This document shows, piece after piece, positions 1-64,000 of a stretch of 64,000 bases of DNA. Below the pieces are notes generated by a model. It did not search any database. It saw nothing but the letters and a program-made list of their open reading frames with translations, and was not told the DNA's origin. Within the stretch, counting starts at the first letter, position 1; every line of letters starts with the position of its first letter. This DNA is from Arenicellales bacterium (GTDB lineage: Bacteria; Pseudomonadota; Gammaproteobacteria; Arenicellales; JAJDZL01): positions 550,149 to 614,148 of the forward strand of contig OX638343.1 of the NCBI GenBank assembly GCA_951813075.1, in the 5' to 3' direction. The position numbers and the translations under genes are program-made.

Positions 1-1801
1 GCTTGCCAGACAAATATTGGCCGGTCAGTGAATTCGGGCAGTTTTCCACGTCTTTCAGCGTTCCCTGAACCAGGACCTCACCGCCTTGAGCGCCAGCTCT
101 TGGTCCCAGGTCAACGATATAGTCAGCACTTCTTATGGTCGTTTCATCGTGCTCGACGACGACCAGCGTATTGCCCAGATTACGCAAGCGGTTCAGGGTA
201 TTCAGTAGCTTCGTATTGTCTCGCTCATGAAGTCCAATTGAAGGTTCGTCAAGAACATAAGTGACGCCCACCAATCCCGAACCGATCTGAGATGCCAGTC
301 TGATTCTTTGGAGTTCGCCACCAGATAGTGTAGATGTTGCTCTATCCAGTGAAACATACGTAAGACCGACATCGGCAAGAAACTGCAGCCGATGGGTAAT
401 GTCCCTGACAATGCGTTCCGCAACCGGAACACTCTGCCGGTCGTAGTTCATCTTCTTGAACCGCTCGATCGTTTCGGCAATATTCAGATTCGTCAGTTCA
501 TGGATCGCCATTTCATCGACAAAAACGTTACGGGGACCCAATGCCAATCTTGCACCCTGACAGGTGTTGCAAGGTGTCGTTACCTGATATTTGGAAAGCT
601 CGTCCTTGATGGCATCGGACGTGGTTTCCCGATACCGTCGCTCGAAATTTGGGACCACGCCTTCAAATGGTCTGAAACTTCGATATACCCGCCCATTCGA
701 ACTCGTATACCGCATGGCGATCTTGTCTGCTCCACTGCCATACAGTACGAGATTCTGGATCGTTTCAGGCAGGCTGGCAAACGGTGATTCAAGATCGAAA
801 CTATAGTGTTTGGCCAAAGACTCCAGCATACTGTAGTAGTAGCCATGCCGGGTATTCCATTCCGCCAGGGCACCTGATGCAATACTGGATTCGGGGGATA
901 TCACAATCTTCCCAGGATCAAAATTGAACATTTGCCCGAGGCCTTTGCATTCGGGGCAGGCACCCATAGGATTGTTGAACGAGAAAATTCTCGGCTCGAG
1001 TTCATCTAAAACGTAGCCGCAGTAAGGACAACCAAAATTCGCGCTGAAAACTCTACCATCGGTATCGATCGACCCATCCTGGTAAATCTTTGCGCATATC
1101 ACAAGACCTTCTGAAAGTCCAACGGCGGTCTCGATCGAATCGGTAAGACGTATACGTGTGTTGTCAGATGGAATCAAGCGATCGACGATTACCTCTACAG
1201 TGTTTTTTATGTTGCGATCAAGTTTCGGTACACGCTCGATTTCGTAGACTTCACCATTGATTCTAAGTCGAACATACCCCAGTCGTTTCATTTTGGCGAT
1301 GACTTGTTCATGTTCACCTTTTTTGTCACGCACAATTGGTGCAATGATTGCAGTTCTGGAATTCTGTGGCAATGACAGTGCCTGATCGACAATTTCGGCG
1401 ATTGATTTTGCCGAAAGTACGGTCTTATGCTGCGGGCACTTCGGTTCTCCGATTCTGGCATAGAGCAATCGGAGATAGTCATAAATCTCCGTCACTGTAC
1501 CAACTGTCGAACGGGGACTGTATCGGGTTGCCTGCTGATTAATGCTGATCGCAGGGGATAATCCTTCAATTGAATCAACGTCAGGCTTGTCCTTCAGGGC
1601 GAGGAACTGTCTTGCATAGGCCGAAAGAGACTCCACGTATCGCCGTTGTCCTTCTGCGTAGATTGTGTCAAACGCAAGCGAAGATTTACCGGAACCGGAA
1701 AGTCCGGTAATGACATTGAGTTTGTCACGCGGGAGATCAATTGAAATATTTTTCAGGTTATGCGTTCTGGCACCCCTGACCGTGATTTTTCCTGACGACA
1801 T
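1..1801 (-). CDS. uvrA: excinuclease ABC subunit UvrA (N-terminal ~600 codons; 3' end runs off the window)
   Basis: The reverse-strand translation from the ATG at 1801-1799 reads [67 protein letters not shown], which includes the Walker A motif. Further in-frame stretches read [19 protein letters not shown] (around 1498) and [19 protein letters not shown] (around 300). It is absent from the ORF track because it is open to the window edge. Confidence 0.95.
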
Positions 1802-1875
1802 CAGCAATTCCTGTTAAAAAATGCAAAACCTGTTAATATTAACCGCTTTGAACTCGGCTGGCAAAATAAATCCAA

Positions 1876-3069
1876 GTGCAACAGGAAGGTTTCACGAAAT
1901 TCGAGAGAAAATCGGTTGTCTCGCTGGCTGCCGTTCTGGCTCTGCGCCTCATCGGATTGTTCATGATTCTGCCAGTGCTGGCGTTACACGCCGATGATTT
2001 TATCGGTTCCACCCCAATTCTTATCGGCATAGCACTGGGCATATATGGATTGACCCAAGCACTGTTGCAGGTGCCTTTTGGTGCAGCTTCTGATCGATGG
2101 GGACGAAAGCCGATCCTCGTACTGGGTCTGGTGATTTTTGCAATGGGCAGTGTCATTGCGGCTGAATCAACGACCATATACGGTGTGATCGCGGGTAGGG
2201 CATTGCAGGGCGGCGGTGCGATTGCAGCAGTTGTGCTTGCATTTGTGGGGGACCTAACCCGAGAAGCGCAACGAACCAAGGCAATGGCAATAATCGGGGT
2301 GTCGATTGGTACCGCTTTTACCTTGGCTCTGATATTGGGACCATCTCTGAACTATGTCGCAGGACTGCGTGGTTTGTTCTGGCTGGCCGCAGTCATGGCG
2401 ATTGTTGGTTTGATTCTGGTTTGGAAGGCTGTACCGCCTTCATCGGCGCCATCCAACACCGATTCCAACGACCATCTATTTACAAACCTGAAAACCGCAT
2501 TGTCCAATCGGAAACTTTTTCGGCTTTACTCCGGTACATTGGCGCTCCATGCTGCGATGACATCACTGTTTCTGGCTTTCCCGATTGAACTTGTCGAAGC
2601 TTCAGGACTTGCGCGCACCAGTACCTGGAAAGTGTATGCTCCGGTGTTTCTTCTGTCATTCGTAATGATGATTCCGCTGATTCGAATAGGATCGAAAAAG
2701 GAACGCTCCCGTCCAGTCATGCTTTGCGCAGCATCGTTGATTGTCATCGCACTCATTGGGCTGGTTGCAGGTTCGCAATCGAGTAGTCTTGCACTGCTGA
2801 TTTGCAGTTTGTGGCTGTTTTTTGTTGGCTTTAATACACTCGAGGCGATTTTTCCTTCTACGACCGTTTCTGCCGCAGATTCTGGTATGCGAGGCATGGT
2901 GATGGGTGTATTCAACACGTGTACATTTTCCGGTGCATTTATAGGTGGCGTCGTCGGCGGTTTCACCTACGGTGGTTTCGGCGCGACAGGCGTTTTTCTA
3001 GTGGCAGGAATTGTTATACTGCTATGGATATTCACCGATTGTATCGTGTCGGCACGAAGTCGGCATTGA
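1876..3069 (+). CDS. MFS transporter
   Basis: The 397-aa ORF is very hydrophobic with about 12 predicted TM segments. It carries the MFS loop motif GAASDRWGRKPIL. The position between uvrA and ssb matches the arrangement known in pseudomonads. The start is a GTG. Confidence 0.85.
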   Translation: MQQEGFTKFERKSVVSLAAVLALRLIGLFMILPVLALHADDFIGSTPILIGIALGIYGLTQALLQVPFGAASDRWGRKPILVLGLVIFAMGSVIAAESTTIYGVIAGRALQGGGAIAAVVLAFVGDLTREAQRTKAMAIIGVSIGTAFTLALILGPSLNYVAGLRGLFWLAAVMAIVGLILVWKAVPPSSAPSNTDSNDHLFTNLKTALSNRKLFRLYSGTLALHAAMTSLFLAFPIELVEASGLARTSTWKVYAPVFLLSFVMMIPLIRIGSKKERSRPVMLCAASLIVIALIGLVAGSQSSSLALLICSLWLFFVGFNTLEAIFPSTTVSAADSGMRGMVMGVFNTCTFSGAFIGGVVGGFTYGGFGATGVFLVAGIVILLWIFTDCIVSARSRH

Positions 3070-3135
3070 GGTGACTTTGAATCGAAAATAAAGCTGGGCA
3101 CACCAATGAGCAACACTTTAATTTCGGAGAATAAA

Positions 3136-3627
3136 ATGGCAGGCAGTGTGAATAAAGCAATTATTGTTGGACGTTTGGGCGCCGACCCTGAACAACGTAG
3201 GACACAGAACGGATTATTGGTTGTCAATTGCAACGTGGCCACCAATGAAAGATCGCCGGATCAGGATTCCAACGAATGGAAGGATCGGACGGAATGGCAT
3301 CGGGTTGTATTTTTTGGAAAACTTGCAGAAATCGTGAGTCGATATCTTCGAAAAGGCAGTCTGGTATATGTAGAAGGACGATTGCAAACCCGAAAATGGC
3401 AGGATTCACGAACCGGACATGATCGATACTCGACTGAGATTATCGCCCGGGATATGACGATGCTGGATTCTCGAGGCGAAGGAAGAAGCGATAGTTACGG
3501 TGGTTCCAGACCATCCGACCATGACCAGTCCAGTGCTGTTGACAGTGAATCGCGTGATTCTCAACCCGTCAGTTCAAGCAGTAATTCAGACTTTCCCGAA
3601 GATCCGGCTGAAGATATCCCTTGGTAG
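3136..3627 (+). CDS. ssb: single-stranded DNA-binding protein
   Basis: The sequence MAGSVNKAIIVGRLGADPEQRRTQNG... forms an OB fold, followed by a disordered Gly/Ser/Asp tail and an acidic tip EDIPW. I chose the internal ATG at 3136, which has a GGAGA motif 8 nt upstream, over the ORF-track start at 3106. Confidence 0.93.
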   Translation: MAGSVNKAIIVGRLGADPEQRRTQNGLLVVNCNVATNERSPDQDSNEWKDRTEWHRVVFFGKLAEIVSRYLRKGSLVYVEGRLQTRKWQDSRTGHDRYSTEIIARDMTMLDSRGEGRSDSYGGSRPSDHDQSSAVDSESRDSQPVSSSSNSDFPEDPAEDIPW

Positions 3628-3658
3628 GCCCGATCTTCTTCGATTTCTGTATCCCGGA

Positions 3659-4147
3659 TTAACAAGCATCAAGCGCATTCCGGGCGCGTAACTTGGCTGC
3701 GATATATTCCGTCTGCGGAATATGGAGTAGTCCCTTGATCTTCCGCATCAGGTGTTGTTCGTGTGCATCGAGATGCTGATCGCTCAGTACGACTTTCCAC
3801 ATGCTCTCAATCAACTTGATTTTGTCTTTGACCGTCCAGTTCTGATTGATAATTCTGGTAATCTCATGCAAGCAGGTTGCATGGTCCAGTTGCTTCTGAG
3901 CTTCGCGGACAATTTGCTTGATGTTTTCCGTGTCCACACCGAAGTTGTTGACCAGCGAAAGCTCAATCTGCTCCAGTTCTTCAGCGTCGATCTGACTGTC
4001 TGCCTGTGCGGCCTCCAGCAACAGCGCTGCTGCCGCGTTATATGTCAGTTCAACGCCTTCACTCTGCGCGATATCATCTTCGGCAGAAAGAAAATTCTCG
4101 AGATTTTTTCTAAGGTTCGAAAGTATCAATACGACATCCGGTTCCAA
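3659..4147 (-). CDS. TerB-family (tellurite-resistance TerB / DjlA N-terminal-like) protein
   Basis: The 162-aa protein is helical and acidic. The stretch DKIKLIESMWKVVLSDQHLDAHEQHLMRKIKGLLHIPQTEYIAAK resembles the TerB fold signature. The assignment is at family level only. Confidence 0.65.
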   Translation of the reverse strand: MEPDVVLILSNLRKNLENFLSAEDDIAQSEGVELTYNAAAALLLEAAQADSQIDAEELEQIELSLVNNFGVDTENIKQIVREAQKQLDHATCLHEITRIINQNWTVKDKIKLIESMWKVVLSDQHLDAHEQHLMRKIKGLLHIPQTEYIAAKLRARNALDAC

Positions 4148-4441
4148 AAAAGCAATTCATTGCAGTAATTTTACAATTTTCAACAATTTTCGCTCTGTTC
4201 GCAAGAGAAGATTAACTTAATCGTGTCCGACAATACCCGAAGTGCCACTAACAATCAAATGCTGGCGAGTGTATATAATGCCGTCCGATTTCAATTGAAA
4301 ATGATCGGTCATATTAATTCCACCGGAAGCATGGTATCCGGTCGACCGAAACAATCAGATACAGACAATCATTTGCCAAGCGACCTGCATATCAATCATA
4401 GCATTCATTTCTGTTATTCCGACCGAGCATAAATTTCGAAT

Positions 4442-5401
4442 ATGACCAGTCACAACAATGCGGTTGACAGACTGAAAATCGGTGTGATTGGAGCCGGTTT
4501 CATGGGTGAACTTCACGCATCCCACTATGTGGCGAACGATGCCGTTGAATTGATTGGAATCGCTGACATTGTCCCTGAAAGAGCACAGGAAACGGCTGCA
4601 AAATTCCATTGCGAGTGGTATGAGAATTCAGAAATTCTGACTGAGAAAGTCGATGCGGTGAGTATCGCGGTACCATCGACCGCGCACTACGACGTCGCTG
4701 AGATGTGTCTGCGCAGAAAAGTACACGTCCTGATTGAGAAACCCCTGGCTTCGTCTCTGCAGGAAGCTGAATCCATCGTTAAACTGGCCAAGAGCAGTGG
4801 GGTGACATGCATGGTGGGGCATCAGGAGCGCTTCAATCCCGCAATTATGGAAGCCTCCAACATCGTGGTTCAGCCCAAATACGTCGAAGCACACAGGCAA
4901 GGTCGATTCGGTGGTCGCGGTGGTGATGTTGATGTAATCAATGATCTGATGATTCACGATATCGACCTGGCGCTTGCATTCGTCAAAGCGCCTGTTACAA
5001 GTGTTTCCGCACTGGGTACATCCGTTGTGACTTCGCATGTCGATGTCGTCAATGCGCAAATTGAATTTGAGAATGGCGCGGTCGCAAATGTAACTGCCTC
5101 CCGGGTTGCGGTTGAACGACAAAGAATTTTTCAAGTCTACTCGCATCATCAATATATGGAGCTTGATCTGCTCAACCAGACAATGGTCATCAGGACAACC
5201 AAAGAAAACAACGAATACGATGGTGAGGCTGTGACAGTCGAGTCAAAAGTTGACGTCACGCCTAACATTACCTTGAAAACGGAAATCAACCACTATGTGG
5301 AAATTCTTCGTAACGGTGGCACGCCGCATGTTACCGTTGAGGATGGATTGTCCGCGATGAAGGTTGCTGAATTGGTGCGAGCGCAGGTCAATCAAGATTG
5401 A
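4442..5401 (+). CDS. Gfo/Idh/MocA family NAD(P)-dependent sugar oxidoreductase
   Basis: The N-terminal Rossmann motif is KIGVIGAGFMGELHA, and EKPLA and GHQERFNP motifs are present. It is 319 aa long and overlaps the downstream aminotransferase gene by 4 nt. Confidence 0.85.
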   Translation: MTSHNNAVDRLKIGVIGAGFMGELHASHYVANDAVELIGIADIVPERAQETAAKFHCEWYENSEILTEKVDAVSIAVPSTAHYDVAEMCLRRKVHVLIEKPLASSLQEAESIVKLAKSSGVTCMVGHQERFNPAIMEASNIVVQPKYVEAHRQGRFGGRGGDVDVINDLMIHDIDLALAFVKAPVTSVSALGTSVVTSHVDVVNAQIEFENGAVANVTASRVAVERQRIFQVYSHHQYMELDLLNQTMVIRTTKENNEYDGEAVTVESKVDVTPNITLKTEINHYVEILRNGGTPHVTVEDGLSAMKVAELVRAQVNQD

Positions 5402-6513
5402 AAACCTCCGAAGAGACGATTCCATATTTCGATCTGACCGGTCAGTTTGCCATGGTCAGAGAAGAGTGGTTTAGAGAAATTAACCGTTTAGGTCGTAGCG
5501 GCAATTTCATATTAGGTGATGCAATCAATCAGTTTGAAACTTGCTTTGCCGACTATCTCGGAGTGAAACATGCGGTTTCAGTGTCGAGTGGAACAGATGC
5601 CATTTCGCTGGCATTGAAAGCTCTGGGTGTGGGTTCGGGCGACTCGGTAATCGTTCCCGACTTCACGTTCTTTGCGACGGCGGAGGCCATATCTCTCGTT
5701 GGCGCGACACCTATCTTTGTCGATATTAACCCGATTGATTTCAATATCGATGTGAGCAAAATTGAATCCGCAATTCGCGCCGACACAAAAGCCATATTGC
5801 CCGTTCATCTTTTCGGAGCACCAGCGAATCTCGATCCGATTCTGGAATTGGCGTCAAAAAAGAGCATCGCAGTCATTGAGGACGCGGCTCAGGCGTTCAG
5901 TGCAAGAATTGGCGGGAGTTGCGTCGGGAGCATCGGACACGCTGGCTGTTTCAGTTTTTATCCGACCAAGGTGTTAGGCGCTTTCGGAGATGGCGGTTTG
6001 GTCACAACCAACGACAGTCAGGTCGCTGACCAATTGACACTGCTGCGCAACCATGGTTTGACAGGACCCAATATTCATTCCTTGATCGGGTGCACCAGCC
6101 GGTTGAACTGCGTCCAGGCAACACTACTGTTGATCAAACTGAATTCAATTGACGAAAAGATCAAATCTCGACATGAAATTACAAGAATCTATTTCGAACA
6201 GCTGGCGGGGCTTGATCTGGTATTGCCGCGGCAACAGCGGGGAACAACTCACGCATATAACATCTTTACTGTCAGAAGCCGGTTGAGAGACAATATTGCG
6301 CAAGCTTTGAAAATCCACAACATCGGACACCAGATCTACTATCCGATGCCGTTACACAAACAGCCACCTTATCACCATTTGGGGTACACAGACGCCGAGT
6401 TTCCCGAATCAATGAGAGCTGCTGACGAAGTAATATCATTACCGTTTTATCCAGAGATGCCTCGATCACATGTTGATCGAATATGTGCGGTTATTCGCGA
6501 TGTCATCGGTTAG
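5398..6513 (+). CDS. DegT/DnrJ/EryC1/StrS family PLP-dependent sugar aminotransferase
   Basis: The 371-aa ORF contains SSGTDAISLALKALGVGSGD, EDAAQAF, and FSFYPTKVLGAFGDGG with the PLP lysine. The start is a TTG overlapping the upstream stop codon. Confidence 0.9.
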   Translation: MKTSEETIPYFDLTGQFAMVREEWFREINRLGRSGNFILGDAINQFETCFADYLGVKHAVSVSSGTDAISLALKALGVGSGDSVIVPDFTFFATAEAISLVGATPIFVDINPIDFNIDVSKIESAIRADTKAILPVHLFGAPANLDPILELASKKSIAVIEDAAQAFSARIGGSCVGSIGHAGCFSFYPTKVLGAFGDGGLVTTNDSQVADQLTLLRNHGLTGPNIHSLIGCTSRLNCVQATLLLIKLNSIDEKIKSRHEITRIYFEQLAGLDLVLPRQQRGTTHAYNIFTVRSRLRDNIAQALKIHNIGHQIYYPMPLHKQPPYHHLGYTDAEFPESMRAADEVISLPFYPEMPRSHVDRICAVIRDVIG

Positions 6514-7000
6514 ACTGACCACACTTCTGAGTGTATTTGTCTTGCTGTCCGCGGCGAATGTCTGGGCAGACAAAGATTGCAAGCTCGCAACTCCGCAGTG
6601 GTCTGAAATGGATATAAAAACTGTAAAGCTTCGGCGCGACGACGGTGAAGTGATCAAGATCAGGTCTCGAATTGCTGATAGCCCCCGTGAAAGAGCAGCC
6701 GGATTCCAGCACATCTGTCCACAGATCATTCACTTGAGTTCAATTCTGTTTGTTTACGAATCACCCACCAGTGCCAGTTTCCACATGTCAAATGTGCATG
6801 ACAGTCTGGATATTGGGTTCTTTGACCAAGACCGCAAGCTTATTACGGTTCTGCGAATGACTCCACAGAAACTCGAGAAAGAATCTGCCAATTTGTATAG
6901 CATAGGCTCTAAAGAATTTGTGCACGCGTTGGAGGCTCGAGCCGATTTTTTCGCCGATCATGGTTTGAAACCGGACAAGACAACTCTTGTATTTCCGTAG
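6500..7000 (+). CDS. DUF192 domain-containing secreted protein
   Basis: The signal peptide MSSVRLTTLLSVFVLLSAANVWA is followed by a DUF192-like core (ADSPRERAAGFQH ... SLDIGFFD). I preferred the internal ATG at 6500 to the start at 6470. Confidence 0.7.
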   Translation: MSSVRLTTLLSVFVLLSAANVWADKDCKLATPQWSEMDIKTVKLRRDDGEVIKIRSRIADSPRERAAGFQHICPQIIHLSSILFVYESPTSASFHMSNVHDSLDIGFFDQDRKLITVLRMTPQKLEKESANLYSIGSKEFVHALEARADFFADHGLKPDKTTLVFP

Positions 7001-7079
7001 AATCTGATAGTTCAAGATTACCGGCTTTCATGTCAGCGTATATCAGCACAAGATAGAATCTAATTTTTTGGAGGGAGCA

Positions 7080-7871
7080 ATGAACGCCGTTGTCACCGTG
7101 AATACTGAAGGGGTGTATCGCATCAAGATGAACCGCCCCAAACAGTTCAACGCTTTGAATCGAGATATGCTTGAAGGACTGACTGAAGCCTTTGATGAGG
7201 TGAGGCACGACTCAAGCGTGCGCTGTGTCGTGCTTTGCGGGGAGGGAGCGAATTTCATGGCAGGTGGAGACATCCAGTATTTTTACGAACTGCGTGATCT
7301 GGATCAGGATTCCAAAATTAACGCATTCAATTCACTTATATCGGATGTCCACGATTTTGTCGAAAATATGGCGTCGTTACCCGTTCCTGTGATCGCTAGC
7401 ATACGCGGTGCTGCTGCCGGATTTGGTATCAGTCTGGTTGCTGGTAGCGACTTGGCAATCGCGTCGAGAGACTCTTTCTACACTTCCGCCTATAACCTTC
7501 TTGGCACATCTCCCGACGGTGGCAGCACCTACTATCTGCCAAGGTCGGTTGGCATGAAAAAGTCCATGGAAATTACTCTACTGACTAAACGCTATAGTGC
7601 CCATGAAGCCCTGGAAATGGGATTGATCAATATGTTGGTTGAAGACGATGACCTCGAAAATACAACCGCGAAGACGGCCGCCACGATTGTCAGTTCAGCG
7701 AGATCAGCGGTTGCCAATGCGAAACATCTGATCCGACAGTCATTCAACAATGACATAAGCTCGCAGTTGAAATCGGAACTGGATTGCTTTCTTGAATGTG
7801 TAGCAAAAGACGATTTTTTTGAAGGCGTGGCGGCATTTGTCGAAAAACGCAAACCGCGATTTGCGCGTTGA
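7080..7871 (+). CDS. enoyl-CoA hydratase/isomerase (crotonase) family protein
   Basis: Crotonase motifs are present: RPKQFNALN, VVLCGEGANFMAGGDI and VIASIRGAAAGFGISL. The ATG at 7080 follows a GGAGGGA motif. Confidence 0.85.
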   Translation: MNAVVTVNTEGVYRIKMNRPKQFNALNRDMLEGLTEAFDEVRHDSSVRCVVLCGEGANFMAGGDIQYFYELRDLDQDSKINAFNSLISDVHDFVENMASLPVPVIASIRGAAAGFGISLVAGSDLAIASRDSFYTSAYNLLGTSPDGGSTYYLPRSVGMKKSMEITLLTKRYSAHEALEMGLINMLVEDDDLENTTAKTAATIVSSARSAVANAKHLIRQSFNNDISSQLKSELDCFLECVAKDDFFEGVAAFVEKRKPRFAR

Positions 7872-8023
7872 CATGATTTCCCAGCAACCAATATGAAACA
7901 ACTTAAAAACGACTTGAGAAATCAGACAATGAGAGTAAAATATTGGCACTCCGGCACCACACCTAACTCCTTGCCTTGCCAAAGCCGGTAGTTCGAGGCT
8001 GATAATCCGAGAGGAGACATAAA

Positions 8024-8659
8024 TTGCGTCATTACGAGATTGTCGCACTGGTTCATCCTGATCAGAGTGCGCGAATAGAAGAAATTGTTGCCAGATATCG
8101 AATGATTGTCGAAGATTCTGGTGGCAAGGTTCATCGTCAAGAATATTGGGGGCGGCGAAAACTCGCCTACCCAATCAAGAAAATCTACAAAGCTGATTAC
8201 TTCCTTCTGAATGTTGAATGTGATCCTTCAGTCAAGGATAAAATTGAAAATGATTTCAAATACTATGATTCTATTCTCCGCAGCCTTTGCATAAGAAAAG
8301 ATAAGGCGATCACAGAACAGTCAGCAATCATGACAAAATTGCTCAAGCAGGAAGAAGAGGAGAGACAGGCAAAGGAGCGTGAAGCAGCGGAGATGGAACG
8401 CCTGAGAGTTGAAGAATCAGCCAGGGCGGCTGCGCAAGAAGCAGAGAAGGTAAGAGCTGCTGAAGCAGAAAAGGAAAGAGTTGCTGAAGCAGAAAAAGAA
8501 AGTGCCGCTGAAGCAGAGAACGAAATTGCCGCTGAAGCAGAGAATGACAACACCGAACAAGGTGATGTCGTCGACGAAAGTCAATCTGAAGCCAATGGAG
8601 CGGAAGAAAAACAAGCAGAATCTGAAACAGAATCTGAAGAAAAGGAGGCGACAGTATGA
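8024..8659 (+). CDS. rpsF: 30S ribosomal protein S6 with a long acidic repeat tail
   Basis: The N-terminus reads [15 protein letters not shown]...[11 protein letters not shown]. The start is a TTG preceded by GAGAGGA. At 211 aa it is much longer than a typical S6 of ~130-140 aa. Confidence 0.95.
8459..8554 (+). repeat. four tandem 24-bp repeats inside the rpsF tail ([32 protein letters not shown])
   Basis: The repeat unit gctgaagcaga(a/g)aa... occurs four times in phase with the reading frame, at 8459, 8483, 8507 and 8531. Confidence 0.85.
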
Positions 8660-8880
8660 ACCGACGCTATAGAAGCCGAAGATACTGCCAGTTCACAGCA
8701 GCTGGAATCAAGGAAGTCGACTATAAGGATCTGGATATGCTTGAAGGATTCATTTCGGAATCCGGAAAAATTAATCCAAGCCGAAGTACCGGCACTAAAG
8801 CACGTTATCAAAGGCAACTCGCTCGTGCAATAAAGCGTGCGAGGTATCTGGCCCTTATCGGTTATACCGATTCTCATTAA
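8656..8880 (+). CDS. rpsR: 30S ribosomal protein S18
   Basis: The sequence [43 protein letters not shown]...[12 protein letters not shown] is S18. It overlaps the rpsF stop by 4 nt, and there is no priB between them. Confidence 0.95.
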
Positions 8881-8894
8881 ACCGGGAGAATACC

Positions 8895-9467
8895 ATGGAA
8901 GTGATATTGCTTGAAGCGGTACAAAAACTTGGACAGCTGGGTGATACCGTACAGGTTAAGTCCGGCTATGCGCGCAACTATCTGATCCCACAGAAAAAGG
9001 CCGTTAAAGCCACCGCGGAAGCATTGGCAAAAGTTGGAGAGCGTCGTGCCCAGCTAGTCAAGGAAGAGAAAGATCGCCTGGATGTCGCGAAGGCCCGCGC
9101 CGATGCGGCTGTCAAGACACTTCACATCACCAAGCATGTCGTTGATGAGACCGGCAAACTGTTCGGTTCGGTATCGACTACGGAAATCATTGACAAGGCT
9201 GCAGAAGCCGGCACTGAAATTCTCAGGTCAGAAATTGATATGCCGGGTGGATTGATCAAGGTGACCGGAGAACACGTCATCACTGTGAGAGTTCATCCTG
9301 AAGTGAGTTTCGAAATGACTCTCGTCGTTGAAGCCGACTCACTGGAACCATCTGTCGATACATTGCTTGAAGAAAGTGACGATACAGATGAAGTCGATGA
9401 AACACATGCGACCGATGCATCCGAAGCTGACGATCAGGCTCCGGTCGAGGAGACAGCAGATAAGTGA
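8895..9467 (+). CDS. rplI: 50S ribosomal protein L9 with an acidic C-terminal extension
   Basis: The N-terminus reads MEVILLEAVQKLGQLGDTVQVKSGYARNYLIPQKKAV. At 190 aa it is longer than a typical L9 of ~150 aa. Confidence 0.95.
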   Translation: MEVILLEAVQKLGQLGDTVQVKSGYARNYLIPQKKAVKATAEALAKVGERRAQLVKEEKDRLDVAKARADAAVKTLHITKHVVDETGKLFGSVSTTEIIDKAAEAGTEILRSEIDMPGGLIKVTGEHVITVRVHPEVSFEMTLVVEADSLEPSVDTLLEESDDTDEVDETHATDASEADDQAPVEETADK

Positions 9468-10921
9468 CAGTCGACGAAGTCCATCGGAATACTCCACAAG
9501 ATTTCAGGACATCGTCCGACTCGTCCAATATAAAGTACCTAAAAACTCCCCCACAACAGATTGACGCCGAGCGTTCCGTGCTTGGCGCGATTTTGATCAG
9601 CGACGACCAATTTGAGAAGATCATCGGACTTCTCTCAAGCGAAGATTTTTATCAAAATCGTCACCGTCTGATATTTGATTCGATGGTCAGCCTTTATAAC
9701 CAGCGCATAAAGATTGACCTCTTGACAATGAAGGACTTTCTAGAGCGTACTGGCGATCTGGAAGAAATTGGCGGAATAATTTATTTGGCCGAAATCGCAG
9801 ATGAAACGCCGCATAGCCTCAACGCGGATGCTTACGCACAAATTGTTCACGATTGTGCTGTTTTGCGACAATTGCTCAAAAGTTCCCAAGACATCCAAAG
9901 AACGGTCTATGAACGAGAAAGCGAATCTGTTGAAGAAATAATGAGCAAAGTACAGCAAATGATTTTCAATCTCGGAAAAAAATATGACAAGAATGCAGCG
10001 TTGCTGCACATCAAAGATGCAGCCTTGGATGCCTTCAAAAGGATTGAGGATCTCTTCAACAATCCCAACAAGAGCAATATCACAGGAATACCATCTGGAT
10101 TCGCCGACTTGGATGATTTGACCGCGGGATTCCAACGGTCCGACCTTGTGATTATTGCAGGCCGACCATCGATGGGCAAGACTGCCCTTGCTATGAATAT
10201 TGCTGAAAACGCTGCTATTCAGGAGAATCTGAATGTTGCGATATTCAGCTTGGAAATGCCGGCGTTACACTTGTCCATGCGTTCATTGTCGTCTTTGAGT
10301 GGTGTCAATGCGGCAGACATTCGCAAAGGGACTCTGGGAGATGGCCGGGATGGTGAGGAGAGTTGGGAACGACTGTCACATGCCCTGAACCTGCTTAACG
10401 AAGCGGAAATTTATATTGATGCCACACCCGGTATTTCTCCTCTGCAAATTTCCGCAATTTCGCGACGTATGTATCAGGAGAAAGGTCTTGATCTCATTAT
10501 TGTGGACTATCTTCAACTATTGCAGATGAAGGACGATCATTCAAACCGTGCAACCGAACTTGCCAACATAACCCGTGAGCTGAAATTTCTTGCGAAAGAA
10601 TTGGAAGTTCCGATCATTGCGCTATCTCAGTTGAATAGAGAAGTTGAATCGAGACCTAACAAACGTCCGATTATGGCGGACCTGAGGGAGTCAGGGGCAA
10701 TAGAACAGGATGCAGACGTCATCATATTTATTTACCGAGACGAAGTATACAAAGTCGATTCAGACGATTATGGGACTGCAGAAATAATCGTCGCGAAACA
10801 CCGAAACGGTGATACCGGCACGATCAAACTGTGTTTCATGAAAGAATGCACGCGATTTGAGAATTTATCAGATTCCAACTTGGCTGATTCTGGCCTGGTA
10901 CATGACATAGCGCATGCCTGA
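9464..10921 (+). CDS. dnaB: replicative DNA helicase DnaB
   Basis: Diagnostic stretches are PPQQIDAERSVLGAIL, the Walker A region IIAGRPSMGKTALAMNIA, IVDYLQLL and LSQLNREVE. Confidence 0.95.
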   Translation: MTVDEVHRNTPQDFRTSSDSSNIKYLKTPPQQIDAERSVLGAILISDDQFEKIIGLLSSEDFYQNRHRLIFDSMVSLYNQRIKIDLLTMKDFLERTGDLEEIGGIIYLAEIADETPHSLNADAYAQIVHDCAVLRQLLKSSQDIQRTVYERESESVEEIMSKVQQMIFNLGKKYDKNAALLHIKDAALDAFKRIEDLFNNPNKSNITGIPSGFADLDDLTAGFQRSDLVIIAGRPSMGKTALAMNIAENAAIQENLNVAIFSLEMPALHLSMRSLSSLSGVNAADIRKGTLGDGRDGEESWERLSHALNLLNEAEIYIDATPGISPLQISAISRRMYQEKGLDLIIVDYLQLLQMKDDHSNRATELANITRELKFLAKELEVPIIALSQLNREVESRPNKRPIMADLRESGAIEQDADVIIFIYRDEVYKVDSDDYGTAEIIVAKHRNGDTGTIKLCFMKECTRFENLSDSNLADSGLVHDIAHA

Positions 10922-10944
10922 TCTATCTTGCGACAAGAATTGCC

Positions 10945-12018
10945 GTGCGCTTATATGGATCCATCCGCTTATCCGCTCTTTGCCATAATCTAACAAGGGT
11001 GAGGGATTTCTCACCTGCCTCAAAAATTATGGGTGTAGTCAAGTCTAACGGCTACGGTCATGGGCTAGTGCGTGTTGCAGAAACCCTTCAATCCGGTGTC
11101 GATGCGTTTGCAGTCGCAACGGTCGATGAAGCGGTTGAACTAAGAGATTCCAATATCGAAAAGCCGATCTGTGTTCTATCCGGATTTTGTGAGCCAAATC
11201 ACGTTTCGGTTGTTCAGGCCAGGAAAATTGATTGTGTGATCTATTGTGAAGAACAGATCGAGCTCCTAAGTGGCATTCGTTCCGGTGACAAGATTGCAAT
11301 TTGGATCAAAGTCGACACAGGTATGCATCGATTGGGATTTCCAAGTCAGAAACTGTCGAATGTTCTTGAAACTGTTGCAGCTATGCCATTTCTTGAACTA
11401 AAGGGAATCATCTCTCACTTCGCGAGCGCCGACGAAGTGGATTCCGATTTCACATCAGTACAAATCAGTCGATTCAAGAATTGCACAGAAGGAATTGACA
11501 CGGATCGCAGCATTGCAAATTCGGCGGGCATTGTAAGTTGGAAGGGTAGTCATTTCGACTGGGTTCGGCCCGGAATTATGCTCTATGGAGCTTCTCCGGT
11601 TGTCGGAATGACCGCCGAGGATCTGCACCTGCAGCCGGTTATGGAATTGTATTCGACGATTCTTTCTGTAAAACAACTCCGGATTGGCGATACTGTCGGC
11701 TACGGGCAGACATGGACATGCACCGAACATAGCCGTGTCGGAATTATTGGTTGTGGTTATGGAGACGGTTATATGCGCAGCGCATCTTCCAAATCGCAGG
11801 TACTGATTGATGGGACCAGGGCAGATGTTATCGGCAGGGTGTCCATGGACATGCTGGCCGTCAATTTGAATCAGCACCAATGTGCTGGCGTTGGTTCCAG
11901 CGTAAAACTGTTTGGTGAAGGGTTACCCGTTGAAGAATTGGCAGACGCTGTCGGAACAATTTCATATGAGATTCTCACGTCTTTTAATTCCCGTACAGTC
12001 TTGTTCAGGGAACAATGA
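10945..12018 (+). CDS. alr: alanine racemase
   Basis: It contains VVKSNGYGHG with the PLP lysine and the C-terminal motif VSMDMLAV. The dnaB-alr order is conserved. The start is a GTG. Confidence 0.9.
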   Translation: MRLYGSIRLSALCHNLTRVRDFSPASKIMGVVKSNGYGHGLVRVAETLQSGVDAFAVATVDEAVELRDSNIEKPICVLSGFCEPNHVSVVQARKIDCVIYCEEQIELLSGIRSGDKIAIWIKVDTGMHRLGFPSQKLSNVLETVAAMPFLELKGIISHFASADEVDSDFTSVQISRFKNCTEGIDTDRSIANSAGIVSWKGSHFDWVRPGIMLYGASPVVGMTAEDLHLQPVMELYSTILSVKQLRIGDTVGYGQTWTCTEHSRVGIIGCGYGDGYMRSASSKSQVLIDGTRADVIGRVSMDMLAVNLNQHQCAGVGSSVKLFGEGLPVEELADAVGTISYEILTSFNSRTVLFREQ

Positions 12019-12042
12019 AGCGTCCAACTGACGGATGCTTCA
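12016..12042 (+). terminator. hairpin immediately after alr (possible terminator between convergent genes)
   Basis: The arms tgaagcgtcc and ggatgcttca form a 10-bp stem with one G-U pair and a 7-nt loop. No clear T-run follows the stem. Confidence 0.35.
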
Positions 12043-12145
12043 TAGAAAGATTCTAGTTATTGGTGTTATTAATTTGTTTTTATTGAGAAATATTATTCAG
12101 CATTGCTAGATATTGGTTCGCGGTAAACTCATATCCGAATTTTTA

Positions 12146-12967
12146 CTAGTCAACTCTGAGCAGTTCGTTCAACCCTGTTTTACTTCTGGTCTTTGCATCC
12201 ACCTGCTTGACGATCACTGCGCAATACAGGCTGTATAAGCCGTTCGCTGATGGTAAATTCCCAGAAACGACAACGGAACCTGGAGGAACATAGCCGTAAG
12301 TCACTTCTCCGGTTTGTCGATTGTAGATTTTTGTGCTCTGGCCAATGTAGACGCCCATCGATATAACCGATCCTTCTCCGATAATTACGCCTTCGACTAT
12401 TTCACTTCGTGCCCCAATGAAACAGTTGTCCTCGATAATCGTCGGCGAAGCCTGCAAAGGCTCCAGCACACCGCCTATGCCGACCCCGCCCGACAGGTGC
12501 ACGTTTTTACCGATCTGCGCGCAGGAACCTACAGTTGCCCAAGTGTCTACCATAGTTCCATCATTCACAAATGCGCCGATATTGACGTAACTGGGCATTA
12601 GGACGACATTACGGCCAATATACGAACCGTATCGAACCGTTGCCGGTGGCACCACTCGATAACCACCGTCGATGAACTGTTGTTCGTCATGACTGAAAAA
12701 TTTTCTTTTGACTTTGTCGTAGTACGTGGCATTTCCATCTCGAACTACCCAATTGTCATACACTCTGAAAGAAAGCAAAACTGCCTTCTTGGCCCATTCG
12801 TTAACCTGCCATTCACCATTTCGTTTTTCAGCGACGCGCAGTTCGCCTGCATCAAGTGCAGCGATGGACCGGTCAACAGCTTGTCGAATTTTATCCGAGC
12901 ACGAATCCGAATTCAGTTTTGCACGATTATCAAAGGCCGCATTGATAATGGATTCCAAGGTAGACAT
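12146..12967 (-). CDS. dapD: 2,3,4,5-tetrahydropyridine-2,6-dicarboxylate N-succinyltransferase
   Basis: The 273-aa ORF contains the hexapeptide-repeat region [37 protein letters not shown]. It sits in the conserved position next to glnD. Confidence 0.94.
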
Positions 12968-13004
12968 AAAAATTTCCTGATAAATTTGTAATGTTCAGAA
13001 ATGA

Positions 13005-15725
13005 CTAATCGAGCACGTGAATTATCTCTTTTTTCAAAGTGTCCTGTATGGCTTCGTCGGAAATCGGAGCACTATCTCGGTCAACAATGAAAAAAACATC
13101 TTCTGCTCGCGCACCAGATGTGGTAATTTTCGCCGATAGTAGTTTTACCTTGTGAAGCAGCAGCGTCCTCACTACCAGATAAAGCAAACCTGGTCGATCC
13201 TGAGCCGAAATCTCCATCACCGTATAGTCTCCGCCGGGAGAGTGCGAAAAATGAATTCGAGTCGGGAACGAAATATGACGTGCGACCTGATCCAGTTTGA
13301 CAGCACTTGGCGAATGTTTGATTTTTTTTTCGATTATGGCCTTCTCAACGGCCAGTTCGAATACTTCCAGATTTGTTTCAGAACTCCGGACTGCTTGATC
13401 TCGTACCATCACCACAAAAGAAAAAGCTGTCAATCCTGAACGCAGAGGGTGCGTTCTCGCTTCCAGTACATTCAGTGAACAATGATCCAATGCACCAGTG
13501 ATCACGGTGAACTGTTCGTCTGAATTGGTGGCAAGAACAAAGATTTGGATAACATCGATCAAAGGGTGATAGCGAAACGCGACAAGTGGCAGATCAATCA
13601 GACTTGTTATTGCGGCGTGTCTTACGTGCCAGGCGATTGTGTCCGCGTCATAACTCAGGAAGTAGTCGTCGTCGAAGTTGTTCCAGAGTCTCGCTGCTCT
13701 GTTTCTCAAAGTTCGATCTCTTCCCAATAGTGCAATGGAATCCGATTTGATTTCTTCGATTTTCGGCTTGACTTCGTCGTGCGGAAGCACATTTGTCAAT
13801 AGTGTTCGGGAAGTCGCAAGATAAAGATGCTCAAGCATTTTACCTTTCCAGTCGTTCCACACTTTCGGTCCGGTCCCGCGCATATCGGCAATTGTTAGCA
13901 GGTAAAGGTAATCCAGGTGCTCCTGGTTGCCGACTGTCACCGCAAATCGGGAAATTACTTCAGGATCATTCAAATCCTCTCTCTGGCTCGTAAAACTCAT
14001 TGTCAGATGCTGTCGAACCAGCCATGCGACAAAGTGTGAGTCGTACTCGTCCATTCCAATCCGCTTGCAGAATCGATAACTTTGCACTTCCCCGAGTTCT
14101 GAGTGGTCGCCGCCTTGGCCTTTTGCGATATCGTGAAACAATCCTGCAATAAATAGTCTTTCAGGCTTGATGATGCGCTTCATTGCATCGGCAGCAAGAG
14201 GCAGAGATCGCGATGTTTCCGGTTGTCCAAGCTCATAGATGTGCCACACCACATTCAAAAGATGCGCATCAACCGTATAGACATGAAACAGGTCATACTG
14301 CAACTGACCCACAATTCGGTTGAAGTCAGGGATCAATCTGCCCAGTAGGCCAGTATCATGCATCAATTCCAAAGTCTGGGGAAGCCGCTGAGGATTGCTG
14401 AATATTGATAACAGAAGAGATTTCACCTGAGCGGAGTTCCGCAACTGCCTGTTTACAAGAAATTTTTTAGAACGCATCATTCTTAATGCTGTAGCTCGAA
14501 TACCGCGAATGTTATTGTTGCACTGAAAACATACACATAACTCTACAAGCATCTCCGGTTTTCTGTCTATCGCCTTGGAATCCGCAAAATCCAGAAAACC
14601 GTCAACCGTCCGAAATTTACTGTTCAGCGAAACAATCTTGTGACACTTGCGGGTGAGTATCGACTCGTCGAAATGCTGCAACAGCATGTGATTGATGTGC
14701 CTTAAAACCTTGACCGTGCGGAAGTAGGGCTTCATCAGCTTTTCAACAGCCTTATTGTTGTCGTCATCCAGAAACCCGAATTTTTCGGCGAGTTTCAACT
14801 GATTGGCGAACAGTAGCCGATCTTCCCGTCGACCCAGTGTAAAGTGAAGTTCATTACGCAGTTTCCAAAGATAATTTCGACCGCGAATCAGTGTCTGATA
14901 TTCATCTTCCTGCAGGAATTCCCGCATCACCAGTTCGTGCAGGCCAAAACCGCCAAAATGGCGCATTGTCACCCATGAAACCGTATGAATATCCCGCAGT
15001 CCGCCCGGGCCGTCCTTGATATTGGGTTCAAGATTGTAGGCAGTATCGGCATATTTATGATGTCTGAGCTGCTGCTCTTTGACTTTTGCCTCGAAAAATT
15101 TTCTTGCTGGCCAGATGTTTGATTCCTGAATCTTCTTTTCAAACTGGCCGAAAAGTGCTTCGGAACCAGCGCAGTATCGCGCCTCGAGCAGGGTTGTCAT
15201 GACTGTCAGGTCCGCGTTTGATTGTTTGATGCAATCATTCATGGTTCTGACACTGTGTCCCACTTCAAATCCGATATCCCAAAGAAACCGGATAAAGGGT
15301 TCAATGACCATGTCGTACTGAGCACTATTCTTACGATCGAGCAGCAGCATGATGTCAATATCCGAGTAGGGATTCAGTTCTGCCCGACCGTAACCGCCGA
15401 CTGCGATCAGACTGATGTGATCGTCGGCATCGCTGCCGTCAAAAAATTCATTCCACACTTTCCGAAGTATGGTGTCGACAGATTGTGTTCGGGTGCTGAC
15501 AATGCGTTGTGCTGAATATCTCTTTTCATGAATTCGTCTGAGCCGGGTGTCGTCCTCGCGCACCTGTTCGCGATACATTTCAACAAGAGACATCGAGTCT
15601 TTTATCGCATTACTCGTTTTCATCAGCTGTCCGTTTGAATCGCTACCGATTGCCTCAATAAGAGCGGAAGAACTCGCTTCAGCTATGGCTGTCCGGTCTT
15701 TGGCGAAACCGTCAGAATCTCGCAA
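13005..15725 (-). CDS. glnD: [protein-PII] uridylyltransferase / uridylyl-removing enzyme
   Basis: It has the nucleotidyltransferase motif GGYGRAELNPYSDIDIMLL, the HD domain motif LFHDIAKG, and two C-terminal ACT-like regions. The start is uncertain: 15725 overlaps map by 43 nt, and an alternative ATG lies at 15623. Confidence 0.92.
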   Translation of the reverse strand: MRDSDGFAKDRTAIAEASSSALIEAIGSDSNGQLMKTSNAIKDSMSLVEMYREQVREDDTRLRRIHEKRYSAQRIVSTRTQSVDTILRKVWNEFFDGSDADDHISLIAVGGYGRAELNPYSDIDIMLLLDRKNSAQYDMVIEPFIRFLWDIGFEVGHSVRTMNDCIKQSNADLTVMTTLLEARYCAGSEALFGQFEKKIQESNIWPARKFFEAKVKEQQLRHHKYADTAYNLEPNIKDGPGGLRDIHTVSWVTMRHFGGFGLHELVMREFLQEDEYQTLIRGRNYLWKLRNELHFTLGRREDRLLFANQLKLAEKFGFLDDDNNKAVEKLMKPYFRTVKVLRHINHMLLQHFDESILTRKCHKIVSLNSKFRTVDGFLDFADSKAIDRKPEMLVELCVCFQCNNNIRGIRATALRMMRSKKFLVNRQLRNSAQVKSLLLSIFSNPQRLPQTLELMHDTGLLGRLIPDFNRIVGQLQYDLFHVYTVDAHLLNVVWHIYELGQPETSRSLPLAADAMKRIIKPERLFIAGLFHDIAKGQGGDHSELGEVQSYRFCKRIGMDEYDSHFVAWLVRQHLTMSFTSQREDLNDPEVISRFAVTVGNQEHLDYLYLLTIADMRGTGPKVWNDWKGKMLEHLYLATSRTLLTNVLPHDEVKPKIEEIKSDSIALLGRDRTLRNRAARLWNNFDDDYFLSYDADTIAWHVRHAAITSLIDLPLVAFRYHPLIDVIQIFVLATNSDEQFTVITGALDHCSLNVLEARTHPLRSGLTAFSFVVMVRDQAVRSSETNLEVFELAVEKAIIEKKIKHSPSAVKLDQVARHISFPTRIHFSHSPGGDYTVMEISAQDRPGLLYLVVRTLLLHKVKLLSAKITTSGARAEDVFFIVDRDSAPISDEAIQDTLKKEIIHVLD

Positions 15726-16456
15726 CCCGTTTCAGTTACAAGAACAGTGTGTTCCCACTGGGCGGATAAACTACCGTCGCTGGTTACCACGGTCCAGCGG
15801 TCCGCTTGCATTCTGGTTTCTTTTTTACCGGAATTAACCATGGGTTCGACAGTGATGGTCATGCCCTCCAACAATTGCATGCCTGTGTTGGGCTTTCCAT
15901 AGTGCAGGACATGAGGTTCTTCATGAAATCCTTTTCCTATACCGTGTCCGCAGTATTCCCGAACCACTGAAAATCCGTGGGATTCCGCATGCTTTTGCAC
16001 CGCGTGACCAAGATCGCCCAGTGTGGAGCCTGCTTTGATGGTCTCAATACCTTTCATCATGCTTTCATGCGTGACTCGGCACAGTCGTTCAGCACGGATC
16101 GAGGTTTTCCCGACTGCGAACATTCGACTGGTATCACCATGGAATCCGTCCTTGATCACAGTGATATCGATATTGATAATGTCACCCGTTTTCAATTTTC
16201 GAGATCCCGGGATGCCATGACAGACAACATTGTTGATTGAAGTGCATATCGATTTCGGAAATCCACGGTAATTCAACGGTGCTGGAACCACTTGCAGCTC
16301 ATCAACGATAAAACGGTGGCAAATTGAGTCCAGTTCCTCGGTGGTTATACCGGCTTGGACATGCGGTTCAATCATATCGAGCACCGATGCGGCAAGCCGA
16401 CCGGCAACTCGCATTTTCTCAATTTCCTCCGGTGTCTTGATGGTGACAGAAGACAT
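15683..16456 (-). CDS. map: type I methionine aminopeptidase
   Basis: Diagnostic stretches are IKTPEEIEKMRVAGRLAA, VCHGIPG, DIINIDITV, and the metal-ligand region YCGHGIG and WEHTVLVT. Confidence 0.95.
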   Translation of the reverse strand: MSSVTIKTPEEIEKMRVAGRLAASVLDMIEPHVQAGITTEELDSICHRFIVDELQVVPAPLNYRGFPKSICTSINNVVCHGIPGSRKLKTGDIINIDITVIKDGFHGDTSRMFAVGKTSIRAERLCRVTHESMMKGIETIKAGSTLGDLGHAVQKHAESHGFSVVREYCGHGIGKGFHEEPHVLHYGKPNTGMQLLEGMTITVEPMVNSGKKETRMQADRWTVVTSDGSLSAQWEHTVLVTETGCEILTVSPKTGQP

Positions 16457-16722
16457 TTTGAAATCAGTGAATAAACAATTGTTCGCGCTTGATCATTTAA
16501 AAAAATTTCGCTCGCAGGAACTGTCGAGAAATAGATCAGCATTCATCCGAATTCCGATAATATCATCTCGATTTGCCAGCCGGGCGAGATTGCAAATTAT
16601 GATACTTAATAGTAAACTATTGCACCTATTTATTCTCACATGGCGTGTTTGGAAACTGTCAGGGTGCCTTCATTGGTGGCAGATTCGAGCCATGGTCGCA
16701 AAACCCAAATGGAGATTCTTAA

Positions 16723-17757
16723 ATGACTGACGTAACCATGCGCCAGCTGCTTGAGCTTGGCGTACATTTCGGACATCAGACCAGATTCTGGTGTCCCAAA
16801 ATGAGCCCTTACATCTACGGGCATCGCAACAAAATCCACATCATCAATCTTGAACGCACGCTGGCGATGTTCAATGAAGCATTGGACTATCTGTCAGGTG
16901 TTGCCGCCAAACGGGGCTCTGTTGTCTTTGTGGGTACCAAACGCCAGGCCAGTAAAATTGTCCGGGAACAGGCGCAAAGGGCGGAAAGTCCTTATGTCTA
17001 CCATCGCTGGCTTGGTGGAATGCTGACGAATCACCGCACTGTCAGAAAGTCGATTGATCGTCTGAATGAACTGAATGAGATCATCGCATCCGACAGCATA
17101 TCAAATTTGGCCAAAAAGGAAGCCTTGAGGATCGAAAGGGAACAGTTCAGACTCGACCGAAACCTTGCCGGAATCATGAATATGCGAGGTCTTCCGGATG
17201 CGTTATTCGTGATTGACGTAAAGCATGAGAAAATTGCTGTGAAAGAAGCGAATAAACTCGCGATCCCAGTCGTCGCTGTGGTAGATACAAACTGCGACCC
17301 GGATGGAGTGGACTACGTAATTCCTGGTAATGACGATGCGGTCAGCGCAATTCGTCTTTATTGCAGTGCAGCTGCTGATGCGATCATTGAAGGTAGAGCG
17401 AAAGCGAAAGCCGAAGCACCTGCGGTCAGTGCAGATGGTAGAGAGTCGATTGTTTCTGCCGAAGATATTTCGTTGTATCAGATTACTGGTGCAAGGGCAG
17501 CCGTCGCGCCATCGATTGAACCGGCAACACCCGACATCGAACAACCTCAGCCCGAAACTAAACGGGCACCAGTGTCGGATAAGACGGAAAAATTTCAGTC
17601 GACTGAAGCGGAAGCACCGATTGCCGAAGACGTTGCGGCGATTGCCGAAGAGGCTCCTGTAGATATTGAAGAGAACTCCGATCCGTCGGTCGAACCTGCC
17701 GATGCAACAGATGCATCGACACCAAAAACTGACGAATCTCAAAACAAGGAATCATGA
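16723..17757 (+). CDS. rpsB: 30S ribosomal protein S2 with ~115-aa acidic Ala/Pro/Glu-rich C-terminal extension
   Basis: The N-terminus reads [22 protein letters not shown], and [21 protein letters not shown] is present. At 344 aa it is longer than a typical S2 of ~240-250 aa. Confidence 0.95.
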
Positions 17758-17845
17758 ACATGAATTTGCCGCATATCGGTTTGGATGCGGAAATTCTGAT
17801 TCATCCGTACACCGCAAACAAATTAGTCTGACGGAGGAAAATAAA

Positions 17846-18688
17846 TTGGAAATCACCGCGGTCATGGTAAAGCAACTGCGGGACCGTACTGGTGCCGGAA
17901 TGATGGATTGCAAGAAAGTTCTGGTCGAATGTGATGGCGATCAAGACAAAGCTGTCGAAGTCTTGAGAAAAAAGGGTGCTGAAGTGGCGGCATCACGCTC
18001 TGGCCGGGCAGCATCAGAAGGTATGATTGTATGCGCAATGTCCGATTCTCGGGACTGTGGTGCGCTGGTCGAAGTCAACTGTGAGACCGACTTTGTCGCA
18101 CGAAGCGACGAATTCCGCACATTCGCCGAGACACTTGCCGGAATTGCACTCGGTATCGCAGAGGATTGCAACGACATCAATATTCTCAATGCGCTCTCAT
18201 ATGACGATTCCGGAAAGACCGTGGAAGATATGCGGCTTGAGGTATTGTCAAAAATTCGTGAGAACATCACTGTCAGCCGTGTTGTCGTGTTCAAAGCGTC
18301 GGAAGGCGCCATTGTTGGCAGTTATGTGCACCGGGAAAGACTCGGAATCATGGTTGAGATTACCGACCGTGCCGGCAGTGAAATTGCTGATGACCTGGCG
18401 GTTCATGTTGCAGTCAAAAAACCACAGTGGCTCGATGTTGATGACATCCCGGCACAGACGATTGTAAAAGAGCGGGACATCTATTTGGAGCAGGCGCGCA
18501 CGTCTGGCAAGCCTGATCATATTCTCGACCGGATTGTCGACGGCAAGATCGGTAAATTCTCGAAAGACAACACACTGGTCAACCAGCCGTACTACGAAGA
18601 CGAGGACAAAACCGTCGGATCGTGGCTGAAAGAATCCAACAGTTCTGCAAAACGTTTTTGTCTGATTAACCTGGGGCTGTCGGAGTAG
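17846..18688 (+). CDS. tsf: translation elongation factor Ts
   Basis: The N-terminus (M)EITAVMVKQLRDRTGAGMMDCKKVL is typical of EF-Ts. The in-frame TTG at 17846 has a GGAGGA motif 8 nt upstream. The ORF-track start at 17666 would overlap the rpsB tail and was rejected. Confidence 0.92.
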   Translation: MEITAVMVKQLRDRTGAGMMDCKKVLVECDGDQDKAVEVLRKKGAEVAASRSGRAASEGMIVCAMSDSRDCGALVEVNCETDFVARSDEFRTFAETLAGIALGIAEDCNDINILNALSYDDSGKTVEDMRLEVLSKIRENITVSRVVVFKASEGAIVGSYVHRERLGIMVEITDRAGSEIADDLAVHVAVKKPQWLDVDDIPAQTIVKERDIYLEQARTSGKPDHILDRIVDGKIGKFSKDNTLVNQPYYEDEDKTVGSWLKESNSSAKRFCLINLGLSE

Positions 18689-18702
18689 CGGGGAAATCAA
18701 CT

Positions 18703-19434
18703 TTGACCGACGACCTTGCATTGGAATCCGACCGGACAATCCTGTTCAAGCTGAGCGGAGAGTTGCTTGGTGATGAGCAGGGGTCGGGAATGGATGCACA
18801 GGCGATCAGTCGGGTTGCCGATGAAATATCGGATGTCGTCAATGCAGGTATCCGAACGGGTATAGTCATTGGTGGTGGCAACTTTTTCCGAGGTGGCAGA
18901 AGTGACGGATTCTTACTGTCAGCGACCAGAGGTCACCAGATGGGAATGCTCTTCACGATTGCAAACGCGATTGCATTGGAGCAGGCGTTACTGAGTAAAG
19001 ACGTCAAGACGGTAGTACAATCCTCTGTTGCAATACCATCGATTGTTGATCAGTTCGACGGTCACTCGTTCATGAAAATATTGGATGAGGGTGGTGCTGT
19101 GATTTTCGCTGGTGGAACCGGCAGCACGCATTTTTCAACCGATACTGCTGCTAGTCTGAGGGCTATACAGATTGGAGCTGATATTCTGTTGAAAGCGACG
19201 CAGGTCGACGGAATTTACAGTTCGGATCCCAAGCAGGAAGCTAGTGCTGAGAAATACGACAAACTGACCTATGATGACGTTCTGGTAAAGAACCTCGCGG
19301 TAATGGATGCAACGGCTGTTGCAATGTGCCGGGAACACAGTTTGCCAATTCGGGTGTTTGATGCCACTGTCAGCGGAGGAATAAGACGGGTAGGACTCGG
19401 GGAAGAGGACGGAACTCTGGTTTCAAAGGAGTAA
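18703..19434 (+). CDS. pyrH: UMP kinase
   Basis: Diagnostic motifs are ILFKLSGELL, VIGGGNFFRG and ATQVDGIYSSDP. Confidence 0.95.
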   Translation: MTDDLALESDRTILFKLSGELLGDEQGSGMDAQAISRVADEISDVVNAGIRTGIVIGGGNFFRGGRSDGFLLSATRGHQMGMLFTIANAIALEQALLSKDVKTVVQSSVAIPSIVDQFDGHSFMKILDEGGAVIFAGGTGSTHFSTDTAASLRAIQIGADILLKATQVDGIYSSDPKQEASAEKYDKLTYDDVLVKNLAVMDATAVAMCREHSLPIRVFDATVSGGIRRVGLGEEDGTLVSKE

Positions 19435-19438
19435 TGCT

Positions 19439-19996
19439 ATGCTGGATGAATTGATTGCAGATGCAGAAATGCGCATGAAAAAATCTTTGGCGAATCTTCA
19501 GAACGAACTTTCAAAATTACGGACCGGACGAGCCAGTACGGCTTTATTGGATCATATACGAGTAGACTACTACGGCACCGCGACACCGCTGAATCAGGTA
19601 TCGACAATTACCGCAAGCGATGCTCGTACGATCAGCATCACTCCTTGGGAAAAATCCATGATACCAGTTATCGAAAAGGCGATAATTGAATCGGATCTGG
19701 GATTAAATCCAATGAGTGCGAGTGAGATAATTCGCGTCCCGATTCCCACATTGACCGAAGAGCGGCGACTGGAGATTTCAAAGGTTGCCCGCGCCGAAGG
19801 TGAATCTTTCAAAGTTGCCATTCGAAATATCCGAAGAAACTGCAATAGTGATTTGAAGGAATGGCAGAAACTGAAAGAAATTACCGAGGATGAAGAAAGA
19901 TCAGGTCAGGATAGAATCCAGAAACTGACAGATCGGTACATTGAGGACATCAGTGCGATCGTCAAGGAGAAAGAAACGGAAATCATGACGGTCTAG
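19439..19996 (+). CDS. frr: ribosome recycling factor
   Basis: It contains LSKLRTGRASTALLDHIRVDYYG and IRNIRR, and is 185 aa long. Confidence 0.95.
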   Translation: MLDELIADAEMRMKKSLANLQNELSKLRTGRASTALLDHIRVDYYGTATPLNQVSTITASDARTISITPWEKSMIPVIEKAIIESDLGLNPMSASEIIRVPIPTLTEERRLEISKVARAEGESFKVAIRNIRRNCNSDLKEWQKLKEITEDEERSGQDRIQKLTDRYIEDISAIVKEKETEIMTV

Positions 19997-20030
19997 TGCC
20001 AATGATGGTAGCGTCACACGAGAAAATCTG

Positions 20031-20801
20031 ATGCCAACCCAGCCAGATCATGAACTCATCGATTCAGTACTGGAAGCAAATCTTCCGGATCACGTCGCAA
20101 TCATCATGGATGGCAATGGACGCTGGGCGAACCGTCGAGGCATAAGCCGGCTTGAAGGTCATCGCCAAGGCGTGAAAAACGTCCGTACCATTGTAGAACT
20201 GTGCGGTCGTCTCAATATTTCCTATCTGACCCTGTTTGCTTTCTCCAGCGAGAACTGGAAAAGACCAAGGAAGGAAGTGCAATGGCTCATGCGCTTGCTG
20301 TCAACCGCTCTCGACTCGGAGGTGAAGAAATTACACGCCGAAGGCATTAGTCTGAATTTCATCGGTGACCTCTCGAATTTGTCCGGAGCTATCCAAGAGA
20401 AAATTCAAAAATCTGTACAGTTAACCGAGTCAAATCGAAATATGCAGCTGACAATCGCGATCAATTACGGAGGTCAATGGGATTTGACTCAAGCGTGTCG
20501 AAAAATTGCTGATCAGGTAAAACACAATCGGTTGGCGATCGAAGACATTTCCCCGGATAGGATTGCTGGACAACTCAGCACAGCGCCCATGCCCAACCCC
20601 GATTTTTTTATCCGCACTGGTGGAGAGAAGCGGATTAGCAACTTTACCCTGTGGCAGTTGGCATATACAGAACTCTATTTCACAGACGCTTATTGGCCGG
20701 AATTCGATGAACAGGCCTTTCTGCAAGCATTGAAATCGTACAGCTCGCGGGTTCGACGATTTGGTGGAATAGTCCAAGAACCTGCCGCAACCGAAAAATA
20801 G
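20031..20801 (+). CDS. uppS: di-trans,poly-cis-undecaprenyl-diphosphate synthase
   Basis: Diagnostic motifs are HVAIIMDGNGRWA, FAFSSENWKRP and IRTGGEKRISNFTLWQLAYTELYF. Confidence 0.95.
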   Translation: MPTQPDHELIDSVLEANLPDHVAIIMDGNGRWANRRGISRLEGHRQGVKNVRTIVELCGRLNISYLTLFAFSSENWKRPRKEVQWLMRLLSTALDSEVKKLHAEGISLNFIGDLSNLSGAIQEKIQKSVQLTESNRNMQLTIAINYGGQWDLTQACRKIADQVKHNRLAIEDISPDRIAGQLSTAPMPNPDFFIRTGGEKRISNFTLWQLAYTELYFTDAYWPEFDEQAFLQALKSYSSRVRRFGGIVQEPAATEK

Positions 20802-20802
20802 C

Positions 20803-21612
20803 ATGCTTAGACAGCGTATCGTTACTGCGGCGATTCTCGTTGCTGTTTTTCTTGCCGGACTATTCCTGCTTCCACCCAAGTGGTTTGTGCTGCTGCTGCT
20901 GGCTGTCGGTGCAATGAGTGCTGTAGAAGCGACGCGACTTTGCGATATTCAAAGCCGAGCTGGACAGGTGGTTTTTGTACTGACTTTTATCGTCCTCAGC
21001 TATTCGCTGTACAAGATTCGAAATCACGATCTGGTTATTTTTGTCTATGTCGTTGCAGTCATGACATGGTTGATAATACTTTGGTTGCTCGCCACCCATC
21101 CCCGGCATCAGGAACGCCGATTCCTGTTTGTTTCACTGACAGTTTTATCGCTATCGTTCGCAATTTTTGCAATTTCTGATCTCATGCTTACCGTCGACAA
21201 CGGTGCATTGTGGATTCTAGGTATGTTTGGTGTCATTTGGATTGCGGACGCAGCAGCATATTTCACAGGCCGTCGATTCGGAGCACGGAAACTGGCGCCG
21301 CGAATCAGTCCCGGGAAAACAATCGAAGGTTTTAAAGGTAGCCTGTTCGTAATTTTTGCATTCAGCTTGGCTAGCGGAACTATCTTATGGGAGAACAGTT
21401 ACGGTCGAATTTTACTGTGGGTATTGATCTGCCTGATCGTAGCAGCATTCTCGGTAATTGGGGACTTGTTTATCAGCATGAATAAGAGAATCGTCGGCGT
21501 TAAGGATAGCGGCAAGCTGTTGCCGGGGCATGGAGGAATTCTGGACAGAATAGACAGCACGCTTTCGGCAGCCCCGATCTACACGCTTTGTGTCACAGTG
21601 TTTTTCGCCTGA
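20803..21612 (+). CDS. cdsA: phosphatidate cytidylyltransferase
   Basis: The protein is polytopic membrane-spanning and carries the C-terminal signature SMNKRIVGVKDSGKLLPGHGGILDRIDS. Confidence 0.9.
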   Translation: MLRQRIVTAAILVAVFLAGLFLLPPKWFVLLLLAVGAMSAVEATRLCDIQSRAGQVVFVLTFIVLSYSLYKIRNHDLVIFVYVVAVMTWLIILWLLATHPRHQERRFLFVSLTVLSLSFAIFAISDLMLTVDNGALWILGMFGVIWIADAAAYFTGRRFGARKLAPRISPGKTIEGFKGSLFVIFAFSLASGTILWENSYGRILLWVLICLIVAAFSVIGDLFISMNKRIVGVKDSGKLLPGHGGILDRIDSTLSAAPIYTLCVTVFFA

Positions 21613-21628
21613 GCCATTGGGAGATGTG

Positions 21629-22819
21629 ATGAGAACAATCCTGATACTTGGTGCGACCGGGAGTGTTGGGCAGCAGACGCTGGATGTTGTGCGGTTACAT
21701 CCAGACCAATTCAAAGTATCCACCCTGACAGCGCGTACTGCCAGCGAGACGCTGGTGAGAACTTGCGAAGAGTTTAACCCTGAGCATGTGGTAGTCGAGG
21801 GCGGGGAGGTCGCAAAGTTGGAAAGCAGGCTGAAGGATCGGAAAATTACAGCCGAGGTCGTGCCGGCGAGCGAATTGGAGAACTGCCAGCATCTATTCGA
21901 TGTCGACATTACCGTCACCGGAGTTACCGGAGCAGCTGGGCTTCGCCCTACATTGCAAGCGGTTCGGGCCGGCAAGACAGTATTGATTGTCAACAAGGAG
22001 CCTGTTGTCATGCTGGGACCCATGCTTCATCAGGAAGTTCGCAAATACGGCACAACTATCTTGCCGGTCGATAGTGAGCACAATGCAATTTTTCAGTGCA
22101 GTGGCAGTGCTACAGGTGAACGCTATGAACCTTTCTTCCCCATTCCTGGGCTCCGCAGAATCCTGCTTGCCGGAACCGGTGGTCCGTTTCGCGAAACAGA
22201 TCTGCACCTGCTCAACGAAATCACGCCGGAACAGGCTGTTGCGCATCCTATCTGGAATATGGGTGCAAAGATTTCCGTTGATTCTGCGACGATGATGAAC
22301 AAGGGCCTGGAAATCATCGAGGCACGATGGTTGTTTGACGCCGATGCGGACCAAATTAAAGTCGTTGTCCATCCTCAAGGGATCGTCCATTCCCTGGTGG
22401 AATATCAGGACGGTTCTGTAATCGCTCAGTTGGGAATGCCGGATATGCGCATTCCGATCGCGAATGCGTTGTTTTGGCCTGAACGTAAGGAGAGCGGCGC
22501 ACCCTATCTGGATCTGATGAGCATCAGCGCACTTACCTTTGAACCACCGAATTTCAAACGATTTCCCTGTTTGAGGCTGGCTGAGGAAGTGGCAAGAAAA
22601 GGTGGAACATCAGCCACCGTGATGAATGCAGCAAATGAAGTGGCCGTCGATGCGTTTTTATCTCACCGGCTACGCTTCACGGAAATTTCTGACCTGGTAG
22701 AAAAATGCGTCGACCGGTTGGGAGACGAGAGAGTGGAATGTATCGAAAAAATACTTGAAATTGATACAATTACACGGCAAATTGCTGGCCAGTATGTCAA
22801 ACAATCTAAAGTCAGTTAA
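21629..22819 (+). CDS. dxr: 1-deoxy-D-xylulose 5-phosphate reductoisomerase
   Basis: The N-terminus is MRTILILGATGSVGQQTLDV, and DSEHNAIFQC and HPIWNMGAKISVDSATMMNKGLE are present. I preferred the internal ATG to the ORF-track start at 21590, which lies inside cdsA. Confidence 0.94.
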   Translation: MRTILILGATGSVGQQTLDVVRLHPDQFKVSTLTARTASETLVRTCEEFNPEHVVVEGGEVAKLESRLKDRKITAEVVPASELENCQHLFDVDITVTGVTGAAGLRPTLQAVRAGKTVLIVNKEPVVMLGPMLHQEVRKYGTTILPVDSEHNAIFQCSGSATGERYEPFFPIPGLRRILLAGTGGPFRETDLHLLNEITPEQAVAHPIWNMGAKISVDSATMMNKGLEIIEARWLFDADADQIKVVVHPQGIVHSLVEYQDGSVIAQLGMPDMRIPIANALFWPERKESGAPYLDLMSISALTFEPPNFKRFPCLRLAEEVARKGGTSATVMNAANEVAVDAFLSHRLRFTEISDLVEKCVDRLGDERVECIEKILEIDTITRQIAGQYVKQSKVS

Positions 22820-22855
22820 TTCCCGAATCTTCTATTCAAGCCAAAATACTCGAAT

Positions 22856-24220
22856 ATGTTTGAAGTAGTCAATAGCATCGTATTTTTCATCATTGCCATT
22901 GGTGCTCTCATCACGTTCCATGAGTTCGGGCATTTCTGGGTTGCGCGGAAAATGGGTGTGATCGTGCTTCGGTTCTCTGTTGGATTTGGTCCGTCAATTT
23001 GGAAACATGTTCCTAAAAATTCTCATACAGAGTATAGAATCGCTGCGATTCCACTTGGTGGTTATGTACGAATGCTTGACGGCAATCTTGACGAAATCAA
23101 TGATGAGTTGCGTCCGTTCGCGTACGACGCTCAACCGCTGTATAAGAGATCGGCAATCGTAGCGGCGGGTCCGCTGGCCAATTTTCTACTGGCAGCACTT
23201 TTGTACGGTGCGGTATTCGCAATCGGAACCGAGGGCATCCGCCCGATTGTTGGTGAAGTGGTTTCGGGCAGTCTTGCCGAAATGTCTGGATTTATGCAAG
23301 GTGATGAACTGCGCAAGGTTGACGGACGCGTGAACAGAAGCTGGGAGCAGCACCATTTTCATATTCTGAACAAGATTGTCAGCGGAAGTGTCATTGACTA
23401 CGAGGTATCGAGTCAAGGTGCTGAACGAATAGTAACAGTGGATTTCTCACAACTTGGCCAGGTTGATCTGAATTCAGGATCACTTGAGTCGCTATTGGGT
23501 ATGTACCCCGAAATGCCGTTGATTCAGGCGATCGTCGGAGAAGTGGTCGATGGTTATCCAGCACAAGCTGCTGGCATGCAACCGGGTGATAGGATCATGA
23601 GCATCAACGGCGAGGTCGTCCGGAGTTGGGTAGATCTAGTCAGTTTTGTAAGCAATTCGGCAGAATCGGCCTTGTTGATCAATTTGCTGCGTGATGGGGA
23701 ACCTATTGAGATATTGCTGGAACCAAGAACAGTTGAGGTGGACGGGAAACAGGTCAAACAGATCGGAATCAAGGTCAACCCCGATCAACAGTTTTCGAAT
23801 TCTGATCACATTGTCGTTATCAGATACAACCCGATTGAAGCAATTGCCAGAGGCTTTGAATCGATGTGGTCCACTACCGTATTGACCGTTAAAATGCTTT
23901 ACAGTCTGCTAAAATTTGAACAGTCTGCTGATTCAATCGGTGGTCCAATCGCAATCGCGGATTATGCCGGAAAGGCAGCACAGGCTGGAGTCAATAACTT
24001 TCTGACCTTCCTCGCGCTGTTGAGCATAAGTCTGGGATTGTTGAATCTGTTACCGATCCCGGTATTGGACGGTGGACATCTTATGTTTCATCTTTACGAG
24101 GCATTGGTTGGATCACCTCCAACAGAGCGGATGCTGGTGTGGGCAAACCAGATCGGATTCGCGTTGCTGATTGGACTGATGGGGCTGGCTTTCTACAACG
24201 ATCTATCCCGAATATTCTGA
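22856..24220 (+). CDS. rseP: RIP zinc metalloprotease RseP
   Basis: It has the HExxH motif in HEFGHFWVARKMG, PDZ-like central regions, and the C-terminal motif LNLLPIPVLDGGH. Confidence 0.93.
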   Translation: MFEVVNSIVFFIIAIGALITFHEFGHFWVARKMGVIVLRFSVGFGPSIWKHVPKNSHTEYRIAAIPLGGYVRMLDGNLDEINDELRPFAYDAQPLYKRSAIVAAGPLANFLLAALLYGAVFAIGTEGIRPIVGEVVSGSLAEMSGFMQGDELRKVDGRVNRSWEQHHFHILNKIVSGSVIDYEVSSQGAERIVTVDFSQLGQVDLNSGSLESLLGMYPEMPLIQAIVGEVVDGYPAQAAGMQPGDRIMSINGEVVRSWVDLVSFVSNSAESALLINLLRDGEPIEILLEPRTVEVDGKQVKQIGIKVNPDQQFSNSDHIVVIRYNPIEAIARGFESMWSTTVLTVKMLYSLLKFEQSADSIGGPIAIADYAGKAAQAGVNNFLTFLALLSISLGLLNLLPIPVLDGGHLMFHLYEALVGSPPTERMLVWANQIGFALLIGLMGLAFYNDLSRIF

Positions 24221-26628
24221 TGAAGATAAATATACTTTGCCTTAGTTTGTCTCTCATGCTTTTGTGCACAATTGCAAAAGCAATGGAACCGTTTGTGATC
24301 GAGGATATCAAGATTGAGGGATTGCAAAGAGTTACGGCTGGGGCTGTATTCGTCGCATTACCAGTTCGCGTCGGTGACGAGATGAACGATCAGGTCTCCA
24401 ACATGGCTATCCAATCTCTCTATGCAACTGGTCTTTTTGATGATGTGCAACTCCGAAGGGAAGATAACATTTTGATCGTCTCGGTTGTTGAACGCCCGAC
24501 TATCGCATCCATCGAAATCGAAGGAAACAAGAAAATCAAGGATGAAGCTATTGAATCAGCGTTGCAGGCTGGCGGCATGGAAGCCGGCGATATCTATAAC
24601 CCCGATACAGTCGAGAGCTTCATTGCTGAATTGAAACAAGCCTATGTCGAAGTCGGACATTTCTCGGTGGATATAACCGTCGACGTCATACCACTTGAAC
24701 GAAATCGTGTCGATCTGCTGATCACTGTTTTTGAAGGCGAAGTCGCGTTGATCAAAGAAATTCAGATCATCGGGAACATCAATATCCCTGAAGAAGAAAT
24801 TCTTGACGTGATGGAACTCACCACGAAAAAGACGCTAGGTTTGCTGAACAGGAACAATCGCTACAATCGAGAGAAATTGCGGGCAGACCTGGAAGCGATA
24901 GTCAATCACTATCACAATATGGGTTATATCAATGTCTCCATTGTTTCCTCTCGCGTCTTCATTGCAGATGACAGAGATGGGATTCTAATCGTCATCACGT
25001 TGTCGGAAGGATCACAGTTCCGCTTTGGAAATTCCCAGATCAATGCCTTGAATAATGTTGTTGATCAGGCTCAGTTAGACCATTTGATTGAAGTTGTGCC
25101 GGGTGATCTGTATTCATTCGATCAAGTCAGCAACACCCGAAACAGAATCACCGCTGAATTTGCGAATGAAGGATTCGCGAGAGCTCAGGTCGACCCGTTG
25201 CCTACGATCAATGACGAACAGAGAACAATTGATGTGAACTACGTTGTCAACCCTGGGCAGTTGACACATGTTCGGAGAATCACGATCACTGGAAACATTA
25301 CTACGGACGACGAGGTGATTCGCCGGGAAATGCGAATCTACGAGGGGGGTCAATATTCTTCGGAGCAAATACAACAATCCAGAGCGCGACTAGGTCGATT
25401 GGGTATATTCACAACAGTAGATATCCAAGTTGTTGATGTGCCTGAAGCGGATGATCAGGTTGACCTGGTTGTTGAAGTTGAGGAGAGCCTCACTGGCACG
25501 TTACTATTCGGAGTCGGATACAGTGATTCCAACAAAGCATCATTCAATTTCAGTATCACTCAAAGGAACCTATATGGAACCGGCAAGGAACTGTCGATGA
25601 GCGCGGACCTCGGGAAAGTAACAAATTCGCTGCTGATCGACTATACGAATCCATATTACACACTGGATGGTGTTGCTCGTGGATTCACCCTTGAGCACGA
25701 AGAATCGGACACTTCAAACACTTCTGAAACCTCGATCTACAACCTTGACTGGACACAGTTGGGGATCAACTACAGATTCCCGATTACAGAAGTGTCCAGT
25801 GTCGGTGTTGCTTTTTCCGGATCACAATATAAACTCGCTGGCATTGCAGGTTCTGTAACTGATAGCACCAAAACCGATTATCGCATTCATGATTTCAGGA
25901 TCACTGACCCTAAAGGAAATCTGGGAGTCGGCACAATCACTTATCGTCGAGATACCCGCAACCGCGCCATATTCGCTTCAAGTGGTAATGAATTGAATGT
26001 ATCTGTGCGAACTTCTGCCGGCGATCTGGATAACTACAGGGTAAGCGGCAGTTATTCTCATTATATTCCGATGGCCAGTGGCATGACTCTGCGCCTCAGC
26101 AGTCGTGTTGACTACGGCAGTAACGGAATGCCATTCTTTCAGAATTACTACATGAGCGGTTCAGCGTCGCTGCGTGGCTTCGACAGTATATCTTTGGGAC
26201 CCAAGGAAATTTGTCGCACCACTACCTCGACTCCTCCGATTACGTCCACATATGATAACTGTGATAGTGCACGCGCCATTGGTGGTGATTTGCGTGTGGT
26301 GGGACGCGCTGAACTGTATCTACCGTTTTTTGGTACGCGCGACAGCGATGACAAACGCTTTTCGGTGTTCCTCGATAGTGGCAATACATTCATGAGTTCC
26401 GGCAAACACTATGGCGCAGCCTACGCGTCGCAACAAGGGGGTCGAGCAAACTTCGACGGGCATGAGAAATTCAGCTTCAGTCAATTGCGTGCTTCTGTTG
26501 GGGCAGGATTCGAGTGGCTCTCGCCGATCGGTCCATTTGGCATCAGTTATGCTATACCAGTCAGGGAAAAGCCCGGAGACGAGACAGACAAGTTTCAGAT
26601 CACTTTAGGGTATCTTCAAGGAGACTAA
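24220..26628 (+). CDS. bamA: outer membrane protein assembly factor BamA
   Basis: The signal peptide MKINILCLSLSLMLLCTIAKA is followed by POTRA repeats and a C-terminal beta-barrel. The ATG shares one base with the rseP stop (TGATG). The ORF-track start at 24139 was rejected. Confidence 0.94.
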   Translation: MKINILCLSLSLMLLCTIAKAMEPFVIEDIKIEGLQRVTAGAVFVALPVRVGDEMNDQVSNMAIQSLYATGLFDDVQLRREDNILIVSVVERPTIASIEIEGNKKIKDEAIESALQAGGMEAGDIYNPDTVESFIAELKQAYVEVGHFSVDITVDVIPLERNRVDLLITVFEGEVALIKEIQIIGNINIPEEEILDVMELTTKKTLGLLNRNNRYNREKLRADLEAIVNHYHNMGYINVSIVSSRVFIADDRDGILIVITLSEGSQFRFGNSQINALNNVVDQAQLDHLIEVVPGDLYSFDQVSNTRNRITAEFANEGFARAQVDPLPTINDEQRTIDVNYVVNPGQLTHVRRITITGNITTDDEVIRREMRIYEGGQYSSEQIQQSRARLGRLGIFTTVDIQVVDVPEADDQVDLVVEVEESLTGTLLFGVGYSDSNKASFNFSITQRNLYGTGKELSMSADLGKVTNSLLIDYTNPYYTLDGVARGFTLEHEESDTSNTSETSIYNLDWTQLGINYRFPITEVSSVGVAFSGSQYKLAGIAGSVTDSTKTDYRIHDFRITDPKGNLGVGTITYRRDTRNRAIFASSGNELNVSVRTSAGDLDNYRVSGSYSHYIPMASGMTLRLSSRVDYGSNGMPFFQNYYMSGSASLRGFDSISLGPKEICRTTTSTPPITSTYDNCDSARAIGGDLRVVGRAELYLPFFGTRDSDDKRFSVFLDSGNTFMSSGKHYGAAYASQQGGRANFDGHEKFSFSQLRASVGAGFEWLSPIGPFGISYAIPVREKPGDETDKFQITLGYLQGD

Positions 26629-26633
26629 ATTAA

Positions 26634-27275
26634 ATGGGTGACCCAAGACTCTATTCACGGTGGATGTTGTCAACGGTTTTCGTTGCTTTATTATTCACTC
26701 AAGGTGTCGCCGATGCTCAGAATTCGACATCTTCGACTGAATCGAGTACGACAACCCCTTCCGTTACTATCACACAAGATTCGCTGAACGAGCAGAATTC
26801 GTTTTCTCTCAGTTCCAAATCAAATAATTCACTAAGAATCGGCTATATCAACGCTAATGTCCTGATCAATGAAGCACCCCAAGGAAAGATAGCGTATGCG
26901 TTGCTTGAGGAAGAATTCGCCGAACGCAAGGCTGAATTAGAAGCAATGGAGATGAATCTGGAACTGATTGCGAATAACCTTGAGGTAGAAGAAGATCCCG
27001 ACGAACGAACGAAGTTGGAAAAAAATCTCAGATCGGGCAACAGAGAATTCGAACGGGGCAAACTGGACTATGAGGAAGATTTCAATTATCGCCGAAACGA
27101 GGAATTGACCAAACTCCAGAACTTTATCAGCGAAGTCATTCTGAAACTAGCAAAAGACGCAGAATTTGACCTGATCGTTCAGGAACCGGTAGTTTGGGCT
27201 AGCGATGAAATCGATATTACAGATGAAATACTGAACATACTTGATGAATTACGGAAGAAAGCTGAGTCCCAGTAA
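26634..27275 (+). CDS. skp: OmpH/Skp family periplasmic chaperone
   Basis: It has a signal peptide and a coiled-coil Lys/Glu-rich body, and sits in the conserved position between bamA and lpxD. An extra Ser/Thr-rich segment follows the signal peptide. Confidence 0.8.
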   Translation: MGDPRLYSRWMLSTVFVALLFTQGVADAQNSTSSTESSTTTPSVTITQDSLNEQNSFSLSSKSNNSLRIGYINANVLINEAPQGKIAYALLEEEFAERKAELEAMEMNLELIANNLEVEEDPDERTKLEKNLRSGNREFERGKLDYEEDFNYRRNEELTKLQNFISEVILKLAKDAEFDLIVQEPVVWASDEIDITDEILNILDELRKKAESQ

Positions 27276-28299
27276 AACAAATACAAAAAAATGGACACTC
27301 TCGGAATTAGCAGGACAGGTGAGCGGGTGTGCGGAAGGTAATGCAGAAAAGTCAGTGACACATGTCGATGAGTTGCAGCTCGCAACAGAAGATGCCATTA
27401 GTCACTGCTCGACTTTCGCCCAGAAGAAATTCTTAAAATCCACATCAGCGGGAATAGTGATTCTACCCGAAGGAAACAATTGGGATTACGATGGAGATCG
27501 CATTATTGCCAAGAATTCACGTATCGCTTTCGCGCAGATTGTTGATCTGATGCATCCTGAACCTGCAATCGGTCGGCCGTATATCGACGAGTCGGCGTCG
27601 GTGCATCCAACCGCCACAATTGCCGAGTCAGCAATTATTGAATCCAATGTTGTCATAGGAAAGAATACCGAAATTGGCGAAAACGTGATTGTCGGTGCTG
27701 GAACGGTCATAGGACATGATGTCTGCATCGGCCAAAGTACAACGATTGATTTCAACGCATCCATCTATCGTTACAGCATCATCGGTAAAAATTGTCGCAT
27801 TTATTCAGGTGTTGTACTCGGTGCATCCGGTTTCAGTTATGAGCGAGATGACAATGAATGGAGGCTCATTAAAAATATCGGCGGTGTTACTATCGGCGAT
27901 AATGTGGACATAGGAGCATCCACCAGCATCGACCGTGGCTCGATCAGAGACACAATTATCGGAAATGGTGTGAAAATCGACAACAATGTCCAAATCGGTC
28001 ACAATGTGGAAATCGGTGATGATTCGCTCATCGTAGGTAATGTAGGTATTGCTGGGAGTGCAAAAATCGGTAAGCGTTGCATTCTGGGAGGACAGGTCAG
28101 TATAGTCAGTCACGTCGAAATTACTGATGATGTAACTGTGCAAGCGTGCAGTTTGATTACAAAGTCGATTTCCGTCAGCGGGACATATTCATCGAGTATT
28201 CCGGCTAAAGAAGCGTCAGAGTGGAAGCGTAATTTGGCAGGACTTTCTAGAATGATCAAAAACAACTATTCACCTGGTTCAACGCGCAGACCAGATTGA
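27241..28299 (+). CDS. lpxD: UDP-3-O-(3-hydroxyacyl)glucosamine N-acyltransferase
   Basis: The N-terminal region TLSELAGQV is LpxD-like, and a long hexapeptide-repeat beta-helix follows (IGDNVDIGASTSIDRGSIRDTIIGNGVKIDNNVQIGHNVEIGD). The only in-frame start is ATGATG at 27241, which overlaps skp, so the start is somewhat uncertain. Confidence 0.9.
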   Translation: MMNYGRKLSPSKTNTKKWTLSELAGQVSGCAEGNAEKSVTHVDELQLATEDAISHCSTFAQKKFLKSTSAGIVILPEGNNWDYDGDRIIAKNSRIAFAQIVDLMHPEPAIGRPYIDESASVHPTATIAESAIIESNVVIGKNTEIGENVIVGAGTVIGHDVCIGQSTTIDFNASIYRYSIIGKNCRIYSGVVLGASGFSYERDDNEWRLIKNIGGVTIGDNVDIGASTSIDRGSIRDTIIGNGVKIDNNVQIGHNVEIGDDSLIVGNVGIAGSAKIGKRCILGGQVSIVSHVEITDDVTVQACSLITKSISVSGTYSSSIPAKEASEWKRNLAGLSRMIKNNYSPGSTRRPD

Positions 28300-28328
28300 T
28301 CAAAACTTTTTTGGAGCAATAAGCAAAG

Positions 28329-28769
28329 ATGCCATCTCTGTCAACAATTGAAATAAAGGAACTACTCCCGCACAGGTATCCAATGTTGATGATCGACCGA
28401 GTTGTTGATTATTCGGACGATTCTTTAGTGGCTATCAAGGCAGTAAGCGTCAATGAACCTGTATTTCAGGGGCATTTTCCACATTGGCCGGTTTTCCCCG
28501 GAGTACTCATACTCGAATCCATGGTGCAGGCATCGGCCATCATGGCGAGTCTCGCTCTCGGCGCAAAATCCGATGACAATCGAGTTTATCTGTTTGCAGG
28601 AGTTGACAAGGCACGCTTCAAAAGACAGGTTATACCAGGCGATTGCATCAGGATTGAAACACGTACTGTGCGAAAGATAAAAGATATGTGGAAAACAGCT
28701 GCAGATGCAAAGGTTGATGATGTCATTGTATGTACTGCTGAAATGTTGTTCACTTTTCAGGAACTGTGA
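28329..28769 (+). CDS. fabZ: 3-hydroxyacyl-ACP dehydratase FabZ
   Basis: Diagnostic motifs are LLPHRYPMLMIDRV and FQGHFPHWPVFPGVLILESMVQ. Confidence 0.95.
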   Translation: MPSLSTIEIKELLPHRYPMLMIDRVVDYSDDSLVAIKAVSVNEPVFQGHFPHWPVFPGVLILESMVQASAIMASLALGAKSDDNRVYLFAGVDKARFKRQVIPGDCIRIETRTVRKIKDMWKTAADAKVDDVIVCTAEMLFTFQEL

Positions 28770-29540
28770 ATGATTGATCCGACGGCGCTCGTAGCATCGG
28801 ATGTCAAGATTGGCGACAATGTCAGAATCGATGCCTATGTAACGGTGGAAGACGATGTTGAGATCGGCGCCGATTCACATATCGGCAGCCATTCGGTCAT
28901 ACGCAGTCACACCAGGATAGGCGAGGGCAACCGCATTCATGAATTCGCTGTAATTGGCGGTGAACCTCAGTCCATTGACTATCAAGGAGAAGTGACCAAA
29001 CTCACGATCGGCGATAACAACATCATCCGTGAATTTGTCACGATCAGTCGCGGAACGGCACACGATCGTCGCGTTACCACCATCGGAAACAACAACTACT
29101 TGATGGCTTACGTACACATCGGGCATGATTGCGACATTGGGGATAATTGTGTATTTGTGAACGGCACGAACATTGCCGGACATGTCACAGTCGGTCATTA
29201 CGCATTCCTGAGCGGATTCACCATGATTCATCAGAGTTGTCGCATTGGAATGCACTGCATGTCCGGGATTAATACAGTGCTTCGCCAGGATGTCGCACCG
29301 TTTGTCACTGTCAGTGGCAATCCTGCCCGTTCAGTTGCAATCAATTCACGCGGACTTTCTCGAAGAGGGATAAGTCAGCAATCCATCACAGCTTTGAATA
29401 GAGTCTTCAAAGCGTTCTTTCGTAAGAACATCAATCTGGACAAGTTGGTGCGAACGCTCGACAAAGAGACCGCAGAAGATGACTGCGTTCAAACCTTGCT
29501 GGATTTTCTTGAATCGACTGAACGCGGGGTTGTACGATAG
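28770..29540 (+). CDS. lpxA: acyl-ACP--UDP-N-acetylglucosamine O-acyltransferase
   Basis: The N-terminus MIDPTALVASDVKIGDNVRI is followed by hexapeptide repeats, GGEPQSIDYQGE, and a helical C-terminal domain. Confidence 0.95.
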   Translation: MIDPTALVASDVKIGDNVRIDAYVTVEDDVEIGADSHIGSHSVIRSHTRIGEGNRIHEFAVIGGEPQSIDYQGEVTKLTIGDNNIIREFVTISRGTAHDRRVTTIGNNNYLMAYVHIGHDCDIGDNCVFVNGTNIAGHVTVGHYAFLSGFTMIHQSCRIGMHCMSGINTVLRQDVAPFVTVSGNPARSVAINSRGLSRRGISQQSITALNRVFKAFFRKNINLDKLVRTLDKETAEDDCVQTLLDFLESTERGVVR

Positions 29541-29559
29541 AACATTGTCAGGTGAGCGG

Positions 29560-30696
29560 GTGGTGAAGCGGATTAGCATGGTAGCGGGTGAGGCGTCCGG
29601 CGACAATCTCGCTGCAGGGCTCATTCGAGCAATGAAACAGCAAAATTTGGATTTTGAAGTGTCCGGTATCTGCGGTCCAGCGATGATCGCGGAAGGCGCT
29701 ACCGCCTTGTACACCATCGACGCAATAAATAACATAGGTATTGATGGTCTGCTCAGTCGGATTCGAAGTATTCTGGCAATCCGCAAAAATCTGGTGGAAA
29801 GACTTCTGGAAAACAAACCCGATATTTATATTGGCATCGATGCGCCTGATTTTAATCTTGGTGTTGAAAAAAAATTGAGAAAAGCGGGTATTCCAACAGT
29901 GCAGTACGTAGGCCCATCAATTTGGGCGTGGCGCGGTTATCGAATTCATAAGATCAAGCAGGCGGCGAGCAAAATTCTGACAATCTATCCTTTCGAAGAA
30001 AAAATCTACGAACGCGCTCAGGTGCCATTTGCCTATGTCGGACATCCGCTGGCAGACGAAATTACAGTTGACTCACTGGATCAAGTGCGAAGCAAATTCC
30101 AATTTGACGACCGCGATACGGTCATCGCTGTTCTTCCTGGGAGTAGAATGAGTGAAGTCAAGCAACTTGCAGACATCTTTGTCAAAACTGCATTAAAGCT
30201 TCAACAGACACATAAAAACATAAAATTTATCACACCGGTTGCAAGTAGCGAAATCCGATACGTTTTCAGCCAAAAAGTGAATGCCATTGCGCCATCTTTA
30301 CCGATTCAGATCGTTGACCGAAATTCAATCGAAGTGATTGCGGCAGCAGATGTCGTACTATTGGCTTCCGGAACAGCCGCTCTTGAAGCTGCACTGTGTC
30401 GCAAACCGGTTGTCGTTGCTTATCGAATTTCACTGGTATCACTGATCGTGCTCAAATTGCTCGGACATGTCGAACATTATTCGATACTGAATCACCTTGG
30501 GTCCGCGCCCGTTATTCCCGAATTCATGCAAGGAGATTGTACCGTTGATAATCTGGTCAGGGAAGTCAACAAATATCTGGAAGATTCCGCTTACAGAGAA
30601 CATGTTCTGGGTAAATTTGAAGAGTTCAGAAAGTCGCTGGAATGCAATGCCAGTGCAAGGGCGGCAGAGGAAATCGTCAGGATTCTTGGAAAATGA
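29560..30696 (+). CDS. lpxB: lipid-A-disaccharide synthase
   Basis: The N-terminal region (V)VKRISMVAGEASGDNLAAGLIRAMK is typical of LpxB. I chose the GTG at 29560 just after the lpxA stop. The ORF-track start at 29479 lies inside lpxA. Confidence 0.92.
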   Translation: MVKRISMVAGEASGDNLAAGLIRAMKQQNLDFEVSGICGPAMIAEGATALYTIDAINNIGIDGLLSRIRSILAIRKNLVERLLENKPDIYIGIDAPDFNLGVEKKLRKAGIPTVQYVGPSIWAWRGYRIHKIKQAASKILTIYPFEEKIYERAQVPFAYVGHPLADEITVDSLDQVRSKFQFDDRDTVIAVLPGSRMSEVKQLADIFVKTALKLQQTHKNIKFITPVASSEIRYVFSQKVNAIAPSLPIQIVDRNSIEVIAAADVVLLASGTAALEAALCRKPVVVAYRISLVSLIVLKLLGHVEHYSILNHLGSAPVIPEFMQGDCTVDNLVREVNKYLEDSAYREHVLGKFEEFRKSLECNASARAAEEIVRILGK

Positions 30697-31286
30697 GTGA
30701 AATTCGGGTAGCAGGAGTCGATGAAGCTGGACGAGGTGCATTGGCGGGGCCTGTAATTTGCGCGGCAGTGATCTTGAGAAACGATGTTCATATTGATAAT
30801 CTGACAGATTCTAAGAAGCTGAGCTACGAAAAACGTCGAGATCTGTCAAAGGAGATCAAGAAGAAATGCTTGTGTTGGTCAATTGGAACCGGCGGTGTCG
30901 AGGAAATTGATCGGTACAACATACTCAATGCAACTATGCTGGGGATGAAACGTGCGATCGAAACACTGAGCACCGTACCAGATCATGTTTTCATCGATGG
31001 CAATCAACTCCCGAACATTCGCATCCCTGCACAGGCGATAGTGAAAGGTGATCTCTACGTACCGGTTATATCAGCCGCATCGATACTCGCCAAGCATGCA
31101 CGGGATAAATTGATGCATGCGTATATGAAAGAGTATCCGGAATATGGATTCCAAACCAATGTCGGTTATGGCACTCCGTTTCACCTGGAAGCGCTTCGGA
31201 AATACGGGGCTACCGCCATACATCGCAGAAGTTTCGCCCCGGTGCATGAAGTCATAGAACGGGATAATCCGGGAATTTTCTCATGA
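30693..31286 (+). CDS. rnhB: ribonuclease HII
   Basis: The N-terminus is MSEIRVAGVDEAGRGALAGPV and DSKKLS is present. Its start overlaps lpxB as ATGA. Confidence 0.95.
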   Translation: MSEIRVAGVDEAGRGALAGPVICAAVILRNDVHIDNLTDSKKLSYEKRRDLSKEIKKKCLCWSIGTGGVEEIDRYNILNATMLGMKRAIETLSTVPDHVFIDGNQLPNIRIPAQAIVKGDLYVPVISAASILAKHARDKLMHAYMKEYPEYGFQTNVGYGTPFHLEALRKYGATAIHRRSFAPVHEVIERDNPGIFS

Positions 31287-34200
31287 GTTTCGTCCATCTG
31301 CGGGTGCATACCGAGTATTCACTGACAGACAGCATTATTCGAATCGACGATTTGGTATCTCGTGCAGCTGATCTGGGAATGCCTGCTGTAGCAGTAACCG
31401 AATCTCAGAATCTGTTCAGTGCCATCAAGATCTACACGACTTGTGTCAAATTGGGAGTTAAACCGATCATTGGTGCAGAAGTACTTGTCGAAAACACAAA
31501 GAATCCGAATTCACCGTTCTCACTTGTGTTGCTTTGTCAGAACTATGATGGATATCGTGCTCTATGCGCCTTTTTAAGTAAGGCACATAATCAGGTGAAG
31601 CCCGATGGAACCGTACTGATGCAGGAAAATTGGTTTAATTCATCGTCATGTGAAGGCCTCATTGCACTATCTGGTGCTCAGCAGGGAGAGATCGGACAGA
31701 AATTATTGCTGAACAAACAAGATGAGGCATCAGAAGCACTTCAGCGTTTGCGTGGTAACTTTGATGACAGGTTTTATCTTGAAGTATCCAGATTTGATGG
31801 ACAGTATGAAGCTTCTTACGAAGCAGCTGTTTTAGATCTGGCAGATTCAACAAACACACCAGTCGTCGCTACCCATCAGCCGCGTTTTCTGAACAAGGAT
31901 GACTACGATCTCCACGAGGTTAAAGTCTGTATTCAGGAGCGTACGACGATATCGGATGCCAACCGAAGGTCAAATTACACAGCGGAACAATATTTTCGTT
32001 CATCTGAGGAAATGAGTGAATGTTTTTCTGATTTGCCAAATGCACTGGAAAATTCTCTGGAAATCGCGAAACGCTGCAATTTTCGATTCGATCTGACGGA
32101 AGTTCATATGCCTGCCTACCCTCAGTCAATCGAAGAACCCAACATAGAGAAGTATCTGGAACGATTAAGCAGGGAAGGATTGCAGGAGAAATTGAAAGGG
32201 TGCTCCGATGAACGTTATGAGCACCGTCTCAACGATGAACTCGACATTATTCGTAAAACGAACTATGCAGGTTACTTTCTGATTGTGGCGGACATTATTT
32301 CGTGGGCAAAATCAAACGGCATACCTGTCGGTCCAGGACGAGGGTCCGGCGCAGGTTCGCTCGTTGCTTACTGTCTGGATATTACGACTATTGATCCTAT
32401 TGAACACGATCTGATATTCGAGCGTTTCTTGAATCCAGAACGAGTTTCTCCTCCTGACTTTGATATAGATTTTTGCGTTAGAGAGCGCGACCGAATTATT
32501 GAACGTATAGCCGAAAGATATGGAAGAAACCAAGTTGCACAGATCATCACTTACAACACGATGGCTGCGAAGGCGGCGATCAGAGATGTCGGCAGAGCAC
32601 TGAGGCCAGACTATAAGTTTTACGATGAATTGGCGAGAATGATACCGCAGGACCTGAATATCACGCTATCGAGTTCAATGGAGCGCAACAAGGAACTGAA
32701 ATTCAGGTACGACAGCGAATCCCGCGTAAAAGAACTGATTGATACCGCAAAAGCGCTTGAAGGGATGATTCGCAACGTAAGCAGGCATCCAGGTGGCATC
32801 GTCATCGCACCATCGGAAATCACCAACTATTCAGCTCTATTTGCGGATACTGACAGCGGCAGGGACATCACACACTTCGATAAGGACGATCTTGAAGCGA
32901 TAGGACTCGTCAAGTTCGATTTTCTCGGATTGACCACGCTCACAATCATAGCAGACACACTTCGAAAACTGAACGAAAAAAATGTAGCAGACGCACCAGC
33001 TACAGAAGATGATATTCCTCTGGACGATAAGCCGACGTATGAATACATCAGAACTGGCCAGACAGTCGGTATATTTCAACTTGAATCCAGAGGCATGCAG
33101 CGATTGATTTATGAAATGCGGCCGAATGGGTTCAATGATCTTGTCGCGTTACTTGCCTTGTTTCGGCCTGGTCCGTTGCAAACAGGCATGGACAAAATGT
33201 ATATTGAAAATCATAATAACAATAGTTACAATGCTTTACATGACAATTTAAAAGAAGTACTTGATCAATCTCATGGTATTATCCTTTACCAGGAACAGGT
33301 TATGAAAATTGCGCAGGTCATGGCCGGATACACGATGGGAGAAGCGGATATCTTACGTTATGCAATGGGTAAAAAGGTAAAACATGAAATGGAAATCCAG
33401 CGGGAAAGATTCGTAACTGGCTCAATTGAGAATGGCTACGAAGAGAAACTGGCGACCGCTGTTTACGATTTAATGGAAAGCTTTGCTGGATATGGATTCA
33501 ACAAATCGCATTCCGTCGCCTATGCGATGCTGGCATATCGTACTGCATATCTCAAAACACATTTTCGAGCTGAGTTTTTGTCATCATGCATGTCCGTAGA
33601 CATGAAGATCGACACAATCGCAAAGATCTACAACGATACGAAAAAACAGGGTATTAAGTTTATTTTGCCGGACATCAATCGTAGCGAGTACGAATTCACA
33701 GCTGTGAGCGAATCGGAAATACTCTACGGCCTCGGTGCGTTGAAGCAAATCGGTGCCCCAGTTGTCAATGCAATCATGGAGGCGAGGGATAAAGGGGGAA
33801 AATTTCAGAGTTTATCTGATTTCTGTAATCGCGTTGATTTGACTCAAGTCAGCAAATCTGCCTGTCAGGTACTCGTGACAGCTGGAGCGTTTGACTCGAT
33901 TGAGCCAAATCGTGCGCTGTTATTCGCAAATATCGACAGCACATATGGATTTGCTCAAATGCGGGAACAAGAGCGTAGATCTGGACAAATGAATTTATTC
34001 GGTGAAGTCGAATGTGAGAATTCGAATATGGTAGTCAAAGCTATTGAGCCATGGTCACGCGCCGAGTTACTTCGTCGGGAATTCGCAATCCTCGGAATTT
34101 ATGTCAGTGGTCACCCATGTGAAAAATATGAAAAGGAATTCAATTCTTTGCTAACCGGACCGATAAGTCAGGTTGCCGGTATTCAAGGCCAAAGACTGGT

Positions 34201-34717
34201 CATTTGTGGATGGGTCATAAATAAACGCATTGTAAAGGCAAGAAAAAAAGGGGAGAACAACCTCTTTTTCCAACTTGAAGGTTCAAAAGGAGAAATTTCC
34301 GCTGCCATATATTCGGAAAAATTTGATAGATTGTCGAAACAAATAATCGAAAATAAACCTGTGATTTTGATTGGCAACATGTCCGAAAACAAGGGGGATG
34401 GTTCCAGTAGATTTCTCGTTAATAACGCAATTCAATTGGACACAGTCAGGCAGCATGCTTCCGCACGAATCATGCTGAAACTGAATCAGAATCATGTCAC
34501 TTCAGATCAAATTCGACGGATCAAGGATGTGCTGGAGGAGCACAGGGTCGGTAAAAGTGCGATCAAAGTCGAGTATTCTTCTAAGTGTGGTTCAAATGCC
34601 AGATTTTCGCTTGGTGACGATTGGCGGGTGAATATCAACGAGGATCTAATGGATGAATTGCAGTCTGTGCTGGGTGAGGAACATGTTGTCGCAAATTATT
34701 CCGACGTGGCATTGTAA
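31283..34717 (+). CDS. dnaE: DNA polymerase III subunit alpha
   Basis: The 1144-aa ORF has the PHP-domain N-terminus FVHLRVHTEYSLTDS and contains GLVKFDFLGLTTLT and FAGYGFNKSHS. Confidence 0.97.
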   Translation: MSFVHLRVHTEYSLTDSIIRIDDLVSRAADLGMPAVAVTESQNLFSAIKIYTTCVKLGVKPIIGAEVLVENTKNPNSPFSLVLLCQNYDGYRALCAFLSKAHNQVKPDGTVLMQENWFNSSSCEGLIALSGAQQGEIGQKLLLNKQDEASEALQRLRGNFDDRFYLEVSRFDGQYEASYEAAVLDLADSTNTPVVATHQPRFLNKDDYDLHEVKVCIQERTTISDANRRSNYTAEQYFRSSEEMSECFSDLPNALENSLEIAKRCNFRFDLTEVHMPAYPQSIEEPNIEKYLERLSREGLQEKLKGCSDERYEHRLNDELDIIRKTNYAGYFLIVADIISWAKSNGIPVGPGRGSGAGSLVAYCLDITTIDPIEHDLIFERFLNPERVSPPDFDIDFCVRERDRIIERIAERYGRNQVAQIITYNTMAAKAAIRDVGRALRPDYKFYDELARMIPQDLNITLSSSMERNKELKFRYDSESRVKELIDTAKALEGMIRNVSRHPGGIVIAPSEITNYSALFADTDSGRDITHFDKDDLEAIGLVKFDFLGLTTLTIIADTLRKLNEKNVADAPATEDDIPLDDKPTYEYIRTGQTVGIFQLESRGMQRLIYEMRPNGFNDLVALLALFRPGPLQTGMDKMYIENHNNNSYNALHDNLKEVLDQSHGIILYQEQVMKIAQVMAGYTMGEADILRYAMGKKVKHEMEIQRERFVTGSIENGYEEKLATAVYDLMESFAGYGFNKSHSVAYAMLAYRTAYLKTHFRAEFLSSCMSVDMKIDTIAKIYNDTKKQGIKFILPDINRSEYEFTAVSESEILYGLGALKQIGAPVVNAIMEARDKGGKFQSLSDFCNRVDLTQVSKSACQVLVTAGAFDSIEPNRALLFANIDSTYGFAQMREQERRSGQMNLFGEVECENSNMVVKAIEPWSRAELLRREFAILGIYVSGHPCEKYEKEFNSLLTGPISQVAGIQGQRLVICGWVINKRIVKARKKGENNLFFQLEGSKGEISAAIYSEKFDRLSKQIIENKPVILIGNMSENKGDGSSRFLVNNAIQLDTVRQHASARIMLKLNQNHVTSDQIRRIKDVLEEHRVGKSAIKVEYSSKCGSNARFSLGDDWRVNINEDLMDELQSVLGEEHVVANYSDVAL

Positions 34718-34758
34718 GAATACGTAAATTTGGAAATCATTCAATTATTGAACTTAAG

Positions 34759-35718
34759 ATGACAGTATTTCTGGAATTTGAAAAATCGGTCGCTGAAATC
34801 AACGCGAAAATTGAAGAGCTCCGACGAGTCCACGACGAAGACGGAGTAGATCTTGCAGATGAGATATCCCGGCTGGAAAAAAGGAGTTTCAAACTAACTC
34901 AGTCCATATTTTCTTCCCTGTCTCCTTGGCAGATCACACAACTTGCCCGTCATCCGATGCGTCCCTATACACTGGACTACGTTAAACGAATCTTTACAGG
35001 TTATAGAGAAATCCATGGTGATCGACTGTTCGGTGACGACGCAGCTATTGTAACCGGGCTTGCAACATTCGAAAATCATGGCGCAGTAGTGATCGGACAT
35101 CAGAAAGGCCGAGATACCAATTCCAAACTCGCGAGAAATTTCGGCATGCCAAAACCCGAAGGGTACAGAAAAGCACAACGTGCAGTCCGGCTGGCTGAGC
35201 GATTTTCGCTGCCTGTATTTACATTCATTGACACACCGGGAGCCTACCCAGGTGTTGAAGCGGAATCGAGGGGACAATGTGAAGCTATTGCAACGAATCT
35301 GCTGACATTTGTAAAAGCCAGATGCCCGATTATCGCGACTGTAATTGGTGAGGGCGGGTCCGGCGGAGCGCTTGCAATTGGAATAGCAGATCACGTCATC
35401 ATGATGGAGTATGCGACTTATTCGGTTATTTCGCCTGAGGGATGTGCGTCAATTTTGTGGAAAGATGCTGGACGCGCTTCAGATGCGGCGGAAGTAATGG
35501 GGTTGACATCCAAAGCACTGTTAGCCAACGATCTTATTGATGGAGTTGTTTCCGAACCATTGGGCGGCGCTCATCGCGATTACGACGCGGCAGCGGGTAC
35601 ACTGAAGTATGAATTGGCATCAACACTGCACAGGCTGAAAGAAATTGCTATTGATGATCTGATTGCCGAGCGCAACAGACGCTTGATGTCCTATGGAAAA
35701 TTTCAATCTGTCGGTTGA
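34759..35718 (+). CDS. accA: acetyl-CoA carboxylase carboxyltransferase subunit alpha
   Basis: Diagnostic motifs are FIDTPGAYPGVEAESRGQ and VIGEGGSGGALA. It is 319 aa long. Confidence 0.96.
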   Translation: MTVFLEFEKSVAEINAKIEELRRVHDEDGVDLADEISRLEKRSFKLTQSIFSSLSPWQITQLARHPMRPYTLDYVKRIFTGYREIHGDRLFGDDAAIVTGLATFENHGAVVIGHQKGRDTNSKLARNFGMPKPEGYRKAQRAVRLAERFSLPVFTFIDTPGAYPGVEAESRGQCEAIATNLLTFVKARCPIIATVIGEGGSGGALAIGIADHVIMMEYATYSVISPEGCASILWKDAGRASDAAEVMGLTSKALLANDLIDGVVSEPLGGAHRDYDAAAGTLKYELASTLHRLKEIAIDDLIAERNRRLMSYGKFQSVG

Positions 35719-37175
35719 ACTCGGTTCTTTACGAGCAGACTGACGAACTTCGCCAATCATCGGGGTGTCGCAGTGCAAATTTGAAATACGTTTTCTATTC
35801 ACACACGCATTCAGCTTTGACCACTCTCAACATAGATTCGCTACTTCAAATCTTGTCCAAGTATTCCAATCCCGATGACAAGACAAAATTTGCAGTGGCT
35901 TTCAGCGGTGGTGTCGATACCGTCGTACTGATGCATCTCATGCATTGTGCATGTCAGCGATGGAATTTCTCGTTGCTGGCTTTGCATGTCGACCATAACA
36001 TTCATCCGGACTCGGGGAAATGGATGCAACACTGTGCGAACTTCTGTGATGCACGGGATATTCCGTTTTGTTCGACACGGCTGAACCAATTCAACCCATC
36101 TGAAAGGGTACCGGAACACGAAGCGAGAGCTGCCCGATATTCCTGGCTGAAAAAGGAAATTGCAGAAGGCGACTTTCTTTTGACAGGTCATCACAAAAAT
36201 GATCAGGCTGAAACGCTTATGCTGAATCTGATGCGCGGTTCTGGTGCCAGGGGATTGTCAGGAATTCAGGAAGCAACCCCATTTGGAAAGGGAACACTAG
36301 TTCGCCCCATGTTGCAATTCACCAAAGAGCAGATTCTCGAATATGCAATTAGTCGAAAATTAAGCTATGTTCATGATCCTGCCAATGATGATCTACGGTA
36401 CGACAGGAATTACTTGCGCCACTTGCTGCTCCCTGCTATGCAAGAACGCTGGGGGGCAGCGATTGAAAATATCAGTCGATCTGCGGGAAATCTGTTGGAT
36501 TCTCGATCGTTGCTTGATGAACTGGCTGAAATAGACGTCTTTTCGTGCCGTACCATCGGTTCAGCATATCTGTCGATCGGATGCCAGCTGAAGCTTGATG
36601 AGTTAAGAAAGTTGAACAAGGCACGTCAGATCAACTTGCTCCGCTACTGGGTCAGAAACTACTCGATTCCGGAACCGGGTCGACAGATGTTGAATAATTT
36701 CCTCAAAACGACTGTTGATGGAAATGCTGAATATTCGGAAATGGATTGGGAAGGTTATAAGTTATACCTATTCCGGAATGTTCTTTATCTGACACCAAAT
36801 CTTACTCTGAAGCCTCGCAAAGAAAAAGTAATTTGGAACTTGACGGAACCCTTGGTGCTTGAACATGAGGGTATCAGATTGGTCCCAAGACCTGTCGTTG
36901 GCAAAGGAATTGATGTCAAACGCTTATCTGCACCTGTATCAGTAGGATTCAGGAAAGGTGGGGAGCGATTCCGAATGCCGGGACGCCAACATTCCAGCAA
37001 ACTCAAGAAATTGCTGCACGCAGATTCCATTCCACCTTGGGAGCGAAAGATGTTACCACTGATCTATGACGACGAAGAACTGGTCGCGGTCGTTCCATGG
37101 AGGGTGTCAGACAACTATCTTGCAACAAAGCAACAGAGCGGAATCGATATTAAAATGGAGTTGATTTCACGATAG
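35715..37175 (+). CDS. tilS: tRNA(Ile)-lysidine synthetase
   Basis: It has the PP-loop FAVAFSGGVDTVVLMHL, plus HHKNDQAET and a C-terminal substrate-binding domain. The start is uncertain: the TTG at 35715 gives an unusually long N-terminus, and an in-frame TTG at 35817 is an alternative. Confidence 0.85.
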   Translation: MNSVLYEQTDELRQSSGCRSANLKYVFYSHTHSALTTLNIDSLLQILSKYSNPDDKTKFAVAFSGGVDTVVLMHLMHCACQRWNFSLLALHVDHNIHPDSGKWMQHCANFCDARDIPFCSTRLNQFNPSERVPEHEARAARYSWLKKEIAEGDFLLTGHHKNDQAETLMLNLMRGSGARGLSGIQEATPFGKGTLVRPMLQFTKEQILEYAISRKLSYVHDPANDDLRYDRNYLRHLLLPAMQERWGAAIENISRSAGNLLDSRSLLDELAEIDVFSCRTIGSAYLSIGCQLKLDELRKLNKARQINLLRYWVRNYSIPEPGRQMLNNFLKTTVDGNAEYSEMDWEGYKLYLFRNVLYLTPNLTLKPRKEKVIWNLTEPLVLEHEGIRLVPRPVVGKGIDVKRLSAPVSVGFRKGGERFRMPGRQHSSKLKKLLHADSIPPWERKMLPLIYDDEELVAVVPWRVSDNYLATKQQSGIDIKMELISR

Positions 37176-37338
37176 ATCGGCTGACAATACTCGATAAATG
37201 TCGATTTCAAGAACACAAGAACAGGTGAAATTTGTCAAATTTTCAGATGCGATTTGTGGTAATCTATTAATCCGTCCGATCATCCTCCAAAAGATGATTA
37301 TTTTCAGTTTCATAACTGATCCAACAGCAACGATTTAA

Positions 37339-39824
<2,486 letters not shown>

Positions 39825-39836
39825 TTCAAATTTGAA

Positions 39837-41120
39837 ATGAATATGACCAATTGCTCGATCAAAACTATTCATGCACTGCAGATATTGGATTCCAGAGGCA
39901 ATCCGACGATTGAGGCCGAGGTCGTTTTGTCCGATGGCGCTTGTGGTGTCGCTGCTGTCCCATCTGGTGCATCTACCGGAGCGAGAGAGGCGGTAGAGCT
40001 TCGAGACGGCAATACCGACCGATACCTTGGTAAGGGTGTTCGCAATGCAGTGGCGAATATCAATAATGTCATAAAACCTGCGCTATCAGATGAAAACCCT
40101 TTCGATCAATCTGCAATCGACAATCGGATGATTGAGCTGGACGGTACCAAGAACAAAAGCAAGCTTGGTGCAAATGCGATCCTCGCTGTTTCACTGGCGA
40201 TTGCCAAAGCGGCTGCAAGCTCGAAGCGTCAGTCGCTCTACGAGTACCTTGCGACAGATCAAGAGTTTATTTTGCCAATTCCATTTTTCAACATCGTCAA
40301 TGGCGGTGCCCACGCAAACAATCGATTGGACGTTCAAGAATTCATGGTTGTCCCGATTGGCGCTTCCAGTTTTCAGGAAAGCTTGCGCATGGGTGTTGAA
40401 ATTTACCATTCATTGAGCAGCTACCTGAACAATCGCGGTTTCAGTACCGCAGTCGGTGACGAAGGCGGCTTCGCACCCGATTTAAAATCAAATGAAGAAG
40501 CATTACAGCTTATCTGTGAAGCAGGTAGAACAGCGGGTTGGGAAGCTGGCGTAGATTTCGGAATCGCTTTGGATGTAGCAAGTTCCGAACTATGGGATGA
40601 TTCGAGCAAGCGTTATGTATTCAGTTCAGAATCCGTGACCATGGATTCACGTCAATTGATCGACCGACTTGCATCATGGGTTGAAGAATATCCGATTGTT
40701 TCAATTGAAGATGGGATGGCAGAAAATGACTGGGAAGGTTGGTCACTTCTCACACGAACACTCGGAAGTAGAGTGCAGTTGGTTGGTGACGACGTATTCG
40801 TCACCAATCCGGAAATTTTTCAACAAGGGATTCAACAATCTATTGCGAATTCAATTCTGGTCAAGCTGAACCAGATTGGAACCTTGACCGAAACTCTTGA
40901 GACAATAAAGATGGCGAAGAACGCGAATTATCGCGTGGTTATCTCTCATAGATCAGGCGAGACTGAAGACACCACAATCGCAGACCTTGCAGTCGCAACT
41001 GCAGTGGGGCAAATCAAGGCAGGTGCTCCGTGTCGCTCCGAACGAACAGCTAAATTCAATCGCCTGTTGCGCATTGAGTCGCAACTGGGCGAAAAGGCAA
41101 TTTATTCAATTCGAAAATGA
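39837..41120 (+). CDS. eno: enolase (phosphopyruvate hydratase)
   Basis: Diagnostic motifs are [26 protein letters not shown]-like ([12 protein letters not shown]) and SHRSGETED. Confidence 0.97.
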
Positions 41121-41129
41121 TATTTTGGA

Positions 41130-41447
41130 GTGAATTCTATGAGACATAGGAGACTTTTCGTATTCCTGGTTTTGGCGATGATGGCCATTAGTCTTCAATA
41201 TGCGTTTTGGTTCGGGAAAAATTCGGTCGGCACGCTCAAGGAAACCCGATCACTGATTGAGGTTGAAAAACAACACAACATTGAATTGGCTAAACGAAAT
41301 GATGTGTTGAAAGCGGAAGTGCTCGACTTGCAAACGGGTAATGAAACCATGGAAGAGCGGGCTAGAATGGAATTGGGTTTGATCAAGGAAGGCGAGACAT
41401 TCTATCGAATTATCGAGACCAACACGATCATTGATACTGATAACTAA
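41130..41447 (+). CDS. ftsB: cell division protein FtsB
   Basis: It has a single N-terminal TM segment, a coiled coil, and EERARMELGLIKEGETFYRI. It sits in the conserved position after eno. Confidence 0.82.
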   Translation: MNSMRHRRLFVFLVLAMMAISLQYAFWFGKNSVGTLKETRSLIEVEKQHNIELAKRNDVLKAEVLDLQTGNETMEERARMELGLIKEGETFYRIIETNTIIDTDN

Positions 41448-41450
41448 GCG

Positions 41451-42368
41451 TCAGGCTCTATCTAGTTCTGGAATAGCATAGGGCATCTGGTCCAGCATTA
41501 ATTGCAAATTCGTTCCGTCATCTAATCGCAAACGATCGCGTCCCAGAAACTTCAGCGGAAGAGAAACAAGTAAGTTCTTATCTTCACGTTCCTGCGGACG
41601 AACGCTATTGACGATTGATCCGGTCTGCTTTCCGGGCAAGTCATCACAATAAATTAAAGAACCCGGCTCTGTCGGAGCGTCGCCAGTCACAGATGCTCTG
41701 AACATTCGTCGGTTTACACCACCTTTGTAGTGTAACCTCGCAACGATTTCTTGGCCAGGGTAGCAACCCTTGGTAAAACTGACTGTGCCGATGAGGTCCA
41801 GATTAGCTGCCTGCAAAATCAGTTCTTCTGTAGTCGAACCATTAATGAGAGGATGCATATTGTCGACTTCAAGTTGTTTCCATTCGTCCGCCAAGTTATC
41901 GTCAAAGTGTTCAGCGTATTGTTCGAAATCAGATTCATCTCCAATCACCGCTATTCTTCTGGGTTCTCCGGGCATTCGGATATATGTAAACAAATTGTCA
42001 CCCAGAACTTGAAACGCTCGATCTGGCAATACTGCAGAAAATTCTGGTAACTCGTCACCCAGCAAACCAACAATCTGCGAATCAGTCTGCATTGAAATAC
42101 TGACTTTGTCCCGAAAGACAAACATTCTCAATCGTTTTGAAAATGACTCCACAAGATCACTGGACAAAGCCAGACAGAAGTTGTCGTTCTTTTTGAAAAT
42201 GAGGAAGTTGGCAAGAATTCGACCCTTTGGGTTCAGATATGCCGAGAAACTGCATCGCTCCGGTGTGATTTCATTTATATCGTTAGTAAACTGTCGCTGC
42301 AGAAATTGCTCTGCATCTGCACCGGATATACTTACAATTCCATAGTGATTAAGTCTGGTTAGTTTCAT
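41451..42368 (-). CDS. ygfZ: folate-binding tRNA-modification protein YgfZ (CAF17 family)
   Basis: It carries the signature FTKGCYPGQEIVARLHYKGGVNRRM, has a GcvT-like fold length of 305 aa, and begins LTRLNHYGIVSISGADAEQFLQ. Confidence 0.82.
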   Translation of the reverse strand: MKLTRLNHYGIVSISGADAEQFLQRQFTNDINEITPERCSFSAYLNPKGRILANFLIFKKNDNFCLALSSDLVESFSKRLRMFVFRDKVSISMQTDSQIVGLLGDELPEFSAVLPDRAFQVLGDNLFTYIRMPGEPRRIAVIGDESDFEQYAEHFDDNLADEWKQLEVDNMHPLINGSTTEELILQAANLDLIGTVSFTKGCYPGQEIVARLHYKGGVNRRMFRASVTGDAPTEPGSLIYCDDLPGKQTGSIVNSVRPQEREDKNLLVSLPLKFLGRDRLRLDDGTNLQLMLDQMPYAIPELDRA

Positions 42369-42845
42369 TTTCTCACGTACGTATTTTGACTGGTAAATTT
42401 TCTGTCAGCATAACATCTGTAAATCAAAATAACATAAAGTAAAACTTTAATTAATAATCATTTTTCATTGATTTATAAAATATTATAAAGGGCTAATTGA
42501 GAATTTCTTGAAAATTATCCTTGCGCTAGAACATGCCATAGGCGAAACTGAGAATCATACACTATCCAATTGGTTGGATACCGATTGAAATTCCGCGATT
42601 TGAGTCGATTGCTTCAGCCGATTTCCAAGTATAAACTGCCATGAGCGAGCAACTTCTCCAGATTACCGGTTTAATTCAGCAGTTTCATCAACTTCATAAG
42701 AATCGAATGACTACACTTTTGAATTAATTCAAATTTTGTAGTTGCGAGTTATCGCCTTACAATCATCTAATCAAACAATACTTTGACAGATATAATAACC
42801 AAATAGTCGTAAGTTATTAAATTTCAAGCGTTCACAGCACTTGGT

Positions 42846-43016
42846 TTGAATAAACAAAACAACAACCAGCCACTCGACACCGAGCGAAACACGAATCTTG
42901 GACGTGCAACTCAAGCCGGTTCCGAGCCTTCACCCGGAAATTCGAAGAAGGCTCAACGACCTGATCCAACACGATACGGGGACTGGGAGAAAAATGGCAG
43001 ATGCATAGATTTCTGA
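42846..43016 (+). CDS. DUF1674 / SDHAF4-like small protein (unlisted mini-ORF)
   Basis: My own translation of this frame ends ...SKKAQRPDPTRYGDWEKNGRCIDF*, which matches the conserved DUF1674 C-terminus (P-T-R-Y-G-D-W-E-x-x-G-R-x-x-D-F). The frame is open from 42813. The only candidate start I see is a TTG at 42846 (56 codons), so the start is uncertain. It lies 31 nt upstream of sdhC. Confidence 0.6.
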   Translation: MNKQNNNQPLDTERNTNLGRATQAGSEPSPGNSKKAQRPDPTRYGDWEKNGRCIDF

Positions 43017-43047
43017 TGCAGGCCGACAATAAGGTAACATTTCGAGC

Positions 43048-43437
43048 ATGAATCCCTCGAATCGTCCGGTATCGCCACATATACAAATTTACAGACCTCA
43101 ACTGACGTCTGTAATGTCAATACTTCACCGGATTACTGGGGTTGTTCTTGCTTTCGGTGCGATTCTCATTGCGATTTGGCTGAGTACGGTCGCCTACAAT
43201 CCCGATTTATCTAACCAAATATTCGAATTCCTCTCCGGATTTCTGGGACGCTTATTCTTATTCGTTTGGACACTGATTCTCTTCTATCACCTATGTAACG
43301 GAATTAGACATCTATTCTGGGATTCTGGAAAAGGATTCGAAATCAGGCAAGTTTACCGAAGTGGGTGGATTGCCGTTACATGTTCCTTTGTTCTGACCGT
43401 CGTCGTCTGGACTGTTGGATACACGGCTTGCGGTTGA
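43048..43437 (+). CDS. sdhC: succinate dehydrogenase cytochrome b556 subunit
   Basis: The N-terminus NRPVSPHIQIYRPQLTSVMSILHRITGV is followed by three TM helices. It is the first gene of the sdhCDAB order. Confidence 0.9.
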   Translation: MNPSNRPVSPHIQIYRPQLTSVMSILHRITGVVLAFGAILIAIWLSTVAYNPDLSNQIFEFLSGFLGRLFLFVWTLILFYHLCNGIRHLFWDSGKGFEIRQVYRSGWIAVTCSFVLTVVVWTVGYTACG

Positions 43438-43444
43438 CGACCGG

Positions 43445-43822
43445 ATGAGCTACAAGACTCCACTTGCAAGAGTTATAGGGCTAGGGTCTGCCAAAGACGG
43501 ATCTTCCCATTGGTGGTGGCAGCGCCTGACAGCTCTGGCCCTGGTGCCGCTGACACTTTGGTTTATCTTCTCAATTTCAACTCTCACCGGCGAATGCGTC
43601 GCTGATATTCGAGGCTGGATGGAGTCGCCGCTAACAGCGACTTTGCTAATTGCTTTCGTAGTGTCCCTTTTTTACCACGCACAGCTTGGTGTCCAAGTTG
43701 TTGTGGAAGATTATGTTCACCATGAGGGGATGAAGGTTGGAACAATTCTTGCGGTTAAATTTCTTTCCGTGATGCTTGTGATTTCAAGCACAATTTCAAT
43801 TCTCCGCGTCGCCCTGGGATAG
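43445..43822 (+). CDS. sdhD: succinate dehydrogenase hydrophobic membrane anchor subunit
   Basis: It contains [23 protein letters not shown] and [17 protein letters not shown] preferred the ATG at 43445 to the ORF-track start at 43415, which lies inside sdhC. Confidence 0.88.
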
Positions 43823-43829
43823 TTCTGCG

Positions 43830-45620
43830 GTGAGCATCAGTTCCTACAAGATCGTCGACCACAATTACGATGTGGTTATTGTCGGTGCTGGAGGCGCTGG
43901 GTTAAGGGCGACTTTCGGTGCTGCGTTTGAGAACCTATCGACAGCATGCATTACCAAGGTCTTCCCCACCCGAAGCCATACTGTTGCCGCACAAGGTGGT
44001 ATCAGCGCGGCACTTGGAAACATGAGTGAGGATGATTGGCGCTGGCACATGTATGACACTGTAAAAGGTTCCGACTGGCTTGGTGATCAGGATGCAATCG
44101 AATATATGTGTAGAGAAGCACCTGAGGCCGTCATAGAATTGGAGCACTATGGTGTTCCATTTTCAAGAACTGAAGACGGTCGTATCTATCAACGAGCTTT
44201 CGGGGGAATGACGACTCATTTCGGTGAAGGGCAGGCAATGCGCACCTGTGCAGCAGCGGACCGAACCGGCCACGCAATTCTGCATACGCTGTATCAACAG
44301 GCGCTGAAACACAGGGCTGAGTTCTACATTGAGTATTTTGCACTTGACCTGCTGATGGACAACGGCGAATGTCGCGGTGTACTCGCCTGGTGTCTGGAAG
44401 ATGGCACATTGCACCGTTTTCAGTCAAAAATCGTAGTACTCGCAACCGGAGGATATGGCAGAGCTTATTTTTCGTGCACCTCCGCACACACCTGTACCGG
44501 TGATGGCAATGCTATGGCATTGCGAGCTGGATTGCCCCTTCAGGACATGGAGTTTGTGCAGTTCCATCCAACCGGAATATATGGTTCAGGTTGTCTGATA
44601 ACTGAAGGTGCAAGAGGAGAGGGCGGTTATCTTACAAATTCTGAAGGAGAGCGGTTTATGGAGCGATATGCTCCGAATGCCAAAGACCTTGCCTCGCGAG
44701 ATGTGGTAAGTCGTTCCATGACGATGGAAATCAATGCCGGCAGAGGCGTCGGCACAGAAGCCGACCACATTCATCTGCACCTGGAGCACCTTGGACCGGA
44801 AGTGATTCATGAGAGATTACCTGGTATTACAGAAACTGCAAGAATTTTTGCCGGGGTCGACGCGACCACCACCCCGATTCCGGTGTTACCCACAGTTCAC
44901 TACAACATGGGCGGCATTCCAACCAACCACAAAGCAGAAGTCGTGATCCGCAAAGATGGTGATGACGATTACATTATTCCAGGGTTGATGGCAATTGGTG
45001 AGACAGGCTGTGTTTCGGTCCATGGTGCCAATCGGCTCGGTTCGAACTCATTGCTGGACCTTGTTGTATTCGGTCGCTCAGCGGCGGTTCGCGCCAAGCA
45101 GCTGGTCGTCGGAATGGAAGCGAAACGATCGCTACCGCGCAACATTGAAGAAGAAGCGATTGAGCACTTCGATCGACTGCGATATAGCTCTGGAGCTATT
45201 CGAACTTCAGAGATTCGAAATCGTATGCAAAGAATCATGCAGAATCATTGCGCTGTATTCCGAACTCAGGAGTTACTGGATGAGGGAAGTCAGAAATTGC
45301 TTGATGTCTGGAAGGACATGGATGATATCAGTACAACAGATCGTTCCTTAATTTGGAACACAGATCTTGTAGAGACGCTGGAATTGGACAACCTGATGCG
45401 ACAAGCTTTGACAACCATCATTTCCGCGGCAAATCGCAAGGAGAGCCGAGGAGCGCATGCCAGAGATGACCATACAGAACGAGATGACGAAAACTGGATG
45501 AAACACACGCTTTCGTGGTTTCGTGCCAACGGCGATGTCGAATTGGACTACAGACCGGTACATTTGTATACACTGACCGAAGACGTCGACTTGATCGCGC
45601 CTAAAGCAAGAGTCTATTGA
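43830..45620 (+). CDS. sdhA: succinate dehydrogenase flavoprotein subunit
   Basis: It has the dinucleotide fold [23 protein letters not shown] with the FAD-linked His, and [15 protein letters not shown]. The start is a GTG. Confidence 0.97.
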
Positions 45621-45638
45621 GATTAGGAATTTATAGTT

Positions 45639-46418
45639 GTGGCAAAAATCAGACTTCCGAAAAACTCGACAGTAAATCAAGGGAAGCATCACGCTTTACC
45701 CGGTCCGGCAAAACGCAAACGAGTATTCAAGATTTACCGCTGGAACCCTGAAGGCGATTCATCTCCAAAGTTAGATTCGTTTGAGATTGACTTGGACGAT
45801 TGCGGTTTCATGGTACTTGATGCGCTGATCAAAATAAAAAATGAGATCGACTCCTCCCTTACTTTCCGTCGATCGTGTCGGGAAGGAATTTGTGGATCCT
45901 GCGCCATGAACATTGATGGTACGAATACATTGGCCTGCACCAAGCCGATCGAGGAAATCCGATCTACCGTAAAGATTTATCCGTTGCCACATTTACCCGT
46001 AGTCAAGGATCTGGTACCCGATCTGACTCATTTTTACGCTCAGTACGAATCGATAAAGCCATGGCTCCAACAGCAGTCGGTTCCATCAGCGAGTCGGGAA
46101 AATTTGCAGTCAATCGATGAACGACAACAACTGGACGGGCTCTACGAGTGCATACTATGTGCCTGTTGTTCAACCAGCTGTCCAAGTTATTGGTGGAACA
46201 GCGATCGCTATCTTGGACCTGCTATTCTGCTGCAGGCCTATCGCTGGATCGCCGACAGCCGCGATGAAGCTGTCGGCAAGCGGCTCGATGAGCTTCAGGA
46301 TCCATTTCGGCTATATCGTTGTCACACCATCATGAATTGCACCAATACTTGTCCGAAACATCTTAATCCGGGCAAAGCGATAGCAGAAATCAAGAAACTG
46401 ATCGCATTGCGGACGTGA
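45639..46418 (+). CDS. sdhB: succinate dehydrogenase iron-sulfur subunit
   Basis: Three cysteine clusters are present: [25 protein letters not shown] and [12 protein letters not shown]. Confidence 0.97.
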
Positions 46419-46690
46419 TGGTTGAAGAAAAAATCAACCGTCGGGAGATGAACCGACTGATATGGCGGTGCAGACAAGGAACTCGGGAACTCGAATTGAT
46501 TCTATTTCAATTTCTAGAGCACGGATATCCATCAATATCGATTGAGGAACAGCGAGCATTTAAACAGTTGCTTGAACACAATAATTCGGATCTCAATGAT
46601 TGGCTGGTATTTGGAGTTAGAACCTACGACGATGCTTATTCCACTCTCATTAAAAATATCAGAAACTGTCAACTGACTGAAACTCAATAG
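46415..46690 (+). CDS. sdhE: FAD assembly factor SdhE (SDHAF2 family)
   Basis: The stretch [25 protein letters not shown]...DLNDWL aligns by eye with E. coli SdhE (WACRRGMRELD...DLFNWL). The start overlaps the sdhB stop. Confidence 0.85.
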
Positions 46691-46702
46691 CAAATTTTAT
46701 AA

Positions 46703-48379
46703 ATGCGCGTTAGCAATCTACCAGAATATCTGCAGCAAGGGCGGCTACTGCTGGCCTTACCGCAATTTAACAAGGGGACTTCGTTCACACGCGAGGAAAG
46801 AGTTGATCGCAGGCTACTTGGCTTGTTGCCGTACTGCGAAGAATCTCTGACAGTTCAAGTCGATCGCGCTTATCAGGCATATTCTGAAAAGTCGACAAAT
46901 CTTGAACGGCATATCTATCTGCGACAGTTACAGGATCTGAATGAAATACTATATTTTCAATTGGTCATCAACAATGCGGACGAGATGCTGCCAGTCATCT
47001 ATACACCGACGGTCGGAGCCGCATGCGAATACTTCTCAGAGATTTATCGAAGGCCGCGCGGACTTTTCCTAAGCTATCCGGAACGTGACATGATTGACAC
47101 TGCACTTTCAAATGTTCGCAGAAATTCGATCGAAGTCATCGTCATCACAGATGGGGAGGCAATTCTCGGGATCGGTGATCAAGGAGTCGGTGGTATGGGT
47201 ATTCCAATTGGAAAACTAAGTCTTTATTCTGCTCTGGGTGGAATAGATCCGGCTACGACACTGCCAATCGTGCTTGATGTCGGTACGAACAACCAAAATC
47301 TGATTGAAAATGATCTCTATGTCGGCTGGAAGCACGAACGTATCCAGGGCGACAAGTATTATGACTTCCTTGAGGTTGCACTCTCATCGATTCATCGAAG
47401 ATGGCCTGATGCAGTAGTCCAGTTTGAGGATTTTGGAGTATCGAACTCCCAGAGATTACTCGACGAATATATTGACAGAATTTGTTGCTTCAACGATGAC
47501 ATTCAGGGAACTGCGTCTGTAACGGTTGGTAGTCTGATAGCAGCGTGCAGAGTAACCGGCAGGTCAATTTGCGACTCGAAAATCGTAATTGTAGGCGCTG
47601 GTGCCGCGGGTACCGGCATTGCAAAGGGTTGTGCAGATGCAATGATCAGTGAAGGGATGGACAGCCAGAGCGCACACAGTAGAATCTACATGCTGAATAG
47701 TGCAGGATTGATCCATACCGGCTCCAAACGTATTCGTTCTGGTCAGAAAGCATTCGTCAAAGATCAAACCGAACTTGTAAATTGGGAAGGAGATTTCCGC
47801 CTGTCAGACACCGTGCGAAACGTCAAGCCGGACGTACTGGTGGGTGTCAGCGGACAAAAGAATTACTTTACCGAAGAGATAATTGAGATCATGTCAGCGA
47901 ATTGCGAGCGTCCTTGCATATTCCCTCTTTCAAATCCTACTGATAAGACCGAAGCGCAACCTTCGGATCTGCTCAAGTGGAGCAAGGGCAGGGCAATCAT
48001 CGCTACCGGTAGTCCGTTCTCACCGATCAAATACAATGGGGTGACGTACGAAATTGCTCAATGCAATAACGCGTATGCATTCCCAGGTATTGGTCTCGGA
48101 CTCGTTTCGGTCAAGGCAAGAAAAGTTACGGATGAAATGTTTACAGCAACCGCAACTGTAATCGGTAATTCACGATCCGATGTATGTGCACCAGGTTCGT
48201 CATTGCTGCCACCGCTAACACAGATTCGAAAACTCAGTCGAGAAATAGCAATCGCCGTTGCTGATATTGCTGTCGAACAAGGACTTGCCGGCACAGAAAA
48301 TGGAAAATCAACGGAGCAATTGGTCGACGAGAAAACTTGGTATCCGACATTCGAAGCTGCCAATTACTCGACCGATTGA
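46703..48379 (+). CDS. maeA: NAD-dependent malic enzyme
   Basis: The 558-aa ORF contains IYTPTVGAACEYFSEIYRRPRGLF, VQFEDF, FNDDIQGTASV and VGAGAAGTGIA. Confidence 0.93.
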   Translation: MRVSNLPEYLQQGRLLLALPQFNKGTSFTREERVDRRLLGLLPYCEESLTVQVDRAYQAYSEKSTNLERHIYLRQLQDLNEILYFQLVINNADEMLPVIYTPTVGAACEYFSEIYRRPRGLFLSYPERDMIDTALSNVRRNSIEVIVITDGEAILGIGDQGVGGMGIPIGKLSLYSALGGIDPATTLPIVLDVGTNNQNLIENDLYVGWKHERIQGDKYYDFLEVALSSIHRRWPDAVVQFEDFGVSNSQRLLDEYIDRICCFNDDIQGTASVTVGSLIAACRVTGRSICDSKIVIVGAGAAGTGIAKGCADAMISEGMDSQSAHSRIYMLNSAGLIHTGSKRIRSGQKAFVKDQTELVNWEGDFRLSDTVRNVKPDVLVGVSGQKNYFTEEIIEIMSANCERPCIFPLSNPTDKTEAQPSDLLKWSKGRAIIATGSPFSPIKYNGVTYEIAQCNNAYAFPGIGLGLVSVKARKVTDEMFTATATVIGNSRSDVCAPGSSLLPPLTQIRKLSREIAIAVADIAVEQGLAGTENGKSTEQLVDEKTWYPTFEAANYSTD

Positions 48380-48391
48380 TATCTGCAGGAA

Positions 48392-49996
48392 TCAATTCGG
48401 GGTAAGAACAGTATTCACTGTACCATTGGGGTCGAGTCGAGGATAATCCAGGACAAAATGCAGCCCTCTGCTTTCATGCCTTGCGAGCGCACATTTCACT
48501 ATCAGTTCTGAGACCAGTATCAGATTCCTCAACTCAATCAGATCTCGGTTGACACGGAACTGACTGTAGAAATCTCGAACTTCGTCCGAGAGAAGTTCAA
48601 CCCGGCGCAGTGCACGTTCAAGCCGCTTCTGCGTACGGACAATTCCAACATAGTCCCACATAAATCTTCGCAATTCGTCCCAATTGTGGGATATCACAAT
48701 CAACTCGTCGGGGTCTGTGACGCGACTTTCGTCCCAGTGTGGAATCTGTGAGTCGAATGATTCAGCATTAGTCGCGTTTTTCTGAATGTCCTCAAAGGCG
48801 GCGTCAGCAAATACAATACATTCAAGCAAGGAATTGCTCGCCAGTCTGTTTGCCCCATGCAGACCGGTACAGGCACTTTCTCCGACGCAGTACAATCCAG
48901 CCAAATTTGTACGTCCATTTTGGTTCACCAAGACCCCACCGCAGGAATAATGCGCGGCTGGAACGACAGGAACTGGATCTTTCGAAATATCAATTCCAAA
49001 TTCAAAACACTTCGCGTAGATATTCGGGAAGTGTGAACGCAGGAAATGTCTCGACTTCTTGGTGATGTCTAGATATACACAATCAAGTCCGCCAAGTTTC
49101 ATTTCATGGTCGATCGCACGTGCAACAATGTCTCGGGGCGCGAGTTCCTTGCGATCATCATATTTGTGCATGAATTCCGATGAATCCGGCAGAATCAGTT
49201 TACCACCTTCGCCGCGTACAGCCTCCGAAATAAGAAATGATTTCGCATGCGGATGATAAAGGCATGTTGGATGAAATTGGACGAACTCCATATTCGCGAT
49301 ACTACAGCCTGCTCGCCATGCCATCGCGATACCGTCACCTGTCGAGGTGTCAGGATTGCTTGTGTAGAGGTAAGTTTTGGACGCACCGCCGGTTGCCAGT
49401 ACCACCGCATTCGCGACAAATGTATCAACCTCCTCACTCCGGACATTCAGCGCGTAGATTCCTAGGCACCGATTCTCTCCCAGACTATTCAATCTTGATT
49501 TCGTAATCAGTTCGATCCCTATGAATTTTTCAAAAATCTCAATTCCCCCATGACCACGAATTCTGGATTCCAGTGTGCTTTCGACTTTTCTACCTGTTGC
49601 ATCTTCCGCGTGAATAATTCTTCTTGCGCTGTGTCCTCCTTCCCTAGTCAGATGAAACTCTTCTGGATGACCGGTATCTTGACCGCGCCGACTGAATATG
49701 ACGCCATTCTCAATTAGCCAATTCACGGACTGAGGTCCTTTTGTCACCACATATTCGACGACCGAGGCGTCACACAGACCCGCACCTGCGCTCAGGGTGT
49801 CTTCTATATGCGATTCAAACGAGTCATCTATATCCCAAACTGCCGCAATACCACCTTGCGCATAGTAACTGGAATTTTCAGCAATGGACTCCTTTGTGAC
49901 AATTGCGACTGTCAAACCAGCGTTCGCACACTTGAGCGCAACAGTCAAGCCGGACAATCCACTGCCAACAACAACGACGTCGTAGTTCTTATGCAT
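48392..49996 (-). CDS. nadB: L-aspartate oxidase
   Basis: It has the FAD fold DVVVVGSGLSGL, plus YAQGGIAA, FHPT and GLHGANRLASNSLLE. Confidence 0.95.
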   Translation of the reverse strand: MHKNYDVVVVGSGLSGLTVALKCANAGLTVAIVTKESIAENSSYYAQGGIAAVWDIDDSFESHIEDTLSAGAGLCDASVVEYVVTKGPQSVNWLIENGVIFSRRGQDTGHPEEFHLTREGGHSARRIIHAEDATGRKVESTLESRIRGHGGIEIFEKFIGIELITKSRLNSLGENRCLGIYALNVRSEEVDTFVANAVVLATGGASKTYLYTSNPDTSTGDGIAMAWRAGCSIANMEFVQFHPTCLYHPHAKSFLISEAVRGEGGKLILPDSSEFMHKYDDRKELAPRDIVARAIDHEMKLGGLDCVYLDITKKSRHFLRSHFPNIYAKCFEFGIDISKDPVPVVPAAHYSCGGVLVNQNGRTNLAGLYCVGESACTGLHGANRLASNSLLECIVFADAAFEDIQKNATNAESFDSQIPHWDESRVTDPDELIVISHNWDELRRFMWDYVGIVRTQKRLERALRRVELLSDEVRDFYSQFRVNRDLIELRNLILVSELIVKCALARHESRGLHFVLDYPRLDPNGTVNTVLTPN

Positions 49997-50234
49997 TTTG
50001 GATTAAATTTCGATGTTACATTACTAATTGAATAACCAGCTATCAGTATAATTTTTTCTACGCAGGTCACGTTCACTCAGAATTCATGATTCGATAATAG
50101 CAAATTCCATATAATTGGCATCGGATCTGATTCAGTTTCCTACCTTTTGATCTTGTGCCATTAAATAAACTGAGACAGCAATGTCTATCGTTACTTTTTG
50201 GTGAACTCGATAAACCATCATCTATAAATTCCAT

Positions 50235-51029
50235 ATGGATTTTGCACTCGTATTAGCAATAGCTGTTTCCGTAACCGGACTGATTTGGTTGCTTGACTTG
50301 GTTTGGCGAAAAATCATTCGAAACTTCTTTGTTGTAAAGTCGGATGGCGGAATAAAGAAAGGCTACTGGGTAGTCGAATATGCACGAGCATTTTTTCCGG
50401 TACTTCTGATAGTCTTCGCACTTCGTTCTTTTGTGGTAGAACCGTTCCGAATCCCATCAGGATCCATGCTACCGACACTACAGATCGGAGATTTTATTTT
50501 AGTCAACAAATTCAAATACGGTATCCGGCTACCGATTGTCGATGAAAAGATTCTCGAGGTGGGAACTCCCGAGCACGGCGATGTAATGGTATTCAAGTAT
50601 CCACAGGACCGTGCCGTCAATTTCATCAAGCGCGTCGTAGGATTGCCGGGTGATACTGTAACCTATGTGGGCAAGAAACTGTATGTCAATGGTAACGAAG
50701 TCGCGCAGGATGTTACGGGAACCTATATTATTGAGACCAATGCCGCCAGAAGGAATGAAACTACACGACTGAATGAGTCGTTCCGTTCGGGTGAAACTCA
50801 TTCCATTCTTATTGATGAAAACAGGTGGGCATCAAATATGGAGTTTACGGTACCAGAAGGACATTTTTTCGTAATGGGCGACAACCGGGACTATAGTAAC
50901 GACAGTCGATTTTGGGGGTTTGTCCCAGAAGAAAATTTAATAGGCAAAGCATTTTTCATATGGTTCAGCTGGGATTCAACCGGAGGAAACGGCGTAAATT
51001 GGAGTCGCATCGCAGCCGCAATCGAATGA
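50235..51029 (+). CDS. lepB: signal peptidase I
   Basis: It has an N-terminal TM segment, the catalytic Ser box IPSGSMLPTL, the Lys box IKRVVGLPGD, and GDNRDYSNDSRFWGFV. Confidence 0.93.
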   Translation: MDFALVLAIAVSVTGLIWLLDLVWRKIIRNFFVVKSDGGIKKGYWVVEYARAFFPVLLIVFALRSFVVEPFRIPSGSMLPTLQIGDFILVNKFKYGIRLPIVDEKILEVGTPEHGDVMVFKYPQDRAVNFIKRVVGLPGDTVTYVGKKLYVNGNEVAQDVTGTYIIETNAARRNETTRLNESFRSGETHSILIDENRWASNMEFTVPEGHFFVMGDNRDYSNDSRFWGFVPEENLIGKAFFIWFSWDSTGGNGVNWSRIAAAIE

Positions 51030-51130
51030 CCCAGTCATTCTTCAGGTGTCAATTTCTTTCCCGACCTCCTCAATCCTAGTTCGTACCGACGAACCGCTCA
51101 CAAAACTATCACTTCATTGCACTAGATTCC

Positions 51131-51817
51131 GTGAATGATTCTGAGTCTAACAATTTTTCGCAGGTCATTGGATACCGCTTCAACAACGCACAACTATTGA
51201 AGCGCGCACTGACGCACAGCAGCACTGAACAAGCGAACAATGAAAATCTTGAATTTCTGGGAGACACGATCCTTTGCACAGTAATTTCCGATTATCTATA
51301 CCGCAAATATCCAGCAGCCACCGAAGGCCAGCTGACTATTCTGCGCAGCCAGATTATCAACAACCGAAATGCCATTTATAGTGTAGCACTTGCAATCTCC
51401 CTCGGAGATTACATCAAAGTCGGAAAATCTTTCCCCAAAGACAATCACAACGCCTGGCGAATGCTGCTGGCAAATACACTTGAAGCACTGATTGGTGCGA
51501 TCTATCTTGATGGCGGAATGAAGAATGCGCGACAGTTCATTCTTAGTAATTTTTTGTCGTTGCTTGAGAAAAGTTCAGTCAGACGACGAAAAGACTCGAA
51601 GACCAACCTACAGGAATTTCTGCAAAAACGCTCACTTCCAATACCCGTTTACAGCACGATCGATGTCAGCGGTGAGCGACATGATCCCAGTTTTACCGTA
51701 AACTGTCGTGTCGATGGACTGATTGATTCTGTCACCGGCACAGGAAGCACAAAGAAAGAAGCCGAACAGGAAGCGGCAGCGCAAACCTATGAATTACTCC
51801 GCCAGCGAAAAATCTGA
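51131..51817 (+). CDS. rnc: ribonuclease III
   Basis: It has the RNase III signature NENLEFLGDTIL and a C-terminal dsRBD (KTNLQEFLQKRSLPIPVY...GSTKKEAEQEAA). The start is a GTG. Confidence 0.95.
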   Translation: MNDSESNNFSQVIGYRFNNAQLLKRALTHSSTEQANNENLEFLGDTILCTVISDYLYRKYPAATEGQLTILRSQIINNRNAIYSVALAISLGDYIKVGKSFPKDNHNAWRMLLANTLEALIGAIYLDGGMKNARQFILSNFLSLLEKSSVRRRKDSKTNLQEFLQKRSLPIPVYSTIDVSGERHDPSFTVNCRVDGLIDSVTGTGSTKKEAEQEAAAQTYELLRQRKI

Positions 51818-52712
51818 CGAGAATTTTCGTTCCGGCATGATTGCTCTGGCTGGGCGCCCCAATGTTGGTAAATCCACTTTACTCAACTGTTTGCTGAAAC
51901 AGAAAGTCAGCATCACATCAAAAAAAGCAAATACGACTCGTCATCGAATCATGGGCGTACTGAATGATCCGGGAACCCAGTACGTCTTTATCGACTTGCC
52001 TGGCTTCAATACGAATTACAAGCGTCTCGTAGACCGTTCCGTCTATAAAACTGCCACAACTGGAGTCAGCGGTACAGATTTAGTGTTACTTGTTATAGAC
52101 TGTCGTGGTTGGCACGAGCAGGACACTTTGGCACTGAAACGAATCCAGGACGAAAACCTACCGTTCATCGTCGTATTGTCAAAGATTGATCGGGTGAAAA
52201 ACAAAAATCTCTTGCTCCCGGTGATTCAAGATGTCGCTAAACGAACGCAAATCAATGAAATTGTCCCAGTCTCGGCTGTCAAAGACGAGAATATTGCTGA
52301 ATTGAAAAAGGCGATCTTGAAATATCTGCTGCCTGGTCCTCCACTGTTTCCGTCAGATGTAGTTACCGATAAGGGTGAGATTTTTCGGACGGCTGAGTCC
52401 ATACGTGAACAAATCTTTCGTTACTATGGTGATGAAATTCCCTACACCAGTGCAGTTCAGATTGAAAAATACGAACAAGACAACAAGGTCCTTCAGATTG
52501 ATGCGACAATTTGGGTAGAATCCAAGGGGCAGAAGCGAATCATGATCGGATCAGGCGGCTTGAATATAAAGAGAATTGGAACCGAAGTACGCACCAGGAT
52601 CGAAGCCGAGCAAGACATAAAAGTATTTCTGAATCTTTGGGTGAAAGTTCGAGCTCGCTGGACAGATGACTTGCAGTCGATTTCAAACTTTGGGTTTTCC
52701 GAAACAGACTGA
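51789..52712 (+). CDS. era: GTPase Era
   Basis: The G1 motif is ALAGRPNVGKSTL, with DLPG, SKID and a C-terminal KH domain. The ATG at 51789 lies inside the rnc 3' end. The ORF-track start at 51723 was rejected. Confidence 0.94.
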   Translation: MNYSASEKSDENFRSGMIALAGRPNVGKSTLLNCLLKQKVSITSKKANTTRHRIMGVLNDPGTQYVFIDLPGFNTNYKRLVDRSVYKTATTGVSGTDLVLLVIDCRGWHEQDTLALKRIQDENLPFIVVLSKIDRVKNKNLLLPVIQDVAKRTQINEIVPVSAVKDENIAELKKAILKYLLPGPPLFPSDVVTDKGEIFRTAESIREQIFRYYGDEIPYTSAVQIEKYEQDNKVLQIDATIWVESKGQKRIMIGSGGLNIKRIGTEVRTRIEAEQDIKVFLNLWVKVRARWTDDLQSISNFGFSETD

Positions 52713-52717
52713 GACAG

Positions 52718-53425
52718 ATGCGCGTTTACAGACAGGATTGCTTCGTGTTGCGGACCACTCCGTATTCCGAATCAAGTTTGATCGTGGATATGTTCACCCG
52801 GAACTATGGCCGGATAAATTTACTCGCAAAAGGAGCTCGGCGGGAAAAATCCAGATTCAGAGGATTGATCAGGCCGTTTCGATGCCTGGCTGCAAATTGG
52901 TCGGGTAAGGGTAACGTCCCGACTCTGACCGGATTGAAAATTGAATCTGAAGATTATCGGATCCCAAGCGAGAACCTTTACTGCCGTTTCTATCTAAATG
53001 AATTACTTGTTCGCTTGATTCTGGATCGGGACCCACACGAAGTTCTATTCGACGCTTATTACCTTGCGATGGAACAATTGAAAGAACCCTCCAATGAATT
53101 TCACACACTTCGGGTATTTGAGAAAGTTTTCCTTCAAGAACTGGGATATGCCTTGAAACTGACCTCTGAATCGGACTCCAAGGTTACAATCGACCCGTTC
53201 AAGGAATATATTTATGACTTTGATCAGGGACCAATTCAGGCGAACAGCGAAGATACTCAAACGATATCAGGTGCGACACTACTTGCAATTGCGCGAGAAG
53301 AATTCAAAACCAAACGAGTGAAATCAGAAAGCAAACTACTGCTTGGTGCAGCGATCGATCACTATCTGGAAGGCAGGCCGATCCACTCCCGCAAAATTTA
53401 CAATCAGACGATCCAACACCGTTAG
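52718..53425 (+). CDS. recO: DNA repair protein RecO
   Basis: It sits in the conserved position after era. The N-terminal OB region FVLRTTPYSESSLIVDMFTRNYGRINLLAKGARR is typical of RecO. Confidence 0.88.
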   Translation: MRVYRQDCFVLRTTPYSESSLIVDMFTRNYGRINLLAKGARREKSRFRGLIRPFRCLAANWSGKGNVPTLTGLKIESEDYRIPSENLYCRFYLNELLVRLILDRDPHEVLFDAYYLAMEQLKEPSNEFHTLRVFEKVFLQELGYALKLTSESDSKVTIDPFKEYIYDFDQGPIQANSEDTQTISGATLLAIAREEFKTKRVKSESKLLLGAAIDHYLEGRPIHSRKIYNQTIQHR

Positions 53426-53437
53426 ATTGATATTACC

Positions 53438-53719
53438 TCACTTCTTGCGTTGCGTCGTGAAACCAGGTGGCAGACTTCCCATGTCGCCTTCGCCGAATAG
53501 AAAGCCAAGCATATGTTGCTCAATCAATTTATGTGTTTCAGGGTCACTTGTCGTCAGTTGGTTCTCGTTAATGATTGTTACAAGACGTTCCAACCATTGT
53601 TTCCAACCCTCTTTCGATACATTCTCCACTATACGCAGACCCAATTCTCCCGGGTAGGGAGGGCTGGTCAATGCTTCGGACTTTTCTTTTAGGATGACAC
53701 AATCTACGAGGTTTGCCAT
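53438..53719 (-). CDS. yggX: Fe(2+)-trafficking / oxidative-damage protection protein YggX
   Basis: The stretch YPGELGLRIVENVSKEGWKQWLERLVTIINENQL...LIEQHMLGFLFGEG aligns by eye with E. coli YggX ([34 protein letters not shown]). Confidence 0.87.
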   Translation of the reverse strand: MANLVDCVILKEKSEALTSPPYPGELGLRIVENVSKEGWKQWLERLVTIINENQLTTSDPETHKLIEQHMLGFLFGEGDMGSLPPGFTTQRKK

Positions 53720-53981
53720 AACGGAAGTTTAATTGAAAATTCAAGCAGGGTACTTGCAAAGTGCTGTAAACCGATCAGTTCGTATCTATGACAAGTACGA
53801 ATGTGAACCTATATGTTGGATTGTATTGCAAACACTGAAGTGGAGTAGGGAAATATGTTGATGCTCAATTGATATTAGGTACAATTGCGAATGAATAATT
53901 GAAATATACGACTACAATTCTGTATTACCGACAAACAACAAATGCTGTTTTTGCAACATTCGTTGGAACCCAAAGAGGCAT

Positions 53982-54134
53982 ATGATCATGTTTGATTCAG
54001 CCGATACTATATTACTTATATTCACTACAACATTCTCTCTAATAATTTTTTTTACCATGTTGTTATTTATCTATTATCTGTTGAAACTAATGAGGCTTTC
54101 AATCAAGAAAAAGGATATCGAAATTAAAATTTTA
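53982..54134 (+). CDS. hypothetical small hydrophobic protein (50 aa; type-I-toxin-like architecture)
   Basis: My own translation reads MIMFDSADTILLIFTTTFSLIIFFTMLLFIYYLLKLMRLSIKKKDIELKF*. It has one long hydrophobic helix and a basic tail. An AAGAGG motif at 53973-53978 lies 3 nt and 9 nt upstream of two in-frame ATGs (53982 and 53988). I recognise no homology. It is below the ORF-track size cut-off. Confidence 0.25.
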
Positions 54135-54674
54135 GAACAAGCAAATACCAATCAATAGCGTAACCGACAATCATAACTGGTTGCCTCATGGAGCATTACC
54201 CAATACCGCAACTAACAAGCCCGATCGCAATCAGCTAATTGATTACGTGAAGTAATCGGCGAACGCAACAGATAGCCTTGATTGCACTTGCACACTTCTA
54301 ATAAAAGCCGGTTATGTATTCCTAAAAAGAAAAGACAAACATATTCGAAATACCACATTTATTCAATATTATCAGTCTCTTATGGTGTGATCGAAGAATA
54401 TATGTGCGAGGCCTAGATCGCTGGTTTGATGTGCATTCATCGCAAATTGAATAGTGAGGCTCAGGTTCGCTGAGATTTTGAAGAAAAATTTTCACTAGAA
54501 GAAAATAATGCGGCTAAGTGATCTATAATTCGCGGTTTTCGGGCGATTATCTTCAATGAAGTCCACTTATTGGCTCATGAGTCTTGCATATTCTTCTCGT
54601 TCATAGATAATTAAACAATACCAGTCGAGTTTCAAATTTTCGTGACTCGACGATTCAAATGGCAAAGTAAGTTT

Positions 54675-55037
54675 ATGGATTATCAATTAAACATTTCAGA
54701 ATCAGAAATGAAGGTAACAGAAGCTGCCGGTAATAAGATGGCAGAGCTGATTCAATCAACCGACGAAGAAATCAAAGGTATTCGGGTTTATGTGTCAGGA
54801 GGAGGTTGCGGAGGCATGAGTTATGGGATGACTTATGCTGATTCCGAATCCCAATATGACCGGGTACTGAATGGTGATAATTTTCGCCTTTTTGCTGATG
54901 TAGTCGCCCTCCAATACCTTTCAGGTGCTGAAATCGACTATGTCGACGATGGAATACAAGCGACCTTCGTATTCCACAATGTCTTCCAATCTGTAGGTGG
55001 TACAGGTGCGTGTGGCGGTTGCGGCGCAGCACAATAA
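54675..55037 (+). CDS. HesB/IscA (A-type Fe-S carrier) family protein with atypical C-terminal Cys motif
   Basis: The stretch IRVYVSGGGCGGMSYGMTYAD matches the ErpA/IscA core ([21 protein letters not shown]). The C-terminus reads GACGGCGAAQ instead of the usual CGCG-x-SF. I preferred the ATG at 54675 to the GTG at 54642. Confidence 0.85.
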   Translation: MDYQLNISESEMKVTEAAGNKMAELIQSTDEEIKGIRVYVSGGGCGGMSYGMTYADSESQYDRVLNGDNFRLFADVVALQYLSGAEIDYVDDGIQATFVFHNVFQSVGGTGACGGCGAAQ

Positions 55038-55136
55038 ATAGTAATCGCTAGCGTTAGCTTTTCAGAAACAATCAATAAATCGCAGAAAGCGATTGTTCTG
55101 ATCGCTCCATCATACAGTTATCGCTCATCCGTATAT

Positions 55137-56348
55137 TTGTCGGCTTCGGACCGGCAAGGTATACCAATCATACTTGTAACGGATGGTGATTCAGAGCTTT
55201 CACCAAAGTATCGTGCGGGATTTCGTGTAGATTTTTCAGCTACGAATTTCGTTGTCGATTCAATAGTTGACCAATTGGAGGACAAAGAAATCTGTGCAGT
55301 GATCGCGCCAGATGAAAAATTCGTTGGAATTGCAGCAAACGTTGCTCGACGATTGAATCTGCCACACAACCGCGTTGAATCTATCCAGACATCGGTCAAC
55401 AAGGTTTTGGCCAGAACTGTATTGTCGAAGTCGAAAGTACTTGTCCCACAATTTTGGACGGTTGAGCTTGACGGGGAAATTGCGATACAAATCAAGGATA
55501 TCCGATATCCCTGCGTTGCGAAACCTACCAGTCTATCTGCTAGTCGAGGGGTTATCCGAGCCGACAATAACGCTCAACTTATAGAGGCGATCGAACGTAT
55601 CCGAAACTTACTTCGAAAAGAACAGGGAAACGATTTAAAACAAAGAATACTGATTGAACAATACATCCCGGGGTCGGAACATTCGCTCGAAGGCTATCTT
55701 TCAAATGGCAAGTTAGAAACAATCTGTATTTTTGATAAGCCAGAGCCCATGGAAGGCCCGTTTTTTGAAGAAGTTTATTTTGTAACGCCATCAATATTAG
55801 ATAACAACATCCAAAATAAGATACGGGACTCAGTACTCGAAGCTTGCCAGGCATATGGATTGAAAATGGGGCCAATTCATGCGGAAGTTCGAATAAACAA
55901 TTCAGAAGTATGGATTCTGGAGATAGCGGCCAGATCTATCGGCGGAGATTGTGCACGATTGTTCGAGTTGGCTACAAATTCCAGTCTTGAAGAATTTATT
56001 TTGTGTAAGAGTGCAGGGCAGTCGACAAGCCGGTTGGAATTTCACCAGTCCTCTGGCGTGGCAATGATCCCAATAGCAGTTGAAGGTATACTGAGACGAG
56101 TAGAGGGTGTGACTGATGCACAATCTGTGGAAGGTGTTCTGGATGTCAGAATAGACGTTCGATCCGGCGAGAAGTTGACCCCTTTACCTGAAGGAGGGAA
56201 ATATCCCGGATTCATATACGTCCAGGCAGATACTCCACAATTGGTAGAACAGTCTCTTCGTGAGGCAATCGCCAATATAGGGTTTGTCTGTATGCCAGAA
56301 CTGCCACTAGTAGTGCGCAATGACACAGCTGCAGAATTTAGTTCGTAG
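55137..56348 (+). CDS. ATP-grasp domain protein (carboxylate-amine / L-amino-acid-ligase-like)
   Basis: The 403-aa ORF contains IRYPCVAKPTSLSASRGVIRADN, ILIEQYIPGSEHSLEGYL, FDKPEPMEGPFFEEVYFVTPS and GPIHAEVRINNSEVWILEIAARSIGG, which are typical ATP-grasp B/C-domain motifs. The start is a TTG and is uncertain. Confidence 0.8.
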   Translation: MSASDRQGIPIILVTDGDSELSPKYRAGFRVDFSATNFVVDSIVDQLEDKEICAVIAPDEKFVGIAANVARRLNLPHNRVESIQTSVNKVLARTVLSKSKVLVPQFWTVELDGEIAIQIKDIRYPCVAKPTSLSASRGVIRADNNAQLIEAIERIRNLLRKEQGNDLKQRILIEQYIPGSEHSLEGYLSNGKLETICIFDKPEPMEGPFFEEVYFVTPSILDNNIQNKIRDSVLEACQAYGLKMGPIHAEVRINNSEVWILEIAARSIGGDCARLFELATNSSLEEFILCKSAGQSTSRLEFHQSSGVAMIPIAVEGILRRVEGVTDAQSVEGVLDVRIDVRSGEKLTPLPEGGKYPGFIYVQADTPQLVEQSLREAIANIGFVCMPELPLVVRNDTAAEFSS

Positions 56349-56386
56349 AAGTTCGTCAAGTCATAATAAAATTATGCACTAAGTTG

Positions 56387-56413
56387 CGATTTCCTTTTTT
56401 CGAAGGGAAATCG
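56387..56413 (+). terminator. hairpin downstream of the ATP-grasp gene
   Basis: The arms cgatttcc and ggaaatcg form an 8-bp stem around the loop ttttttcgaag. No T-run follows the 3' arm, so its function as a terminator is uncertain. Confidence 0.3.
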
Positions 56414-56434
56414 TATTCACTATTTGTGCTCCGT

Positions 56435-56510
56435 TCCCCGGTAGCTCAGCAGGCAGAGCAGGTGGCTGTTAACCATCTTGTCGGCGGTTCGATCCCGTCC
56501 CGGGGAGCCA
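56435..56510 (+). tRNA. tRNA-Asn (anticodon GTT), CCA encoded
   Basis: I folded the cloverleaf by hand. The acceptor stem pairs tccccgg with ccgggga. The D stem is gctc/gagc. The anticodon stem is ggtgg/ccatc with loop ctGTTaa. The T arm is ggcgg-ttcgatc-ccgtc. The discriminator is g and the end is cca, giving 76 nt. Confidence 0.93.
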
Positions 56511-56548
56511 TTTTTTCGAGGACGATACAACGCCTCAATAGATAACGC

Positions 56549-56580
56549 GACGCCCCGAAGGGCGATCCCGTCGGGGCGTC
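56549..56580. other. perfect 10-bp inverted repeat (strong GC hairpin) 39 nt after the tRNA
   Basis: The sequence is gacgccccga, then agggcgatcccg, then tcggggcgtc. The stem is 10/10 complementary with a 12-nt loop. No T-run is present on either strand. Confidence 0.5.
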
Positions 56581-56913
56581 ACGTATCTAGCGTGTTTCCA
56601 CGCAGTTACGCTCTTTCCCACATTCTCCTCGATTCTCCGGTTATGAAAATCCACGTGGCGTGCCGCGTGCAATCAGGGAGGGGGTTGCGCACAGGGATCC
56701 CGCGATTTCGTTTCCGAATTCTACAATTCTCCATTTTCGTTCCGCGTTTTTTACAGCCCGTTTCCCCAAGGGCCTCCGCGCTTCGAAAATTTCTAACTGA
56801 CGCCAGTAGATATTCGGCGGAGATTGGGCCACGGGGGGCCGGCTGATCACCGGACAATCCCAAAGTGGGGATTTTTCGTCGGTGCTTTTAGGGAAATTAA
56901 AATCGGTGCTTAC

Positions 56914-57338
56914 ACCTGCGATCTCGATGGCTTCGGCCTGATTCTGGTGCAGTACGAGTTGCTTGCCAAACGTGTCGATCGGTCGTTTGAGCCTGAAGAC
57001 CTTCGCGCATTCCTCGTCGAGTGTGCCCGTTGACACGAAGTCATCGATGGACCCTCCCGGCACGAAGTTCGGGTTCAACTGGATGAGCGGAGCGGGCCAA
57101 AAACGGCCGCCCGCGTAAGCCTCATTCACGGCCTGGAGGATGTCCTCGCCCGGATATTGGTAAAGCTTCGAGAGAAGCGTTCGTATTCGGATACAAGTTT
57201 TTCTCGGAAAGCGAAGACGTCTATCAGGCACCCTCCCGTCGCTCGAACCGCCCTCGGAGACTGGGTAGACCAGCTACACGTGAGGCACGTCGAGGATGGC
57301 TTGTGTTCAAGAGTGGTTTGGTCAACGCAATGCACTCC
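56914..57338 (-). pseudogene. N-terminal fragment of an SF2 DEAD/DEAH-box helicase (frameshifted and truncated)
   Basis: Two minus-strand frames join to read ...IDVFAFREKLVSEYERFSRSFTNIRA / EDILQAVNEAYAGGRFWPAPLIQLNPNFVPGGSIDDFVSTGTLDEECAKVFRLKRPIDTFGKQLVLHQNQAEAIEIAG. This resembles the N-terminus and Q-motif region of large defence-type helicases. There is a 1-nt frameshift near 57135-57155. No Walker A or helicase core follows after about 56914. Confidence 0.6.
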
Positions 57339-57374
57339 TCATCAAGATCAAGTCGGATTCGAGATCTCATATTC

Positions 57375-58427
57375 CTAATGCCTTTGGGTTCCGTTGATCG
57401 TCGCTTCGGCATACCGAAGCTGTTCCATGACCCAACCGAAATCCGGGACATCGCCAAGGATCATGCCCTGCATAGCTCCGTAATCTCGTTCAATCACCGT
57501 ACGCAGGTCCGGCTGCGGAACCAATCTCACCGATCCGGGGATGGCTTCTTCGAACCTCTTCCAGGCCTGCCGGAACGCGGTGAGGTTGTGGCTCCGGACC
57601 GCGTCCAGCAGATCGATATCGGATAGGGCGAACCTGCCGGTCTCCGTCGCCGTGATCATCGCGACGTCGTAGTAGTGGCGTGAGATGCCATCCCTGTCGG
57701 CCGGCAGACGCTCTGCGTCCCGGTATCCGCAATGCACACCGTGCAGGATCAGTAGCTTTTCCCAATAGGTGCGCTCGGGCGCGATCACCCTGATGTCGCC
57801 CACGTCGAACGACCAGTCCGGTAGTTCGTCGGCGACATAGGGGGTGATGGTGCAGTTCAAGCTGGGATCGAGCGCCGACCTCGCTCCCGCCTCGATCCTC
57901 ACGCGCGGCGCCACATAGGCGATATCGCCGCTCGGATACAGAGTGGGGTACTCGACGAAGAGCGTCTGCCCGTCGACGTCGTCCTCATCTGGAACGACGT
58001 GGCACCCATCGACGAGATCGTCGATGAGTCTCGTCAGAGCTATCTGCAAGTCTCCGCGAATGTAGCCGCTGCAAGATGCCCTGAGTTCCATGAACAGGGC
58101 TGCCCGTCTCCTGTTCGATAGATTCTTTGCCACGGTCGGATCGCGCTCGCCTTCGAACCCGAGTGCGTCACGAAAGACGACGAGATCGATGTCCTCGGAG
58201 AACCGTTCGATGAGTCCGAAAGCCTTGGAAAGGGACGTCCCGCCCTTGAAGAGCAGGTTAGGATGCCCAACGGGCAGCCGGTTGTAGAGTGCGTCGAGAA
58301 CGAGGCAGACCCAAAAGTCCTTCTCCACATAGCCGGGCAACGTGTCGAGACGGCTTGCCGTCGCCTCGAAGACATCCTGTCTGTCCTGCTCCGGGAGGGA
58401 GAGAAAGGTTTCGGCGTTTCCAGTCAT
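57375..58427 (-). CDS. nucleotidyltransferase AbiEii/AbiGii-family toxin (type IV TA / abortive infection)
   Basis: The 350-aa ORF contains the motif LLFKGGTSLSKAFGLIERFSEDIDLVV, typical of DUF1814/AbiEii nucleotidyltransferases. It overlaps the upstream partner by 4 nt. Confidence 0.85.
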   Translation of the reverse strand: MTGNAETFLSLPEQDRQDVFEATASRLDTLPGYVEKDFWVCLVLDALYNRLPVGHPNLLFKGGTSLSKAFGLIERFSEDIDLVVFRDALGFEGERDPTVAKNLSNRRRAALFMELRASCSGYIRGDLQIALTRLIDDLVDGCHVVPDEDDVDGQTLFVEYPTLYPSGDIAYVAPRVRIEAGARSALDPSLNCTITPYVADELPDWSFDVGDIRVIAPERTYWEKLLILHGVHCGYRDAERLPADRDGISRHYYDVAMITATETGRFALSDIDLLDAVRSHNLTAFRQAWKRFEEAIPGSVRLVPQPDLRTVIERDYGAMQGMILGDVPDFGWVMEQLRYAEATINGTQRH

Positions 58428-59047
58428 ACGGCAACGGCCTCTTCACTCGTGATGCTGCGCACCAGCGGTAATGCCCATCCGGGTAGATCGCGGCTGTTTT
58501 GTAACAGGTCGCGCTTTACATCATCGGGAAGGTGACGACTCAAAGTCGAAAGGACCCGCGTGTCCGCGGCGGCGGCGGGACCAAGCCACCGCAGCGCCTG
58601 AACCACCGGGGCCGCAGGTCTTCCTGCCCATTGCATGACGCTCGGACCTGCGTGTCGGAACTGGATCGTTCGTCCGTCGATCTTGACGGTCCTCGAGTGG
58701 CCGTCAGTCACGAAGCTGACCTTCGCGGGAACCGCGTTCGTGAGCCCCAGCTGATTCGCTGCGACCAGGCCATCCGTCATGATCCTGACACCGTCCCGCC
58801 TCGCCAGCGCTGCGATGACGGCGGCCAAGTCGACCGGCGCGGGCCGATTCAGTACGTTACTGAACCGGGGCATGTCGTAGAGGCCGTGGCCGACGCGGCG
58901 CAGCTCGCCGGCTTTGACGAGCCGCGAGAGCGCCTGGTCAACGGCCTCACGGCTCCCGAGGTCCAGGAAGTCCTTCGGCGAGCACACCCAACTCCCGCTG
59001 TCGTGCGCGGACACCCTCTTCATGATCTTGTCAGCCATCGGGGTCAT
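58424..59047 (-). CDS. AbiEi-family antitoxin / transcriptional regulator (DUF6088-like)
   Basis: The 207-aa ORF has an N-terminal winged-helix-like segment AVDQALSRLVKAGELRRVGHGLYDMP. It lies immediately upstream of, and is translationally coupled to, the AbiEii gene. Confidence 0.8.
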   Translation of the reverse strand: MTPMADKIMKRVSAHDSGSWVCSPKDFLDLGSREAVDQALSRLVKAGELRRVGHGLYDMPRFSNVLNRPAPVDLAAVIAALARRDGVRIMTDGLVAANQLGLTNAVPAKVSFVTDGHSRTVKIDGRTIQFRHAGPSVMQWAGRPAAPVVQALRWLGPAAAADTRVLSTLSRHLPDDVKRDLLQNSRDLPGWALPLVRSITSEEAVAV

Positions 59048-59090
59048 CGGATCACATCCTGTTCGCGGTTAACCATTGACGATAGTCAGA

Positions 59091-59119
59091 AATATACTCT
59101 AATTATCTTACAGTGGCAA
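59091..59119 (-). promoter_or_regulatory. candidate sigma70 promoter of the abiEi-abiEii operon
   Basis: On the minus strand the sequence reads TTGCCA, then 17 nt, then TATATT. It lies in a local AT-rich patch about 45 nt upstream of the abiEi ATG. The palindromes ggttaacc (59068-59075) and tgacgatagtca (59077-59088) lie between the promoter and the start codon. Confidence 0.4.
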
Positions 59120-59166
59120 CGAAATTCTCCACAACCGCTTGATGCGTGAGCGATAGGTGTTCAACG

Positions 59167-59873
59167 ATGTGTGGCCGTTTCACCCTGAAGCTGACCTGGC
59201 GTTAGATTCACGATCTGTACAGCCTGAGGGGACCGTCGCTGCCGCTGAATCTGCAACGGCGCGCCGGCGCAGGACTTTCCGGCCTGCCGACTCGATGAGG
59301 ACGGGAACCGCTCCATCGCCCAGCTCCGCTGTGGGCTAGTGCCCGCTTGGTCCAAAGACAGCCGGATGAGCACGCACCGTGTCAATGCCCGGGCAGAGAC
59401 CGTCCACACCAATCCTTTGTTCGGTGACGCATTCCGCTCACGACGGTGCTTACACTTGGAGCCGGCCAATGGGTGGTTCGAGTGGCAACGGACCAGGCAC
59501 GGCAAGCAGCCTTTCTTCCTGGCGCTCGCGGATGGATCGCCGCTGTCGTTCGCCGCGCTGTGGGAGTACTGGAGCAAGGACGGAGAATCCTTGGAGTCCT
59601 TCGCCATCATTACGACGGCAGCCTCCCCGCCCCCTGGCCGACATCCACCATCGGCAACCGGCGATTATCGACTCCAACTGGTTCGACGACTGGCTCGATC
59701 TGACGTCGCCGGTCCCGTGGCTCCTCGAGCTGGTGCGTGAACCCCATGCCGGTCCCTACGAGAGGCGCCCCGTCAGTACCAGGGTGAATAGCGTCCAGAA
59801 CGACGACCCGGATATCACTGCTCGCGGTGCCGGAGAGGGGCCTATTCTGACCAGAGGGGCGGGAATGTCCTAA
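59167..59873 (+). pseudogene. SOS response-associated peptidase (SRAP / YedK family) pseudogene
   Basis: It starts MCGRFTLKLTWR and then hits an in-frame TAG at 59203-59205. Homology continues in the same frame (EIHDLYSLRGPSLPLNLQ). It then shifts frame (DFPACRLDEDGNRSIAQLRCGLVPAWSKD...NARAETVHTNPLFGDAFRSRRCLHLEPANGWFEWQ...FAALWEYW...ESFAIITT). A third frame follows (LADIHHRQPAIIDSNWFDDWLD...PVSTRVNSVQNDDPD). Confidence 0.78.
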
Positions 59874-59943
59874 ACATCGCTTCCGCCTCCAATTCGCTGA
59901 ATCAGAAAAGAGGAAACCGGCGACAACTGCCAAGTAATTTTAA

Positions 59944-60000
59944 TTTGAACGCGAGTAATCTTATCTGAACACCGAGTAACCTTTAACTGAACACCGCTTC
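59944..60000. repeat. three tandem imperfect ~20-22-bp direct repeats at the distal island edge
   Basis: The core tgaac(g/a)c(c)g occurs at 59946, 59966 and 59988. The first two units share tgaacNc(c)gagtaa(t/c)c. The units read tttgaacgcgagtaatc / tctgaacaccgagtaacc / actgaacaccgcttc. Confidence 0.6.
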
Positions 60001-60552
60001 TTCATTTGGTTGTTCGGTATCCTGAATCTCGTGACACATTCAAATATAAGTCTGTGACATCGCGATGACGATGACGCCATCATCGAAGAAACAAGCTACG
60101 TTTGTTCTAGAAAGGGTTTATTATCCAGAGCCGAACGGTAAGTGGTCCTGGAGAGGGTGGTGCGAGGGGAGCAATATCTCTTACCGTCAATTCAAGCGAA
60201 CTATCAATATACCTCTTGAAACAAGATTCGAGATTCAACCGACCAAATGCATATGCCAAAACTACTTGTCAAATAGGCTTCTCCGACAAAGAGGTGGGTA
60301 GCGTAGGCGATACAAGTCGTAAGATTCAGAAAAGTGCTCGGATTCTCGGACAACATTATCCCCGATTGTCTCCATCAGGCACCGCCTATAGAGTCTATAC
60401 ACGGGAGATCAGCGGATAGATGACAACTACAATGAATAGGCGATTAAATTTGACGCACTATTTCCCAAGAACCCGAATCGAGTCCCCCACGGCTCAATTT
60501 GGGATCCAGACCAGCGGTACGATCTGGACTGATTGGAAATTTCTGGAAAAAT

Positions 60553-61488
60553 TCAACTGCTCTTTGACTGTATCGACCTAAGATGGCGAGCAAACTCGTC
60601 TTTTGACATCAACTCGACGCAGCGGGTAAATCGCTCGACAGAATAAGCCCAAAAGTCCTCAGCAGGATTTTTGTTCATATGTTGGATCAAACCCCAAAGT
60701 GTCCAGAGCAGATCGCACAATGCTTTGTAGATAATCATCCGACCCACATCGTAGTCATTCGGCGAGCGGCCCAGATATCCCGTTAACAACACAATTTCCG
60801 ATTCTGACGACATTGCTCCTTCAACTGAAAGATCCCCTAGGTCCCAGTAAGGATCGTTCATTCCCGAATATTCCCAATCTACGATCCACATCTTGTCTGA
60901 TTGCTTGATAAAGTTTTCGCATAGAGGGTCGCAGTGACTAGGGACGAGATTTTCAGGATTATCCATCAGTACGGTTTGCACGGATTTACTCTGATCAACT
61001 GTTTCATGGTATCCATCTGGTAGTTCTACCGATTCTCCTTGCGCAAGTAAATCAAGATATTCATTGATCATCGAAAACACCTCAAAGCGAAATTTGAAAT
61101 TTTCACCACAATTGTGAAGCCTGCTGAATGCCTTCCCCGCCTCGCGGACTGCATTTTCATCTGATTGAAACTTTTCGCCGCTCATGGTCTCGCTGTCATT
61201 CAAATACTGTGTCAACATAAGTCCGTCTTCGGAGAAAAAGAAGACTTCCGGGCTGACTCCTGCACGTTCTGCCACTTTAGCATTGTGCTTTTCAACCGCT
61301 CGATCTATATAACTCTCGGTTCCTTCTCCTGGAATCCGAAGGCAATAGTCATTCTCCTCGGTGGAAATTCGATAAACAAGATTGGTTAAACCACCCAGAC
61401 GTTCGTAATCAATCGCACCAAGCGGAATGTTTGTCAACTGCGGCACACGCTGGATCGCATTACGTACTTCGGACTCCATAGAAATCAT
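60553..61488 (-). CDS. choline/ethanolamine kinase-like phosphotransferase (APH superfamily)
   Basis: The 311-aa ORF has the N-terminal lobe LGGLTNLVYRI and Brenner/kinase motifs PSHCDPLCENFI and WIVDWEYSGMNDPYWDLGDL. Confidence 0.8.
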   Translation of the reverse strand: MISMESEVRNAIQRVPQLTNIPLGAIDYERLGGLTNLVYRISTEENDYCLRIPGEGTESYIDRAVEKHNAKVAERAGVSPEVFFFSEDGLMLTQYLNDSETMSGEKFQSDENAVREAGKAFSRLHNCGENFKFRFEVFSMINEYLDLLAQGESVELPDGYHETVDQSKSVQTVLMDNPENLVPSHCDPLCENFIKQSDKMWIVDWEYSGMNDPYWDLGDLSVEGAMSSESEIVLLTGYLGRSPNDYDVGRMIIYKALCDLLWTLWGLIQHMNKNPAEDFWAYSVERFTRCVELMSKDEFARHLRSIQSKSS

Positions 61489-61575
61489 CTCCTAACTTAA
61501 ATCAATATTTCTAATAATTATTATTTTATATCATTATGTTACTATCACAATCTAATGTCATTTATTATTTTCCAG

Positions 61576-63996
61576 CTATCCTCTAACCCTGATATTGACT
61601 TTTGAATACAGCGCTTTCTCGTGAGGTTTGATCGAAATTGTTCCTTGAATAGTCTCAAGTTGAATATGCTGATTGGTGTCTTGATCAGCAGGCAGAAAAG
61701 CATAACAAATCGATTTCCCCACAGTGTGACCGTAACCGCCAGATAGAGTTGAACTGATCACTTCATCTTCGCAAAGTAACGGCTCTCCACCATACAGTGG
61801 AACAAATCCTCTATAACTGAAACAATACAGTTTTCTTTTGACGCCGTCGTTAGCGATATTTTGGAGCGCTTTTCGTCCGACAAACTGTTCTTTACTGAAA
61901 TTTATCCGATAACTCAATCCTGTTTCAAATGGATTAATATAAGGAGAAATTTCGCCACTCCAATACAAATATCCGTTCTCCATTCGGAGAGAATCAAGAG
62001 CCCGATATCCTGCATTCGTGATTCCATACTCTTGTCCTGCCTCAAATAATTTGCGATAAACTTTCAACGCATATTCATTTTTCATGTAAAGTTCCCAACC
62101 AAGTTCGCCGGTATATGACAGACGTGCGGCTTTTACTGAAAATCCATCTAATTCAAGATCCTGGAATGTCAGATAAGGGAATGAAGCATTGGATACGTCA
62201 GATTCCGTGATCTTTTCTAAAATTTTGCGCGAACGAGGCCCACACAGATTGAGAACGGAATAATTATCGGTAATTTCCCGTATCCGCACATCATGCCCAG
62301 GTGGAATGTTCCGGTCAATCCAATCTCTATCGTGTACTCCGAAACCAGACCCTGTAATCAACCAGAATGTCTGCTCTGCAATCCGAAATAAAACCACATC
62401 ACACTCAATGCCTCCATCTTCGTTGCACATCTGTGCATAAGTTACTGTACCAATTGGACGATTTACGTTACAAGTTGATAAATGGTTCAAACAAGCAAGC
62501 GCATCCTTACCAGTAATTTCAAACTTGAAAAAAGAAGTTTGATCGATGAGCGCCGCATGGTTTCGTATTGCGTGGCATTCCCTACCGACTGCATCAAACC
62601 AGTTGGGCTTGCCGAACGTGGGAACATCCTTGGGATTCTCATCACCGGATGCAAACCAATTCACTCTTTCCCACCCAAACTTGGCGCCGTAAACCGCACC
62701 TGCACATTTCAATTCCCCATACAACGGGGAACATCGAATCTTACGACCTGATTGCGGTTCTTCGTACGGCCAATGAAGCTTGTAGTATCGACCGTAACTC
62801 TGCAATGCCCGTTGCTCCAGGTAAGGTGATTCTGCATGAAATTGCCCGAACCTTCGGATGTCAAATGACCACAAATCAAGAGTAGGGCGCCCGTCGACAA
62901 TCCACTCTGCCATGGCTCTGCCTGCACCGCCACAAGCAGCAATACCGGCAGTAAACCCGCACGCGGTGTAGAAATTGTCTGTACCGCTGACTAGTCCCAT
63001 TACCGGTTCACCATCAGCACTGACTGGGATCGGGCCGTTAATTAGTGTCTTTACACCAAGTCTTTTGATTATTGGCAATCGCTTTGCCGTCAAATCAAAA
63101 ATCTGATCAAATCGTTCATAGTTGCTGTTGAACAATGTACGATTGAAGTCACGTGGAAAATTTGTGCTGTCGATGGCAATTGAATCATCTTCCCATCCAC
63201 CGAATTCAAATGCACCGGCTTCTGGCTTGAGGTAGAAATTTCGATCAGGGTCGCGCAATGTTGGCAAACCGTCCAGAATTTCATCTGACTTCTCAGTTAT
63301 CAAATACTGATGTTCCACGATTCCCGCAGGGATGGAACAACCCGCCAACTGACCGATCTGTCTCGCCCACAAACCTGCACAGTTCACAACAACATCACAC
63401 TTAATTGTTCCGCAATCAGTCTCAACTGCACTAATTCGCCTGTCTGTTCTGACAAATCCAGTCACCATGACGTGCTCAACAATCTTTCCGCCCATCATGC
63501 GAAATCCTTTGGCTAGTGATTGAGTCAGGCCATAAGGATCAACGTAGCCATCCTCAGGCAACAGAGCAGCGCCATAGATGGAACTGCTATCGATCAACGG
63601 GAATAAATCTACAGCTTCATTTCCATCCAATAATTGAAGGCCAATGTTGAACGCGCGAGCCTTGATGGCCATCTGTCGAATTTCCATCCAGCGATCCCGA
63701 CTCGATGCAAGTCGAAGACTGCCCACCGGTTTCCAGCCTGGTGATAAACCTGTTTCCTTCTCCAACTGACCGAACAGTTCGGTGCTGTACTGCATCAGTC
63801 GAGTCAACCCTAGCGTTCCCCGCAATTGTCCGACGAGGCCGGCAGCATGCCAGGTGCAACCATTGGTGAGCTCTGATTTCTCAATAAGCAATACATTTCG
63901 CTTTCCAAATTTCGCAAGATGATAGGCGACGGAAACACCAATGACACCACCCCCGACGATGACAATCTCAGCCTGATCTGGAAGCGAGTTCTCCAT
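61576..63996 (-). CDS. FAD-dependent dimethylglycine/sarcosine dehydrogenase-like oxidoreductase with GcvT (aminomethyltransferase) C-terminal domain
   Basis: The 806-aa ORF has the N-terminal FAD fold EIVIVGGGVIGVSVAYHLAK and CTWHAAGLV. The C-terminal half is GcvT-like (GYRALDSLRMENGY, LSYTGELGWELY). The ATG lies 4 nt from the window end. Confidence 0.9.
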   Translation of the reverse strand: MENSLPDQAEIVIVGGGVIGVSVAYHLAKFGKRNVLLIEKSELTNGCTWHAAGLVGQLRGTLGLTRLMQYSTELFGQLEKETGLSPGWKPVGSLRLASSRDRWMEIRQMAIKARAFNIGLQLLDGNEAVDLFPLIDSSSIYGAALLPEDGYVDPYGLTQSLAKGFRMMGGKIVEHVMVTGFVRTDRRISAVETDCGTIKCDVVVNCAGLWARQIGQLAGCSIPAGIVEHQYLITEKSDEILDGLPTLRDPDRNFYLKPEAGAFEFGGWEDDSIAIDSTNFPRDFNRTLFNSNYERFDQIFDLTAKRLPIIKRLGVKTLINGPIPVSADGEPVMGLVSGTDNFYTACGFTAGIAACGGAGRAMAEWIVDGRPTLDLWSFDIRRFGQFHAESPYLEQRALQSYGRYYKLHWPYEEPQSGRKIRCSPLYGELKCAGAVYGAKFGWERVNWFASGDENPKDVPTFGKPNWFDAVGRECHAIRNHAALIDQTSFFKFEITGKDALACLNHLSTCNVNRPIGTVTYAQMCNEDGGIECDVVLFRIAEQTFWLITGSGFGVHDRDWIDRNIPPGHDVRIREITDNYSVLNLCGPRSRKILEKITESDVSNASFPYLTFQDLELDGFSVKAARLSYTGELGWELYMKNEYALKVYRKLFEAGQEYGITNAGYRALDSLRMENGYLYWSGEISPYINPFETGLSYRINFSKEQFVGRKALQNIANDGVKRKLYCFSYRGFVPLYGGEPLLCEDEVISSTLSGGYGHTVGKSICYAFLPADQDTNQHIQLETIQGTISIKPHEKALYSKVNIRVRG

Positions 63997-64000
63997 TTTT

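Follow-up and report, generated by a model that had tools for sequence, protein, structure and literature searches.

A remnant of a high-GC anti-phage defence island, with an intact AbiE operon, between tRNA-Asn and a choline-kinase-like gene in an Arenicellales bacterium

The window (the whole 64-kb stretch of Arenicellales DNA analysed here) very probably carries what is left of an anti-phage defence island of high GC that was gained by horizontal transfer, secure over 56915–59927 and with traces to ~60180. As the sequence comparisons place it, the remnant sits outside the tRNA gene, between a terminator-like tRNA-Asn trailer and a choline-kinase-like gene (Table 1), and only its abiEi-abiEii operon remains intact. 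The foreign origin, boundaries and parent architecture of this islet are well established; the exact insertion points and the mechanism of arrival are less certain, since two flanks (56611–56914 and 60186–60544) match neither host nor donor. It is a real but ordinary scrap of ~3 kb from a known kind of defence island, stranded in a marine gammaproteobacterium.

The segment at 56.5–59.9 kb is the sole compositional outlier of the window, with a GC content of ~0.60 against 0.464. Relative to a background of 233 1-kb windows (GC 0.464 ± 0.026), its z-scores peak at +6.1 (GC) and +9.0 (tetranucleotide L1 distance). In 300-nt windows GC is 0.53–0.68 across ~56.45–59.9 kb and 0.40–0.48 on either side, and outside 56–60 kb all 1-kb bins of the 64 kb lie at or below 0.514. 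An earlier sequence-only reading had described a sharp change in base composition, which the sliding-window GC and tetranucleotide profiles bear out; the GC of 60-nt lines inside 56511–59935 (median 0.617, maximum 0.783) agrees with its hand counts, but its ~25% GC for the neighbouring spacer (56349–56434) was too low, the computed value being 0.349. The block it had drawn at 56511–59935 is a genuine outlier, but the foreign part is smaller: donor homology covers 56915–59927 and continues in patches to ~60180, and the first ~100 nt are native trailer. The stretch unlike the sister species is 56511–60544. Third codon positions agree with an outside source, since the GC3 of the abiE genes (0.75–0.77) equals that of the donor (0.77; host genes, 0.39–0.47), as expected of foreign DNA that has not drifted towards the GC of its host.

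Table 1 Features of the tRNA-Asn to choline-kinase slot (window coordinates).
Feature	Position	Strand	Evidence or remark
tRNA-Asn(GTT)	56435–56510	+	ARAGORN; Rfam tRNA 59.2 bits
Native tRNA trailer	56511–56610	+	TTTTTTCGAG, GC hairpin 56545–56584, then GCGTGTTT
304 bp of uncertain origin, GC 0.535	56611–56914	.	Either native DNA or far end of original element
DruE-like DEAD/DUF1998 defence helicase, 5' fragment, codons 1 to ~103, pseudogene	56915–57224	-	Donor alignment
abiEii, DUF1814 nucleotidyltransferase toxin, 350 aa, intact	57375–58427	-	PF08843 1e-34; PADLOC AbiEii 4.8e-91
abiEi, wHTH antitoxin and autorepressor, 207 aa, intact	58424–59047	-	DUF6088 5.6e-31; AbiEi_4 1.6e-5; PADLOC AbiEi 1.5e-61
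Divergent abiEi-SRAP intergenic region, GC 0.445	59048–59166	.	Kept in donor copies
SRAP (YedK/HMCES-type) pseudogene	59167–59873	+	PF02586 on two frames; three-frame translation
Right end of imported DNA	59874–60185	.	L077 homology 91% to 59927, patchy beyond
359 bp, host-like GC 0.44	60186–60544	.	Absent from sister species
Choline/ethanolamine-kinase-like gene (ChoK), right core flank of slot	60553–61488	-	PF01633 5e-25

Such an abrupt switch could also arise by misassembly, a high-GC contig of another organism having been misjoined into the Arenicellales contig; high-GC organisms with near-identical modules do coexist in related samples, and one short-read scaffold (L076) stops exactly at the 56915 breakpoint. 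This chimera, which the sequence-only reading had kept as its alternative, is excluded, its probability being next to nil: two independent long contigs of the same species, L084 (3.08 Mb) and L085, carry the whole island with both flanks and span both junctions, at 99.2–99.3% identity over 51377–64000. They come from different ENA analyses and differ both from the window and from one another. Across the right junction, seven more scaffolds, drawn from several samples (L076 and L136–L141), join the island to ChoK-side sequence, and L076 and L136 continue into the ChoK gene. Both flanks are moreover syntenic with the sister species across the slot, and the lineage-specific lesions of the island track the strain phylogeny.

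The source of the block is indicated by its relatives. The AbiEi and AbiEii proteins share 85–95% identity with homologues from unrelated genomes of high GC (the nearest AbiEii homologues reach 95%); in one such genome, L086, the genes neighbouring AbiEii are Latescibacterota/Gemmatimonadota-like, and the named AbiEii homologues at 77–78% belong to Desulfurellaceae, Gemmatimonadetes and Truepera. At the DNA level, the 60%-GC contig L077 is 91.2% identical over 56916–59613 and 59770–59927, with matching gene order and orientation, and reads serine recombinase, SRAP, AbiEi-AbiEii, DruE-like helicase, SNF2 and integrase, the last a 509-aa tyrosine integrase ~8 kb beyond the helicase. In L081, L082 and L083, too, the matching block adjoins a DruE-like helicase (followed in L081 by an SNF2 helicase and a methyltransferase); in L079 and L080, where it lies within a prophage, its neighbour is a type III R-M-like set. 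The search for an intact parent, which had been suggested earlier, thus yielded intact parent-like elements (L077, L081). As read from these loci, the parent order is large serine recombinase, SRAP, AbiEi-AbiEii, DruE-like DEAD/DUF1998 helicase, SNF2 helicase, then methyltransferase or tyrosine integrase, and intact relatives of the parent element are carried by bacteria of other phyla with a GC content of ~60%. The helicases of L077 and L081 match PADLOC DruE3 (1.6e-89) and their neighbours DpdE/DrmD (2e-207, 7e-88), but the parent system fits none of the canonical gene sets of Druantia, DISARM or Dpd.

In the sister species (L001–L003), homology to the window ends at 56510 and restarts at 60545, beside the choline-kinase-like gene, whose protein keeps 87–89% amino-acid identity. 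The slots of these species are filled, at GC 0.44–0.50, by ParE/Phd and by AbiE genes of two further lineages. AbiE genes thus stand in the slot of all four species, in one orientation, as they would if AbiE were ancestral there and the high GC of the window a local compositional or selective quirk. Such vertical inheritance is nonetheless highly improbable, because the window's AbiE genes, so close to those of unrelated high-GC genomes, are only 55–71% identical to the sister alleles where flanking core genes are 82–89% identical, because the 91% identity to L077 extends through non-coding parts, because GC3 is the donor's, and because no SRAP or helicase traces were found in the L001–L003 slots. 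An empty slot, with tRNA-Asn directly before the choline-kinase-like gene, was not found among the relatives compared, so that insertion is deduced from non-homology and composition.

With other toxin-antitoxin or AbiE cargo in three sister species, the slot qualifies as a toxin-antitoxin/defence hotspot. With four species and some ten strains of this uncultured Arenicellales clade covered, the comparison indicates that it behaves as a hotspot and not as the site of a one-off insertion. Hochhauser et al. (2023, PMC10121019), who also cite hotspots of P. aeruginosa, describe integration hotspots for defence islands that lie between conserved core genes, often at tRNA loci and often with no detectable mobile element. 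The Arenicellales slot resembles them in that its flanks are conserved (the ATP-grasp ligase gene and tRNA-Asn to the left, the choline-kinase-like gene to the right), in cargo that varies per species, in its defence/TA content and in being occupied without mobility genes. It differs in being much smaller (1.7–4 kb), in holding mostly TA pairs and gene fragments instead of complete multi-gene systems, and in showing no empty state among the species and strains sampled.

The tRNA-Asn gene is a conserved core gene, located downstream of an ATP-grasp ligase gene and syntenic in ten Arenicellales relatives. The island had been described as fused to its 3' end; in fact ~100 nt of trailer intervene, and homology to the donor begins 405 bp from the tRNA, at 56915. 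The trailer, whose hairpin has 18-nt arms that are 89% complementary, is homologous to the tRNA-Asn trailers of four more distant Arenicellales (L004, L005, L006 and L015; local score 19.5 against 8.8 ± 1.4 for shuffles) in the 10 nt after the CCA, the GC hairpin and the GCGTGTTT block, and has no counterpart in L001–L003. By its homology it is native, terminator-like DNA outside the island. The 304 bp that follow, identical in L084 and L085, are either native or a piece from the distal end of the original element that survived an internal deletion. They had no match in the sister species, the donor loci, Pfam, Rfam or the protein database, the last a weak negative, as the concatenated six-frame query used for the flanks missed even a conspecific ORF present in the collection.

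These observations bear on whether a tyrosine integrase inserted an element into the tRNA-Asn 3' end, its gene and the distal att repeat having later decayed. Classical tRNA islands (Williams 2002, via PMC10121019) carry such an integrase and repeat the 3' end of the tRNA as attL and attR. The islet shares their tRNA adjacency, foreign composition, sporadic occurrence among species and accessory cargo, but it has neither integrase nor tRNA-derived direct repeat, retains the native trailer and begins its foreign DNA ~100–400 bp downstream of the tRNA. The neighbouring tRNA, a common integration target (18 of 41 E. coli defence hotspots lie at tRNA loci; PMC10121019), the tyrosine integrase of L077 and the sister-species slots that begin exactly at the tRNA CCA end speak for this route, which we nevertheless consider improbable. 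The retained trailer would be unexpected had an attP copy restored the 3' end of the tRNA, and the donor homology starts only 405 bp downstream. A repeat of the tRNA 3' half was found nowhere in the slot, be it that of the window or those of L001–L003 (best local score 10.5–11.5 against a null of 11.0 ± 1.2), and integrase or excisionase domains were found neither in the block nor in six-frame pieces of both unplaced flanks. The sequence-only reading was therefore right that recombinase gene and tRNA-derived direct repeat are missing, and its tRNA-targeting integrative element finds none of three sequence hallmarks here.

At the right end, 59874–60185 includes 65 nt specific to the window, with a 22-nt near-repeat (59961–59996). 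A 60-nt block on the minus strand (60121–60180) corresponds to the final ~20 codons of the serine-recombinase ORF of L077, as seen in blastn (78% over 60 nt, E = 8e-7), in a single-sequence tblastn search (11/19 identities, E = 5e-4) and in a gapped alignment; this faintly hints at a recombinase trace. The adjoining 359 bp matched neither host nor donor, and the integrase domain search was negative there too. We tentatively favour, at a little less than an even chance, entry as part of a larger L077-type element, possibly recombinase-borne, followed by deletions. After arrival, the helicase gene lost its start codon and everything beyond codon ~103, different lesions disabled SRAP in each of two strain lineages, any mobility genes that had come along disappeared, and only the abiEi-abiEii operon was kept intact. 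Direct capture of a ~3.3 kb foreign piece by transformation, transduction or a degraded element, through illegitimate or microhomology-mediated joining and with no site-specific recombinase ever present in this genome, is somewhat unlikely. It would account for the arbitrary ends of the high-identity block (helicase codon ~103; 54 bp beyond the SRAP stop) and the absence of att-like repeats, and the L079/L080 prophages that bear the module are possible transducing vectors, AbiE relatives being found on viral contigs as well. However, patchy L077 homology runs on for ~250 bp past the block and reaches the recombinase ORF at its 3' end, suggesting a longer original insert that was later eroded, and the 304-bp piece by the breakpoint is unlike the native AT-rich spacer in GC. 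Present data do not separate direct capture from a large element plus deletions.

The island is present in all sampled conspecific strains, which fall into two types by their SRAP and helicase lesions, A (window, L076, L084 and L085) and B (L136–L141). These lesions are absent from the donors and differ between the types; decay of both genes followed arrival, independently in the two lineages. Between the window and L136, divergence is 3.2% in the island and 2.9% in the core (difference not significant), and this equality indicates that the acquisition predates their split. In L076 the island is 1.0% diverged against 2.9% for the core (p = 3e-8), a threefold deficit that points to later recombination among strains and complicates dating. 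The description of the island as old thus holds in that it is older than the ~3% strain split, but not in any shift of its GC towards the host.

The cargo was correctly recognised as defence or DNA-damage genes (helicase fragment, abiEii, abiEi and SRAP), with the helicase and SRAP broken and the AbiE pair whole. The abiEi stop overlaps the abiEii start codon (ATGA, read from the sequence), a promoter-like site for the operon lies at 59119->59091 on the minus strand (TTGCCA-17-TATATT, 10/12 matches), AbiEii residues 62–81 form motif I-II (GG-x15-DID), and abiEii is whole in ten conspecific assemblies. Against donor copies, dN/dS is 0.14–0.20 for abiEii and 0.13–0.20 for abiEi, values that indicate purifying selection on AbiE. 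How AbiE works, and that it stabilises mobile elements, is known (Dy et al. 2014, PMC3985639), and the pair resembles the type IV TA/abortive infection systems of Streptococcus agalactiae and Lactococcus in its bicistronic order with overlapping stop and start, its COG5340/DUF6088-type wHTH antitoxin and DUF1814 nucleotidyltransferase toxin with GG-x15-DxD, and its location on mobile DNA, the family being known for mobile-element stabilisation and phage resistance. Unlike the studied systems, from which its proteins are distant (membership rests on profile matches), the window copy is stranded in a chromosome without its carrier element. By analogy with the family, AbiEi would repress the operon and neutralise the AbiEii toxin, and the pair may resist loss by addiction and perhaps abort phage infection, which would be its present-day function.

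The helicase fragment is 82% identical to residues 2–104 of the 1295-aa L081 helicase. Donor alignment reveals a start codon changed from ATG to ATA (57224–57222), a 1-bp deletion near 57147 and truncation at 56915, and every donor alignment ends at 56915–56918. The 105-aa stub matched no PADLOC or Pfam model; it retains the beginning of its parent but, in contrast to DruE (Druantia)/DrmA-type DUF1998 helicases with their SNF2 partner, is non-functional. SRAP still shows the N-terminal MCGRF, the catalytic Cys2 and a recognisable domain of the SRAP/YedK/HMCES (PF02586) abasic-site-crosslinking proteins, but a premature stop at codon 13 and at least two frameshifts make it a pseudogene, its reading frame being split over three frames. 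Aligned with the donors and with the intact SRAP of L079, it shows a CAG to TAG change at codon 13, an 11-bp deletion near 59252–59257, a 6-bp insertion at 59449–59454 and two 1-bp insertions (one within 59614–59640, one at 59817). All are common to the type A assemblies and absent from the donors and L136, whose SRAP carries its own frameshift. SRAP genes are often carried on mobile elements. In most donor-type copies, too, SRAP has decayed.

The high-GC block at 56915-59927 (hereafter, the island) is a fragment of a foreign defence island that lies in a species-variable slot 3' of the tRNA-Asn trailer, and in which all but the toxin-antitoxin (TA) pair has decayed. Sliding-window analysis places the rise in GC content at ~56.45-59.9 kb (0.53-0.68, against 0.40-0.48 on either side), and the highest value of any 1-kb bin of the window apart from 56-60 kb is 0.514. 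Relative to 233 background 1-kb windows (GC 0.464 +/- 0.026), the region deviates by z = +6.1 in GC and by z = +9.0 in tetranucleotide distance, which bears out the compositional outlier described by the sequence-only reading; its hand-counted values were also fair, the 60-nt lines within 56511-59935 having a median GC of 0.617 and a maximum of 0.783. The background is otherwise even (0.45-0.51), with local dips at 42001-43000 (0.388) and 54001-55000 (0.380).

Pfam and PADLOC searches, reading frames and alignments agree with the gene content first proposed, namely a helicase fragment, an AbiEi/AbiEii pair and an SRAP gene, two of the four being broken. The helicase stub was identified by alignment to a full-length 1295-aa helicase from the locus of another genome (L081), to which it is 82% identical and which matches PADLOC DruE3 at 1.6e-89; PADLOC and Pfam searches with the 105-aa stub itself returned no match. 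Its lesions comprise a start codon that is now ATA, a 1-bp deletion and the truncation at 56915.

Genes and gene remnants of the island, in window coordinates
Feature	Position	Strand	State and assignment
Helicase fragment	ends abruptly at 56915		equivalent to residues 1-103 of a helicase of the DruE-like DEAD/DUF1998 type
abiEii	57375-58427	-	intact; Pfam AbiEii PF08843 1e-34, PADLOC AbiEii 4.8e-91
abiEi	58424-59047	-	intact; DUF6088 PF19570 5.6e-31, AbiEi_4 PF13338 1.6e-5, PADLOC AbiEi 1.5e-61
SRAP pseudogene	59167-59873	+	three frames and an in-frame stop

Judged by those sequence criteria that could be tested, abiEi-abiEii belongs to the AbiE family. As in AbiE type IV TA systems, a wHTH antitoxin (COG5340/DUF6088) precedes a DUF1814 toxin; the two genes lie on the same strand, antitoxin first, with a 4-nt ATGA overlap read from the sequence. 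AbiEii also agrees with these systems in nucleotidyltransferase (NTase) motifs I-II, which are defined as hG[G/S]x15DhD (PMC3985639) and take the form GG-x15-DID (GGTSLSKAFGLIERFSEDID, residues 62-81) in the window. The protein covers Pfam profile positions 7-237/238, and WEKLLIL and HYYDV supply candidate residues for motifs III and IV, which comprise the Lys/Arg motif and the equivalent of Asp192. By analogy with the AbiE family (PMC3985639), AbiEi would repress its own operon, which has a promoter-like site at 59119->59091, and neutralise AbiEii, the NTase toxin; cells that lose the pair would be counter-selected, and AbiE may abort phage infection. Purifying selection acts on the pair, whose dN/dS relative to the donors is 0.13-0.20. 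Both ORFs are intact in every conspecific copy (ten assemblies), and their GC3 of 0.75-0.77 equals that of the donor (0.77), against 0.39-0.47 in host genes. AbiEii has thousands of close homologues in homology searches, which also supplied the relatives used here, exact-protein look-ups with the window AbiEii and ATP-grasp proteins having given no match.

An assembly chimera, the alternative that the sequence-only reading had offered, is excluded by conspecific assemblies. Two of them from different ENA analyses, L084 (3.08 Mb) and L085, span both junctions, covering the complete island together with its two flanks at 99.2-99.3% identity, and differ from the window and from one another. The right junction is additionally covered in scaffolds of several further samples (L076 and L136-L141), which link the island to ChoK-side sequence (ChoK being the choline-kinase-like gene that bounds the slot), and L076 and L136 run into the gene itself. 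The L085 contig (ERZ18545484 ptg000616l) is 9.2 Mb long, about three times the size of related 3-4 Mb chromosomes and perhaps mis-joined or concatenated; its Arenicellales locus lies ~20 kb from the contig end.

These strains also record how the island decayed. Type A (the window, L076, L084 and L085) has in common a stop, an 11-bp deletion, a 6-bp insertion and a frameshift in SRAP, together with the ATG-to-ATA change and the 1-bp deletion in the helicase stub. Type B (L136-L141, 96.9% identity) carries none of the type-A lesions, keeps the helicase ATG and has an SRAP frameshift of its own, from which it follows that SRAP arrived whole or almost so and was inactivated in two independent events. 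The island illustrates a general rule, that a landed TA pair persists while its neighbours rot. Type B further bears an IS110-family insertion after ~codon 18 of the helicase stub (window-equivalent position 57171), and all six type-B contigs end in or before this copy. Divergence between the window and L136 is 3.2% in the island and 2.9% in the core (a difference that is not significant), which places the acquisition before that split. The corresponding values for L076 are 1.0% and 2.9% (p = 3e-8), a contrast that suggests later recombination among strains. The short-read scaffold of L076 ends (position 9203) exactly at the equivalent of window position 56915, which hints at a branch in the assembly graph, caused for example by a coexisting longer island variant or by near-identical donor sequence in the sample.

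An 11-mer, CGGTGCTTACA, occurs at 56904-56914, exactly at the helicase truncation, and a second time at 59444-59454, in the pseudogene of SRAP; there the final 6 nt (CTTACA) of the 11-mer form an insertion found only in type-A strains. About 0.3 matches of this kind (14/15) would be expected by chance in 4 kb, yet both copies sit at lesions, and the motif may have been left behind by recombination or transposition.

The search for an intact parent-like element was successful. One such gene order was found at L077, on a 1.08-Mb, 60%-GC contig (ERZ26167216 ctg495236) that matches 56916-59613 and 59770-59927 at 91.2% DNA identity and on which a 534-aa serine recombinase (Resolvase/Recombinase/Zn_ribbon) adjoins SRAP and is followed by AbiEi, AbiEii, a DEAD/MZB/DUF559 helicase, SNF2, a 75-aa product and a tyrosine integrase. 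The same module is continued at L081 by the 1295-aa DruE-like helicase, a DUF1998 protein, SNF2 (DpdE/DrmD-like) and an MmeI-like methyltransferase; at L079 and L080 the SRAP-AbiE module adjoins a type III R-M-like set within a prophage; L078, L082, L083 and L086 hold further variants. All donor-type alignments end at 56915-56918, which identifies 56915 as a true breakpoint within the helicase gene. The neighbourhood of the L086 copy, whose AbiEii is 95% identical, includes an outer-membrane protein with named relatives in Latescibacterota and Gemmatimonadota, and at 77-78% identity there are named AbiEii homologues in Desulfurellaceae, Gemmatimonadetes and Truepera, indicating that the module circulates across phyla. 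The window thus documents a clean, datable cross-phylum transfer into an uncultured marine gammaproteobacterium, with 91% DNA identity to the donor lineage and a GC content unshifted towards the host. JGI metagenome contigs yielded no closer donor (best <= 73%). We rejected the idea that SRAP, AbiE and helicase form a broadly conserved module, as synteny is confined to copies of at least ~80% DNA identity and AbiE relatives on viral contigs (61-70%) lack both SRAP and the helicase. SRAP beside AbiE is broken in most donor-type copies, by a 156-bp deletion in L077 (8740-9309) and by frameshifts or stops in L081 (8746-9051), L078 and L082; only L079 and L080, the prophage copies, have it intact. 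Indel errors of long reads in contigs of low coverage may account for some of these lesions.

How the fragment relates to the tRNA is a separate matter. The tRNA-Asn(GTT) at 56435-56510, the sole tRNA in the window, is followed after its CCA end by 10 nt (TTTTTTCGAG), a GC hairpin (56545-56584) and a GCGTGTTT block. This trailer aligns with those of tRNA-Asn in four more distant Arenicellales (L004, L005, L006 and L015), with a local score of 19.5, where shuffles give 8.8 +/- 1.4 and loci L001-L003 and L008-L010 give 7-10.5, so that ~100 nt of native trailer survive. The description of the island as fused to the 3' end of tRNA-Asn does not hold, since the native trailer intervenes and donor homology begins at 56915; part of the apparently immediate GC jump arises because the trailer hairpin is 75% GC. 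The lack of an integrase and of a tRNA-derived direct repeat, in contrast, was confirmed: Pfam searches of the island ORFs, and of the flanks cut into six-frame pieces, detected no recombinase or Phage_integrase domain, the 40-nt 3' half of the tRNA scored 10.5-11.5 in the slot against a null of 11.0 +/- 1.2, a repeat finder likewise showed no 3'-end repeat at the distal boundary, and no att repeat or displaced trailer exceeded shuffled controls in the slots of the window and L001-L003. Classical tRNA-integrated genomic islands of the tyrosine-integrase type have an integrase, usually beside the tRNA, begin in or at the 3' end of the tRNA and carry this end again, as a direct repeat, at their distal boundary; the island shows none of these three hallmarks, and its designation as a tRNA-targeting integrative element is not supported. 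Insertion by a tyrosine integrase into tRNA-Asn is correspondingly improbable, as it would have replaced the native trailer that the window keeps. A jump in composition beside a tRNA is not by itself a sign of integrase-mediated insertion into that tRNA.

We tentatively favour arrival inside a longer, L077-type element that would have undergone deletions afterwards, an account that falls somewhat short of an even chance. Rightward homology to L077 is patchy and reaches ~60180, and includes a weak match (60 nt, 78%) to the 3'-terminal ~20 codons of the serine-recombinase ORF, the sole recombinase trace in the window. The absence of long repeats fits a large serine recombinase, which would leave none, though the trace itself is weak. 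Direct illegitimate capture of the fragment, which we rank below entry with a larger element, is rather unlikely. A near-tandem 22-nt repeat (TTATCTGAACACCG / TTAACTGAACACCG) lies at 59961-59996, within a 65-nt stretch missing from L077, and CTGAACACCG is absent from the rest of the window.

The pieces that flank the donor-derived segment were compared with all retrieved loci by blastn and tblastx (56611-56914 and 59928-60552), and 56611-56914 and 60186-60544 matched no source. Pfam searches of their six-frame pieces (E <= 10) assigned no source, and Rfam (E <= 1) reported only the tRNA. A concatenated six-frame query against a 5.8-billion-protein set also returned no match, a weak result in which candidate saturation probably hid even conspecific ORFs. 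A MITE or IS end was considered for 56611-56914 and rejected, as the piece has no terminal inverted repeat and is single-copy in the window.

Comparison with relatives shows what kind of site received the fragment. By its flanking ATP-grasp ligase, the host is an uncultured gammaproteobacterium of the Arenicellales. The tRNA-Asn gene lies 3' of an ATP-grasp ligase gene in ten Arenicellales relatives, and homology to the three closest sister species (L001-L003, ~82% DNA identity) ends exactly at 56510 and restarts at 60545, just 3' of the ChoK gene; the variable slot (56511-60544) is therefore wider than the GC island. Its flanks are 81-83% identical in DNA and its contents are not homologous to those of the window, giving four configurations. 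By assignments of ParE and Phd made by eye from sequence rather than by HMM, the L001 slot holds a ParE-like/Phd-like pair and AbiE fragments, the L002 slot Phd and an intact AbiE pair, and the L003 slot an IS630 along with ParE/Phd and two AbiEi, one full and the other partial, with GC 0.44-0.50 in all but the IS; none of the three contains traces of SRAP, helicase or a recombinase. An empty site, in which tRNA-Asn would directly precede the ChoK gene, was sought and found in 0/10 relatives, more distant genera holding other genes. Conserved flanks with differing content, and cargo made up mainly of defence or TA genes (AbiE, a DruE-like stub and SRAP in the window; ParE/Phd-like pairs, two AbiE lineages and IS630 in L001-L003), are shared with defence/TA hotspots between core genes. 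Many defence hotspots of E. coli are located at tRNA loci, and in many of them no mobile element can be recognised (PMC10121019); the slot behaves likewise.

An identity matrix separates three AbiE lineages in the slot (55-71% between lineages): the window with L136 and the high-GC copies (85-96%), L002 with L003b (89%), and L003a with L001 (79%). AbiE has the same orientation in the slots of four species, and none of these slots has a recombinase. It is conceivable, and in our view highly improbable, that the slot is a dedicated AbiE landing pad, with incoming cassettes displacing residents or capture guided by AbiE-flanking sequence; replacement might, for instance, become possible where the toxin of the resident is neutralised by a foreign AbiEi ('anti-addiction'), and CGGTGCTTACA at the two lesion points could mark whatever made the joins. 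If true, this would constitute a TA-driven mode of locus turnover. The island as such is well documented, mildly instructive and unsurprising; it leaves current understanding unchanged and is of use in annotation and as a modest example of how hotspots turn over.

The neighbourhood of tRNA-Asn has been entered repeatedly by high-GC mobile DNA. Downstream of this tRNA, L003 contains the frameshifted IS630 (13821-14986, GC 0.60), and L015 a region at ~15400-17900 (GC 0.56-0.61) with a 770-aa ORF flanked by transposase-like ORFs. To the right of the ChoK gene, L001 (14098-18902) and L003 (16377-21181) carry two tandem DMGDH-like (DAO/FAO_M/GCV_T) paralogues, which are 85% and 39% identical to the copy in the window; the window stops within the first.
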